The notes under the pieces: model-generated
The model's input: the letters and a program-made list of their open reading frames with translations, nothing else
Told to the model about the DNA's origin: nothing
Database searches by the model: none
In this document: piece by piece, positions 1 to 64,000 of the stretch
Numbering within the stretch: the stretch's first letter is position 1
Layout: every line of letters begins with the position of its first letter
NCBI GenBank assembly: GCA_000934665.2
Contig: KZ538153.1
Location: forward strand, 1 to 64,000
Direction of reading: 5' to 3'
DNA: 64,000 bases
DNA from: Catajapyx aquilonaris
Taxonomy: Eukaryota
Program-made: the position numbers and the translations under genes

Positions 1-739
1 AAGACTTCTCATCCTCCTTGAAGGCCTTCTCCAGCCTCTCACTCTCCTCTAGATCTACCTGCTTCTTACTCTCCCTAACAACCCGTGCTGCCTCCCGTGC
101 GTGTTGCTTCAAGATGCCCAAAATACGCCTTGGGTCTTTTGTTTCAGGCTGACCGGGGCTGACAACACGACTGGAAGGATCGGACCGCATCGGACACCCT
201 TTTGGACTCCATTTTCCGCGAAAGAAATGTGTGTGAGCAAGATGATATTTCCATCAGTATATTGTTCCCATTTGTCACGCCATTTGCAATAATTATGTCA
301 CATCATAATTATGTAACGATTCAGTACCATAACAGAAAGAAATTATTAAACAATATCTATGCCCAGTTTTTGTGCAATTTATTCCTTCCCAGTATCATTT
401 TTAGCAATATATTTATCTAGCCTACAACGTGGACCGGACATGAAAGTGACCTGCAGCACCTCGAAGTGACCTCCAAGGTCACGGGGTAAGGCCGTGGCCA
501 AGGTATTCCAAACCCCCAGCAGCCCCCACCCCGACCCCCTTTCTGTAGCCTAGGATACGGTACCGTATCACGATTTAGTTCGGAGAGCAAACCGATAGCG
601 GCGCCACCAGCAAAGCGGGGAAGAATTTTTAGTATTTAATTTCCCATCTAGAGGGTAGTCGTAATCTGTGTTCCAGTCCATCTCTTTTCGTCCGTGAGGA
701 AAGGTCCCGGTTTCAGAAGAGGGGGCACTTTTGGGTTAG

Positions 740-1066
740 TCAGTTGAGTTGATACAGCTCACCACCAAATGCAGGTCTAGACTTGTAGGATCAGCCCACT
801 GCACCGACAAGAGGTCATCAACAGGAGGCCTCATCTGCTGCCACACACACCAGTTGGCACAGAGGTCAAGGAGGAGCCAGAAGAGGACGACGGATGTTCG
901 GGGAGAAGACGAGGTGGTGCCATAGAGGACAGCAGATTGGTTGAAGCGGAGACCCCGGGAGAGGAAGAGAAGAGCTACTCTGGACAGGAGAGTGACACTG
1001 GTCCAGCCAGGGAAGAGGAAGAGGCAGACGAAGGAAGTGGAGACACGCACAGCCGGGCTAAACTAG
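740..1066 (+). pseudogene. Degenerate tandem copy of the acidic first coding exon of the zinc-finger gene
   Basis: Encodes VKEEPEEDD...SDTGPAREEEEAD and ends aaactag|gtgagaaccagagtgcacatcttcac. This parallels 1343-1735 (VKVEPEEEE...ADTGSPGEKEAD, aaaccag|gtgagaaagcagattgggcatgttcac). The frame appears broken relative to the downstream copy. Confidence 0.5.
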
Positions 1067-1342
1067 GTGAGAACCAGAGTGCACATCTTCACGTGCCGAA
1101 AGTGGTATAGAAACCAGCAGTTTCACCAGCTTTTACACGCTCATGCTAGTGAAACCAATGTGAAACCTAGTGAACACCCTCAGCTGTGTTCCTCAATTTT
1201 CCAGGACTGGTCTGGTTGGGGTTGTGCGTGTAGGGTAATCACACTGGACACGTCTTATGCACTCTTCCAGTTCCAGGCAGGTGTGCATCAGTTGAGAGAA
1301 CAGCTGACAGAGGAGAGACCCACTCCCCATCCAGCTAGCAAC

Positions 1343-4300
1343 ATGATGCAAGTGGGAAGATTCCAGTGCCCCTGCTGTCCAGACAAGGTGTTCACCAGGA
1401 AGATGGACCTGTTTGTACACAGCACCACCCACTCCAAATGGGACAGGGTCAAGGTGGAGCCAGAGGAGGAGGAACAGGAGGTGAGGGCCACAATCACCTT
1501 CACCAAGGAGGAGATGGACAAGCGAGGTTGGGAAGGAATCAGATGGGCTCTGAAGGTCAAGGAGGAGCCAAGGGAGGAGGAGGAGGAGGAGGAAGAGGGC
1601 AACTGCAGCCAGGAAGGCGACTCTGCTGGTGCAGCGGAAGAGGAGGATGGCAGGGAAAGACATGATGCTGATACTGGTTCACCCGGGGAGAAGGAAGCAG
1701 ATCGTGGAACTGTACACAAGAGGAGTCAAAACCAGGTGAGAAAGCAGATTGGGCATGTTCACATATGATGGAATGAAAACTCGGTTGCCATACGTAAAAT
1801 GGCAACAGTTTCAACATACTTAAAGGATCAGCCCATGCATCCTCTTGTTTAATATATTGGAGGCCTATCAGACTCAAAGGTGACACCCTGTTTTTTCGTA
1901 CCTGTTGTGAAAATCAAATTTGGAATTCTTGATTTTTCAAGTGGTCAGAAAGGTTTCCAACAATCTTCTGGAATTTTATTTTTAGTGGCAATGGTAAATG
2001 GTGCTTGGTTTTGTGGTTCAATTATTCATTGAATCTGATTATTAACAAAATTGTTTCTTGTGCTGGGATGTGTCAATGTCACAATGACCAATATTGTCCT
2101 ATTGTCATACCTCATGCAAGCATCAATTAGAATAAATGTTAATTTTAAAGTATAATACCGATACATGATTTCAAACATAGGCTGGAGGAGGATGCAAATA
2201 GACATTAGCCCATTTTCAAAAATAGTGGCGCAAGAGAACGTCATTTTAAAGACTGACCCTTTTTTTAAAAAAAATATCCACTTCGCAGCACAATGTGGCA
2301 ACAGTGTTTGAATTGGCTTTCACTCATGTGTATGGAAAATGGCATCCTTAAGAAGTTAAGAATATTGACTTTTGTACAGTTAGTTACCTAGCATGGCTAT
2401 CAAAATGTACTACTGCAAATACAGTGCAAAGCTGGTGACATCAAACGATATATCTGACCAATTTGCTGATTTGAGTGTGCAGACTAGACCTTTTGAGTAT
2501 CTTTTCCATTGTCATTAAAACGTTAGAGCTGTCACAATTGGAAAATATTAAGATTTTCTTTGCTTTGAGTTTGATATTTGAACGAGTGAATAAAATAAAA
2601 TTCAACTCGTGGCATGCATCACAAAATGGCTGCATTATCTGCCCATGTAAGTAGACAACTACCCAGTAGTCAGTCGGTGGCGAAGCAAGTTGGCGTAGAG
2701 CTTAGATGGTATCAAGCTCTTGATGGTATCAAAAGGAACAATCAAATGATAAAAGCTTATGGGAGTCTCCGTCCCCCGCCTTCTTATCTCTCGTGTTATA
2801 CGAAAACGGATACCTCTGGTCCGACCAGAGGCCACCCCGGCTCCCTGGGGTCTATGCAGGTCAGTGTCTCTTCGGATTGCCCAAAGTGCCTTGGCTTCAT
2901 TCACTGCACAATGGGCAACTTTTCGGGGATGCCCTCCAATACTGATCCCATTTTAAAGACATATTCATGTCAAAACCCAGACACAACCTAACGTAATTTT
3001 TTTTGGTGTTAACATTAACAGTGTTCCTTTTCAGGACGATGTAAAATAATCAGCACTTTATTGTTAAGCCATAAAAGGCCCAAATAAATGAGATAAGAGT
3101 AAATATCGTAGGATAAAAATCAAATATTTTCAAAGAAGCGTATTTTTCCGGCAGCCTAAATCAGGAATTTTTGTTCAACGCACACGGGTCTTCCCCAGGT
3201 GACGAACCTGCACCTCTTTTAAATTCAATTTTTTGTTATCACCTTTATTTCAATTTATTTTCTTTTAAACTTGAATGAAACTACTTCTTCGTCAATGTTA
3301 CTTTCTTTGGGGAACATTTACCCATAAAGTTTCATACTTGAAAGAATGAGAAAAAGTATATTCTAATCACACTCACGTGATTTGCCAATCTTGTGTTGTC
3401 CCCTTCTCCCTCCCTGGGCGCCATACGGCCTCCGTTAAATACTGACACAAATTACCTGAAGAGGCATGGAATGATGACACCTTCCCATCTTCTTGAGCGA
3501 TAGAAGTTCATAAGGAAGATGACGTCAAGTATCGTTAGTGCCCTTCTTGTACGAATAATTTTAGTCACACTTAACTGACTACATAGCAGTCACTAACATG
3601 ACGTTTTACATTTTTCAGCATCAAGAAACTGTTATGTAATTATTTTCATTCCGTCTTTCCACACTTTATGTAGTTCTTCATAATATGCAATTCATCATTC
3701 CATACCTCTTCAGGTAATTATTTTATGCCAGTGTTTAACCGAGTCCTTGGGGCGCCCATACTCGACGAGAAAAACATCTTATATGATAAATAGAGGGATC
3801 CAGTACATACTGCTCATTTCTTGTGTTTATTATAACTAACTTATTAATTAGGCTAAAGCATGTGCCACATGGCATTTAATTGGAGTATGTGCAGACAAAA
3901 ATAAAACCATGTTAAGAACTTGACTAGAAAATGGCGGGAGGGAGAAGGGGACAAAACAAGATTGGCAAATCACGTGAGTGTGATTAGAATATACTTTTTC
4001 TCATTCTTTCAAGTATGAAACTTTATGGGTAAATTTTCCCCAAAGAAAGTAACATTGACGATGAAGTAGTCTCATTCAAGTTTAATAGTCTTCCTAAATG
4101 TACAAATTGTTAGGTGAGATTACAGTAGAAATCCTATTATCTGTCACGGGACTGGGGCATTGGTCTCAAACTCTGAAGTAGACTTGTGCGGATAGAGTGA
4201 ACCCTGAAAACCGGAAGTGGCGGTCACCGGAAGTTGGCCATGACACCTATATATGTCGCGTTTAATCCGAATCCGAAAACAGTTTGCCGCTATATGTTGC

Positions 4301-5754
4301 GGTTGAGGCCCTGATACTTGTCAACAAACTTTTTTTCGATGATGATAAAAAGTCTAAAAAGGGAGCAAGAGGATGCACTATATTGAGCGCCCCGGATCTG
4401 ACCTCACTCATATCTCGAAAATGGCTGCGAAGTGCGGGTTTTTACCTTCACCAGTGAATTATGTGCATGTGATTTTACCCACTGAGCGATTTTTGTCCAA
4501 ATCGGTTAGTCACACGTCACGGTCTTCCCTTGTGAGACCAATAAACAAAACTGGCCATCACGTATGGTTTACCCTGCGGCCTACGCGATGAAAAAATAAT
4601 ATAAATTGACACCTTTCATTTCCCTCCTCCCACGTAATCCACCCTTACACAGGAAGTTATCACGTAATTTTTATTTTAATGGCAAATGTGTCTTCACACC
4701 ATCGTATTGCAAGGGAGATTAAAATATTATCCCAATCAATCAATGTCATCCAGAGAAATAAAGTCTGGAATGACAACAACAGCAACAAAATGGCCGCGTA
4801 TGAATAGGGGTGTCACGTATCAGTACTATGTAAATGTACCAAAATGGCATAATAAACGTCGGAGAGGATGAAGGACACCTGGTGGCCCACCCCAAGTGGA
4901 ATGTCCCAGTAATAATATTGCATCACATTCACACCTAATTCCAACATTTTGCTTTCATTAAAACTGCATTTACGTATATTATCGTGAATATTTAATAAGC
5001 TCACATTTACCCATTTCAGAGAGAAGAAGCTGAAAAGAACATGGCGAATGGGATCCAGCCAGACATGGACCAAGGGTCGAACTTGCAGGGGAATTCTTGT
5101 CAAGGGACATTTAGTTCCAGGAATGTGTTGAAGAGTCAAAAGAAAATCAATTGCAAAGACAAGCCATTCAGTTGCCAAGTTTGCAATAGAAAGTTGAGAG
5201 ACTCGCATGGTCTGAAGAGACACTCGATGACCCACACGGGAGAGAAGCCATTCAGATGCCAGGTTTGCAAGAAAACCTTTACTCGTTCAGAACATTTGAA
5301 TTCACACATGAGAACTCACACAGGGGAGAAACCTTTCAGTTGCCAGGTTTGCAAGAAAACCTTTACTCGTTCAGAACATTTGAATTCACACATGAGAACT
5401 CACACAGGCGAGAAGCCATTCAGCTGCCAGGTTTGCAAGAAAGCCTTTACTCGTTCAGGAGATTTGAATGAACACATGAGAACTCACACAGGGGAGAAGC
5501 CATTCACCTGCCAGGTTTGCAAGAAAGCCTTTACTCATTCAGGACATTTGAATGAACACATGAGAACTCACACAGGGGAGAAGCCATTCTGCTGCCAGGT
5601 TTGCAAGACAAAATTTACTCGTTCAGGGCATTTGAATGAACACATGAGAACTCACACAGGGGAGAAGCCATTTAGTTGCAAGGTTTGCAGTAAAAGGTTT
5701 GCTCTCTCAAACAATTTGAAATGTCACGAGAGAACACACACAAAAGACAAGTGA
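1343..5754 (+). CDS. C2H2 zinc-finger protein (one N-terminal finger, acidic region, array of 7 Kruppel-type fingers); exons 1343-1735 and 5020-5754
   Basis: CPCCPDKVF..HSTTH in exon 1. The donor CAG|GTGAGA after 1735 and the acceptor tttcAG|AGA at 5019/5020 are both phase 0 and join in frame. Seven CxxC-x12-HxxxH fingers with TGEKPF linkers. The start codon is uncertain. Confidence 0.8.
3265..4085. mobile_element. Foldback/MITE-like element with about 150-bp terminal inverted repeats, in the zinc-finger gene intron
   Basis: 3265-3414 is the near-perfect reverse complement of 3936-4085, and both outer ends are TTAA. A second, inner inverted pair lies at 3415-3477 / 3692-3758. No ORF. Confidence 0.8.
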
Positions 5755-6228
5755 TTTCGGTGTTTAATATCTCATTCAAAAGGATGTACAGTAGTCCAGT
5801 TATCTAAACACACCACGTCATCTAGAATGGCAACAATGGAATTCAGCTACATGTTGTAATACCCAGTAACGCAACTGTACTCAATAATTCTGCCACTGGT
5901 TGAAAATCTTGCTGCCTATACTTTTTGAACTAGTATTGTTGAATTGTAAGCAGAATAGTTGGGGCTTTTATAAGTTTCTGCGGAGCAGTTTAGATGTCTA
6001 AAGAGAATTGTCTACACCTGCAGAGTGCAGACATGTGACAGAACATGGAAAGTCTTGTAAAAAAAATGTGGGGAAGTGAAAATAAAAAAATATTCAACGA
6101 GTTTAGGGTTGAGCAAGAGCTTGAAACACTTAGTAATTTTAAAATCATTTTCAATGAATTAAGTTAAGATTGTGATTTTTTTTTGAGTCGCTTGACGGAT
6201 TATTCGTGTATGATATCTGCTCTACACG

Positions 6229-6332
6229 TACTATATCGCTCAAAAAGATAGAGACGATAGGCATTTGATTCAAGTGCAAGTTGCACTTGAGTTGAATGCA
6301 AAATCGTCTCTATCTTTTTGGGCGATATAGTA
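6229..6332 (+). repeat. About 104-nt near-perfect palindrome/hairpin
   Basis: tactatatcgctcaaaaagatagagacgat..gcatttgattcaagtgcaa-g-ttgcacttgagttgaatgc..atcgtctctatctttttgggcgatatagta. Confidence 0.9.
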
Positions 6333-7579
6333 TGTTGAACAGATTATAGTGTGACTTCCTGTTCAGTCATGTCTGCCTTCAAAATTATGAAACCTCCAAC
6401 ACATTTTTAGTCTGTCTTACGGGGAAATATTTTTTTGCGAGAAATATTGACATTTTTCGGACTTTTATTTATTTTCCTTAGTTTTGGCGATGTACCGATA
6501 ATTAGAAACACGGATATTAAATCGGGAGTACCATGTATATATAAACACTTAGGCCGGCAGTTCTTTAAGATGTTTAATCCTCGCCTTCTTTTTAGGTGAA
6601 CTTGTTTATGATGTTTTCTGTTCTCCTCTGTATTTTATGTTTATTTTATCTTATTTAAAAAATTACCAAGCTCAACTTATGGCCGCCATTAGGCAAATGC
6701 ATATTGTGCCTACTTGGTGAATCCGGCGCTGGTGAAGACTGGTATTTTGCGCAGTATTTTACATTCAAGCGGTCAGTTGACAAAGTGATGGTATTGATAC
6801 ATTTGTGAAAGCAATCTACTAATGGTCTATTATACCGAGAAGGTAAAAGGTGATTCGGGCGATTTGGTGATGAAGTGACATTTTGGGCCTGTTAAATTAT
6901 TTATTACTTAAATGAAAATACCGACACTTTTTCACATACCATAAGTATATATTTGGCCTGTATTAGCAAGAAAATAGTTCATCATGATGTCGTGATCAGT
7001 CTTAAGTATGATTTTATGATCAATGAGTACAGTGAACTATGCTGGAATATTTCAGCCATTTATTACAGGAATGCGGAACAAAATTGGAGAACAATAATTG
7101 TAACCATTGTAGAACAAACCGGAAATTAGTACATTTCGACATTAATTTATTTCATATTATAGTGGTATAATATGTTATTACATATTGTGATATTGTATAT
7201 TAAATAATAAATATATCAACGGACTACTTAAAACTTTGACGTTATTGATGACTAGCAGCTCTGGAGTGAGTATCTCTCGTTGGTTGGAAATTTATTGCTT
7301 AGATTAAAAGGCATATGTGCACCTTTTTTTTCATTGACACCGATGCAAACATGATGGTTTAGACTTTAGATGATGAACGAGACGAAACAGTACTACGACT
7401 ATCCAATCAGTCTCTAAAACGGAATAATGTAAGCAGATCAGCAGCACCAGAACATGGACATTACTGTGTCCAAGGAAAGGGCGAAATTCACCCTACCCAG
7501 GTCCTAATACTGTATTTAATTGTTACTGGATTTTGATCTTAATTTTTGCGGAAAATTTGGCGGCATTTACATGTCGGAA

Positions 7580-8365
7580 ATATATCTTAGCCTACTGGAT
7601 GCAATTTATATCAGTAATATTATGATTGACACACCTAACCCAATTAACAGCACGTAAATTGTACCATACATCTCTGTTAATGAAAACACCATTTCCGCAA
7701 GGAAACGCAAATCTTTCTTATTCTTGAATCGAATGATCGATAGATCCCTCAATTTCAACTGGAAATGAAACTCCGAAATCAACCTATTCATAATACTGGA
7801 TTCGACCACTCCCGTTATACGTAACTGCTCTCAAAACTAACCGTAAAGAGCGCGTGTGCACTAATATGTACTGATTTCATAACGTGCAGTACCAGGCTGG
7901 TCACTGCAATCACAACTTAGCATGCGAGCCACATGCACAAATTGTACGCGTATTGTATCGCTTCAAACTTGCCCAAGTCCAGTCTGTCGGCGTCCTTTGC
8001 CACTAGAAATGCACACGATTCCTCCGCGAGAATCTGTCTTGCTGAATCGCGAACAATCAAATTCACCTGGCTTGTAACAGAACGGGAAACGTCATAGAAA
8101 TCAGCAAAAGTTGGACGATCATGCCTGAATTATCCGAAAAGAACTGAACTTAATTAAATCGGTACCCCCTAACGTCCCTGTGAGACAAAAAATGGAACAG
8201 GAAAATAATTGTCAAGTTACTCGACAGCTTTATGGCATTGAATATTGACAAATAGAGGGGTGCAAACAACTGCTTAAGAGCCATCAAGAGAAAACATTTC
8301 ATACGCTTACTTGCCTTAATTGCGATACACTGATTGACTAATCCATTACGAGGGACAGGGACCAT
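7580..8365 (-). pseudogene. Decayed ionotropic-receptor remnant (S2 end and M4 helix)
   Basis: Minus-strand VVESSIMNRL...VFSLTEMYGTIYVLLIGLGVSIIILLI* resembles the neighbour's IVEYDLSRKW...FSLEELQAAFLLWLIGLGVSLLA. It is interrupted by stops, and the boundaries are approximate. Confidence 0.45.
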
Positions 8366-8735
8366 CTCACATCAATAAAGACATAAAACAATATTATAGT
8401 TTGATTCGATAACTTGTACCAAGAGCTCTTGCTTGTACGGTGACGCGTTCATCTTATAAAGGATTACGCTGTTACAATGTTATATTGCACTTTCACACTG
8501 TTACCATAAAATTCGTAATGTACGGCCGTATACGTATAGAGTTGGCTACATGTGCAGGTCTGATAATAATTTTACTCCACTGGATTATTCACAAAGCAAC
8601 ATGAAATGTATGAAATTTGTGTTCTTAATTACAGCACATACATTTTGACATTTTAGTTAGGCCTATTCTACTCTCCATCATTTTTCATTCTGGCATTTTT
8701 TCAAGCTCCAGTGTAACTGTCATATTAGGGACCCA

Positions 8736-10648
8736 TTATAGTCTTGCTTCAGTGCACCATGCTAATAGCGAGACACCTAGTCCAATCAACCACAAAAGAA
8801 AAGCAGCTTGTAATTCCTCAAGTGAAAACTTCATGTCAGCTTAAACCCGCATCGATTCCTCTCTATGTTTCCTTCTAATTTGCGGCAAATATTTCATTAG
8901 GTTGTTATCATTTATCCATTTCCTGGAAAGGTCATATTCAACTATATTTTGTATGTATCTGTTTATATCTGGAGAGGATATGTCTCCTTTGGCAAGAGCG
9001 CCACCGAAGTAACAATATTAAAGAATTCGAGAGGAGCAATGGTCAGTTCGGGTTCTCCTCGAGAAGTCATGAAGGGGGCCATTTTATATTTCAGAGCATC
9101 TGTATTAATTATGCACGCGAAGTCAGACTCTAGAGACTTGTTGAGGCAGGAATTGTAACTGCTTAAAATTTCAATTTTCGAAAAGTTAAATATGCGACTC
9201 TCCAGATCATTTCCCGGCCCCCAAGAAACCATAGCCTTTATCATGAAAGACTCGAGCATATGCACGCCCCATTTGAAATCGGAATGCACTAAATTTTCCA
9301 AACTTTGAGGAATCGTGTCATGAGGTGGGGTAGTTATAAACGAAGTCAGTTTACTCTTGTAACCACACGTAATAACGATGCAAAATATCCAGAACATTGA
9401 CGCGAAAAAGTACGGTGTAGCCTGTGACTTTACAGCGGGTTGTTCTATCATAATTCTCAGTGTGTATGTCACAGACTGCGCAAAAGTGAGTCTTCTGTTT
9501 CTTTGAACACGAATCACCAAACTTGATAACAAAATTGACGCCAGCAAGGCTAACCACACGACCCAATCGTACGGATAAATCAGAACCTTCCACGTACGAA
9601 TAGGCTTAGGTCGTCTGGTAACAAAGGTCATGCCATAGAACACGTAAGGAAAGGACAGGTCAACATATTGCGCTGCTTCGGCTGAATAAAACAGGTAATT
9701 CACAGCTGACACTTTTTGACGTGCAATGGCTGCAACACTTCCTGACAACGTCCCATTTGAATATTTCTGATCAAGTCTACTCACATCGCCCGACGGTATG
9801 TCATCCATAAAATGCATCACAACACTAGCATTAAATTTTTCCTCAAATGTTAGTACCCATCTCTCTAATACTTCCAATCCTTTTTCGCCCACCTTCCGTA
9901 TCTTCTTTCGCAAACTTTCCCCTGTCTGTATTGCATACATCGGAGGAAGCCTGCTCCCCATATGGAACTCACCTCCATTGAAGTTAACACTATCAATCGG
10001 ATACAACACAGCCAGGTCAGTCCCATTGTTGTAAGTTCCCATCTGGACGACCTTTGTTTGGCCATGGTCGCAGTAGAAACAAACCGAATGCAACTCTAGT
10101 CCTTCGTGAGAATAAGCGGCCATCAACTTGAAGCGTATTCCAGACGCAGTGGTTGACATCAGGGCGTCTCCTGGGCTCGCTTCTTCAGGCATGAAATACA
10201 CGAACTTGTCCTGGAGGTTTCGCACCCTAGCGAAGGAGGCCAGATGGACTGTTAAATTGGGCAGGACCTGGTCTGAGCTTGGGATGAGGATGTTCCACGT
10301 GCAGGATGAACCGGGCCAAAATCTGGACCTGAGTTGAGGCGGCATGCTTGTGAACGAGTACAGGTCACTCTGACTGCTAAGTTCAGGGTAGTCGGAATAT
10401 GAGTATGGGAAGTCGGTCATGCGGGTTGTGACCACTGTGCGGTAATTCAGGTGCCAGTACGGTGTCACGTCTAATTTGCCAAAATTAGTGTCCATGGCCA
10501 CTGATAATGAGCAAACAGATTCATCCGCAAGTTTTCTTGCAAAAGACGACATCAATCTGATGTCATCAGAATAACGATGGAAATAAACATCAGTTTCAGC
10601 CGAATTTACCACAAAGGTCAAGTACATCAGGAGGTGAACTTTCGCCAT
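8736..10648 (-). pseudogene. Intronless divergent ionotropic receptor (IR, variant iGluR) with a frameshift near 8970 and an in-frame TAA at 8841-8843
   Basis: ORF 10648-8963 has a signal peptide, S1 (VDLSFPY..MTFVTRRP), pre-M1/M1 (LIYPYDWVVWLALL), M3 (ITCGYKSKLTSFITTP) and S2. The missing end (DINRYIQNIVEYDLSRKW...*..FSLEELQAAFLLWLIGLGVSLLAWCTE) continues in another frame to TAA at 8736-8738. Confidence 0.8.
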
Positions 10649-11120
10649 GTTGAAGTGCTTGCAAGTAACGCACAGTTCTGAACGAAAAATTTGTCGATGT
10701 AAATGTTTTTTTATTGGAATGCAATATTTAGGTGAGGCCCATGTACACAGCCATTATTGTGTTTGCTAAAAAATTACGAGATGCAACATTTATCTGTCTA
10801 TAAGTCACATTATTGAAAGACTTCGGTTCAGTCGCCACGACACTGAGCAGCGCAATATGACTGTCCTTGAATTTATTGCATGAGACCGCATGTTGGTAAA
10901 GGTCAGGATCACAACTATTATCACGAGACACCCCACCTCCCCACCAAACAAAAAAAACATATTTCGACTATTAAGTAACAGAAGGTCATCGATATCAAAA
11001 GTAACCATGGAAGTGCCAAGTGCTAACGTGAGATATAGAAATAGATAAGGTCACCTGAAAGTCAGTCGATTCGGAACAGTGGTTGAAATTAGCACAGGTA
11101 TATAGAAAGAGCTCGCAACA

Positions 11121-12529
11121 ATGAGATTGCTAACTTTAACATTGTTGGTAGTGGCAGGAGTCACGTGCTTTCCGGAGTTAAATTTCGAGCAGAAGAGATG
11201 GAACGAATTCAAGGTATTATGGACTTGTAATAATTACTCATGGTGCATTACTAATTGATTGCAATTTTAGGTAAAGTACAATAAGAAGTACGACTCTGCT
11301 GAAGAGGAACAACTGAGACGTGGCGTTTGGGCTGCGAATATAATGATGATTAACAAGCATAATGAGGAGGCGAATATGGGAAGGCAGAGCTACACCTTGG
11401 CAGAAAACATATTTGCAGACATGGTAAATTCGATATGAATATTGCAAAGTACGTGCAATATTTTATTTGAATAATATTTCAGACACACGACGAGTTTAGA
11501 GAGATGATGGGTCAGAAGCCGGTTCAACAATCAGTGACCAAACACACCCTCAATATGGCCGAAGATCTCCCTGATTCGGTACGTTTTGAAATATCTGACG
11601 AACTGCAAAATGTTTCATTTTGTTCCACTTACTCTTTGACTCATTCTTCCAACATTTAAAATGCAAAACTATAAGTCATACTATTATTCAAATTGGCATT
11701 AAAAATGAAAGGTGAGCTCAATTATTAAAATATTCTAATAGGTTAGTATTTCACGTGGAGAAAATGGCTTAAATAATATTGTAAATTTTGTGTGTGGATT
11801 GCAGGTGGACTGGCGCACAAAAGGAATAGTGAAGAAAGTAATGGACGAAGGTCAGCTAGTGTACGGCTGGTGCTTCTCAACCACGGGCACTATCGAAGGT
11901 CAGCACGCACTGGCCACAGGTCAACTGGTGCCTCTCAGCGAGATCAACCTGGCCGACTGCTGTGACTCATTCAACGTCTACCAGTGTATTTACGACATGG
12001 GAGGGGTTGACACAGAAGATGGATATCCTGACCCAGAGAAGGTGAGTGGCCCACTGCTGTGTGTAATTTCTATTTAAATTTATTTTTAAATTTCAGAACG
12101 GAACATGCAGATTCAATGAAAAAACTATTGGATCTACTATAACCGGATGGGAATCGTTGCCACAAGGAGATGAAGGACAGTTGCAAGCAGCTGTGGCCAA
12201 CATTGGACCAATTTCTGTTTATGTCGATGCCAGTCGATCATCCTTCCAGTTCTACAGGTGATATAATCGATCGATTAATTGTTTGTAATGATTGATGATT
12301 CTCTCACTATTATAGTGGAGGCGTGTACAATGAGCCGGAATGTTCCTCCGAAGATGTGGACTTGTCGATGCTGACCATCGGATACGGTGTGACCTCAGAC
12401 AATGTTCAATACTACATATTGAGAAATCACTGGGGACTCAATTGGGGCGAACAGGGTTACATGAGGATGATTCGCAACGATGGAAACAAATGCGGAATCG
12501 CTACTTTTGCAACATACGTCACTGTATAA
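11121..12529 (+). CDS. Cathepsin-L-like gene 1, non-peptidase homologue (6 exons)
   Basis: Signal peptide MRLLTLTLLVVAGVTC, I29 prodomain, VDWR, GYG, RNHWG..WGEQGYM. Catalytic motif reads MDEGQLVYGW instead of [10 protein letters not shown], and DVDLSM instead of LDHAV. Confidence 0.9.
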
Positions 12530-13469
12530 CTGCGAAAAGCCCAGAAAATAAAAGAATTGAATCGACTATTTTAAAAACATTGAGTTGTTTCATTAAAATG
12601 TCTTTTTTTGCCATTAGCCTATACGAGATGGTGACTATGTGGAAAAATAGCATAAGAATGATATACTAGGAAATTCACCACTGTCCACTGATAATAATTA
12701 ACCGAATTTGCAAAAAAAATACTATAGGCCTAGTGGAATTGCAATATTATGCAATATACATCTCTCTGTACACAATTCTGGCCTCATTTGCTAATCGTGC
12801 AGGGAACTCAACACACCTTTGGCACAACGTAATCATGTGGGGCAGACAATCCACACTCACAAATACCTGGATCAGTCAATAATAATATCTCATCATCATC
12901 CACCTCAAAAACCTAAACAAATATGCACATGCTGGATGACTTATATCATGAAGTGTATTGCTGATCGCATGACTGCCATTGGCGCAATCACTCTCTGTAC
13001 ATATGAGCTACCTACAGTTCATTACAAATAATGTAGCAGTAAATAATGACCAAAATTTTAATTATTTACATAATTATTTGTTGTGCCAATCAAATTAAGG
13101 ACAAGTTTCTGCAGGATGAAAATTATTGAAAGTCAAACATGTCATCGTAATGGTTGCTTGGGTAAACAATCCACTATTTCTCTCCTCCCGAATAATTGTT
13201 GTTGTGAACCATTCTGTAGATGAATGTGATAATAACACTTCAGTTTTGTAAACAATGGTACTCGACACACCAATTTTTTTTCAAAAGCCTCCAGGCTAAA
13301 AATAGAATCAGGTAAAAGTCGCATGAAACCGGTAGGACAGGTGAATAACCTGATATCCGAGTCCAATAGATCATATATATTTTTTTTGGATGAAAGAGAC
13401 TCAATATAAGGAGGTGTCTTACCAACAATCCATCGCACTTGTTCCTGTCCTCAAGGCACAACATCAACC

Positions 13470-15029
<1,560 letters not shown>

Positions 15030-16161
15030 ACGTTGTTAAATAATGCTCTTATTGTTAGTGTATAGAATTGCATTTTTTTAAACGGTCAGTGTTTACTTTA
15101 CTGTTTCATTACTTATATCACAAAGATTAAGACAATCACTGGTGGCCTGAATGTGATATGTAGGATCAAGATTCTGACCTTGATGATGGGCAAACAAGTG
15201 CTGCGATTGTAATTTGCCCAATTACAAGTGCTGCACTTACGACACTGCTTTTCTCTTGCGATAAACTGTCAGATATAACTCGTATGCAAAGATTACAAGT
15301 ACTAAAGGCTCCTTTTTTCAAGTGGATGACTTGCCAATGGGTTTTTCCCTATAGGTTGGAAAATAGTATATTTTGATAATTCGACTGCAAGATAGATTTT
15401 AGATAAGGATAACCAGGTGTACCCTCAGACATATATTTACAAGTGTACAAAATGTGTGTACAAATTTTATAATTAGCACAAATAAAGTTGGTCCCTTTTA
15501 TTTCTTAAATGAAGTTAATATTTCAAGCTTATTAATCCTCATTCCTCAACTATATAGGGAAGATATTGTTTCAGAAATTGATTTAAATTAATGGTAAGCC
15601 TGTCGCGCCAATAGGTATATAGAACATGCTACTGTAGCTTTCATAAAATCGGGTCTTAAATTGTTTGCAAATCAATTAAAATTAATTAAAAATTCATAGC
15701 CAGATAGCCATAGTTGCGCGCTCCTTCATAATAAACCAAACCAATTAATAAACAATGAAATTGTGTCTGATATATGAATAGCTATTATCAACAGCTAATT
15801 ATGTAATTATGCGTCCTCCAAGATTGTAAAAAGTATGAGCATTAATTTATTTACAAATCATACCGATTGTGTTACGTATCAAGTGAGCTGATCTCCGCGA
15901 TACGAACTACATTACAGCACTCACAGTATGTACCCAAGTGAAGTGTGACTGCTAATCTCCAATCTTCGGATTTAAAAAAAATAAAGAGATAAACAATCGA
16001 ATTGTCCACCCACAAATCCCCCCCCAGAGGAGTAAACAAAGTTGCACAATAAATGGTCACTTACGTAGCTTTCATTCGCCTATAAAAAGACCCTGGAGAC
16101 GTTCGCCTCGTTACCAGTCAATCGAAGTCGAACCTTTGCTTGTGACTGCACAGAGGCAACA

Positions 16162-17675
16162 ATGCGTCTTCTTATTTTGGCACTTCTTGTGGCCACGGCC
16201 GTCGCCACCACTCGCAGGCTCCGTGTTGGAGACCCAGCTCAGGACAGCAACTGGGAATTTTTCAAGGTATATAAATTTGCTCATTTTTTAAAAACATCTC
16301 CAAAATATTACGCGATAATTAATTAACAATATTTCTTTAATTTCAGAGCAAGTACAACAAGGGGTATGGAAATGACGTGAAGGAAGAGTCCATCCGCCGC
16401 CTGGTGTGGGAGAAGAACATGGCTTATGTGGACGAGCATAATGCTGAATATGCTGCTGGAAAGCATACTTTCTGGCTGGCTGAGAACGAATATGCTGACC
16501 TGGTGATTATCACGCTTTGACTTTTTTTTTGGAACCAAATGGTCATCACTTTTGTTATTGCTTGTGAACATGTCTGATTACTAATAAAAACTAATTATTC
16601 CAGTCCATCGAAGAGTTCCGTGTGATCATGAACGGTTATGTTGCTCCAACTATCAAGCCTAAGCGTGCTGTGTTCAACTCTACCGGAATCAAGGTTCCAG
16701 CATCGGTACGTACACACTTGTATACGCAAAAAAAATTGCACATTTTCGTCGGAAGTATGTAAAAAAAATTTTTCTGTATTGTTGTTGTAGGTTGACTGGA
16801 GGAACTCTGGTATTGTTACCCCAGTGAAGAACCAGGGACAGTGCGGTTCCTGCTGGTCTTTTGCCACCACTGGTGCTGCTGAGGGACAGCATGCTCTTGC
16901 AACCAGGCAGCTTGTGTCGCTCAGGTACGTGGACCGTCGAAAATTGTCCACTACATTTTGCTAATTAACATTAATTCATACAACAGTGAGCAGAACCTGG
17001 TCGACTGTGTTAGCAACTGCAACGGATGCGGTGGAGGATGGCCCGACTATGCCTTCCAGTACATCATCCAGAACAACGGTGTCGACACCGAGGATTCCTA
17101 TCCCTACCAGGCTGTGGTAAGTAAAAGACTATCTTGGCTAACCTTCGATCTCTGACCATGTTTTTTTGATCATATGAACTAATCGTAAACCTTCCATTGC
17201 AGCAAGGATACTGCCAGTTCAACCCCAGCTACGTTGGTGCCACCCTAAGCAACTTCCAGGACGTCGCCCAGGGTGACGAGAACGCTCTGATGCAGGCCTC
17301 CGGATCAGTCGGACCAATCGCAGTGGCCATCGATGCCAGCCACCAGTCCTTCCAGATGTACGGGTACGTATCGAACCAATATCGACGAATCACCATACTA
17401 TGAGTCCTATAATAGCGGTTTATAAGGGTTCGTTTTTTAATCAACATCATTTATTTTTCTTCTCTAGTGGTGGTATCTACTACGAGCCAGCCTGCTCCTC
17501 TCAGAACCTGGACCACGCTGTGCTGGTTGTTGGCTACGGAAGCCAGGGCAACGACTATTGGCTGGTCAAGAACTCCTGGGGCTCAAGCTGGGGTCTTGCA
17601 GGATACATCATGATGATCCGTAACTACAACAACCACTGCGGAATCGCCACCTCCGCTTCATTCCCCATCGTGTAA
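16162..17675 (+). CDS. CTSL: Cathepsin L-like cysteine protease 3 (7 exons, intact triad)
   Basis: TATAAAA at 16081; [36 protein letters not shown]. Confidence 0.95.
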
Positions 17676-18311
17676 AGTTTTTTGAAAAATGTGATTTTGA
17701 TGCAATAGTGACCTGACAACATCTGTAATAAAATTTGAGCTAATGAATCCCTCTGTGTAATATATAAATGTTTGCAATAAATCAGTTCCAAATATGAAGC
17801 TCGAATATTACTTCGATTTATTCAGTACCCACATCCTAAAGTGCGAATACAGCCTACGACACTTCCATACCATTTGCACAATATTACCCATCATCAAATG
17901 AGAAATCACAAGAAAATGTGCCAATCGATAAGATTTTTTTTTCAAGAAAGATATATTATTAACAATTGACCTCAACAATGGTGGGCATGACTTATTCCAT
18001 GATGACTCCTAGCAACAATACTTACATTTCGATTATGGCCTACCCTGCCCTGATTTTACCACAGGTGTTTACCTCGGTGCAAGTGCTGCATCCACACTTA
18101 TGAGGGCCATTAATTAATTAAACTATCATGCGAGGTCATCAAGCTTTGTTGGCAGATCATTCAAGTTCCGCCATTGCAACATCAGTCAGTCCATGAAAAC
18201 ATCTGCGTCCTATATTCTTCCCTCAGCAGGTGAGTTGATCATAGATGCATTGTTTAGTGCATTACTATTCAGTATTCACTGAGTGATACTTTCAGCTTGC
18301 GGGACCTTGGA

Positions 18312-19438
18312 ATGGGTGCTGCTTTATGCAAGCAAGACCAATCGAGAGAAAATGTCGATGGAAAGGACAATCCTACATTACCGGTACGCTGGTGTTTCAT
18401 AATAATACGGATAAACCAGCAGAGCATCAGTTATGTTGCAATGCCATTTAGTCTCCGAAAACATTCAATTAGCAATAAATTATAGACTAAACTACCTAAT
18501 ATGTATCGGACACAACCTACCACACTTCCATCTCCTAGCCAACTGCCTGATGCATCTTATAATAATAATGTATTACATTGAAGTTGCATTGGGGTACACA
18601 CGTTTAATTTTTAAAAAAACAATATAAACTTCTAGTTACCAGAGTTTGTCTGAATCATTATGTTTTTACGGCAATCACTGTCACCATTAATGACATGATG
18701 GCTTCTGCAGGAGAACCGGTTCACGTGGATACCATACTTTCCACCAGATTACCACCACGTACCCATGTTGTGCCCGGGGATTCCGGCACCACCATTCTCA
18801 TCCAAATGCGTCGTGGGTTCGGACCAGTTCAAAGACATTAGTCTCGCAGACTTCAAAGGCAAATTTCTGGTCCTAGTCTTCTACCAGTACGACTTGTAAG
18901 TAATTGACAATAATTTTACGTTTAATAGTTCCTGTTGTATCAATAAAAATTAGGGAAAAAATATCATAATGTGAGTGTTTTTTTAAACAAAATAAAGAAT
19001 TGAATTTTGTATCACTTAAATTCCAGCTTGCCCATATGTTCGTCCGATCTGGACGCGTTCACAAAGAACTTGAAGCGTTTTCGCGAGATCGGTTGCGAAG
19101 TAGTCTGCTGCTCGACAGACAGCCTGGACAACCACAACATGTGGACGTCGTTGACGTTCTCGTTCAGGACGCTTCCGATCATGGCGGACGCGAACGGACG
19201 CATCAGCAGGGACTACGGTGTGTACGACGAAGAGAGAGGTGTTGCCCAGACCAGCCTCTTCATCATCGACAAGGAACAGGTATTGCGGTACGTCAGCGTG
19301 TGCGACGAGAGAGTACAGAGGGACGTGGACAGCGTGTTGCGGTTGGTCAAGACGCTCAAGGAACTGTGCAAGGACATTGTTGGAGAAGGACAGGAGATTC
19401 TTCGTACACCGCCGTACATGGACTGCATCAATGGATAA
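18312..19438 (+). CDS. Divergent peroxiredoxin-like protein A (AhpC/Prx1 fold); exons 18312-18383, 18711-18895, 19027-19438
   Basis: APPF..FKDISLADFKGKFLVLVFYQYDF|LPICSSDL, IGCEVVCCSTDS, ISRDYGVYDEERG, LFIID, RDVDSVLRLV. It shares the phase-2 intron after DF with the canonical Prx. N-terminus MGAALCK. Confidence 0.85.
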
Positions 19439-19882
19439 AGCGCAGTACAATGCGAGACAAAACTAACTGGATGATGACATCGGCACAGGTATTGTTTATA
19501 AACTTGGCATGCATAAAGATTATTTACGATTTCTTTTTACAAAAGTGGTTTGTGTCTAACGGCCAATACGACTCTTTTAACGCCACTTTTAATTACCCGT
19601 ACCTACAAAGGCACGAAGCGTCGTACGCTGGAGTGATAAAATATGCGCACACGATGCATGTTTTCTGAATAAAAGCAGCTCTTGAAGTGTCGATTTCTAG
19701 CTATTGTTTCATCATTGTTGAAGGGAAATACTGTATGTTTGTATGGGGCTTGGTTCCATATATATCTTTGTGGTGGCATTTCCATGGAGGCCTGTTGACT
19801 ACTAATTGATAATCATCAAACTGTTGATCGAATTTTATATGTGTTTTCCATGTCAGCTTGCATGAACAATAAGCCTACCACG

Positions 19883-20873
19883 ATGGGTCTAAATTTGTGC
19901 AGAGAGCAGGACAGGAGGAAGTCCAGGAAGAACAGTGCGACGGAATTGGTTGTTGTACTGTACATTGAAGCATTACAAGTGAACTGTATGATCTTTGTCG
20001 TTACTATAATTCCAGGCACTGCATTCTTATCATGCACACTCACAGTCAGTGAGAAGCGTCATTCCTCGTGGTCTACAAATAGGTGTGACAGCACCCGATT
20101 TCAGATGCAGTGCTTTGGTGGACGGTCAGTTCAAAGAAGTTGGCCTCAAAGATTACGCTGGAAAGTCGTTGGTTCTTCTCTTCTACCCACAGGACTTGTG
20201 AGCACACTAATTCAATAGTATGCAACTCTTGGAAACAATAAATTAGCAAAAGTGTAACATTTTCCTGTCTGTAATATACCATAGAAAACCCTGGCCTCGG
20301 TCGCATTTTTCTATAGTGTCGGCTATACTGTTCAAACACAACAATTTCCACTTTCCAATTTTTGGGGAACATTAATGATATCTACAATATTCTAACAGCA
20401 ATACATCTCGACCTGAAGCTAGTCCTCAAGAAATTCGTAAGTTTTCCGAGAGGATATCAGAATTCCGTACGCTGTCCTGCGAAGTGGTGGCCTGCTCGAC
20501 TGACAGTGTGTACGTCCACTCGACGTGTGTTGCACTGCCCACGGATCAAGGAGGATTAGGTTTGAAGTTCAACATTCCTCTTCTGTCAGATAAGAACGGA
20601 GAGGTGAGCAGGTCCTACAGGGTGTACGAAAAGGATAGCGGAAGGTCCTTTAGAAGCGTGTTCCTCATCGACGAGAAGCAGGTCGTTCGACACAAGGCAG
20701 TGCACGACATGTTGCTTCCTCTGGACGTGGACGATACTCTCAGAGTCCTGATGGCCATACGTACCATCGACGAAAAGGAAGACAAAAGTACTGCCTGTCA
20801 CAAAAAAAAGTTTCGGCCAGACACGTCCGGGCTGGACAATATACGTTTGGCCGAAACTTTTTTTAGTAACTGA
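19883..20873 (+). CDS. Divergent peroxiredoxin-like protein B lacking the peroxidatic Cys; exons 19883-19948, 20016-20197, 20399-20873 (possible extra exon 20943-21193)
   Basis: [82 protein letters not shown]-terminus MGLNLCR; an in-frame upstream ATG exists at 19862. Confidence 0.85.
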
Positions 20874-23800
20874 TTCCTAAAATTTATTTAATTTATTTAT
20901 TGCAGTATATTTTTATAACTATCGAGCACCTCTCTGTTACAGGTTGTATTAGCAGCTTCTGGCAGTCAAGGTCCTCAAAGAAGGAGAGGAGGAAGACCAT
21001 GATACTCGAGATCGAGACGGACATGTCGCAATCGCAAATGGATTTGATACGTTCGCTGCAAGAAGCAGGAAATCCGCCCAAGGTCCGAGTCATAACGCCA
21101 GACAAAGAATCTCTGGACCTGTTCACAGAGGACATAAATTCGGACAACGATAATAAAGGACACGACACAAAGAGGAGGGCCAGCAGAATATAAAGAAACA
21201 CACCGTGTGAGGAATATTGTCAATTGAAAAAAAAATGACTCAATTAAATCAGATGATGCTCATTACCTATTAAGTAATATTGCGTGTAAAATTCTCCCGA
21301 GATAAAGCCAAACCATCATTTATAAGTGACTATATTATTCAAGTGCCCTCTCATGATTTTTTTGTGTCCCACTGGAATTGCACACACGCAATGCGGGACA
21401 GCAGTCACGATTCGCTGCCTGTCACTCAAAAGGCTCGTCATCCATTAAAAGGAGCGGTCACGTTATATGCGCTAATGATAATTTGACCACAACAATGTGA
21501 GCATTCAAAAATAATGTAATCAATGTAATATAATATTTAAAAATAATGTACCACAGGTAATCGTAATGGGGCAATAAATATGTGAATGATAAAATAACTG
21601 CCATTCACATTAAAAAACAATGAAGCGTCCAGTAATAAACAAGCCTATTTGTGTCAAAAAGCTTTACCTTTAAGCTGTTTGTGACAATAGGTCATTAGAG
21701 CCTTATCGTTTTACATGTAAGGAGATACGTACAGACATGAAGTTGACACTTCCATTTCGAACAACAAGAGTGTTTGAGCCTCAGGTTTCTAATATAATTA
21801 GCTTCTCACGTGATGCTCGTTATCATTATACTTAAATTCATGCTTTCGTAAAAATACGTCGTGAAATCGTTTTACACGCTGGACATTGTTTTGTTTGACG
21901 TCAATAAAGGGACGAAATAGCTAACCTTATACGAAACTTAAGTACTGTACAGTAGGCCTCTCCAGTACTACACAAAAAAAATGGCGCAATCGACTATTAT
22001 GCGGTACTTCATATTCCCTTTTTACTACTGTCCATTACTATGTGCACGCGTAATATTTTGCAAACAAAATAATGTTGCCTGCCTACTGACATATGTGCGC
22101 CATTATTAGGGCCATCACAATAAAATTAATGTAAAAGCTCTTCATATCCAATGCCATATACAAATCACCATCATTTGCACACGAATATCTGCGCTCAAAT
22201 TATGAATATTACCACTACTTTTATTTATAGCTCGGTCGTACCTTGTTGGAATTTTTCAAGTATTTCATGTCCACTATTTATGTGCGTATGTGAAGCTCCC
22301 GTTTTATAGGCCATTTTTTTCATCAAGCCCAACCCCATGTTTTTCGCTTTCCGTTTTGTCCCTCTTTTGTCTGCAACCCTAGGGTCTATCCAAACGGCCT
22401 TGTAAAATAACGGTGCCCAACATGGGGTGCGCGTCACCAAAAATATACGGTATACCCCCCAAATTGATTTCCGGCCATGAAAAAAAAAAGCAAGGTCGCC
22501 ACGTGCTCCACTGTTAAATATTATATGAGCTCACATGTGCCAGCTTGCGATTTATTGGCAATTAAAATTTGCGCACACCTTTTTGACTATACATGCTTGC
22601 CAAGAGTTCCCATGATTCCCTTTGTGTAGAGACGAGGGGGGGTAGGTGAGGCCAGCTGTCGACCAGAGACTGAAACGACGAGCAGCAGGCCTCAGTACCC
22701 CGACAGCCATTGAGGAGTGCAGCTGTGGGAAAAAAGAAGTTCAAGGTCTGGCCATTTTCATCCAAACTGTTTGGTCGATATTCTTATAGTCAAGGAGAAA
22801 CATACGCTCTTGGTATATAAAGTGCAGTCCAGGTAAACGCTTTGATAAGTGTGGATGTAGGTACAGTACAGTGCATTGTGTTGTGTAAATGGGTTGTGCT
22901 GGTGGTTGTCTGACTGTGGTACCGTACGAACATACCAACGTCAAATGTGCTCAGGATCCTTTGAACATGTCGGACACATTCACAGACCTTTTGATAGACA
23001 CAGTGTCGGCGTCACAAGAGGTGCGTTATCCGGTTCGTTAAAAAATATGGGGGGGTACATTTTATGTGAAATCGATGCACTTTATGTAGGCTATTGGCAC
23101 GGGTTATGCAAAAAAAGAAGAGGTGGATTATTATTGACTTCCTGTATGCGCCCTAGTGAATAACCCCCTCCTCTTTGTGGCCTTGCACACACGTAAAGGC
23201 ACAGCCAGCAATAATTAACCGTTGACCTTGCTATGATTTTCGTTACATACACCGCCGAATTCGCATGTTTTTATCCGTAATTTGCTACGACGTCAACAAA
23301 AAAAAATTGCAATGTTCATACTCAGTTTTTTTTAAATAAATTACATTATTTTGTCCCAAAAATTATTCTGCAATATGCGTCTTTTATGCTAACAACAATT
23401 AGTTTAAAAAAAGATGTGGAATTTTTCAGATGGGAAGGACCTTAAAATATTTTTGACCTGTGACCCAGAAAACCATATTGGAACCTTTTCATATGCAGAA
23501 CTCTCAATAGATGGCGCACCAGTCGTGGATTTATTTTTTGGCGGATATTTTTTGGCAACTATGCGGACGACGCGACGGATTTGAATCACTAATATGGAAC
23601 AACTATCAAATTTTTAATCCATAAAAATTCGTGTCACTCTTAACTCATGACCCTTTCGGTCTGTTTTGACCTCTGGGGACGCTTATTGTGCGCTATGTAA
23701 CCGTAAAATGACAGTGCCGCAACCTAACGAACGTTATTGTGGCGAGCGTCACGCACAGTGAGTTTGAATGACCAGTGCGCAGCCTCCTCGGCGCATCTAG

Positions 23801-23824
23801 TACGTCACGTGGTCGCGAGCCAAT
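23801..23824 (+). promoter_or_regulatory. Candidate promoter of the canonical peroxiredoxin: ACGTCACGTGG (CRE half-site/E-box) plus CCAAT
   Basis: GC-richer patch tacgtcacgtggtcgcgagccaat. It is followed by a probable 5'-UTR donor aag|gtgac near 23929 and an acceptor ttccgacag at 24443, just before the ATG. Confidence 0.4.
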
Positions 23825-24464
23825 CAGTGGGCGTGATTGCAATTAGTTCGTAATTTGGACACTAGAGGCGCGGACAAGTCAGCTCTATCGGGAGATTCCG
23901 GTACTAATTAGACACATTTTAAATATAAGGTGACATTTTTTGGGGGGCTATTAATTATTAAGTGGTGGTTAATTATGGGAGCACGGCTGTGTTCAATTGA
24001 AGAGCCTTGGCCACATACTTTGGGGCATGCTTTGGTTCAAGGAGATCGTGGCCAATTGCTTGATATACTCCAGAGAAGGTTTGAGGTCAGAAGAAAATAA
24101 GGATCAGCTTAATTGGCTAATTAATTATTATATTAAACTATGCTAGTTTTTTTTCTTCAATTAACTTGCAACCACATTGCAGCAATGTTGCAATGATCAA
24201 AATTACCAGTACCGTAATAATACGGTGCGGTTTAATGCGCAGAATAAAAACATGCGATGTGATGTAATCGAAGCCTCAAAAATAATTACGCAACAGAGGG
24301 AAGTTATCAGCCGGCCCAAAAATGTGTAGCGGATCGCTACTCGCAACTTATGTTGAATGCGATTAGTGTAGGTCGTACACTTCCTGGTAATGTGGGTAAT
24401 AAAATGTGATCGCAGGAAAATAACGCACTTTCTCTTCCGACAGATACCTACAACTCCAGCCAAG

Positions 24465-25805
24465 ATGAGTCTCCAGCCCTTGCTCCTGCCGCAGATGCCC
24501 GCGCCTCACTTCAAGACCATGGCGCTCGTTAACAGCGAATTCAAGGAGGTCTCGCTTAGCGACTACAAGGGGAAATACCTAGTCCTGTTTTTCTATCCGC
24601 TTGATTTGTAAGTATATTACGTACAATTAAATATTACAAGTGATCCGCTATTGAGAATGGTTAGCCTTGAACTGATTGGGTGTCGTTATCAGAACCGGAT
24701 GTCCCATGTTGACAATCCACTTGATATGCGGCCAATATACCGGATGCATTCAAAGCTTCTTTCCTGGCGTTACGTAACGGCTTAAAGGGAATGTTCACTG
24801 TTCATTGCATTCATTGTGACTGCGACTAGCGTCAATGAGCGCAACATCTTTTTCCCCAGCACGTTTGTGTGTCCGACCGAGATCATCGCCTTCTCCGACC
24901 GTGTCGAAGAGTTCCGAAATATCGGATGTGAGGTGGTGGCCTGCTCGACTGATAGCCATTTCAGTCATCTGGCCTGGTGCAACACCACACGAAAGAATGG
25001 CGGCCTGGGCCAGATGCAGATCCCGCTTCTGGCCGACAAGACCGGTCGGATCAGCAGGGCCTATGGGGTGTACCACGAGGAGGAAGGGATTGCTTTCCGC
25101 GGCCTGTTCATTATTGATCCCAAGCAGATCCTGAGGCAGATCACCATCAATGATCTACCAGTTGGAAGGGATATAGACGAGACCCTGCGACTGGTTCAGG
25201 CCTTCCAGTTCACCGACAAGCATGGGGAAGGTGAGCTTTACCGTGAAGTTGATTAATCTGCCTTGTACAGCCCCGTAACTTGTTAATACCGGTACGAGTC
25301 GACTTACACGTAACGCATCGTTAGTAGGCAAGATATTAAGCATAATTAAAGTAAATCAGTTAGGATGTTAACTAGATGCTTCACTGGAAATCATAATCTA
25401 ACTACTCGATTAAAGGAAAAGTCTAGCTGGACATGCTGAAACCATGAAACAAACAAAATGGAAAGTGATGTACGATTTTTGTCGGACAATGATCGGTACT
25501 TACCTCAATTTGGATGCGCCGTTAAATGATACCGTCCCAGCAACTAGCATTGAGTGCTAGTAAAACCTGAAATTAAAAAGCAGAGCTTGATATAAAATGA
25601 TGAAGTAACATACCGGTATGCAGCTCTACAATGAAAATGATGCGTGATTGTAACTTCAAGTAGGATTTTTTTAAGGACTCGTCTGGATGTGATAGTAATA
25701 GCGAAATTATATTTTCCAGTGTGCCCGGCTGGATGGAAGCCTGGAAAGAAGACGATAAAAGCAGATCCGAAGGAGAGCCAGGAATACTTCAAGACCATTG
25801 AGTAA
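24465..25805 (+). CDS. Prx1: Typical 2-Cys peroxiredoxin (Prx1/2, thioredoxin peroxidase); exons 24465-24607, 24860-25230, 25720-25805
   Basis: [46 protein letters not shown] and the C-terminal YF motif are all intact. Confidence 0.97.
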
Positions 25806-26844
25806 TGCCGAAGGGAACCAAAAAGCAGATTCGGATCATGGAAATCACAGTGTAATTTTGTCCTACCCCCCCCCCGTCGTTATATTTTTTTTGTTGTGTA
25901 GTCGTGTTACCCGGAGTCATATTGTCCCTTTTCGTACCATGATTTTGCCAGAATTTTGGCAGTTTGCATATCATTTAACTAAGAATCATGGAGTGAGTTG
26001 GGGTGAATCTTGCAACCAGAATCTCCTGCAAGTCATGTGTTGGAGACACGTCAGACAGGCATTTACTGTATCATCTCATGTGAAGCTGGTATTCTCAGAA
26101 GCATTACTGGATAGTATTACATTTGTTTCCAATAAAGTGAGATCTTGTCTTGAACCTTCTCCATTTGTGGTTATTAGCACATTATTTTTTTCCACATTCA
26201 AGCCTCAATAGCATTAAATTGATATTTTTTCTATCATAAAAGTACTAGATCTACCGACTAGGAAAATCAGTACACTTATCATGTGATTGGTACTTGCGTC
26301 ATATAAAACTTGAAACAATACATATTATCTCAGTTCTTGAATGATTAGGATGTTATCAATATCAAAAAGTTATATTTACCGTTTGAGATATTTAAAATTA
26401 CGCATTAACGCTTGTTATCCCTGTGCGTACAAGGGTAAGTCAACATGGGCATGACCTTTGTTATGTAATTACTGTAGAAAGTGTACACCAAGCTGCTTAT
26501 TAAGCATTTACTTTTGACTTAGTACAACATTGCGATATAATTATTGCAATTAATGTCCCAGTGCAAACTTTGGCCCATTTCAGTTAACATCACAATCTCC
26601 AAAAAACTGAATGTGACCCACTGTAATTACCCGACATCCATTGTCCTCGACCCATTTTGTCACTACCATTTCCAGAATTCCTTTGCGACAGACAATAACA
26701 GGTTGCAAAAATATATCGAACTGTTAGCGATCTCTTGATAAGATAAGCTGCAGCCTTAAGTTTTGGTCCAGAGTTTAGCAAAGCTGCATACATACCGTGG
26801 AAGGAGAAGGAAACCAACACATCCTGCCTTGATATAATATCATC

Positions 26845-28407
<1,563 letters not shown>

Positions 28408-28767
28408 ATAAATAATTTGCCTGATTATTGATTTGTACTGTGCAAGTTAATGTAATGTGCAATAAAATGTATGCAAGGACATGTTGCTTTCTAATTTTTT
28501 TTCACATGATGAAAGCTCCTTGACAACAGAGTTCTCATCACGACTATATGGAGACTTTCCTGATGATAATGTTGCACTTGAAATATTGTGCCATAACACT
28601 TGAATTGAAGGAGTGATTGCCACCATCAGATGTAATCAAGTCAAAACCAGTTTTATAATCTGGTACATATCTCCTTGTGATAAAAAATTATTATATGGAT
28701 ATTTTTATTATTTTAATCCTCACAATCAGTGCAGTGGTGCTGCTTGCATCAAGGGGGTAATCACTTC

Positions 28768-28892
28768 GGTACTCCGGTGTACACCTGCAAGTGGTACTCC
28801 CAGGTACTCCTTAGGTACTTTACTCTTTGGTACTCCTTGGTACTCTTTGAATTAGGTACTCCAGTGTACACTTTTCAGTCGAGTGGTTACCC
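28768..28892. repeat. Short degenerate tandem repeat of GGTACTCC-like units
   Basis: ggtactcc/ggtactct/ggtacttt recurs about 7 times within 125 bp. Confidence 0.7.
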
Positions 28893-31042
28893 CCTTGGCT
28901 TGCATAATCTCTCATTCCAATAAGTATAATAATGATGCATGACATGTTAAATTTTTTAAATATTACCAAGAGTTAATTAGCTCTTGTTATTACCACAGTT
29001 GGTGCCTGAAATTATGACTAACTCAGAAGTTGTGGCATGTGGTTGTGTTACGTACTAGTACAAGTAAAACCACTTGAGAGACGCAGAAATAATAAAGCCA
29101 GATATAGGAAAAAGCAGATGACCAAGGTCCAGATGATTATCTGTGAACAAGTCAATGTTCAAGTCTCAAAGGGTACTCATTGTGCATCCCAAAAACCATT
29201 ATTACAATAATTGTAGAATTCCATTGACATTTATATTTTTCTGATGTTGATTACAGTCACGTAATATTTGATATTTTTGTTCTTTACTGGCTTATAATCT
29301 TTCAGTTGAGTGGCCGATTTTACGGGTGTTTATTGACCAAATCATCAATCTTCCGGGTTCATGAGCACTTCTTTTTCACGATAAGAAAGTGAACAATATT
29401 TTCTCAACTGGATATGGTAATGTACGGGAGTAGTCCAAGTATAATATCCAAAATTTAAAGTGTGAAAATGAAGAGCAAATTAATTGTTACATCCAGGCAA
29501 GTGGTGATGGTGTGTAAAGAGAGTAACATACCGGTACTGTACCAAGTCTGAATTAATTTAACTGAGTACATTTTTGAATATTACGTTATACATTTTAAGA
29601 TTTGGTAAATAACTGAGACCAACTCCACGCATGAATTCACCCCGAAAAATAACAAATAATCTCAAATAATGACAATTTCCTGCACCAGCCTTTGCCCAAG
29701 TACTTTAACTTGTGATATTTCATGACCTACAGTAAATCAATTAGATTAGAAGATAAGTATCAAGTAACATGGCGTGACAATATTATTGTGTCATAATTAT
29801 AGGTCATGCTGATATCACATCAATAATGGTGCTGTTTTTTGTTCTTGTGTTCAGAATAAAAATGTACACAATGAAATGAAATGTACAATATGACTTAGTC
29901 TGCAATGAGCTAGAAATGTTGTTTATCTCATCGTCATATGTATCACATTGAAATAATACTGAAAAAATACTCATAAATGTACCACCTAATTCCTTACAGT
30001 GCAGTGCTGCAGGGAAAATGTCTTCAATTAATTACACTTAGGCAATCACAATAAATCCTGAACGCACTTCTATCACACCTTATCCGACACTGTTACAAAG
30101 CAAATATCCCGCCATTAAAGGTCAGAGTGTCAATGTCAATAATGTCATAATCTACAAAGGTCTACTGTACATTGTATATTGTCAACATTAGTTCAAATAA
30201 GATACTTACAAAATAATTGCATCACATATATCTTGAACTTTCAGCAGGTGAAATATATTTACGAATCGTAATTACCAAGGTTTTGCCAATATTTCATTAC
30301 TGTAATGATATATTTAGCACATGCAGAGTACTCATTTAAAGAAAAATATTTATGACAGCATACAATGTTAATTGGACTTGTTGCATTGCAGTATTGTACC
30401 AGTTTCTTTTAACTCTCTTGTACTGTTGTAAGTTGCAGCGAATGTAACTCTAAAAAATATCAGAGTATTCATTTACAAAATAATTATGCTAATATTTTCG
30501 TTAAAAGAGTATCAAGCTGCCTAATGTAGGCTACTCAAGGTGACTTATTTAGGTCGTACAATATATGATTAAAAATATCGCGCCATATTCCGTAATTCTT
30601 ATCAAATGACAAGAAAGTTATATAGAATGATAAGTCATGACTTGGCAAAAAAGGAACGGCGGTTTTTTCAGTACAAAAATAGTAGTTTTTTCCACACTTT
30701 TCAAAAATAAGCGTGACAAACCGAATTTTGCAAACAATAAATTAAAGTAATTTCTCTAAAAAAAATAGGCTGTCAACAATGGAAAAAGGAGAAGCTGATA
30801 TTCTAACAAATAAAATAGTCAACATCAAATTTTTATGGATGAATTGAAATAATGTTATAGGTTATCCTTGAAAGGGCCATAGACACGGAAAGCGCACCAT
30901 ATATCATATCACACCTTTGATAATTCCGGGTTTGAAAAAAAAGGAAAAAGTGTAATGCACTCCACGAATCAGTTTTATCGTCAAGTACCGGTGACAACAA
31001 GGTTTATGTAACCCCATGTCACAGATATCTCCAAGTGTGGAT

Positions 31043-31077
31043 TTTGATCCCTCCACTTGTGCCAGAACCATATAAAA
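31043..31077 (+). promoter_or_regulatory. Conserved promoter block TTTGATCCCTCCACTT plus TATAAAA of cathepsin 5
   Basis: The same 16-mer and TATA recur at 36241-36275 (gene 7), and a degenerate copy lies near 38221 (gene 8). Confidence 0.6.
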
Positions 31078-31160
31078 GTCAGGCCAGTTTTAGGGACCTC
31101 ATCAGTTGAAGGGGCAGTAGATTCACGTTACTGTCGTTCAACCCATCAAGTCCCAAAAAA

Positions 31161-32684
31161 ATGCGTCTTTTTGTTCTTGCCCTTCTCGTGGCCTCGGTGA
31201 CCTGCGTGTCAGTCCGCCAGGCCAAGGTTGGCAGCGCAGTGTACGACGACGAATGGGAAACGTACAAGGTATATATTCTCTCAACAATAGGGTAATGTCC
31301 ATGTTACTAACACTAATCAATGCACAGATCAAGTATGAGAAGAAGTATGAGACTCTGGAGGATGAGATCAAGCGTCGTTTGATCTGGGAGGACAACATGG
31401 CTTACATCAACAAGCACAACCTGGAAGCCGCCCGTGGAGAGCACTCCTTCACTCTTGGTCTTGGCCCCTTCACTGATCTGGTCAGTATGCACTAATTTCA
31501 ACAAGTGATCATTGTTAATAACTCTGTTGTACTATTACAGACCAACCAGGAATTCCGTGCCCAGACATCATGCATCATTGATGCTCCCCTGCCTAAGCTC
31601 CCAGTCACCAAGAAGGTCTACAAGGCAACGGTTCCAGACAGCGTATGTATTGCACGTTTATTCATATTTTAAAACACAGAATAATTAGCAATGTTGTAAT
31701 AATATATTATCAGATCGACTGGAGGAGCAAGGGTGTCGTGTCCAGTGTGAAGAACCAGGCACAATGCGGATCATGCTGGGCTTTCTCCACCGTCGGATGC
31801 GTCGAGAGCAGGCAGTCCATCGAGACTGGACATTCTCCACTGGATCTCAGGTTAGGATCTCATAAGATCACAGAAAGATATCAGTCTAACTGTTCGCATT
31901 CTAGCCCACAGCAGCTTGTCGACTGTGACAGCAATGACAGCGGATGCAACGGAGGAAACCCATACACTGCCTTCCAGTACATGCAGGCTAATGGAGTCGA
32001 GCAGTGGAACGACTACTCATATACTGCAGCGGTAATAACAAAAACTGTGGCCTTCAAACACAATGAGTAAGGTAGCAGACCTGAAGCTGAAATTAGCCTC
32101 CAAGACAGGCGATCCCCTCTGCATCACCACGAGTCGTGATGAGGCTAATTTCAGCTTCAGGTCTGCTACGTTACTCATTTCCGTACTGGCGTGATGGAAG
32201 TGTCGTATAGGCTGTATGACCCCAATTTTTTTTTCTACACTTGCTTCTTTCTCTTTACAGCAAGGAAGCTGCAGGTATGACGCCTCAAAGGTTGCCGCAC
32301 ATGTTTCCCAAGTCGGTTTCGTCCAGGGTGATGAGGTCGGCATGAAGAACGAGATTGGAGCCAATGGACCAATCGCCATCACTCTGAACGCCGCATCTGC
32401 CAACTTCCAGCATTACTCGTAAGAACTTTGAAGCATGATGACTATGGAATGTTGGCTAATTTTCGTGTAATTGCAGTGGCGGAGTGTTCGACGATCCCAG
32501 CTGCCCAACTGATATCGACCATGGTGTGATTGCCGTGGGTTATGGCAACAGTGGTGGAAAGGACATGTGGATCGTCAAGAACTCCTGGGGAGCCGGCTGG
32601 GGATTGCAAGGATACTTCATGTTGGAACGTGGTGTCAACAGGTGCGGTTGCAACACTCTGTCCACCTGGAGCCACGCTAACTAA
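31161..32684 (+). CDS. Cathepsin L-like cysteine protease 5 (7 exons, intact triad)
   Basis: [36 protein letters not shown]. Confidence 0.93.
32062..32179. mobile_element. 118-bp MITE-like hairpin with 39-bp inverted arms in intron 5 of cathepsin 5
   Basis: aatgagtaaggtagcagacctgaagctgaaattagcctc (32062-32100) versus gaggctaatttcagcttcaggtctgctacgttactcatt (32141-32179), one mismatch. Confidence 0.75.
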
Positions 32685-33452
32685 GAAGTCAACATCCGAG
32701 ATATGATGAGAAGATATGGACCAGCCCTTTCAACACCTGGAATTGGTTCCATAATGTCACATTTCATGTAAAAATTGGTGCAATAAACAAAATCAACAAA
32801 TCAATACTCTACAGTTTGGTATTATTCCTCTCTGAATTTTCAGATAAGAACAGATCAGGCTATACGGTCATGCGAGCAGAGACAATCACCAGTAATTAAA
32901 AATTGAAGTCACCAGCAATAAAACGTATTATATTTTCCAATTTTATACACCAGCAATAGAAACACTATTCAATCCTACAGTTGCATTGACGTAGAGGTAT
33001 TTAATTTTTACTTCCACTGTTAATATCGTCTACGTTGACCACACACTGATCTCTCTAAACTTGGAAAATTTTTGAAATATGCACCGGAAATATTGTATTT
33101 CGCTTTTCTATATACACTGACGAAGAGGGTTTTAAGCTATAACTACAAAATAGATGCAAAATCATTATCTCCTGGAAATTTCCACCCAGATATCCGGTGG
33201 AAAGTCCTGCGTTATTAGACATTACTGCCATATAAGGTATAATGTAACTATCAGAGATGTCACGTACCCTTCAAATCAGTTGTTATCAAGAAAGAAGCTA
33301 CAGGAAGATAATTATATCAGGCGACTATAATCGGTGAGACGGATGGCGTCTATGATATTGATAAGCGCATATTAAAAGTCAGCCCATGTTTATAGACTGC
33401 AGCATACTTTCACTTGCTTTACACCTGTTTCACACATTATAATCAGATCAAC

Positions 33453-35015
<1,563 letters not shown>

Positions 35016-36346
35016 AAGAAGTGATGCTGTCTCTGGAAGGGGTTCAACAAAATGTGGCTGGACTATGTACAATAATTAATAAATATTTAAAATGCAATTA
35101 CCACTACCTAATCATTGATCGATTACTAGTATTTTGTGTGACGGCCAAAAACAATGATAATAGTCTTTAAAAATTGTCCAATCATGACCCTATAAAGGAC
35201 GTCTGTTATGAGCTTTAAAATAAACCGGATGCCTTGTAAATATTTTGCAGACGTACGTTACTCAATTGCATGACAGCTTATGAAAAACCATGCTTCAAGA
35301 TATGCTATAAACATGTTGAAACCAGACATTCAGATCCAGTATGCCACGTTTCATCATTAACGTACAGTATTGTACAGTACTTACTGTCCAGACCCTATCA
35401 CACACTTGTAGTTGTTTATAGGCGGCGGTGTATACGATTTGATAAAACGGCACTTGTCTCTCATGATGTGTGGTAAGACTCTTTCTGCACTCGATTATTG
35501 CTTGAACCTTACTTCGAATAATGGCATTAGCTAAAAAGTTAAATACTTTACTAAAAAGGAGAGGCAATCATTAATGTCCAGTTGTATAGGAAATCAAGGA
35601 AAAATCTACGATTATGCAAATGAATTAGCAATGCAGAATCATGGATTTGTCGCGGATAATCTCATGTTGGTACACCTGGGGTCAAACTGGAGTATTCTGG
35701 CTTTAAAAATGTATTAACCAGAGTAATTACGCCTGTTGGCAACATTTTAGTAAATCACTGTACATTCATATTAATTTAAATTAGGGTTATACACAAGAAA
35801 GAGAGGGAAGATATCAAATTTTGCACAGGTATTCACAACAAAAAAATCCAACATAATGACATATATTTTCTACGTAATTTGCATTCATGTGTAGTACCTC
35901 ATAAGCTTCACAACATTAACCTTGAAATATAAATCCGGCTGGTTTCACTCCTAAATACAATACTAACAGTATACAAAATTGTATTATAGTTACCAAGTTT
36001 GCAATAACCCATTGTTGCTTGAGGAGTGGAGCATGTTCTCCAGATTTCTGAGTCGTAAGTGAAGTAGTGTATAACTGAATAAATATTTAACAACTCTCAG
36101 TACGGGTGTACCAGCAGCCCTTGTTACACAAAAAGGGGTCGATGTGTTTTTCATTGCTATACAATCAATCGCGATTTCATCGCCTGACATTGGCCCAAGG
36201 GTTTTTCTAATCTCAACAAAAGATTAGTCGGCATATGAAGTTTGATCCCTCCACTTACAACAGACCAATATAAAAGTGAGGCCCACAGTTTGCGAATTAT
36301 TGGTCCCTGCTTGCTCTCCTAAGAAGTACATACTGTATACACAAAG

Positions 36347-37786
36347 ATGCGTCTTTTGATTCTGGCTCTTCTTGTGGCGTCGGTGACTTGCGTCTCCGTT
36401 CGCCAGGCCAAGGTTGGAAACTCAGTCTACGACGACGAATGGGAAACGTACAAGGTATGGTCTCATCAACTCTAATAAGGTAATGCCCACATGTTTGTAT
36501 AACCATTGCGAATCATGCTCAGATCAAGTATGAGAAGAAGTATGAGACTCTGGCGGAAGAGATGAAGCGTCGTCTGATCTGGGAGGACAACATGGCACTG
36601 ATCAACAAGCACAACCTGGAAGCAGCCCGTGGAGAACACTCCTTCACCATGGGTCAAGGGCCATTCAGTGACCTGGTCAGTACTTCAAACCATATATCGC
36701 TTTAACATGTCTAACTACCACACTTTCACTTTGCAGACCAACGAGGAATTCCGTGCCCAGACCACATGTATCGATGGAGCAAATATGCCAAAGCTCGCCA
36801 CTACCCCACAGACTTACAATGTCCGGGCTCCAGACAGCGTAAGTCAATATATTTAACCTCAATTCGGATTGATGGTTCATAAGCATAAATCTATACATTG
36901 CAGATTGACTGGAGGCAGAAGGGTGTTGTGAGCAGCGTTAAGGACCAGAAACAATGCGGATCTTGCTGGGCCTTCGCAACAGCCGCAACCATCGAGAGCC
37001 GTCAAGCCATCGACCAAAACCAAGGACCTTATGACCTCAGGTTGGTCACTAATAACTTGCTTGGTTTTAATCAATTCGCTAATAATTTACGGGACACATT
37101 TCAGCCCTCAGCAGATTGTTGATTGCGACACAAACAACTACGGCTGCGGAGGAGGATGGCCATACATATCCATGACCAAGTACGTCTCTGGAAGTGGCGT
37201 ACAGACCTGGAACAGTTACCCATACGCCGGTGTGGTGAGTGTCTTGCTAACCCAGCAAACTAGGCAGTACTTGACATTTCAAGTAATTTCCAGCAACAAA
37301 CCTGCACCTACTCGGCCTCCCAAGTTGTGGCCCACATTTCCAACGTCGGAATCATCCAAGGAGACGAAAACCAGATGAAGGAAGAGATCGGAAACAACGG
37401 ACCCATCGCCATTCTCCTGAACGCTGGATCTCCATCCTTCCAGCAATACACGTAAGAGCACCAATTAACACATAAGTAACAAGCAGTAATTTTGAGCAGT
37501 TATGAACAGCTTTCAGGAAGATCGCCGTTTCTTGCATGATGACATGATGCTAATTACGCAATCCTAATTATGCAGGTCCGGAGTGTATGACGATGCTAGT
37601 TGCTCTACTTCACCCAACCATGCTGTTACTGCTGTGGGTTACGGAAACGAAGATGGAAAGGACTACTGGCTGGTCAAGAACTCCTGGGGAGATACCTGGG
37701 GAGCACAGGGTTACTTCAAGATTGCTCGTGGTGTCAACAGGTGTGGTGTCAACAGCCAGTGCGCCTACTGCAACGGTAGCAATTAA
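36347..37786 (+). CDS. Cathepsin L-like cysteine protease 7 (7 exons, intact triad)
   Basis: [43 protein letters not shown] at 36269. Confidence 0.93.
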
Positions 37787-38327
37787 AATGTACGAAAGGC
37801 CAATGCTCTGCTATATTTGACACATGTTACATGATATTTTTGTAATATACGTTATTACCAACTCGTCATTGAATGCAATAAAGTTCATATTCTGCACCAA
37901 ATTTCAAGTGTTTGAAGTTCATTAACCAGTACATGAAGCCCCTTACTAGTTTTTTTCTCATTTTACAGCCAGTTTTTTCAAGTGGTCATGGCTGTTTTTT
38001 AAAATCTTAGACATCTTAAATTATCTGTTGCGCTCATGCAACTGACTTTAGAGTGCAAATGATACTTTAAACCACTATCAGCACCTGTTTCATATTATAC
38101 CATCAGGCCATGTTACACAAAAGGGGTTTCATTGATATCCAATCAATAGTGATTTCGTCTGAGATTGGCCAGAAGGGTTTTCCTATAATCTCAACAAAAG
38201 ATTAGTCGCCTTATGAAGTCTGATCTCTCCACTTTCGACAGACCGAAGTAGTTGGTGGGATTATTAGTAGCCTACTAGTGTCTGCTTACTCTCCGAAGAA
38301 GTAGCCTTTGAAGTTACATATACAAAG

Positions 38328-39810
38328 ATGCGTGTTTTGATTCTGGGTCTTCTTGTGGCCTCGGTGACTTGCGTCTCCGTTCGCCAGGCCGAAGTTGGAA
38401 ACTCAGTCTACGACGACGAATGGGAGACGTACAAGGTATGATCTCTCAACACTATAGGTTAAATATCCCTGTGCTACTAACATTATTATTAAGATTAAGC
38501 ATGAGAAGAAGTACGAGACTCTGGATGAAGAGATGAAGCGTCGTCTGATCTGGGAGGACAACATGGCACTGATCAACAAGCACAACCTGGAAGCAGCCCG
38601 TGGACAGTACTCCTTCACCATGGGTCAAGGGCCATTCACTGACCTGGTCAGTACTTGAAACAAGCATATCTTAACATATGTCTCATGACCGCACATTACT
38701 TTCAGACCAACGAGGAATTCCGTGCCAAGACCACATGTGTCGATGGAGCAAATGTGCCGAAGGTCGTCGTCAGTACCGTACAGACTTACAAAGTCCGGGC
38801 TCCAGACAGCGTAAGTCAATTTATAACCTCAATTCGGATTGATGGTGCACAGCATAAAGCTACATGTATCATTGCAGATTGACTGGAGGGACAGTGGTGT
38901 TGTGAGCAGCGTTAAGAACCAGGAACAATGCGGGTCATGCTGGGCCTTCGCAACAGCCGCAACCATCGAGAGCCGTCAAGCCATCGAACAAAAACAAGGA
39001 CCTTATGACCTCAGGTTGGTCACTAATAACTTGCTTGGTTTTAATCAATAAGCTAATATTTACCGGACACATTTCAGCCCTCAGCAGATTGTTGATTGCG
39101 ACACCATCAACAAAGGTTGTGGAGGAGGATGACCATACTTGGCCATGAAATACTACGTGTCTCCAAATGGCTTACAGACCTGGAACAGTTACCCATACGC
39201 CTATGTGGTTAGTGATTTTGCTAACCGTCAAACACCCAACAGCCTATATAATATAGAGCCAGACACTACCGGATATAAATTCCGATTGTAATAAATTTCC
39301 AGCAACAAACCTGCGCCTACTCGGCCTCCCAAGTTGTGGCCAACATTTCCAACATCGGAATCATCCAAGGAGACGAAGACCATATGAAGGAAGAGGTCGG
39401 AAACAATGGACCCATCGCCGTTGTGTTGAACGCCGAACCTTCCACCTTCCAACATTACAAGTAAGAACCCAATACATTAATTAAGTAATTATAATAATTA
39501 TTAAAGCAGTTACTCTTATCAGCTATTGGTTGCTGTAGCGTAGCTTTTTTTCTGAATAATTTCGCTGTTATTGAGATGATTCTAATTACAATAATGCAGG
39601 TCTGGAGTGTATGACGATGCTAGTTGCTCGACTCCACCCAACCATGCTGTAACTGCTGTGGGTTATGGCAACGAAGGTGGAAAGGACTACTGGCTCCTCA
39701 AGAACTCCTGGGGAGCAACCTGGGGAGCACAGGGTTACATCATGGTTGCTCGTGGTGTCAACAGGTGTGGCGTCAACACCCAGTCAGCCTATTGCAACGC
39801 TATCAATTAA
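38328..39810 (+). pseudogene. Cathepsin L-like 8, recent duplicate of gene 7 with an in-frame TGA at 39130-39132
   Basis: GGA GGA GGA TGA CCA, where gene 7 has GGA GGA GGA TGG CCA. The TATA box present upstream of gene 7 is absent here. Confidence 0.85.
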
Positions 39811-40795
39811 AATGTTTATATGAAAAAGCCAATGTCATTTGAACCAATAAAGAAATGGACGTTACATGCTATTTCTGTAATGATAAACTCGTCATTAAAG
39901 TTCATACTGCTGTGCACCACTTCGAGTGTTGAAGTTCATTATCATGACGCCCCTTATTATTTTATTATGATTGTAATTACACCGTAGCCACCTGTTATTG
40001 GGTTTTCACCACCTGAAAAACTAACTAATTAGGTAACTGAGAAAAAACTCTCCCCCCCCCCCCCCAAAAAAAAGAGGCTCATTTTCAGCTATTTCCCCAA
40101 TTTCGCTATTTTACATTTTTACCCCGCCACACGGGTGTTGGTGTCAACACATGGGCATGAACTTAATTAAAGGTTCTGTAATTAACCTGGGTTGTGGCGA
40201 GTGCTGTACTCAACATGGAGTATTACTGTACGGTAGTATTACTATAGTTGGACCAGGTTGGACACACTATTTTATTTTTGACATGCCGCGCATTGCGATA
40301 ACTGTAACGTTTATGTAATGTACTACCTCTGTGCAATAAAACTAGTATACACCACGTTAACGAATAAATAATTTTCATCTTTTTCAAATACGGTAATTAA
40401 TTTCGCACCAAATAAAAACCGGGCATGAAAATTACTGTGGCAACACTGCTCACCATATGGCAACACCGCACGGGCAGTAGGTGATGTTCGACAATGTTTG
40501 TCATTAACAATTCAGCGAACAGTACATCATATCAATATGTAACTTACTAAACTCTATCACAATTATGTGCTATTATAAATAAATACAAGAAACTGGAGCT
40601 AACTATGGAAGGGTTTCATTTCGAACAGCCCACAGGGAGTAGGCCCCGTTCTCCCCTCATCCCTTCCCTCCTTCCTCCCTACTCTTTTGATGGGCACATG
40701 GCATCTTCCTCATTTAAATGATTCTAGGATAGATCCTTCCCCGAACGATCTATCATAGGCTCTCTCTCTGGACAAACAAACAAACAGACAAGACC

Positions 40796-43334
40796 ATGGA
40801 CCCCGAGATGATCTTCGCCCAGAAGCTGGCCGGAAACGACCAGCGGCTGAGGGACCGGGCCTTGAAGAAGCTCAGGAGATGGCTCCTCTCTAGGGCCAAC
40901 CACGGAAACGGTGATATAATTAATTGCCCCCTAATTAATAATTAAATTCAAATTAATTAAAACACAAAAACGAAAACAATCGTGTGTACATTGCATGGAC
41001 TCACCCACTTGTTTTGTTCGTCCATTTCATACCCATTGTGTACCACATTTAATCCATTTTTAATCCATTTTTGTGCCCATTTATTGCATGTTTTGTACCC
41101 ATTTCATGCCCGTTTGCAGGCTTCACGGAGACGGACCTGCTGCGCGTGTGGAAGGGTCTGTTTTACTGCATGTGGATGTCGGATAAGCCGCTGATTCAGG
41201 AGGAGTTGGCGGAAACCATCTCGGGATTGGTGCACAGTTTTAAAGGGCACGACTCGCAGGGGCTGTGTTTCATCAAGTGCTTCTTCCTCACGATGGGCCG
41301 GGAGTGGACCGGGATCGACCGGTTCAGACTGGAAAAGTTCATGATGGTAAGGCGCGACCGTTGTGTCGTTGAACGGATTGTAACGTGCAGTTCATTTTCA
41401 GCTGGTACGGCGGTTTGTACGTCAAAGCTTTATGTACGCTTCCAACGAATCCTGGCGGCCCGAACTGTGCTCGGAGCTTTCATCGCTGTTCTCCACGACC
41501 ATAATTAATCCAACATGGGAGACCAGGCAGGGCACGTCGCTTCTTGGTCTGCAGTTTCACTTCGCCGACGTCTTCATGGAGGAGCTGGCCAAAGTCGGAG
41601 GTGGCGACCTGACCCACCAGCAGATTTGGGTCTTCGTAGAACCATTTGCGACCCAAATTGCACTAGGGCAGGATCCGCGACTGACAGATCATGTCGAAGA
41701 GAGAATATTCAAGCATCTGATGCGCCAGAGCGATTCTGGCATCGACTACGAGGGACAGTTCGAAGATGGCCATAAAGGGAAGGTAACGGACATGGAGAAG
41801 GTCACGGAGGAGGACGAGGATGAGCTGATTGTTGGGAACGAGCCGTTGGATCCACGAGCAGGGAATGTTGATGTTACGCTGGACCAGTTGGAGGTGAGCC
41901 TCTTCTCAAATAAATTGAACGCATCACAGCAATGACATTGTAATGATTACAGGTTGATTATGCTGATCTGGCCAGCCGACTGTTGGACCGTGTGGACAAC
42001 GTCGCTCCCAGAAACCGAAAGCAGTTGTTCCGTCTGATCCAACAGTAAGTTAACTGCCGCATTGTATTTTCCTGCTAACTAACAATTTGTCTGTTATCAG
42101 ATATCGTGACCTGTCCGGCGGAATATATCCGCTGGCTGTACGAGTCCCAGCCGTTCCGTCAAAAGGAAGTACGAGACAAATGTACGACAAGGCCATAGAG
42201 CGCGGAGTGAATTTCGAGGTGGAGTGGAAGAAGACGTTGGCCCAGGAAAAGGAAGGGATAATGCCAAGCGAGGAGGAAATACTAGAGCGTGAGAGGCAGG
42301 AAAAGGAAGCGTTTAAGGCTGGAAAGAAGCTGGGGAAGAAGCAGCGGAGGAAGAGGAGAATGAAAGCGCGGAAGAAGAGCAGCTTCCAGGTAAAGGATGT
42401 GGAAGAACCAGTCCAGCCGAAGAAGCCGAAGTTGGATGCTGGACCGAAGAAGAGGAAGTTGGGGAAAGAGGCTGAACCGAAGAAGAAGAAATTGGTGCAA
42501 GACGCTGGACTGAAGAAGAAAAGGAAGCACGTTCAGAATGGGTTCGTTGTTGACGATATTGAAGCTCATTCTGCGGCGAAGAAGACTGATAACGGATTTG
42601 TTGTTGACGATGTTGAAGCTCATCCTGCGGCGACGATGACTGCGAATGGATTTGTTGTTGAAGACTCGTGTGCAGGACCCACGACTGAGACTGTTACCAC
42701 AATGCAAAATGGGTTTATCGTCGAGGATATGACGAATGGCACCCCAAAGCAACACCCTCAGATGAATCTTCTTAACAATTCGGCGAAGAAAAGCAAGCCA
42801 AGCTCACCGAAACAAGACGAATTTGCACGCTTCAGCAAAGCAGAGTCGCCATCCGCACAGTTTTTCCGGAAAGCCAAGAGTCATTCGGAAGCTAACGGAA
42901 CTGAAACCGAGATTGTGATCAAACCTCGGAAGAAGAAGTGGGCGGAAAGCACTCCGCAAGTTTCAAAAGCTGTGAAGGTAAGAGCCGTATCATTTTTGAG
43001 TGGTCCAAACACTTGTTATGATCCGTGTGACATTCCAGTCTGAGCTGGAGAAGAAACTACGACATTCTGCGCCGGCCAGAATGAAGAAGGTCAACTTTGT
43101 GCTCCACAAAAACACGTCTCATGGTGAGTAATCGCAATCTACGTGAACATCGCCACGATTTAATCAATCTGTCTCTTTTCCGCAGAACATCGTGATTACC
43201 CGAGCTCCATTCGCAACAGTCCATCCATTCCATACGATGCGTCGAAAAGGCCACCGCAAAGTGTGCTCAAGTCCGCTCCGACGTTTTATGCGACGTTGAA
43301 CAACCGGCCGAAAGCAGCGGACTTTTTTTTTTAG
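40796..43334 (+). CDS. RRP1: Ribosomal RNA processing protein 1 homologue (RRP1/Nop52 family, RRP1B-like C-terminus), multi-exon
   Basis: FAQKLAGND..RDRALKKLRRWL, LLRVWKGLFYCMWMSDKPLIQEELA, REWTGIDRFRLEKFMM, lysine-rich region, KKVNF (RVxF-type) and terminal RPKAADFFF*. Confidence 0.93.
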
Positions 43335-43943
43335 CACCCCAAGACATTTTTTGTGAACGCTTTGTTTCATTGAAAAAATTATCATGATCATGAATTTCTG
43401 ATTTGTGCATATTATTCAGAACGTACTTATCGGAGAAATATTATTACGGACTAGAGGAAATTCATATATGAAAATGTCTACAATAATATTGCTCCACTAG
43501 TACGTAATCCCTACAACTTAACCGCTTACGGTGGAAGGCAAACTGAGCAGTGAAAATTCAATATTGATCAGCCTTCGGCCGAGTAATTCCACCAATGAGG
43601 ACACTTGGTTAATGTACTCACCAACTGCTGAGTTTTCAGTCACCTTCGCTCCAATCTGCAAATAGAGAAGCTGTCATTAAAATGTGAATCGCACGAAGTA
43701 ATGTTACAAGCAAATAATTATTATAATCACAAAGTAATTGTTTAAAAAAGCTTGTAAACGTCCTTATGAAAACGGTCTTATCTGCCCTATTTTCTTGCAT
43801 GAGAAGTGTACGTACACTATCGCTTATTATAATCGCTCTGAAATTGCGGCCAGTATGTGCAGAAGATTAGGCTTATTTTTACTGTGCGGATAAAGACTAT
43901 AAAGGCGATGCCATCTCCGTAGCTGTAGAAGCAACGAGCCAAC

Positions 43944-45251
43944 ATGCGAATATTAGTCTTGGTTCTGTTTGTCGGCTTGTCTGAAGCAAAAGTAACATCG
44001 GCAAACTCCGACATTGACTGGCTCAAATACAAGGTAAATCACACTTCGAAATTTTTTTAAAACTACTGTACGTTTATTAATTGATCTGTCAGATCGAGTA
44101 TGAGAAGATGTACGAGACTCTGGCGGAAGAAAGGAAGCGTCGTTTGATCTGGGAGGACAACATGGCTTTGATCAACAAGCACAACCTGGAAGCCACCCGT
44201 GGACAGCACTCGTACACATTAGGTCAAGGGCCATTCACTGACCTGGTCAGTATTGAAACCATCTCATCTTAACATGTCTCATTACCACTCCTTATTGGCA
44301 GACCAACGAAGAATTTCAGGTCAAGATCAGTTGCGTTCATCGATTCAACCTGACTGAATCTGCAACTAGCTATAACACCGAAGCTCCATTAAGCGTATGT
44401 ATCTGTTTGCATGAATTATTATTATGCTAATTAACATGTAATTACAGATTGACTGGAGGCGGTTTGGTGTTGTGACCAGGGTTAAAAACCAAGAGTCATG
44501 CGGATCATGCTGGGCGTTTGCCACAACCGCGACCGTTGAAAGTCGCCAAGCAATACGCACTAGGCGATATCCGCAAGATCTTAGGTACTCATTAACACTT
44601 CATTATGCACAGAAAAATACATGTATGTGATTTCCAGTCCCCAGCAGATAGTCGACTGCGACGCAGGCGACTACGGATGCCACGGAGGATATCCATATAA
44701 AGCTTTGCAATATTTGGAGCGCTACGGTGCGATGAACTGGAACAGCTATCTTTACGCTAATGCGGTTTGTATTAATTGTACAGCAGCCGCTAAGTCTGTT
44801 TTAATCCTTAATTATTTACAGCAACAAGCCTGCCAGTATCGGCGGTCTAAGGTAGTGGCTCGAGTCTCTAACGTCAGATGGATCCAAGGGAATGAAGAAG
44901 AGATGCGGTTAGAGGTCGGAAACTATGGACCTGTTGCTGTCAGCATACACGCGGGAACTTCTTCATTCCAGCATTACAGGTGACTAATTAATATGCAATT
45001 AAATGAGTCATTATCATAAATGTCTGTGCCTCTGTTTTTTCAGAAGTGGCGTGTACGACAACAGGAGGTGCCCGACTGATACGAATCATGCTGTGACCAT
45101 AGTTGGTTATGGAGTCGAGGGCGGAAGGGACTTTTGGCTGATCAAGAACAGTTGGGGAACATACTGGGGCGACAGAGGCTACATGAAGATTGAACGTAAC
45201 AGAAACATTTGCGGTATAGCAACACAAGCAGCCTTCAGCAACGCTTGGTAG
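43944..45251 (+). CDS. Cathepsin L-like cysteine protease 9 (7 exons, intact triad, Arg-rich mature domain)
   Basis: [36 protein letters not shown]. Confidence 0.93.
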
Positions 45252-45587
45252 AAAACACTGCTAAAATTATACGCGGCGGAACTTGAAGTGGTTCGTATCT
45301 CAATAAATCTGGAACAAGTACTGACCTCCATTATTTATATAGTGACCCCCTTTTTTATATAATATTATCAGTATTTGTAACCACTTCACTTTACACTGAT
45401 TCGATAATGGAAGTGTCCTGAAACCACTTGACTCTTGCCCTCGCAGGTGCTGCTCTCACGAAGCTCATAAAGTCAGAAGGATGATTACATAAAGCACGAT
45501 TATCTCTAGATAACATTTAAGTACTACCCACAATAGTATATAACATGCAGAGCTAATAGGTGCAGTACCGTACTGGTTGCTAGAACG

Positions 45588-47021
45588 ATGCGTCTGCTTA
45601 TATTGTCCGCTTTGGTGGTGGCCGCAACGGCCTTAGATTTTGCTTCTCTCAACATCGGACACCGAGTGTACGATGACCAATGGGAGACATACAAGGTTTG
45701 TCTTGTTAAAAGAAGTTTTGGCCAAACATAACATTTCGAAATTCGCAGATCAAGCTGGACAAGAAGTACTCGACTGTTCCCGAGGAACTTAAGCGTCGTT
45801 TGATCTACGAGGACAACCTGGCCTACATCAACAAGCACAACTTGGAGGAAGCCCAGGGAAAACACAAGTTCGTCCTCGGAGAAGGTCCCTTCACAGACAT
45901 GGTATGATTCTGAACCAATTGAAACTTCAGAATTTACACGACACGTATTATTTACAGACTAATGAAGAGTTCCGCACAGCAACTCGGTGCTTGCTGCCAT
46001 CCAAGATGCCAAGACCATCGTCGCACACGACACCACGAAAGTCCACAAAGGCAGTCCCTGACAGCGTAAGTGCAATTTGTCCGAAGTATGAATTGTTGTA
46101 ATTGGAGCTATAAAATTGCAGATTGACTGGAGAGATTATGGTGTGGTGAACCCTCCCCAATTCCAAAAGTGCGATGACTGCTGGTCCTTCTCAAGTGTTG
46201 CAGTCACAGAGAGTCGATATGCCATCAAGAACAAGGTTCTCTACAAGCTTAGGTCAGTTCTTCCAGAATTCAAATATATTGCATCAACACGCATTTGGAA
46301 AATTTTTAATGCAAAAGGTTACATATTTTATGTGCATTTTCTTAAACTAATTATTTCAGCGAGCAGCAACTGGTTGACTGTGATGCCGACAATAACGGCT
46401 GTAATCCATCGTACATCGACAGAGCTTACAACTACATTGTGCAAACTGGACTCGAAACTGAAGATTCGTACCCATATGCACAAGGCGTTGTACGTATATT
46501 TTTATGGCGAAGCAGTTTGGAATTGTTTATTTATTTTTTTAAATCCCTTTCAACCTCCAGCAAAATACCTGCACTTTCGATGGCAGCAAAGTGGTTGCAA
46601 GGGTTTCAAGCTACAACGCTGTTGGTCCTGATGTCGAGTCCATGAGGACTGAGATTGGTACAAACGGTCCAGTCACTTTCACCATAATGTCAGCAGCCGC
46701 TGCCTTCCAGCACTACACGTAAGAACATTAATGGTGTTCAATTGAACTGTCTGCCACAATTTTTTTTTTTGCTTGTGTATGTATTTTGACATGGCTTATT
46801 GAACGCTTTGCAGGGGTGGAATTCTGGATGATAGCACTTGCGGAACAGCAACTGATCATGCCATTACTGCCATCGGCTACGGATCTGATGGCGGTGAAGA
46901 TTATTGGATCCTGAAGAACTCCTGGGGAACTGACTGGGGAGAACAGGGATTCATGAGGATCGTAAGGGGAAAGAACATGTGCGGCGTTGAACAAGTGGCC
47001 GCTTTCTTCGACATTGCCTAA
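45588..47021 (+). CDS. Cathepsin L-like 10 (divergent QKCDDCW subfamily)
   Basis: [38 protein letters not shown]; 7 open exons. Confidence 0.92.
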
Positions 47022-47751
47022 CTCATTTCCTTGCACAATAATACTGGCAATAAAATGATCTAAACCTATTCCACTGTGTATGTTTTTTTTTTTGCTTTAC
47101 CTCTGTCAGTGATTAAAATTCAAGCATTGAATGTAAATCAATTCTGCAAGTACGGTATAAAAGGCAACACCGTACTTGTCATTTTTAAAACAACTAACTC
47201 AACAGTAAATGCTGTTTTTTTTTATCCATAATAATCGTTTCAATTACAAAGCATACGATTTCACGAGTGTCAGAAATAGTACTTTCTTATGCACAGTCTT
47301 ATTCCTACCATTTGTCAATTTTGGCAGAAAATTAGAAAGTACGTTGATGTATTTTTTTATTTGCAATTTGGCAGAAATTTTTACTGTGGGTCTTAGTTAA
47401 GGTCATTTGTGAATTAAAGCGACTTTTCAATAAAAATAATTAAGCCCATATTTTCAGGTGTTACAATGTTGATTGTATTTTGTACAAACACATCTTAAGT
47501 ATTTGAGAACCTCTGTCACATTTTTAAAAAAAAGCCACAATCATTTCGTACTTATGATAAAAGGAAGTCTCCTTACACCGCACTTGACTCTTGCACTGTA
47601 AGGTGGTGTTGTGAAGGATCTTCTAGGTTACAAAGATAATTACATAAAGGGTGATTATCTGCAGATAATATTCAAGGGCACTATCACAGTATATATATAA
47701 TTATATAGAGAAAATAAGTGCAGTACAGTGATAGTACCTGTTGCTATAAAG

Positions 47752-49164
47752 ATGCGTCTGCTTATATTGTCCGCTTTGGTGGTGGCCGCAACGGCCTTAG
47801 ATTTTGCTTCTCTCAACATCGGACACCGCGTGTACGATGACAAATGGGAGACATACAAGGTTTGTCTTGTTAAAAGGAGTTTTGGCCGAACTTAACTTTT
47901 CAATGTTCGCAGACCAAGCTGGACAAGAAGTACTCGACTGTTGCTGAGGAACTTAAGCGTCGTTTGATCTACGAGGACAACATGGCCTACATCAACAAGC
48001 ACAACTTGGAAGCAGCCCAGGGGAAACACTCCTTCACTCTCGGAGAAGGCCCCTTCACAGACATGGTACGATTCTGATTTCTGAACCATACATAAATTCA
48101 GAAAATTCATGACATTATTATTTTACAGACTAATGAAGAGTATCGCAAAGCAACTCGGTGCTTGTTGCCATCTGAGATTCCAAAACCATCGCACACGACA
48201 CCACGAAAGTCCACAAAGGCAGTCCCTGACAGCGTAGGTGCACTCCAATTGATGAAACGTTTTATTTAAAGAATTGTGTAATTGTAAGATATACACATAA
48301 TTATTTCAGATTGACTGGAGAGATCATGGTGTGGTTAACCCTCCTCAATTACAAAAGTGCAATGACTGCTGGGCCTTCTCAAGTGTTGCAGTCACCGAGA
48401 GTCGATATGCCATTAAATCTCAGTACCTCTACAAACTTAGGTAAGAGTCGGTCTGAATTCATTCGAAAAGAAATCTCTAATCAATATTGCAATTATGTTG
48501 TCGTGCAATTTGGCCTAAGTAATTACTAATTATTTCAGCGAGCAGCAACTAGTTGACTGTGATGCTGACAATAATGGCTGTGATCCATCGTACATCAACC
48601 GAGCTTACAACTATATTGTGCAAAGCGGACTCGAATCCGAAGATTCATACCCATATGGACAAGGAGTTGTAAGTACATTTTTTTAGCAGTCATACCGCAA
48701 TTACATAATATATTTTAAAAATTTTCTGTATCCACCTTCAGCAAAATACTTGCACATTTGACAGCAGCAAAGTTATTGCCAACGTAGGAGACTACAATTA
48801 TGTTGGTCCTGACCCAGAGGCCATGAGGGTCGAGATTGGTACAAACGGCCCAGTCACTTTTGGCATAATGTCTGCAGCAGCAGCCTTCCAGCACTACGAG
48901 TAAGTCCCATTCAATTGTCGCAAATTAAAAAGCAATTACTGAGACCTTACTTTCAGTGGCGGAATTTTGGATGACAGCACTTGCGGAACAGCAACTGATC
49001 ATGCCATCACTGCCATTGGCTATGGAAGTGATAATGGTGAAGATTATTGGATTCTGAAGAACTCCTGGGGAACTGACTGGGGAGAACAAGGATTCATGAG
49101 GATCGCAAGAGGAAAGAACATGTGCGGTGTTGAGCAAGGAGCCGCTTTTTACGACATTGCTTAA
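47752..49164 (+). CDS. Cathepsin L-like 11 (divergent QKCNDCW subfamily)
   Basis: [38 protein letters not shown]; close paralog of gene 10. Confidence 0.92.
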
Positions 49165-49787
49165 CTCATTTTTGTAACTTTACAATAAAAAAATGATACG
49201 TTTGTTACTGTACCTCCAAAAATGCTTTCATTTTTCGTACTACTTATACAATAAGCATACCGTACTTCAAATGCATGCCCATCATTGATTTATACACCTG
49301 GCAATGAGAGCTTGACACGACCCTGATCTTTCTCTATTGACTCCAAACGGTGCATGACAAACAGAAAAATGGACAAGGCTGCTATGCAACAAAAAAAATT
49401 GATCGTGAAGCCTATCGTCCCTTATAGTCTCTCATTCGAAGACTCATCGAAAGGGTGAGCACAAGCCAAGTAAGTAATATTCCGATTGTGTAAAAATATT
49501 AGAAAAAATATTTGCACATTTCAAATCCGACCAAAGTTTGTCAACATGTAATTTCATAATTGACCGTAACATAGCAAATTGTTTCCTAAGATAAAATCAA
49601 TGATAAAATTGCATTAGTATAATTATTGTACATTATTATATCCGTGAGTATGAGACATAAACAGTTGTCACCATGAGTAGCTTAATAGAATTGATTAAAA
49701 TCTTTTTTATGATAAGCACGCACACACTTTGCCTAATTTATGTCAATTTCGCGTGCAGATTTTTTTTTCTTCAGCAAGAGACAAACC

Positions 49788-51172
49788 ATGACCTGCTCAA
49801 CACTGCCGTTCATACTGGCCATTTTTGGAGAGTTATCCACTGCCATACACGTGCTAACAGATCAAGATTGGGAAAATTACAAGGTAATCATATAGTGCCA
49901 ACATTATTGTTACATTTACTAAATTTGGTCTCCATCATATTACTGAAGATGAAATACGAGAAGTTTTACGAGAGTTTGAGCGAAGAAATGAAGCGACGTA
50001 AGATATGGGAAGACAACATGCATCTCATTGAGGAATACAACGATGAAGCTTCCAAAGGAGAATATTCGTCAACACAAGGAGACGGTCCATTTACAGACAT
50101 GGTAAGACTAGTATGAACACAACAGGTACAGTATGTAATATTACACAATATACAGACAGACGAAGAGTTTGAGTCTCAAGGATGCTGCGTCGAACCTGAA
50201 GACCATATTGACATACCTGTACACGACAACTATCGAATCCCTAGGTCTGGAAAATCAAAAAAGAATCTGCCTGATAGGGTGAGTTTACGATAATGTATTG
50301 TTCATCGCACATGCGACTAAATGTTCATTTTTTCAGGTTGATTGGAGAGATCAAGGTGTTTTGACCCCTGCCAAATATCAAGGTCCTTGTGGTTGTTGCT
50401 GGTCTTTTGCAACGGTCGGAGCAGTTGAGAGTCGCCATGCAATTAAGACAGGAATTCTCTATGAGTTGAGGTAAACAAATCAGAAGAAATTATTGTTCTG
50501 TTAGTGTGCAAATAAATTATTGCAGATTTCGTTGAATAAATGAATACATATTTTACAGTGAACAGCAGATTTTGGATTGCGACAGTAAAAATAACGGATG
50601 TGGACCTGGCAACATCAAATATGCATACCAGTATATCTTTAGAAACGGACTTCAGCCGAACGAAACATATCCGTACATAGCTGAAGTAAGTCATCTCATG
50701 ATTTTTTTTTTAAACAATATACTGATTGTGCAATTATTATTCAGCAAGAAGCATGCCAATACGACAGAGAACAAGTGGTGGTTCAAATCACAGGGTTCAA
50801 ACTAATTCCACCCAAAAAACCACTGGCAATGATGAAAGAAATTGCATTGAACGGACCAGTTTCAGCAGCCATCAATTCTCGATCACGACACATCAAAAAT
50901 TACAGGTACACTTTTTTTTGGATAACTTTTATGGCTAACAACCTTGAGGACAAAATTGCAGATCAGGTGTCGTGGATGACCCCAAATGCAAGCCGAAGGT
51001 GAACCATTTCGTGCTGATTGTTGGTTACGGAAGCACGAGGAAAGGAAAGGAATATTGGATTGTGAAGAACTCTTGGGGAGAAGGACATGGAGAGCAAGGC
51101 TACATGAAGATTGTCAGGAAGAAGAACATGTGTGGGATTGAACGTCATATCGCATTTCCTCGCCTTCCGTAG
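49788..51172 (+). CDS. Cathepsin L-like 12 (divergent; basic mature domain, acidic prodomain)
   Basis: AKYQGPCGCCWSFA, GCGPGN, VNHFVLIVGYG, KNSWGEGHGEQGY; 7 exons. Confidence 0.9.
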
Positions 51173-52357
51173 AAAATGTTTAAAAAATTTTTGGTGGAAT
51201 TTCTTGCATTTAATAATTGGCCATGAAAACACAGCATTTAAACTGCACGATACAAATCAAGAAGTCAAAATAAATTAAGACAAAATTTTAGAATTATTAA
51301 AGATGTTAGTAAGTGTAGCCCTAAGCGTAGTAATTATTCGTGAAAATATTCACCAATATATTGCACGGTTGAATTAATTTAATAAGGAATAAATTAATGA
51401 TGATATTAATCTATGCAATACGATATCGCAAATATCGCAGTCTGAATGGACAGGGTATTGGACATTACAGGGTATGTCAATTTTACACTATTTTCTATTG
51501 CTATATTTTTCATCACTACTGATTCATGATTGCTGTGTGACACGTTATCAGGACTCTTGGACAGCATATAGTCATCTTTAGTAGAGCTTACATGACTTAA
51601 ATGTTAATCAACATGTCGCCGCACTTTTGCGAATATTGTATTGCACTTTAGTAGACCGCTGAATTCTGTACAATACTTGTGAATAAAATATACAAAATAT
51701 TTAATATCGTGATAGTATTTTAAAAACTGGCATTTGCCCCATTTTGATCAGGTGGTGCTCTACAATTCATTATTGTAGTTATCATCGTTTGGCCTCCAGC
51801 AAACCGTGACGACAACTTGCAGAAAACAATATTTGGGCATAGTCCACCTTTCATTTCAGTAAACACTCATCATTGAGAGTTGATGTAACCCCGAAAGTTA
51901 TCAGAAGGAGAAAAAAGTCAAGTAGGACATTTCTATATCAGTGTCCATGAGTGAAATTTATGATAGTCATGACATATCAATTTTTAAACTATTAGGCACT
52001 AAATAAGGACAATATCAAATCATGTGATTTCCGATAGTAAATGAGCAAGGAATCGACTAAAATCAGTGGCGTTTAAATGACTTCTCGCCATATTTTTTTC
52101 GCATATTTTTCCTGCCCAATATATAATCATCCACTCAAAACCAGCAGATATAAAACGACCTTCACCTGGACGATATGTCCTCCCCAATTTGGCAGGTGTG
52201 TATCGCGTTATATAAACAAAAAGGTTGAGCTTTTACCCTCAACCCAAATCTGTTTTCCAAAAAAAGATAAGAGGATCCATCAGTATAAAAAAGAAATCAA
52301 TCGCGCTATTCACGCATCAGAAGAGTCCCGAAGGTAACGCAAAACAAAAGGTGAAAC

Positions 52358-55077
52358 ATGCGACTGCTCCTTCTGTCACTTTTGGTGGCCACTGTCACAT
52401 CCGTGGCCTTCGCCAACGTCAACGTCGGACACCGTGTCCTGGACGACTCATGGGAGTTGTATAAGGTAGGTTCAAACACTCTTCATAAATTAATTCAAAA
52501 TTTTCTAACCATTTGCATCGTATATACGCCAGAAAGTTTATGCGATTATCAGGAAAGTTAACGCCATTATCCGGAAATTTTACTATTATCCGAAAAATTT
52601 ATGCGATTATCCGAAGCGTTTATGCAACTATCCGAAAATTTCATGCGCTTATCCGAAAATCCAAAGTAGGCCTAATTATTCGAAATGTTATGCAATTATC
52701 CGGAGATTTTTATGCGATTATCCGAAAAGTTTATGCAAATATCTGCAAAGTTTATCCGATTATCCGAAACGTTTATTCAACTATCCGAAAACTTGATGTA
52801 ATTATTCGAAAATTTCATGCATTTATCCGAAAATTCAAAGTAGGCCTAATTATCCAATATACAACAACAACAACAACAACAACAACATCACGACATTTCC
52901 CTATGAGGGGTAGTCAGCGATGAAGGGAGATGCAAGCTAACCCAACATATGAACTAATAAAACACATGAGAAAGAACCAATTATCCAATATGTTATGCAA
53001 TTATCCGGAGATTTTTCTGCGATTATCCGAAAAGTTTATGCAATATCTGAAAAGTTTATCCGATTATCCGAAACGTTTATTCAACTATCCGAAAACTTTT
53101 TGTAATTATCCGAAAATTTCATGCATTTATCCGAAAATTCAAAGTAGGCCTAATTATCCAAATTGTTATGCAATTATCCGGATATTTTATGCGATTATCC
53201 GGAATGTTTATGCGATTATTACTGATAATTGTACACATTTTCGTATACGAAAATGTGTACAATTATCAGTAAATTTTATGCAGCTATTCGAATGAGTCGG
53301 GAGTAATCCCCATGATCGGAATTAATATTCTACTGTGTTATTGTTTCAGATCAAGTACAACAAGAAGTATGGAAGTCTGGGAGAGGAAATGAAGCGAAGG
53401 ATGATCTGGGAGGAAAACCTTCATTTCATCTCAAAGCACAACCTGAAGGAAGCCAGAGGAGAATCAACATTTACTCTGGGACAAGGCCCGTTCACTGACC
53501 TGGTCAGCAATCGATTTGAACTTTGAACCGTGTACATTATTTTCTTCTTCTGACCTCTATTGTCGATTTCAGACCTTAGAAGAATACAAGGCTCGAGTGC
53601 AGTGCCTCCGATTGCCTTCAAAGCCTAGTAACACTACTCCAAAGAAACAGGTCAACGTCAAGGATCTTCCAGGACAGGTAAGGTTCACACGAGCGTCGTT
53701 GTCGTTGTGACCTCACAATATTTTATTTTTATTCTAATAAGGTCGACTGGAGGCAGCAGGGTGTGGTGACCGGTGTTAAGAACCAAGGACAGTGCAACGA
53801 CTGCTGGGCTTTCGGTTCTGTCGGAACCACAGAGAGTCGCACTGCAATGGCTACTGGAAATCTTTATTCACTAAGGTTAGCCTCTTCTTAATTTACTACG
53901 CAAATTTTAATCTAAAAAAAATTAATAAATTCTTTAATATATGCATGCACTAGCACGGCCTGTTTCCATGGTATAATCAACAACAAATAAAACCACTGCT
54001 GGCTTCATGGCACTGCAGTGTTGAAAGCAATTATTGTTGCCATGGACAAACAAACAACCAAACTATCCCTTTTATATGTGTAAGAAGATAATCATTGTCG
54101 CCATGGATATATTGAGTGGATGTTACCATGAACACCCGTTGCCATGGTACATGTTCCATATCCGTTCCATATGAAATGGGACATACCGACAAAACTTTGC
54201 CTTTGATATATAAAAAGATTAAACTGAGCAATGAGCAATTGCACGGCATCTATATATAGGAGTACCAATGTGGTTTTCTAAAATTAAAAAATAATTCATA
54301 AAAACTGTGGTGGGGGGCCTGGTTATTTACTAATTAGCATTATCTTAATAATTACAGCGAGCAACAGATAATTGATTGCGACACCAACAACCACGGTTGT
54401 GATCCAGGATATCCGGATTATGCTGTGGATTACATCGCTTCTAATGGACTGGAATCTGACTCAACCTATCCATATCAAGCAGTTGTAAGTTGACATAATT
54501 ATGATTTTCTTCATATTTAAGATGTAATTGTAATTTAATCTTGGATGGCAGGCTGGCAATTGCAACTATGATGCAGGCCAGGTTGTGGCCAGAATAAGCA
54601 ACCGTGGTGATGTGCAAGGATTGGACGGTATGATGGACGAGCTGGCCAACAGAGGACCAGTCGCAGTTTTTGTAGACAGCGAGTCGCCATACTGGAGAGA
54701 TTACAAGTTAGTCCACAAAATTTTAACATAACTTCAACAAAAATTTAAATCCAGAAGAAACTTTCCTCTCTCATACATTACACATAGGCAATGTGAAATT
54801 CTGAAAATATGACAAAGTTGCTCAATTACTTTGCGCAATTTTTGCAAAATAATTGTTTTTCTCGTGCAGTGGAGGAATTATGGACAACACGGCCTGCTCT
54901 CCAGACACTGACCATGTGGTGACGGCTGTTGGTTATGTCAACCAAGGAGGCGAGTCCTATTGGATTCTGAAGAACTCCTGGGGAGAAGGCTGGGGAGAGT
55001 CTGGATACATCAGGTTGGGATTGGGACAAAATGTGTGCGGAGTCGAGTCGCATGGAGCAGTCTTCGCAAATGTTTGA
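52358..55077 (+). CDS. Cathepsin L-like 13 (7 exons, introns 1 and 4 expanded)
   Basis: [36 protein letters not shown]. Confidence 0.92.
52535..53290. repeat. Intronic minisatellite (about 21-bp TTATGCGATTATCCGAAAA units) with an about 173-bp higher-order period
   Basis: TTATCCG recurs throughout. The landmark AAAGTAGGCCTAATTAT occurs near 52663, 52838 and 53141. Confidence 0.9.
52861..52978 (-). mobile_element. 118-bp 5'-truncated non-LTR retroelement (LINE/SINE) fragment with a (TTG)n tail and 13-bp target-site duplication
   Basis: AATTATCCAATAT flanks the insert at 52848-52860 and 52979-52991. An (ACA)n run abuts the left TSD. Confidence 0.75.
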
Positions 55078-55661
55078 GGAGTTGGAAACAGCAACAGAGA
55101 TTGTTCATTGAAAAATGTGTTGATTCAAACTTTGTCAAATAAAAATACATGTTATGCACTACAAATTTTTCCTGTTTGTATTCCATATCCCTGGATCGCC
55201 TCAAAAGAATGCATAGCCTGTATTAAATTAAAATAAACGAAAATGACAATGTGACGCCTTTAACATTTTTTTTTTCTAACCAGAGCACACGGGATGGACG
55301 TTCTGCTTCAGGTGACTTCAGGGAAGAAATGCCCGTCTTTTGTCCTTCCGCACACTGCCCATAGAGAGTCAGGACATGAATGTTGCACCATCAGGAAATC
55401 ATTCTATGGTGACATGGAGTTATAACTGGAATTTCCAACTTTATATCTCTTCCTTATTCCTTGAAATATTCCGATGAAATTTGTGGGAAGGGATCAAGCC
55501 ACGAACATCTCTCCTGATACGTAAGTCTCGCCCTTTGCCCACAAACGTTTTATCGGTGGTCACCATCAATGTCACCACTATTTATGCAGTACTGTACGCC
55601 CTATAGATGGTATTGAGGAGAAAGGAGTCGTCTGATTGAGTCAAGTGCAGCATCCTCCGAG

Positions 55662-56355
55662 ATGATGGCCCACATCAGCAGTTTTGGTTTCTATTTGTTG
55701 GCCACCCTTCTGTTCATGTCAGGGGTCAATCATTCCCTGGCCCTGAAAGATATTGCAGTCGAAAATATTCCCAGTGCTGTTGACACAAAGGAACCCAGTG
55801 AGGAAGACAGACTGGAACTGGCCATACAATATTTGATGAGAGCTGTGGTGGATGGATTTGCTCGAACAGGTAATAATAATTGTCAAGTCTTGTTTTCAAG
55901 TCCTTTGAATATGTTCTTCCTTTTTTTCATCATGCAGCACGAGAAGTGAGAGAAATCAAGGATGAAGTGAAATTATTAGATGAGGAAATCACTTCATTAC
56001 GAGAGGGAAAGGTATCATTAAGAGAGGATACGACATCCTTAAAAGAGGATATGACATCCTTAAATGGAGGAATGAAATCATTAGAAGACGAAATGAGGTA
56101 AGTGAGCAACCCCGTGTCAACCCAACTGCTTTTATTGCGACCAATAGTCAAGGGTAAAATAATCGTGATGACATCATACTCATCCTTTCCAGACATGTCC
56201 GATTATGAAGCGATGTGTGTTCGGGCAATTCGAAATTATTAAGAAGGTGGTTTAATTGAACATGTGCAATATTCATTCTAGCCATGAAGTGGACAGAATC
56301 ACCACATCGTTGACGGATATTATGACCAAAGCAAATGTCTGCTGGACACATTCTG
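55662..56355 (+). CDS. Signal peptide plus coiled-coil exons of unknown family (55662-55869, 55938-56097, 56193-56246 with an internal TGA, 56282-56355); probable 5' partner of cathepsin 14
   Basis: Hydrophobic N-terminus (FYLLATLLFMSGVNHSLA) and heptads (VREIKDEVKLLDEEITSLRE..TSLKEDMTSL). Splice phases 1-2-2-1 are mutually consistent. Confidence 0.65.
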
Positions 56356-56477
56356 GTAAGAAAACATGTCATTGCTTACTGTGGTAACTGACATGACTGA
56401 TATTTAAATCGAAGATATCTTAAATTATTACCTTGGAAAGAGTGTCCGATGTGATTTTTTTTCTCTCCTTGCCTTAG

Positions 56478-57861
<1,384 letters not shown>

Positions 57862-59052
57862 CTCATTTGTAACTTAATAACGACAATAAAATTATACGTT
57901 TGTTGCTGTACCTCCAAAAATGCTTTCATTTTTCGTATACTATACTCAATAAGCCTTGTTTCAAAAATGGATGCCCATCGCATTGATTTATACACCTGAC
58001 AATGAGAGCTTGACACGAACCTGATCTTCTCTATCGACTCCAAACGGTGCATGACACACAGAAAAATGGATAGGGCTGCTATGAAACAAAAATTGATCGC
58101 TGTTTAAGTATTCACAGATGATTTATTGTTCTATTTAAAGTAATGTCAAAAAAGCAGGTCACATATTTATTGGTGACTACAGTATTAATTATTCAGATTT
58201 TACATTTCAAACTTCCAGAGTTCATAAACACATCTTTCAATGTCTGTAATAATGTGAATTTTTCTGATATTCTCCACAAACATAAATTGTTGGAATTACA
58301 TTATAGCATAATATCATAATTATGCAAACTGTGGGAGGCATCGTCAGCTGTCGTAGCATGACAACTAATTTTTTAGTTAGTGCACAGCGCCATGAACAGA
58401 TTTCTAAATCACAGGACAATTTTTCCTCATGAAAGTCACAGTTGATAATTTTTTTTTGCCTACTCAGCTTTTCTTAGTAAATACTATATTTTTAAGATTG
58501 AAGTTACGCAATCTTTTAGTAGTTCTCATCAAGGTTTCAAGACTTGATAGTTGATATCAATTTGAGTGCATCTGATCTACATTATGAAGTACCTGGCTCG
58601 TAATATGTTTTTTTTTTTAAAGAGGAACTGTCCTTGATTTCTTTAAAAAATTAACATGCATTCTTGATTGAACTGAAAATAATAAACTATGCAACAGCGT
58701 CTTGAACAAATAAAGGCATGACTTGATTATTTTAGCAAAGTCCACAATATTCTTTGCAATGTAATCTGATATATTATGTCAATAGAACTGACCTACCCCA
58801 TTATGAAATCTGTAAGCAAATAAAATGTCTTATTGTTTTTCCTTACATAAGATATTGTGTCACCTTAATGTCAAACGGTCACACGGATAAGACAAGGTAT
58901 GTCCCATATTTAGACAATATTTTCCAAGATAATATTACACTTGAAGATTGTCGATACCGCAAAACAACTTGAAGCTCCAACATGATAACAATGGTATATA
59001 AAGCCCCGAACCACTCTATAGTGTTACAGCAGAAGTTGCTGCTAATCAAAAG

Positions 59053-60406
<1,354 letters not shown>

Positions 60407-61273
60407 AAATCATACAAATCATACACAGGTCAAAAGCTTCAAACCAAAATATATACAGCCTGTAATAAACGATGGTTTCATACATTTTTCTATAAAATAA
60501 TTCCTTACAATATCCTTTATCATAAGCTAACAAGTCATGCACACCATTACAATGCTTCAATAAAATTAACCTTCGCCCATTTTTTCGGCCCTTTATATTT
60601 ACCTGCACATTGGCCACGGAGTCCGCCCCTGGGCCGCCCCTGTGTCCAAAATCCTGCCCTCAAATGAACACTGATGGTCACTCACAACACTACCCGCACC
60701 TGTTGTACTCGACCCTTACGATAATTCCCACGGCCCTGCCCATCTACCTAGGGCCGCCCCGGGGCCGCCCCTAGTGCAACAACTGAACAAGCACAACCTC
60801 GAATCGAATTGAAAAAATGGCTCTTGTTCAGACTTGATTGTGTATTATGAAAGATGGCTGTCTTTTTTATTCATGTAGTTATGTAGTTATGCAATTATGC
60901 AAACTATAATTACATAGACACTGTCGTTGCAGACAATTTGAACAAAAGGGCAAGATACATTAACATACACAAAGTTATGCATACACATTATAACTACTTG
61001 TAGTACATTCAATAGTTATGCCTGTTAAGTCCGAAGCGGTCCGAAGCAATTGAAAACACTGTGTCGATGTCCACCGCAGTCCGCAGGCCTAGAAAAACGT
61101 GAGCAAAGCGTGCCCCTTTAAAAAAATATTAGTGAATCGAGGGTCTCTTCCCTAGTTCAATAGTTGAATGAATTAAACCCCACTTTATCACCATAGGCCA
61201 TATCGCGGATAGCTATCCAAAGGTCAGACGGTATCAGTCCGCATTTCGACACATCTTCACATCAGCTGCAAGA

Positions 61274-63343
61274 ATGAGGTCGGCCAGGAATGTGTCCAAC
61301 CAGCTGGCAAGATTTAACTCGACAGTACCTGTAGCTGCGGAACATGTGCGTGCAAGAGGAAAGCCCTTCAACTCCATACCAGGACCGCCAACGTTGCCCG
61401 TAATTGGGAATCTCTATCAGTACAAGTTAGGTGAGCAGGTAATTTTAAGTAACAATGACGTACGCTACAATCGGATTGCTCTAGGTTACTACGATGTGTT
61501 CAAGTACCACGATGCGCTGTTGGATATGCACCGAAAGTACGGTCCAATATCAAGGGAGGTCATTGGAGACAAGGAGGTCATACACGTGTTTCAGCCTGAT
61601 GACGTACGCACGGTGCATCACAACGAGGGACGTACTCCTGCAGTACCTCCGTTGCAAGAAACGGTGCAGCTGTACCGGAAGCAACGCAACTTGTCTCCTG
61701 GCCTTGGAAACACGTACGTTGCACTTAATCTGTAAGCCGTCATTAGCAGCAAGTAATCCGCCACTACCCGTACTGAATTAACGATCAACAATCGCTGCAA
61801 ACATTAATACATTAAATAAATATTAAGCACAGATACTGTAGAAATAAAATACAATATAATTACAGCAATATTAAACACAGGTACTGTAAAAATAAAGTAC
61901 ATGATTATTACAGTAATTACAGCATTATTTATTACAATGTAATAGTACAAGTACTATGTAATACTTCAAATGAAATCAAACTTGAACTTGCAGCGAATAC
62001 ATTTTTCTCGGATGTAATGAAACGGAATTAACTGGCCTTTCGCAACTCTTTGAAGTAATGGTGAAGAGTGGTATCGGCTACGAAGCGCAGTGCAGAAGAT
62101 GATGCTTCGTCCTAAAGAGGTCCATCACTATCTTCCGCTGTCTGAACGAGTTGCATCGGATTTTGTTGATCGACTGAGACGAAAGCAGGGGACGGATCAT
62201 GTGGTGGAGGATCTAAGGACAGAGGTGGCCAAATGGTCACTTGAATGTACGTACGCTGAGTTAATCTCCTGGATATGTAGTGTTAATCGATGCGGTTACA
62301 GCTGCGGGTATGGTGTGCTTCGAGACCAGACTTGGCTGCATGGACGGTTGGGACACCGAGAAAAGAGCGGACGCAATGATCGCCGCAAACCGTACAATCT
62401 TCAGGCTGTCCGGTCTACTCAAGTTCTCGCTTCCTTTGTTCAAACTGGTGACAACTCCTAAGTGGAAGAGGCTGTTGGAAGCCGAAGACTATTTTTATCA
62501 CGAAGCGTCAGGGTTTGCAAACACTACGATTGTGAACATACAGCGTTTGGTGGAGGAGAAGAAGATGGAGGACGGCCGGTACAACTTCATGTCGTACCTG
62601 CTGTCACGACCTGAGCTTAATCACAAGGATGTGGTGATCATCGCGCTCTCACTATTCGCTGATGGACTCAGCACGGTCAGTACAGCATGGTACATCTTAT
62701 TACCCTATTAATATTTGCAACATTGCAGACAGCACCAAGCATGTTGTACAACCTGTACTGCCTTGCGACCAACCCGGACGTGCAAGAAAAAGTGTACAAG
62801 GAAGCAACAGGCGTAGTTCCGGATCACAAGCCTGTTACAATCGACGCCATAAACGCAATGCCTTACTTAAAAGCGGTTGTTAAAGAGACATTTCGCTTGT
62901 ATCCGATCGGAACTGAAGTGTCTCGAATTATCGACAAGGACCTGGTACTTGCAGGTTACCACGTACCTGCAGGGGTAAGTGCTTAATCATGTTTGCTGCA
63001 CAATTGCATAAACAACATTCTGTTACAGACTCATGTGGATTTGAACCAAATGGTACACTTCCGATCGGAAGAATACTTCTCAAATCCGCACAAGTACGTC
63101 CCGGAAAGGTGGCTGCGAGGAGAGGAAGAAGGCGTGCATCCGTACTTGCTAACACCATTCGGACACGGCACGAGAATGTGCGCAGGCCGACGCTTCGCCG
63201 AGCAGGATTTGTATGCAACAATCACGCACATACTACGTACATTCCGGCTAGAGTACGACGGATCGGAAGAGCTAAAGCAAGTGTACAACACACTTCTATT
63301 TCCAGAGCAGCAACTCAAAATACGATTCATCCCCAGGAAATAA
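61274..63343 (+). CDS. CYP44: Mitochondrial-clan cytochrome P450, CYP44/CYP362-like (6 exons)
   Basis: Arg/Ser-rich transit-like N-terminus, [20 protein letters not shown]-helix [18 protein letters not shown] (ExxR), PERW and the heme motif [19 protein letters not shown]. Family assignment is from recalled motifs. Confidence 0.88.
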
Positions 63344-63449
63344 ATTTTCTTGCCGCAATTTGTAATGTCAATAACTTCCAACATGTGACGAATGTATATT
63401 TGTTGGCATATACTAAATATTCTCAGCTGAATCGCAACTCATTTATTGA

Positions 63450-64000
63450 CTACGATTTGTTTTCTGCGGGATTGGGGCAGCCACAGTCAACAGAAGTTCT
63501 TCTGGATTCAGACGGATCCTCACCGTTCTTCTTGGAACTCTTCCTGGAACTCTTCTTTGTATCCGGGGAATCGGGAAGACTCGTGTACAGTGAGCCATCG
63601 GAAGACCTCCTGGACGCTGTGGGATCGGAAGTCTCTGTAGGATCGGCAGAGTCTGCGGGATCGTCGGTAGACATCTTGGAATCTGCGGAATCGGAGACCT
63701 TCCTGGGTGCCTGCGTACCAACGTCCTTCAATTTCTTAGCCTTCACTTCCTTCTTCGACTCCTTCTTAGACTTCGTACTAGTTGCGCTTGCTTCGTCATT
63801 GGTGATGAGGATCTCGAGTCGCTCAGTGGACTTTTTCTGTATCTCACAAGCTGAAATGTCGATTAGATTGAAGTAATATTCTCGATGACATGGCTCTTTA
63901 AATGATTTATTACCAGGTCCATTCAAGTCCGTGTCTTGGTAAGCCATAACCAGACGCAGCATCTCGTTTATGCTCCTCCTGACGGCCATGTCGTTGATGG
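63450..64000 (-). CDS. 3' part of a fourth peroxiredoxin-like gene with a long Lys/Ser/Asp-rich tail (partial; exons 63914->64000 and 63450-63850)
   Basis: INDMAVRRSINEMLRLVMAYQDTDLNGP aligns with [29 protein letters not shown] 63-nt GT-AG phase-1 intron (63913-63851) sits where the canonical Prx has its last intron, giving GP-A-C at the resolving-Cys position. Confidence 0.75.
   Translation of the reverse strand, partial: INDMAVRRSINEMLRLVMAYQDTDLNGPGNKSFKEPCHREYYFNLIDISACEIQKKSTERLEILITNDEASATSTKSKKESKKEVKAKKLKDVGTQAPRKVSDSADSKMSTDDPADSADPTETSDPTASRRSSDGSLYTSLPDSPDTKKSSRKSSKKNGEDPSESRRTSVDCGCPNPAENKS

Follow-up and report, generated by a model that had tools for sequence, protein, structure and literature searches.

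The gene at 11121–12529 on the + strand of the window (the whole 64,000-nucleotide stretch of Catajapyx aquilonaris contig KZ538153.1 analysed here) is a C1A non-peptidase homologue, a known kind of protein: its catalytic residues are replaced, it is transcribed, and its mature domain is under purifying selection. Residues are given in papain numbering, placed by alignment. That the gene encodes a pseudoenzyme is very probable. The role that we consider somewhat probable is that of a non-catalytic papain-fold binding protein, which, judging from its residues and by analogy, may hold its partner through the rebuilt surface or through the side of the retained Trp177 and Trp181. The MEROPS criterion for a non-peptidase homologue is replacement of the catalytic residues (cited in PMC13520124), and inactivity itself is predicted from the sequence. 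New in this analysis are the rebuilding of the cleft, the covariation of Cys57 with Cys74, the Glu19–His176 pair and the loss of an intron.

Dead members of the papain family are common, but a function is known for few of them. In insects most such proteins retain the cleft and have been interpreted as decoys for inhibitors. The present gene changes nearly every cleft residue yet keeps the scaffold, and the same genome holds an independent dead group that keeps the cleft. With these two dead types side by side, a decoy role and a new binding surface are directly testable against each other.

Gene structure and transcription

The six exons join into an open frame of 954 nt (317 amino acids and a stop codon), and the five introns are all GT..AG and 55–226 nt long. 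All five are skipped in a spliced contig (see below), which bears out the sequence-only reading of the exons as open and spliceable. Exon 1 (11121–11213; this and all features of the gene are on the + strand) contains the start codon, a hydrophobic signal-like segment (approximately residues 1–16) and the start of the propeptide; the signal peptide claimed earlier is thus retained as a prediction, read from the hydrophobic N-terminus. Exon 2 (11271–11423) encodes the I29 propeptide (PF08246, 57.3 bits, cut-off 24.4), confirming that the prodomain is retained, and its motif columns E-R-W-N-I-N and A-N-F-D preserve the ERFNIN-type and GNFD-type motifs. Exon 3 (11483–11578) carries the end of the propeptide, from which the N-G-F segment is lost, and the beginning of the mature domain at ~11567. 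Exon 4 (11805–12041) encodes the N-terminal half of the papain domain and is a fusion of two exons of the neighbouring genes: a phase-2 intron found in all 14 neighbours and in 29 of the 36 gene models of this genome is absent from its site at 11938–11939. The five introns that are present match the neighbours' introns in position and phase. Exon 5 (12097–12257) includes Cys95, a single N-glycosylation sequon, Ala133Tyr (S2 pocket) and Tyr146, and exon 6 (12316–12529) includes Tyr151, Cys153, His159Leu, Asn175, Ser176His, Trp177, Trp181, Cys200 and the stop codon. Pfam matches to I29 (exon 2) and Peptidase_C1 (PF00112; exons 4 and 6) are all above cut-off, and the nearest solved-structure matches are cathepsins L. 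A putative polyadenylation signal, AATAAA, is read from the sequence at 12547–12552.

Expression data had been named as a check by the sequence-only reading. Five sequencing runs contain the stretch, none of them recorded as RNA, and three were compared with it. Run X5, from a different sample and study, contains one 1013-nt contig spanning 11077–12543 (contig ends rather than mapped transcript ends) that skips exactly the five predicted introns, with 0 differing letters and 0 gaps. X5 is read as RNA from this spliced contig alone, and one contig in one run documents that a second sample contains a spliced transcript carrying these substitutions; it does not speak to level or tissue. Neither of two DNA runs of the possible source sample shows the exon-exon joints, and neither has a differing letter anywhere in the coding sequence; the changes in the gene are therefore not assembly errors. 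X5 has no contig over the next paralogue, which is not used as evidence.

Changes in the catalytic site and cleft

Cys25, His159 and Gln19 of active cathepsin L are not kept and read Gly, Leu and Glu in this gene. All three codons reported from sequence alone are confirmed, with GGC at the nucleophile position (11865–11867), TTG in place of the catalytic base (12362–12364) and GAA at the oxyanion residue (11847–11849). The nucleophile change closes a run of four substitutions at 11856–11867 (Cys22Leu, Gly23Val, Ser24Tyr and Cys25Gly). Gly23Val, Ser24Tyr, Ala133Tyr, Ser176His and the lost intron extend the list given earlier, and by count seven site codons together show at least 12 base differences from their nearest ancestral codons. 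Asn175, Trp177 and Trp181 are kept.

The earlier observation that Cys22 and about nine residues of the GCxGG loop are lost also stands: Cys22 is replaced by Leu, and in the alignment 8 residues lead from Cys56 to position 74 as against 17 in the next paralogue, a deletion of nine. Compared with solved cathepsins L the same loop is 11 residues shorter. The segment at 11958–11987 contains Cys56, a new Cys57, the shortened loop from which Cys63 and Gly65–Gly66 are gone, and a new Cys74. The second Cys of the DCCD motif is either 57 or a retained Cys63 depending on where the gap is placed: one alignment puts it at 63 and another at 57, and a single deletion makes it 57. The three extra cysteines described before (in GWCF, DCCD and YQCI) are present. 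Active cathepsin L has three disulfides (22–63, 56–95 and 153–200), and in this gene the set is incomplete, with Cys22 absent and Cys56, 95, 153 and 200 present.

Residue 133 of the S2 pocket is Tyr, and is Ala, Gly or Leu in the nine paralogues compared (S2 positions defined after PMC4336737, where the Gly-Gly pair is called crucial to substrate binding). The aromatic residues of propeptide docking (56p, 63p, 71p, Tyr146 and Tyr151; PMC4842899) are all retained. The N-G-F segment of the propeptide, described in the same source as entering the cleft, is missing here and varies in active paralogues too. A Gly25 mutant of Fasciola procathepsin L1 shows no autoprocessing (PMC4842899). Taken from its residues, the cleft is best described as rebuilt rather than merely switched off.

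Paired replacements in the scaffold

Cys74 occurs in eight of 284 distinct domain segments (retrieved proteins plus gene models, a set gathered with the gene and its look-alikes and hence enriched for Cys57/Cys74), and all eight also have Cys57. Among the 272 segments without Cys57 it is found in none, and Cys57 occurs alone in four. The eight proteins include this gene, a fly enzyme, two other active enzymes, a mite protein and a horseshoe crab protein, and because the holders are so diverse the pair is likely to have had several origins. Four of the eight also lack Cys22; three keep Cys25, so the pair is no mark of inactivity. From this covariation and by analogy, we infer that a Cys57–Cys74 bond may replace Cys22–Cys63, leaving the new Cys27 (11871–11873) probably unpaired, and the recurrence of the Cys57/Cys74 pair suggests a repeatable way of stabilising the papain L domain once the Cys22–Cys63 loop is given up. 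An alignment-based fold of exon 4 alone (mean pLDDT 65) shows three helices arranged as expected; the first of them begins at Gly25, the third contains Cys74, and the best Foldseek match of the model is a cathepsin L (E 1.7e-3).

The fly protein (Drosophila obscura XP_022217019.2, P0052) keeps Cys25 and His159, has lost Cys22 and the GCxGG loop, and has gained Cys57/Cys74; the same scaffold change is thus seen in an apparently active enzyme, as judged from its residues, of a tractable genus.

In papain the Ser176 hydroxyl bonds the amide oxygen of Gln19 (PMC4625562). None of 203 motif matches, drawn from 319 retrieved proteins, has His at 176, and the His codon at 12428–12430 is a candidate partner of Glu19; on the simple reading, suggested by covariation and the papain contact, Gln19Glu and Ser176His would form a compensating pair.

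Selection and constraint

Selection was assessed on a 12-gene codon alignment of 311 columns with our own branch model. On the branch of this gene omega=1 is rejected with F3x4 frequencies (2ΔlnL 69) and with empirical codon frequencies (2ΔlnL 23; profile omega below ~0.1), and it is rejected for the mature domain alone (2ΔlnL 22). It is not rejected for the propeptide alone (omega 0.52, p 0.66, 84 codons). The omega values are model-dependent because synonymous sites are saturated on nearly all branches, and the branch omega also covers time before inactivation. In neutral simulations (substitutions only) 2.8% of 4000 runs preserved both the frame and the splice sites at a divergence of 0.05 and none of 4000 did so at ≥0.15, and the divergence fitted under omega=1 is 0.38–0.47; the intact frame thus bounds any neutral time to ~0.05 substitutions per site. 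The mature domain is under purifying selection, and neutral decay is rejected.

Among columns that are ≥90% fixed in 28 active paralogues, the gene retains 11/11 in the propeptide, 28/35 outside the site in the mature domain and 4/9 in the site (3/9 if Cys57 is not counted as Cys63). Non-site retention, counted in-sample, is 29–35 in the active paralogues and 27 in a stop-bearing copy (L055); the gene lies below every active paralogue and near L055, and constraint is therefore somewhat loosened. The selected pseudoenzyme postulated by the sequence-only reading is upheld by the spliced transcript in a second sample, the rejection of omega=1, and a frame that is open despite deep divergence. The suggested orthologue and dN/dS check came out in two parts: omega=1 is rejected on the branch among 12 genes, and the exon 4 scan described below gave no close orthologue.

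The cathepsin array and its paralogues

Fifteen cathepsin-L-like genes, all on the + strand, occupy 11121–60406, and this gene comes first among them. The 14 neighbours (13470–60406) all keep Cys25 and His159, and one has an in-frame stop. The earlier statement that the gene heads the array is correct in so far as it is first in the window; no meaning of this position is shown, the window beginning at the first base of the contig. Genome searches found a single copy and no close paralogue, with a next best identity of 57% (exons 4 and 6). In all, 47 anchors, taken from the window and from 20 fetched stretches, were modelled and 36 models kept, after dropping ten that were partial, frameshifted or low-scoring and one duplicate. 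Cys25 is missing from seven of the 36, namely the gene studied here, one copy with a stop, and five models on contig C3626 that have Ser or Ala instead. The gene studied here is the only model without His159 and the only one without Cys22, and in-frame stops are present in two.

The five models on C3626 (L051–L053) are intact and keep His159, Cys22, Cys63 and Gly65–Gly66 alongside Ser or Ala at position 25. Their inactivity has a separate origin, as the tree nests them with active paralogues of this genome.

Several of the window's paralogues have features of their own. The copy at 38328–39792 is complete except for an in-frame TGA directly after the GCGGG loop and is likely a young pseudogene. 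Ten paralogues at 26845–57855, together with L061, have a Cys at or beside the Gly of the propeptide N-G-F segment, and in these 11 that Cys might lock the zymogen by pairing with the catalytic Cys in a disulfide. Five at 45588–57855 keep Cys25 and His159 and have Pro at Gly65 (three also with Ser at Gly66), and in four of them position 23 is Asp or Asn and position 24 is Asp; their specificity is possibly changed. The model at 56159–57855 lacks a clean start or signal exon.

Relatives and phylogeny

A scan of exon 4 against 50%-identity representatives gave 3191 hits, the best 150 with ≤61% identity and no close orthologue among these representatives. Of 179 aligned stretches among the best 150 matches, 31 lack Cys25 or His159 (a few being alignment slips), so dead C1A proteins are common among sequences similar to this gene. 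Homologues with some of its marks are Tyrophagus KAH9408793.1, Limulus XP_022236887.1, Homarus XP_042216942.1, P0059, P0071 and P0018.

With all columns (55 rows, LG+G4) the gene groups with P0059 and the mite protein at 78/32 and with Limulus at 72/88; the Limulus grouping vanished once trait columns were dropped. In that reduced tree (35 rows, mixture model) the gene is sister to P0059 and the mite-type P0159 at 68/91. A single origin of all dead sequences is rejected (p-AU 0.0009). Neither a five-row Cys57/Cys74 clade (the gene, P0059, P0159/P0014, P0151 and P0071; p-AU 0.19) nor an origin of the gene within the genome's own seven-exon group (p-AU 0.26) is rejected. The mite-type gene shares one of the five intron positions, the one found in 33 of the 36 models. 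The intron positions speak for a local origin and convergence; the tree would also allow an older link, and long branches may attract. The genome's canonical cathepsin L clusters with enzymes of cockroach, beetle and horseshoe crab (100/96), which points to an arthropod host.

A bolder reading places the gene in an old, unrecognised arthropod lineage of cleft-rebuilt pseudo-cathepsins with Tyrophagus, and perhaps the horseshoe crab, in which Cys57–Cys74 replaces Cys22–Cys63 and, in this member, Glu19–His176 beside Gly25 makes a new ligand or metal site. We regard it as rather unlikely; if true, it would mean that the cathepsin L fold has a conserved role other than proteolysis, and it would offer a naturally occurring guide to the conversion of a papain cleft to another use.

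Further searches added little to this picture. A word-index search of exon 4 against longer proteins gave 38 candidates, none significant. A profile search with the look-alikes returned mostly active cathepsins L, nine of 123 new sequences being motif-flagged as dead, DCC-bearing or unparsed, and a region search with P0059 gave 19 matches and no new Cys57/Cys74 protein. A degenerate DNA pattern gave ten matches in metagenome contigs, one of them a cathepsin (the mite-type gene L080) and nine without a cathepsin frame. The ESM Atlas returned generic C1A clusters only, and a single-sequence fold of P0159 (pLDDT 35) was too low to inform.

Two coral-like sequences (P0018 and P0191) lack Cys25 and Cys22, have a different extra Cys pair in the same loop, and nest with an active Oculina enzyme. 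P0159 is nearly identical to the Tyrophagus protein and shares one 90% cluster with P0274 (XP_017489049.1, labelled Rhagoletis zephyria), which is possibly mite DNA in a fly assembly.

Comparison with known inactive C1A proteins

By analogy the gene would function as the known dead C1A proteins do, and it belongs to no named family among them. The scabies mite SMIPP-Cs resemble it in a C1A fold (predicted in our case), replaced catalytic residues, an altered disulfide pattern and expression beside active paralogues. SMIPP-Cc, -Cd and -Ce have His to Leu and Gln to Glu changes and no predicted propeptide (PMC5956821), and SMIPP-Cs bind calcium and associate with forming fibrin (PMC7815109). They differ in that they lack a propeptide, are nearest to mite group 1 allergens, are multicopy and act on the host, whereas this cathepsin-L-like gene has retained its I29 propeptide and occurs in a single copy, a contrast drawn from published descriptions of the SMIPP-Cs.

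The weevil (Sphenophorus levis) protein Sl-CathL-CS is, like this gene, an insect cathepsin-L paralogue without a catalytic Cys that is expressed and inactive (predicted to be so in our case). It binds and competes for a sugarcane cystatin, and one Ser-to-Cys change restores its activity (PMC8583781). Its lone Ser-for-Cys substitution in a restorable, cystatin-binding cleft contrasts with Gly25, Leu159 and the rebuilt cleft here. An intact cleft of the Sl-CathL-CS type is not found in this gene, in which His159, Cys22, Gly23, Gly65–Gly66 and Ala133 are also changed. The Tenebrio and Tribolium proteins TmL29, TmL30 and XP_970773 are predicted to be inactive and belong to tandem expansions, and TmL30 has Gln19Glu (PMC4336737). 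They keep His159, Asn175, Gly23 and Gly65, of which our gene keeps Asn175 only (PMC4336737). In Hordeum, pseudopeptidases are expressed beside active copies (PMC13520124).

Like this gene, the undescribed homologues Tyrophagus KAH9408793.1 (P0014), Limulus XP_022236887.1 (P0020), P0059, P0071 and P0052 have the DCC motif and Cys74. P0014 also shares Cys22Leu, a short loop and the lack of His159, and P0020 and P0052 lack Cys22. Position 25 in these five is Ser, Val or Cys as against Gly in our gene.

Among more distant cases, testins are inactive C1A paralogues, and silicatein combines Ser25 with intact His159 and Asn175, unlike this gene with its Gly25 and Leu159. SPE31 and soybean P34 presumably carry Gly at the catalytic Cys position. 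Like this gene with its predicted papain fold, both (SPE31 as PDB 2b1m/2b1n) lack the catalytic cysteine of that fold, and they are plant seed proteins of separate origin. The excerpt of PMC12354366 does not state the substitution in P34. Literature searches, none of them aimed at a disulfide swap, found no paper on this gene, and the supplementary alignments of PMC4336737 and PMC8583781 may hold similar variants.

Proposed role and alternatives

In the reading that we prefer, a cathepsin-L paralogue would have lost catalysis long ago and been kept as a secreted or lysosome-routed binding protein. The product would enter the secretory path and fold on its own propeptide, and would stay a proform unless another protease cuts it, because self-processing should be impossible. 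The non-primed half of the cleft (S1–S2) would be closed by Val23, Tyr24, Tyr133 and the deletion of the Gly65–Gly66 loop, while Cys57–Cys74 would take the place of the Cys22–Cys63 bond and Glu19–His176 that of the interdomain Gln19–Ser176 link. From a closed cleft and a re-stabilised scaffold it would follow that the partner belongs neither to the normal substrates nor to the ordinary inhibitors of the cleft; in acting by binding, the protein would resemble the SMIPP-Cs. Among the three roles put forward from sequence alone, a binding protein fits best, a cystatin decoy fits less well, and a prodomain-delivered inhibitor is possible.

A decoy would soak up cystatins or other cleft-binding inhibitors and thereby shield the active cathepsins of the array. 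Such a role has been demonstrated for Sl-CathL-CS (PMC8583781), and our gene keeps Trp177 and Trp181 and adjoins 14 genes with intact catalytic residues. However, the tested decoy has an intact cleft, as its restoration by a single Ser-to-Cys change indicates (PMC8583781), whereas Gly23, Cys22, the Gly65–Gly66 loop and Ala133 are all changed here; the five other Cys25-less genes of this genome, with His159, Cys22, Cys63 and Gly65–Gly66, would suit the role better, and we hold it to be unlikely for this one. It is also quite unlikely, in our judgement, that the dead domain acts as chaperone and vehicle for the I29 propeptide, which another protease would free to inhibit neighbouring cathepsins in the manner of crammer or CTLA-2. 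All 11 fixed propeptide columns and the ERFNIN-type and GNFD-type motifs are kept, but a cathepsin propeptide is required for folding in any case. Free propeptide-like inhibitors do occur in insects (PMC3551606). Against this, the codon test places the selection signal in the mature domain and not in the propeptide, for which omega=1 was not rejected, and the cleft-entering N-G-F segment (PMC4842899) is gone, although active paralogues also vary there; both points weaken the idea, which moreover leaves the rebuilt disulfide and Ser176His unexplained.

It is very unlikely that the protein is a different enzyme or a metal binder rather than inert, with Glu19 and His176 making up a site for metal binding or water activation next to the cavity that Cys25Gly leaves. 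The two residues touch in papain (PMC4625562), His176 is absent from all 203 comparable motifs, and silicateins are a cathepsin-L fold turned to other chemistry; yet a salt bridge in which each change offsets the other is the simpler account of the pair, Gln19Glu is seen repeatedly in dead homologues, and a third ligand was not identified. A recently released duplicate, still transcribed and simply not yet struck by a stop, would account for the lowest fixed non-site retention among the intact models (28/35) and for a propeptide omega not different from 1, in a family that does contain pseudogenes (in-frame stops in 2/36 models). But ~0.05 substitutions per site would not accommodate 12 or more base changes across seven site codons together with a 27-base deletion, omega=1 is rejected, and the second sample is identical, which makes decay highly improbable. 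Least credible of all is a thiol protease with Cys27 as a new nucleophile and His176 as base, an idea suggested by a Cys two residues from position 25 and a His one residue from Asn175: Trp26 and Phe28 fix the register, in the exon 4 model the central helix begins where Gly25 stands, residue 27 points into the helix interior in enzymes with a papain fold, and the substrate pockets are predicted to be occluded.

Surroundings of the gene

A lower-copy repeat lies just downstream of the gene (12627–12660), and the fourth intron of the next paralogue contains a short high-copy repeat (14231–14310) with a summed contig depth in the thousands; a repeat search over 9000–14500 gave short two-copy matches only. 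Three peroxiredoxin-like frames interrupt the array at 18970–25253, the third with a Pfam AhpC-TSA match. Upstream and head to head with the gene is an uninterrupted 596-codon frame (8966–10753, - strand) that is ionotropic-receptor-like, with a weak ligand-gated ion channel match below cut-off. Further out, the array is flanked by a C2H2 zinc-finger array (4999–5751, + strand) and a cytochrome P450 gene (61172–63340, + strand).

Follow-up and report, generated by a model that had tools for sequence, protein, structure and literature searches.

Typical 2-Cys peroxiredoxins (Prx) carry the peroxidatic Cys in a PxxxTxxC active-site motif and are seen as soluble proteins, whose presence at membranes is ascribed to transient binding or local inactivation. 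Membrane-tethered thiol redox proteins with a myristate anchor are represented by plant GPXL4 and GPXL5, and the rules for myristoylation and S-acylation ask for position 6 to be small and uncharged, for position 7 not to be Pro and for a Cys nearby. The SH4-type dual-acylation N-termini, i.e., those of Fyn and AKAP18-alpha, open with Met-Gly and contain Cys within the first seven residues, followed by Lys/Arg. Plant Trx-h2 is membrane-anchored through the myristoylated Gly2 (PMC8389195), and for the mammalian Prx1-type gene of PRDX4 and PRDX4t, the choice of the first exon sets the compartment (PMC7577974). A literature search, with most subscription journals outside it, revealed no lipid-anchored Prx1-type example, in agreement with the original prediction for the locus presented here, in which no acylated Prx1 subfamily was known.

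The window, that is the whole stretch of 64,000 nt that was analysed, contains an intron-bearing animal locus in which two tandem Prx1/AhpC-type genes, A and B, lie upstream of a canonical 2-Cys Prx gene, C, that is confirmed by RNA. The predicted arrangement of two tandem Prx1-fold paralogs beside a canonical 2-Cys Prx was borne out by the exon models, AhpC-TSA matches and a phase-2 intron common to all three genes, placed inside the Phe codon of FYPxDF; a phase-1 intron is common to B, C and a fourth gene, D. Rfam gave no matches within the 64,000-nt window. The features of the locus are:

18230..18295, plus strand: candidate 5'-UTR intron of A, 66 nt (CAG/gtgagt ... tttcag/CTTGC), read from sequence
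18312-19438, plus strand: gene A as a whole (18312-18383 / 18711-18895 / 19027-19438)
18312..18383, plus strand: candidate exon 1 of A, 24 codons, opening Met-Gly-Ala-Ala-Leu-Cys-Lys, phase-0 donor CCG/gtacgc
18711..18895, plus strand: exon 2 of A, linker and N-terminal strands of the Prx fold (AhpC-TSA 2.6e-4; repeat family D2)
19027..19438, plus strand: exon 3 of A, from LPICSS through AQTS to the stop at 19436-19438 (AhpC-TSA match, alignment to solved Prx)
19857..19954, plus strand: candidate exon 1 of B, acceptor ...gtcag/ ending at 19856, preferred donor GTT/gtactg at 19954
20016..20197, plus strand: exon 2 of B (AhpC-TSA 1.5e-5)
20399..20787, plus strand: exon 3 of B, Ser at the peroxidatic position, FRS and GGLG kept, phase-1 donor AAA/gtactg
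20943..21193, plus strand: exon 4 of B, missed by the original prediction, joined in frame from 20787
22716..22832, plus strand: non-coding first exon of C, joined to 24444 in X5 RNA contigs
22889..23020, plus strand: second candidate alternative first exon of C, opening Met-Gly-Cys-Ala-Gly-Gly-Cys, phase-0 donor GAG/gtgcgt, in frame with 24444
23975..24085, plus strand: candidate alternative first exon of C, opening Met-Gly-Ala-Arg-Leu-Cys-Ser, phase-0 donor GAG/gtcaga, in frame with exon 2 at 24444
24444..25805, plus strand: canonical 2-Cys Prx C, exons 24444-24607 (ATG 24465) / 24860-25230 / 25720-25805
63450..63998, minus strand: 3' part of the fourth divergent Prx1-like gene, D, with the conserved phase-1 intron 63913-63851, then x-Cys

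The sequencing run X5 turned out to be RNA, since it contains spliced contigs over cathepsin L and Prx C. All three introns of C, a gene which carries PxxxTxxC, Arg, GGLG, VCP and YF, are seen in X5 contigs as GT..AG joints, and the junction of the non-coding first exon is the joint 22829>24441 (cut +3, depth 152). With the candidate first exon 22889..23020, TATATAAA at 22814-22821 was noted, and a 165-nt X5 contig (depth 4.7) extends over 22852-23016; among the X5 RNA contigs no junction was seen for this exon or for exon 23975..24085. For the latter, a donor at 24078 (24078/gtttga) was rejected as out of frame. X5 has no cover in 17906-22316, i.e., the A and B region, which speaks neither for nor against expression, and a sequencing-run search with 18100-21300 found no RNA run.

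Both ATG-GGT open reading frames and the common tcag/CTTGC acceptor of the original prediction are present in the sequence. The size of the candidate 5'-UTR intron of A is inside the range of RNA-confirmed short introns (62-104 nt), and this intron would account for the acceptor upstream of A by cis-splicing. Donors of the GTAC type occur in 4 of the 11 RNA-confirmed introns. Exon 2 of A has an internal Met in MLCPG and, at its 3' end, FYQYD(F) on the conserved phase-2 intron; a fourth exon of A at 19489-19671 was discarded, having no usable phase-0 donor and a low GC content. As to B, exon 2 offers no Met in frame, and already 6 nt before the acceptor the reading frame closes, therefore a 5' coding exon is required. 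Three in-frame ATGs are found for exon 1 of B: 19851 (immediately before the acceptor), 19862 and 19883, the last of which opens Met-Gly-Leu-Asn-Leu-Cys-Arg. The exon most likely ends at 19954, with a weak and ambiguous donor located 72 nt from the Met-Gly ATG, the very ATG-to-donor length of A, and alternative donors lie after 19948 (67-nt intron), 19960 (55 nt) and 19978 (37 nt). An earlier model of B with the 37-nt intron was set aside because the shortest RNA-confirmed intron has 62 nt.

The C-terminus of B as first drawn had to be replaced. The phase-1 donor 20787/gtactg, in the same aligned column as the HGE/V intron of C, joins exon 4 in frame, hence the STACH...FFSN tail is probably intron read-through; tried as a homologue of the canonical tail, this read-through C-terminus was at chance (1012 of 2000 shuffles reach its score). 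Exon 4 opens with x-Cys, like the canonical last exon, and carries AGNPPKVRVITPDKESLDLF, matched to a canonical 21-residue stretch with a score reached by 101 of 2000 shuffles. At its 3' end there is a charged tail with KRRAS, and ATTAAA follows at 21243-21248. The 3' part of D has a Ser/Lys/Asp-rich tail of ~130 residues, and its stop is followed by AATAAA.

Exon 3 of A and exon 3 of B match Pfam PF00578 (AhpC-TSA; 4.2e-17 and 4.1e-16, respectively), and the closest solved relatives of both proteins are typical 2-Cys Prx (2.5e-22 and 6.8e-27). The catalytic residues were read from alignments to solved Prx chains (PDB) and to C, and by this comparison the PxxxTxxC motif is intact in neither A nor B. 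The active site of A reads FYQYDFLPICSS, in which the Cys is kept, Pro is changed to Gln and Thr to Leu (QxxxLxxC); moreover, the Arg of AFRG is changed to Thr (AQTS), the second Arg (VGR) is kept and GGLG is deleted. The retained Cys and the losses of motif Pro, Thr, catalytic Arg and GGLG claimed for A hold, therefore, against the solved chains as well as against C. In B, Ser is aligned to the peroxidatic Cys (SPQEI vs CPTEI), the motif Pro is kept, four residues are inserted, FRS and GGLG are kept and the second Arg is changed to Leu (LPLDVD vs PVGRDID). The alignments agree with the Ser and the retained Arg and GGLG that were predicted for B, but the STACH Cys, proposed near the resolving position, probably belongs to the intron. 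Concerning the resolving Cys, ELCKD of A aligns to EVCPA only across a gap; x-Cys of B exon 4 comes directly after the conserved intron, and the best local match of this exon to the canonical tail (AGNPP...) would place Gln in the resolving-Cys column. Since A has neither Thr nor Arg, activation of its Cys as a peroxidatic residue is not expected, and from these residues we infer that neither A nor B can be a fast peroxidase. The concept of complementary losses in an A-B heterodimer found no support, as the STACH Cys is probably outside the protein and A is devoid of Thr and Arg. Complex prediction with the single exons 3 of A and B gave 0.19 and 0.25 against a mark of 0.34, the partner fold being uncertain, which speaks neither for nor against such a pair.

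What, then, could the short first exons provide? The pattern ATGGGNNNNNNNYTNTGY has exactly three matches on both strands of the window, with 0.79 expected and three reached in 2 of 100 shuffles. All of them are on the plus strand, with Met-Gly-x-x-Leu-Cys at 18312, 19883 and 23975, and the three Prx exon-2 homologues follow after 399, 133 and 469 nt; the third motif, in frame within intron 1 of the canonical gene, was found only after the motif had been defined. The copies differ by synonymous codons (Gly GGT/GGT/GGA, Leu TTA/TTG/CTG, Cys TGC/TGC/TGT), and all three candidate exons have phase-0 donors, which fit the phase-0 acceptors. The exon-1 peptides of A and B compared with each other score above all but 20 of 2000 shuffles, and the 5' regions of these genes have no DNA-level similarity (local score 18; shuffle mean 17.95). 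At each of the three candidate starts the Gly codon is second (ATG-GGN), with further in-frame ATGs upstream in B; each Met-Gly ATG is preceded by a purine at -3 and followed by G at +4. All three openings carry Cys at position 6, with Lys, Arg or Ser next to it at position 7, which fits the acylation rules. The recurrence of Met-Gly-x-x-Leu-Cys three times, each time ahead of a Prx body, argues for an N-terminal signal under selection, which would suit myristoylation and S-acylation, and the same opening in the in-frame candidate first exon of C suggests that the anchor exon may be older than the duplications. The original idea of N-terminal acylation has thus gained a third in-frame motif with synonymous codon differences, yet it is unproven and B has upstream in-frame ATGs. 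An origin of the A and B first exons from resolving-Cys exons of upstream copies was rejected by peptide comparison (A5-C4 1257/2000 and B5-C4 1560/2000 shuffles reach the score).

Word searches yielded one match among four candidates for exon 3 of A, an ordinary Prx with 39% identity, and none among 21 candidates for exon 3 of B. HMMER search with exon 3 of A against 1.84 billion representatives gave 1483 matches at E<=1e-3, of which not one reached E<=1e-30; identity did not exceed 48%, and most of the sequences inspected were ordinary or sporadically degenerate Prx. In a metagenome scan 14 of 196 candidate stretches were confirmed, all distant (27-46% identity) and none an orthologue, ESM Atlas gave generic AhpC/TSA clusters only, and the active-site signature of A or B was present in none of 270 fetched proteins. 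P0135 joins B in a quick tree (SH-aLRT 83), which was flagged as a long-branch meeting, and it was rejected as the B orthologue, being nearer C (47%) than B (41%). The orthologues of A and B by which the original prediction was to be checked were thus not found in the protein and metagenome searches, which say little, because the best protein match of C reaches only 86% identity, so that the protein library lacks this species and its near relatives.

The explanation we tentatively favor, although as a whole we give it somewhat less than an even chance, is that A and B are lineage-specific, fast tandem duplicates of C and MG-anchored, non-catalytic or slow-thiol membrane partners. They would have arisen as rapidly evolving tandem duplicates of the adjoining typical 2-Cys Prx. 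The Prx fold, parental intron positions and open frame are kept in both; of the catalytic tetrad, Pro, Thr and Arg are gone in A, and B lost the peroxidatic Cys and the second Arg. As paralogue conservation points to, each would be translated from a short 5' exon opening Met-Gly-x-x-Leu-Cys, then Met removal would expose Gly for N-myristoylation, with Cys placed for S-acylation, and a linker of ~50 residues would tether the Prx body to the cytosolic membrane face. In the weakest step of this proposal, A and B may work as partners at the membrane (scaffold, holdase, relay), for the active enzyme or for one another. Against it stand the in-frame ATGs 19851/19862, which, if included in the B mRNA, would bury the Gly, and the in-frame internal Met of A (MLCPG), which sits where the canonical protein starts.

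These starts are the basis for another explanation, unlikely but with appreciable weight, in which A and B are maintained pseudo-Prx that are soluble in the cytosol, A being translated from the Met inside exon 2, which aligns to the region of the canonical start, and B from ATG 19851 or 19862, upstream of its Met-Gly ATG. The MG exons of A and B have no X5 RNA cover and the B exon-1 donor is weak, as this explanation would have it; however, it leaves unexplained both the triple motif with its synonymous codon differences and the fact that ATG and donor are 72 nt apart in A as in B, and the upstream ATGs of B are in a poor context (T at -3), whereas A at -3 and G at +4 flank the Met-Gly ATG. 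It is improbable that A and B are silent relics, i.e., young pseudogenes with MG motifs that occur by chance. Orthologues were not found and the branches of A and B in the quick tree are very long (1.88 and 1.57 vs median 0.58), as expected for relics, but frames and splice sites are intact over 3-4 exons despite saturated synonymous sites, and of 5000 neutral simulations of C copies per divergence level only 0.02-0.44% were stop-free. Differences at codon positions 1/2/3 (A-C.497/.322/.590; B-C.477/.276/.693) follow the order 2<1<3, and the third-position GC (0.68 in A, 0.57 in B) is coding-like when compared with 0.22-0.39 in introns and intergenic DNA, both of which argue for maintained coding. 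In the dN/dS-type check proposed originally, pN (0.38-0.47) was below pS (0.72-0.86), and the recurrence of the motif speaks against chance. Judged by these comparisons, A and B are maintained Prx1-fold genes with degenerate active sites, under purifying selection, and not decayed copies.

A and B might also constitute one transcription unit that encodes a two-domain pseudo-Prx, with the phase-1 donor 19403/gtacac joined to the acceptor 19857, so that exon 1 of B would be an internal linker and only the MG of A could be N-terminal. Little DNA separates A from B, and the join, in frame, would remove an intron of 453 nt, compared with 489 nt for the corresponding intron of C. From the acceptor 19857 on, the frame stays open, and the exon there begins in phase 1 with x-Cys, as do the final exons of B, C and D; in B exon 1, 24 nt share 83% identity with a stretch of B exon 4 that has a similar offset and the same frame (family D5). 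Nevertheless, A has its own stop 33 nt past the 19403 donor, AATAAA at 19668-19673, 3' of A exon 3, lies upstream of the acceptor, the donor is without G at -1 and +5, and in peptide comparisons of B exon 1 with the last exon of B, of C and of D, 1480, 1560 and 666 of 2000 shuffles, respectively, reach the score. There would be no cause for an internal Met-Gly-x-x-Leu-Cys to be conserved, and we consider such a fusion improbable.

If the anchored-partner explanation is true, an encoded lipid anchor on Prx1-type proteins together with catalytically dead paralogues would be a direct means of sensing or buffering peroxide locally, and the pair would be a clear addition to the short list of thiol peroxidase pseudo-enzymes. 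A broader version, rather unlikely, assumes a cluster-wide ancestral Met-Gly-x-x-Leu-Cys anchor exon, a minor tethered isoform of C and anchored degenerate A and B with linkers and phosphorylatable tails, which would form a membrane-resident Prx module shaping local peroxide signalling, a Prx1 organisation undescribed so far. If the MG exons are unused, an ordinary pair of fast-evolving, lineage-specific pseudo-Prx genes remains.

Among the known systems, typical 2-Cys Prx (human PRDX1-4, tryparedoxin peroxidases, yeast Tsa1) have the same fold and family as A and B, whose intron positions are those of the adjoining C and which are ~43-48% identical to animal Prx1 proteins. They differ from typical 2-Cys Prx by the absence of Pro, Thr, Arg and GGLG in A and of the peroxidatic Cys and second Arg in B, by N-terminal extensions of ~48-49 residues in both and by the charged tail of ~80 residues in B. 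Replacement of the peroxidatic Cys with the fold kept, as in B, is also found in the Prx1-like proteins P0146 (plant bug), P0135, P0142, P0065 and P0014, which are not orthologues of A or B. Trx-h2, GPXL4 and GPXL5 belong to other families (thioredoxin, GPX-like) and, in contrast to what is expected of A and B, are catalytically competent. Fyn and AKAP18-alpha have no homology to A and B beyond the motif, and the acylation of A and B is a prediction. Like PRDX4, C may have more than one way to begin, with the RNA-confirmed non-coding first exon and the candidate coding first exons at 23975 and 22889; unlike PRDX4, where exon 1 encodes a signal peptide, the candidate exons of C open Met-Gly...Cys, which would fit cytosolic lipid anchoring.

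The window is eukaryotic, with GT..AG introns of 62–1611 nt that were confirmed by spliced contigs of the RNA run X5, and its overall GC content is 41%. It carries cathepsin L genes arranged in tandem, and within this array are three plus-strand Prx1/AhpC-type genes: the paralogues A and B and the canonical 2-Cys peroxiredoxin C. A fourth Prx1-like gene, D, is present in part.

Peroxiredoxin genes, candidate exons and surrounding array (a slash within a motif marks the splice joint)
11700-17700, 26800-28000, 31100-32100, 36900-37400, 44500-46700, 49600-50200, plus strand: cathepsin L genes (Peptidase_C1 / I29) in a large tandem array around the Prx cluster
18312-18383 / 18711-18895 / 19027-19438, plus strand: A, 222 codons
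19883 (start), plus strand: B
20943-21193, plus strand: exon 4 of B, opening x-Cys as C and D do in their final exons
22889-23020, plus strand: second candidate first exon of C, opening Met-Gly-Cys-Ala-Gly-Gly-Cys; donor GAG/gtgcgt after 23020, in frame with 24444
23975-24085, plus strand: candidate alternative first exon of C, in C intron 1, 469 nt upstream of exon 2
24465-24607 / 24860-25230 / 25720-25805, plus strand: C, canonical gene, 199 codons
63998-63450, minus strand: D, divergent Prx1-like gene (the fourth); 3′ end, with the 5′ part beyond the window

RNA confirms the model of C in full: the first exon (about 22716-22832) is non-coding and is joined to 24444, and both internal introns are GT..AG joints (depth 152 in X5). 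Its best database match is an annelid record with 86% identity. D reads INDMAVRRS...LRLVMAYQDTDLNGP, then a conserved phase-1 intron (63 nt) and x-Cys, and has a tail of ~130 residues rich in Ser, Lys and Asp with RRSS and RRTS sites, AATAAA being found 3′ of the stop. Contigs of the DNA runs X1-X3 match short conserved stretches of B and C (20478-20506; up to 24898) and then diverge into unlike sequence, which points to at least one further Prx gene of canonical type at another genomic site. In X5 the cathepsin L gene at 16162-17675 shows high expression, and Pfam places exons of C2H2 zinc-finger (4999-5751), Nop52 (41053-41932) and cytochrome P450 (61172-63340) genes on the plus strand.

The model of B departs at its C-terminus from the original prediction, where the frame had been read through to a tail STACH...FFSN. 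This tail is unlike the canonical one (score reached by 1012 of 2000 shuffles) and is probably intronic. A phase-1 donor (gtactg, after 20787) shares its alignment column with the HGE/V intron of C and joins in frame to the acceptor ...gttacag before 20943, with an intron of 155 nt. Exon 4 holds AGNPPKVRVITPDKESLDLF, matching a canonical 21-residue stretch (score reached by 101 of 2000 shuffles), and has a charged C-terminal tail that includes a KRRAS site; ATTAAA follows 50 nt past the stop. At the 5′ end, exon 2 of B has no Met and its frame is closed 6 nt upstream of the acceptor, so the start must come from an upstream exon. The join of exon 1 to 20016 demands an intron length of 1 mod 3, with which donors after 19948, 19954, 19960 and 19978 are compatible. 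The last was set aside because its 37-nt intron is below the minimum of 62 nt among the 11 confirmed introns. The donor after 19954 (gtactg, 61-nt intron) is preferred; it sets the ATG-to-donor distance at 72 nt, the same as in A (donor gtacgc), and GTAC donors are used by 4 of the 11 confirmed introns. The acceptor before the ATG of A (cag/cttgc) has a strong partner donor, CAG/gtgagt, 66 nt upstream (18229/18230); an ordinary 5′-UTR intron would account for it, and trans-splicing is unneeded. No added leader was seen on X5 RNA contigs of C and cathepsin L, the starts of which are genomic sequence.

By fold, as judged from alignment, A and B belong to the Prx1 family: Pfam AhpC-TSA matches exon 3 of A (4e-17) and of B (4e-16), and the closest solved structures are typical 2-Cys peroxiredoxins. 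The catalytic losses claimed for both were borne out by alignment to solved Prx chains and to C. A retains Cys at the peroxidatic position, with the motif Pro replaced by Gln, Thr by Leu, the catalytic Arg by Thr, and GGLG deleted; B carries a 4-residue insertion and then Ser at the peroxidatic Cys column; its GGLG is retained together with the first Arg, and Leu replaces the second Arg. The full canonical signature is present in 160 of 270 aligned database proteins, and none of the 270 has the A or the B signature. Because the active-site motif and the Arg pair are incomplete in both, neither A nor B counts as a functional typical 2-Cys peroxiredoxin. The proposal of an A/B heterodimer with complementary losses found no support, as the Cys of A lacks its activating Thr and Arg and the Cys quoted for B (STACH) probably lies outside the protein, though exon 4 of B begins x-Cys.

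A, B and C all have a phase-2 intron that splits the Phe codon of FYPxDF, and DNA-level duplication is therefore indicated as their origin. Identity is 45% for A-C and B-C and 34% for A-B. Differences at first, second and third codon positions (A-C.497/.322/.590; B-C.477/.276/.693; A-B.542/.382/.618) follow the order 2<1<3. The claim that A and B are genuine Prx1-fold genes was upheld by the kept frames and by pN (0.38-0.47) below pS (0.72-0.86, saturated). Third-position GC is 0.68 in A and 0.57 in B (0.50-0.70 in other coding sequence of the window; 0.22-0.42 in introns and spacers), and when random substitution of the C coding sequence was simulated at 30-70% per site, only 0.44% to 0.02% of copies stayed stop-free (5000 trials per level). 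Variant sites listed in the DNA runs within 18100-21300 occur only in intron 2 of A. There (18922-19015) X2 and X3 carry a second haplotype with 9 substitutions and 2 indels in ~95 nt, the flanking exons having no variants listed. A and B are thus a real, maintained pseudo-peroxiredoxin pair, not relics. In a quick tree their branches are very long and unplaced (1.88 and 1.57; median 0.58, C 0.21). No orthologues of A or B came from word searches, an exhaustive HMMER search or a metagenome scan; this weighs little because the best match of C itself is at 86%.

Both genes are predicted to open with short exons encoding Met-Gly-x-x-Leu-Cys. Judged by the substrate rules of N-myristoyltransferase and by the precedents Fyn and AKAP18-alpha, Gly2 and Cys6 with Lys or Arg at 7 would suit myristoylation with S-acylation. 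A third copy of the motif is the weightiest new evidence: across the two strands of the 64-kb window, Met-Gly-x-x-(Leu/Phe)-Cys is matched three times and no more (0.79 expected; three reached in 2 of 100 shuffles), at 18312 (A), 19883 (B) and 23975, each time on the plus strand and with a Prx exon-2 homologue 133-469 nt downstream. The third begins an ORF of 41 codons whose phase-0 donor (GAG/gtcaga, after 24085) is in frame with C exon 2 at 24444; once A and B have set the motif, intron 1 of C (1.6 kb) would contain a match with a probability of about 0.01 (arithmetic from the pattern expectation). Gly, Leu and Cys are encoded by differing synonymous codons in the three copies, the 5′ regions of A and B have no DNA-level similarity, and past the opening the exons are diverged beyond recognition (A-B opening alignment score reached by 20 of 2000 shuffles), as would be expected under selection of the first six residues as an N-terminal signal. 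The three are alike in the distance from Met1 to the PAPxF fold start, at 48, 49 and 55 residues, and the Met-Gly start codons stand in a context of purine at −3 and G at +4. No X5 RNA contig covers A, B or the 23975 exon. A conserved acylation-type motif common to A, B and the canonical gene is suggested by sequence more strongly than chance would allow, yet not conclusively.

Other Met-Gly openings occur in the window: 13 ORFs of at least 22 codons have Cys at residues 3-7, 4 of them within 22422-23975 (1.6 kb). Upstream of the 22889 candidate is a TATATAAA box (22814-22821); an X5 RNA contig of 165 nt covers 22852-23016 at depth 4.7, and no splice junction from this exon was seen in X5 RNA contigs. 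The plus-strand ORFs at 22422 and 23047, upstream of or inside C intron 1, have an early Cys; no good in-frame donor was found for either. Within the cathepsin array, a paralogous minus-strand pair (39196, 37223) opens Met-Gly-Asn-Cys-Ser-Arg-Ser-Val and may supply the first exons of a different family that has an acylation-type start.

The predicted acylation-type starts gained a third in-frame copy with synonymous codons; for B they are qualified by upstream in-frame ATGs. Initiation at 19851 or 19862 would bury Gly2 if these codons are in the mRNA and used, but both have T at −3. A could likewise begin translation at a Met within exon 2. A transcript fusing A to B is formally possible, as donor 19403 (gtacac) reaches acceptor 19857 in frame over a 453-nt intron and a 24-nt stretch is common to exons 1 and 4 of B (83% identity); however, this donor is poor, A has its own stop and AATAAA upstream of the 19857 acceptor, and peptide tests of a "resolving-Cys exon" origin did not rise above shuffles.

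The mechanism we propose starts from a fold kept, catalytic residues lost and frames maintained in A and B. Conservation between the paralogues suggests that both would be translated from the Met-Gly-x-x-Leu-Cys exons and that this start would provide a dual lipid anchor, tethering the fold to membranes via a flexible linker. Beside the active enzyme they would be putative non-catalytic scaffolds, holdases or slow thiol relays, and C may itself produce an anchored isoform.

Full-text literature searches, in a collection with few subscription journals, turned up neither a Prx1-type protein that is acylated or membrane-anchored nor a described family of Prx pseudo-enzymes, in line with the original prediction that no acylated Prx1-type subfamily had been described. 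A nematode paper contains the phrase "lacks the peroxidatic cysteine" (PMC6617597). Among known lipid-anchored thiol redox proteins of plants, Trx-h2 is one example (PMC8389195) and plasma-membrane anchoring is described for AtGPXL4 and AtGPXL5 (PMC12108209), and in PRDX4/PRDX4t alternative first exons redirect a Prx1-type enzyme (PMC7577974).
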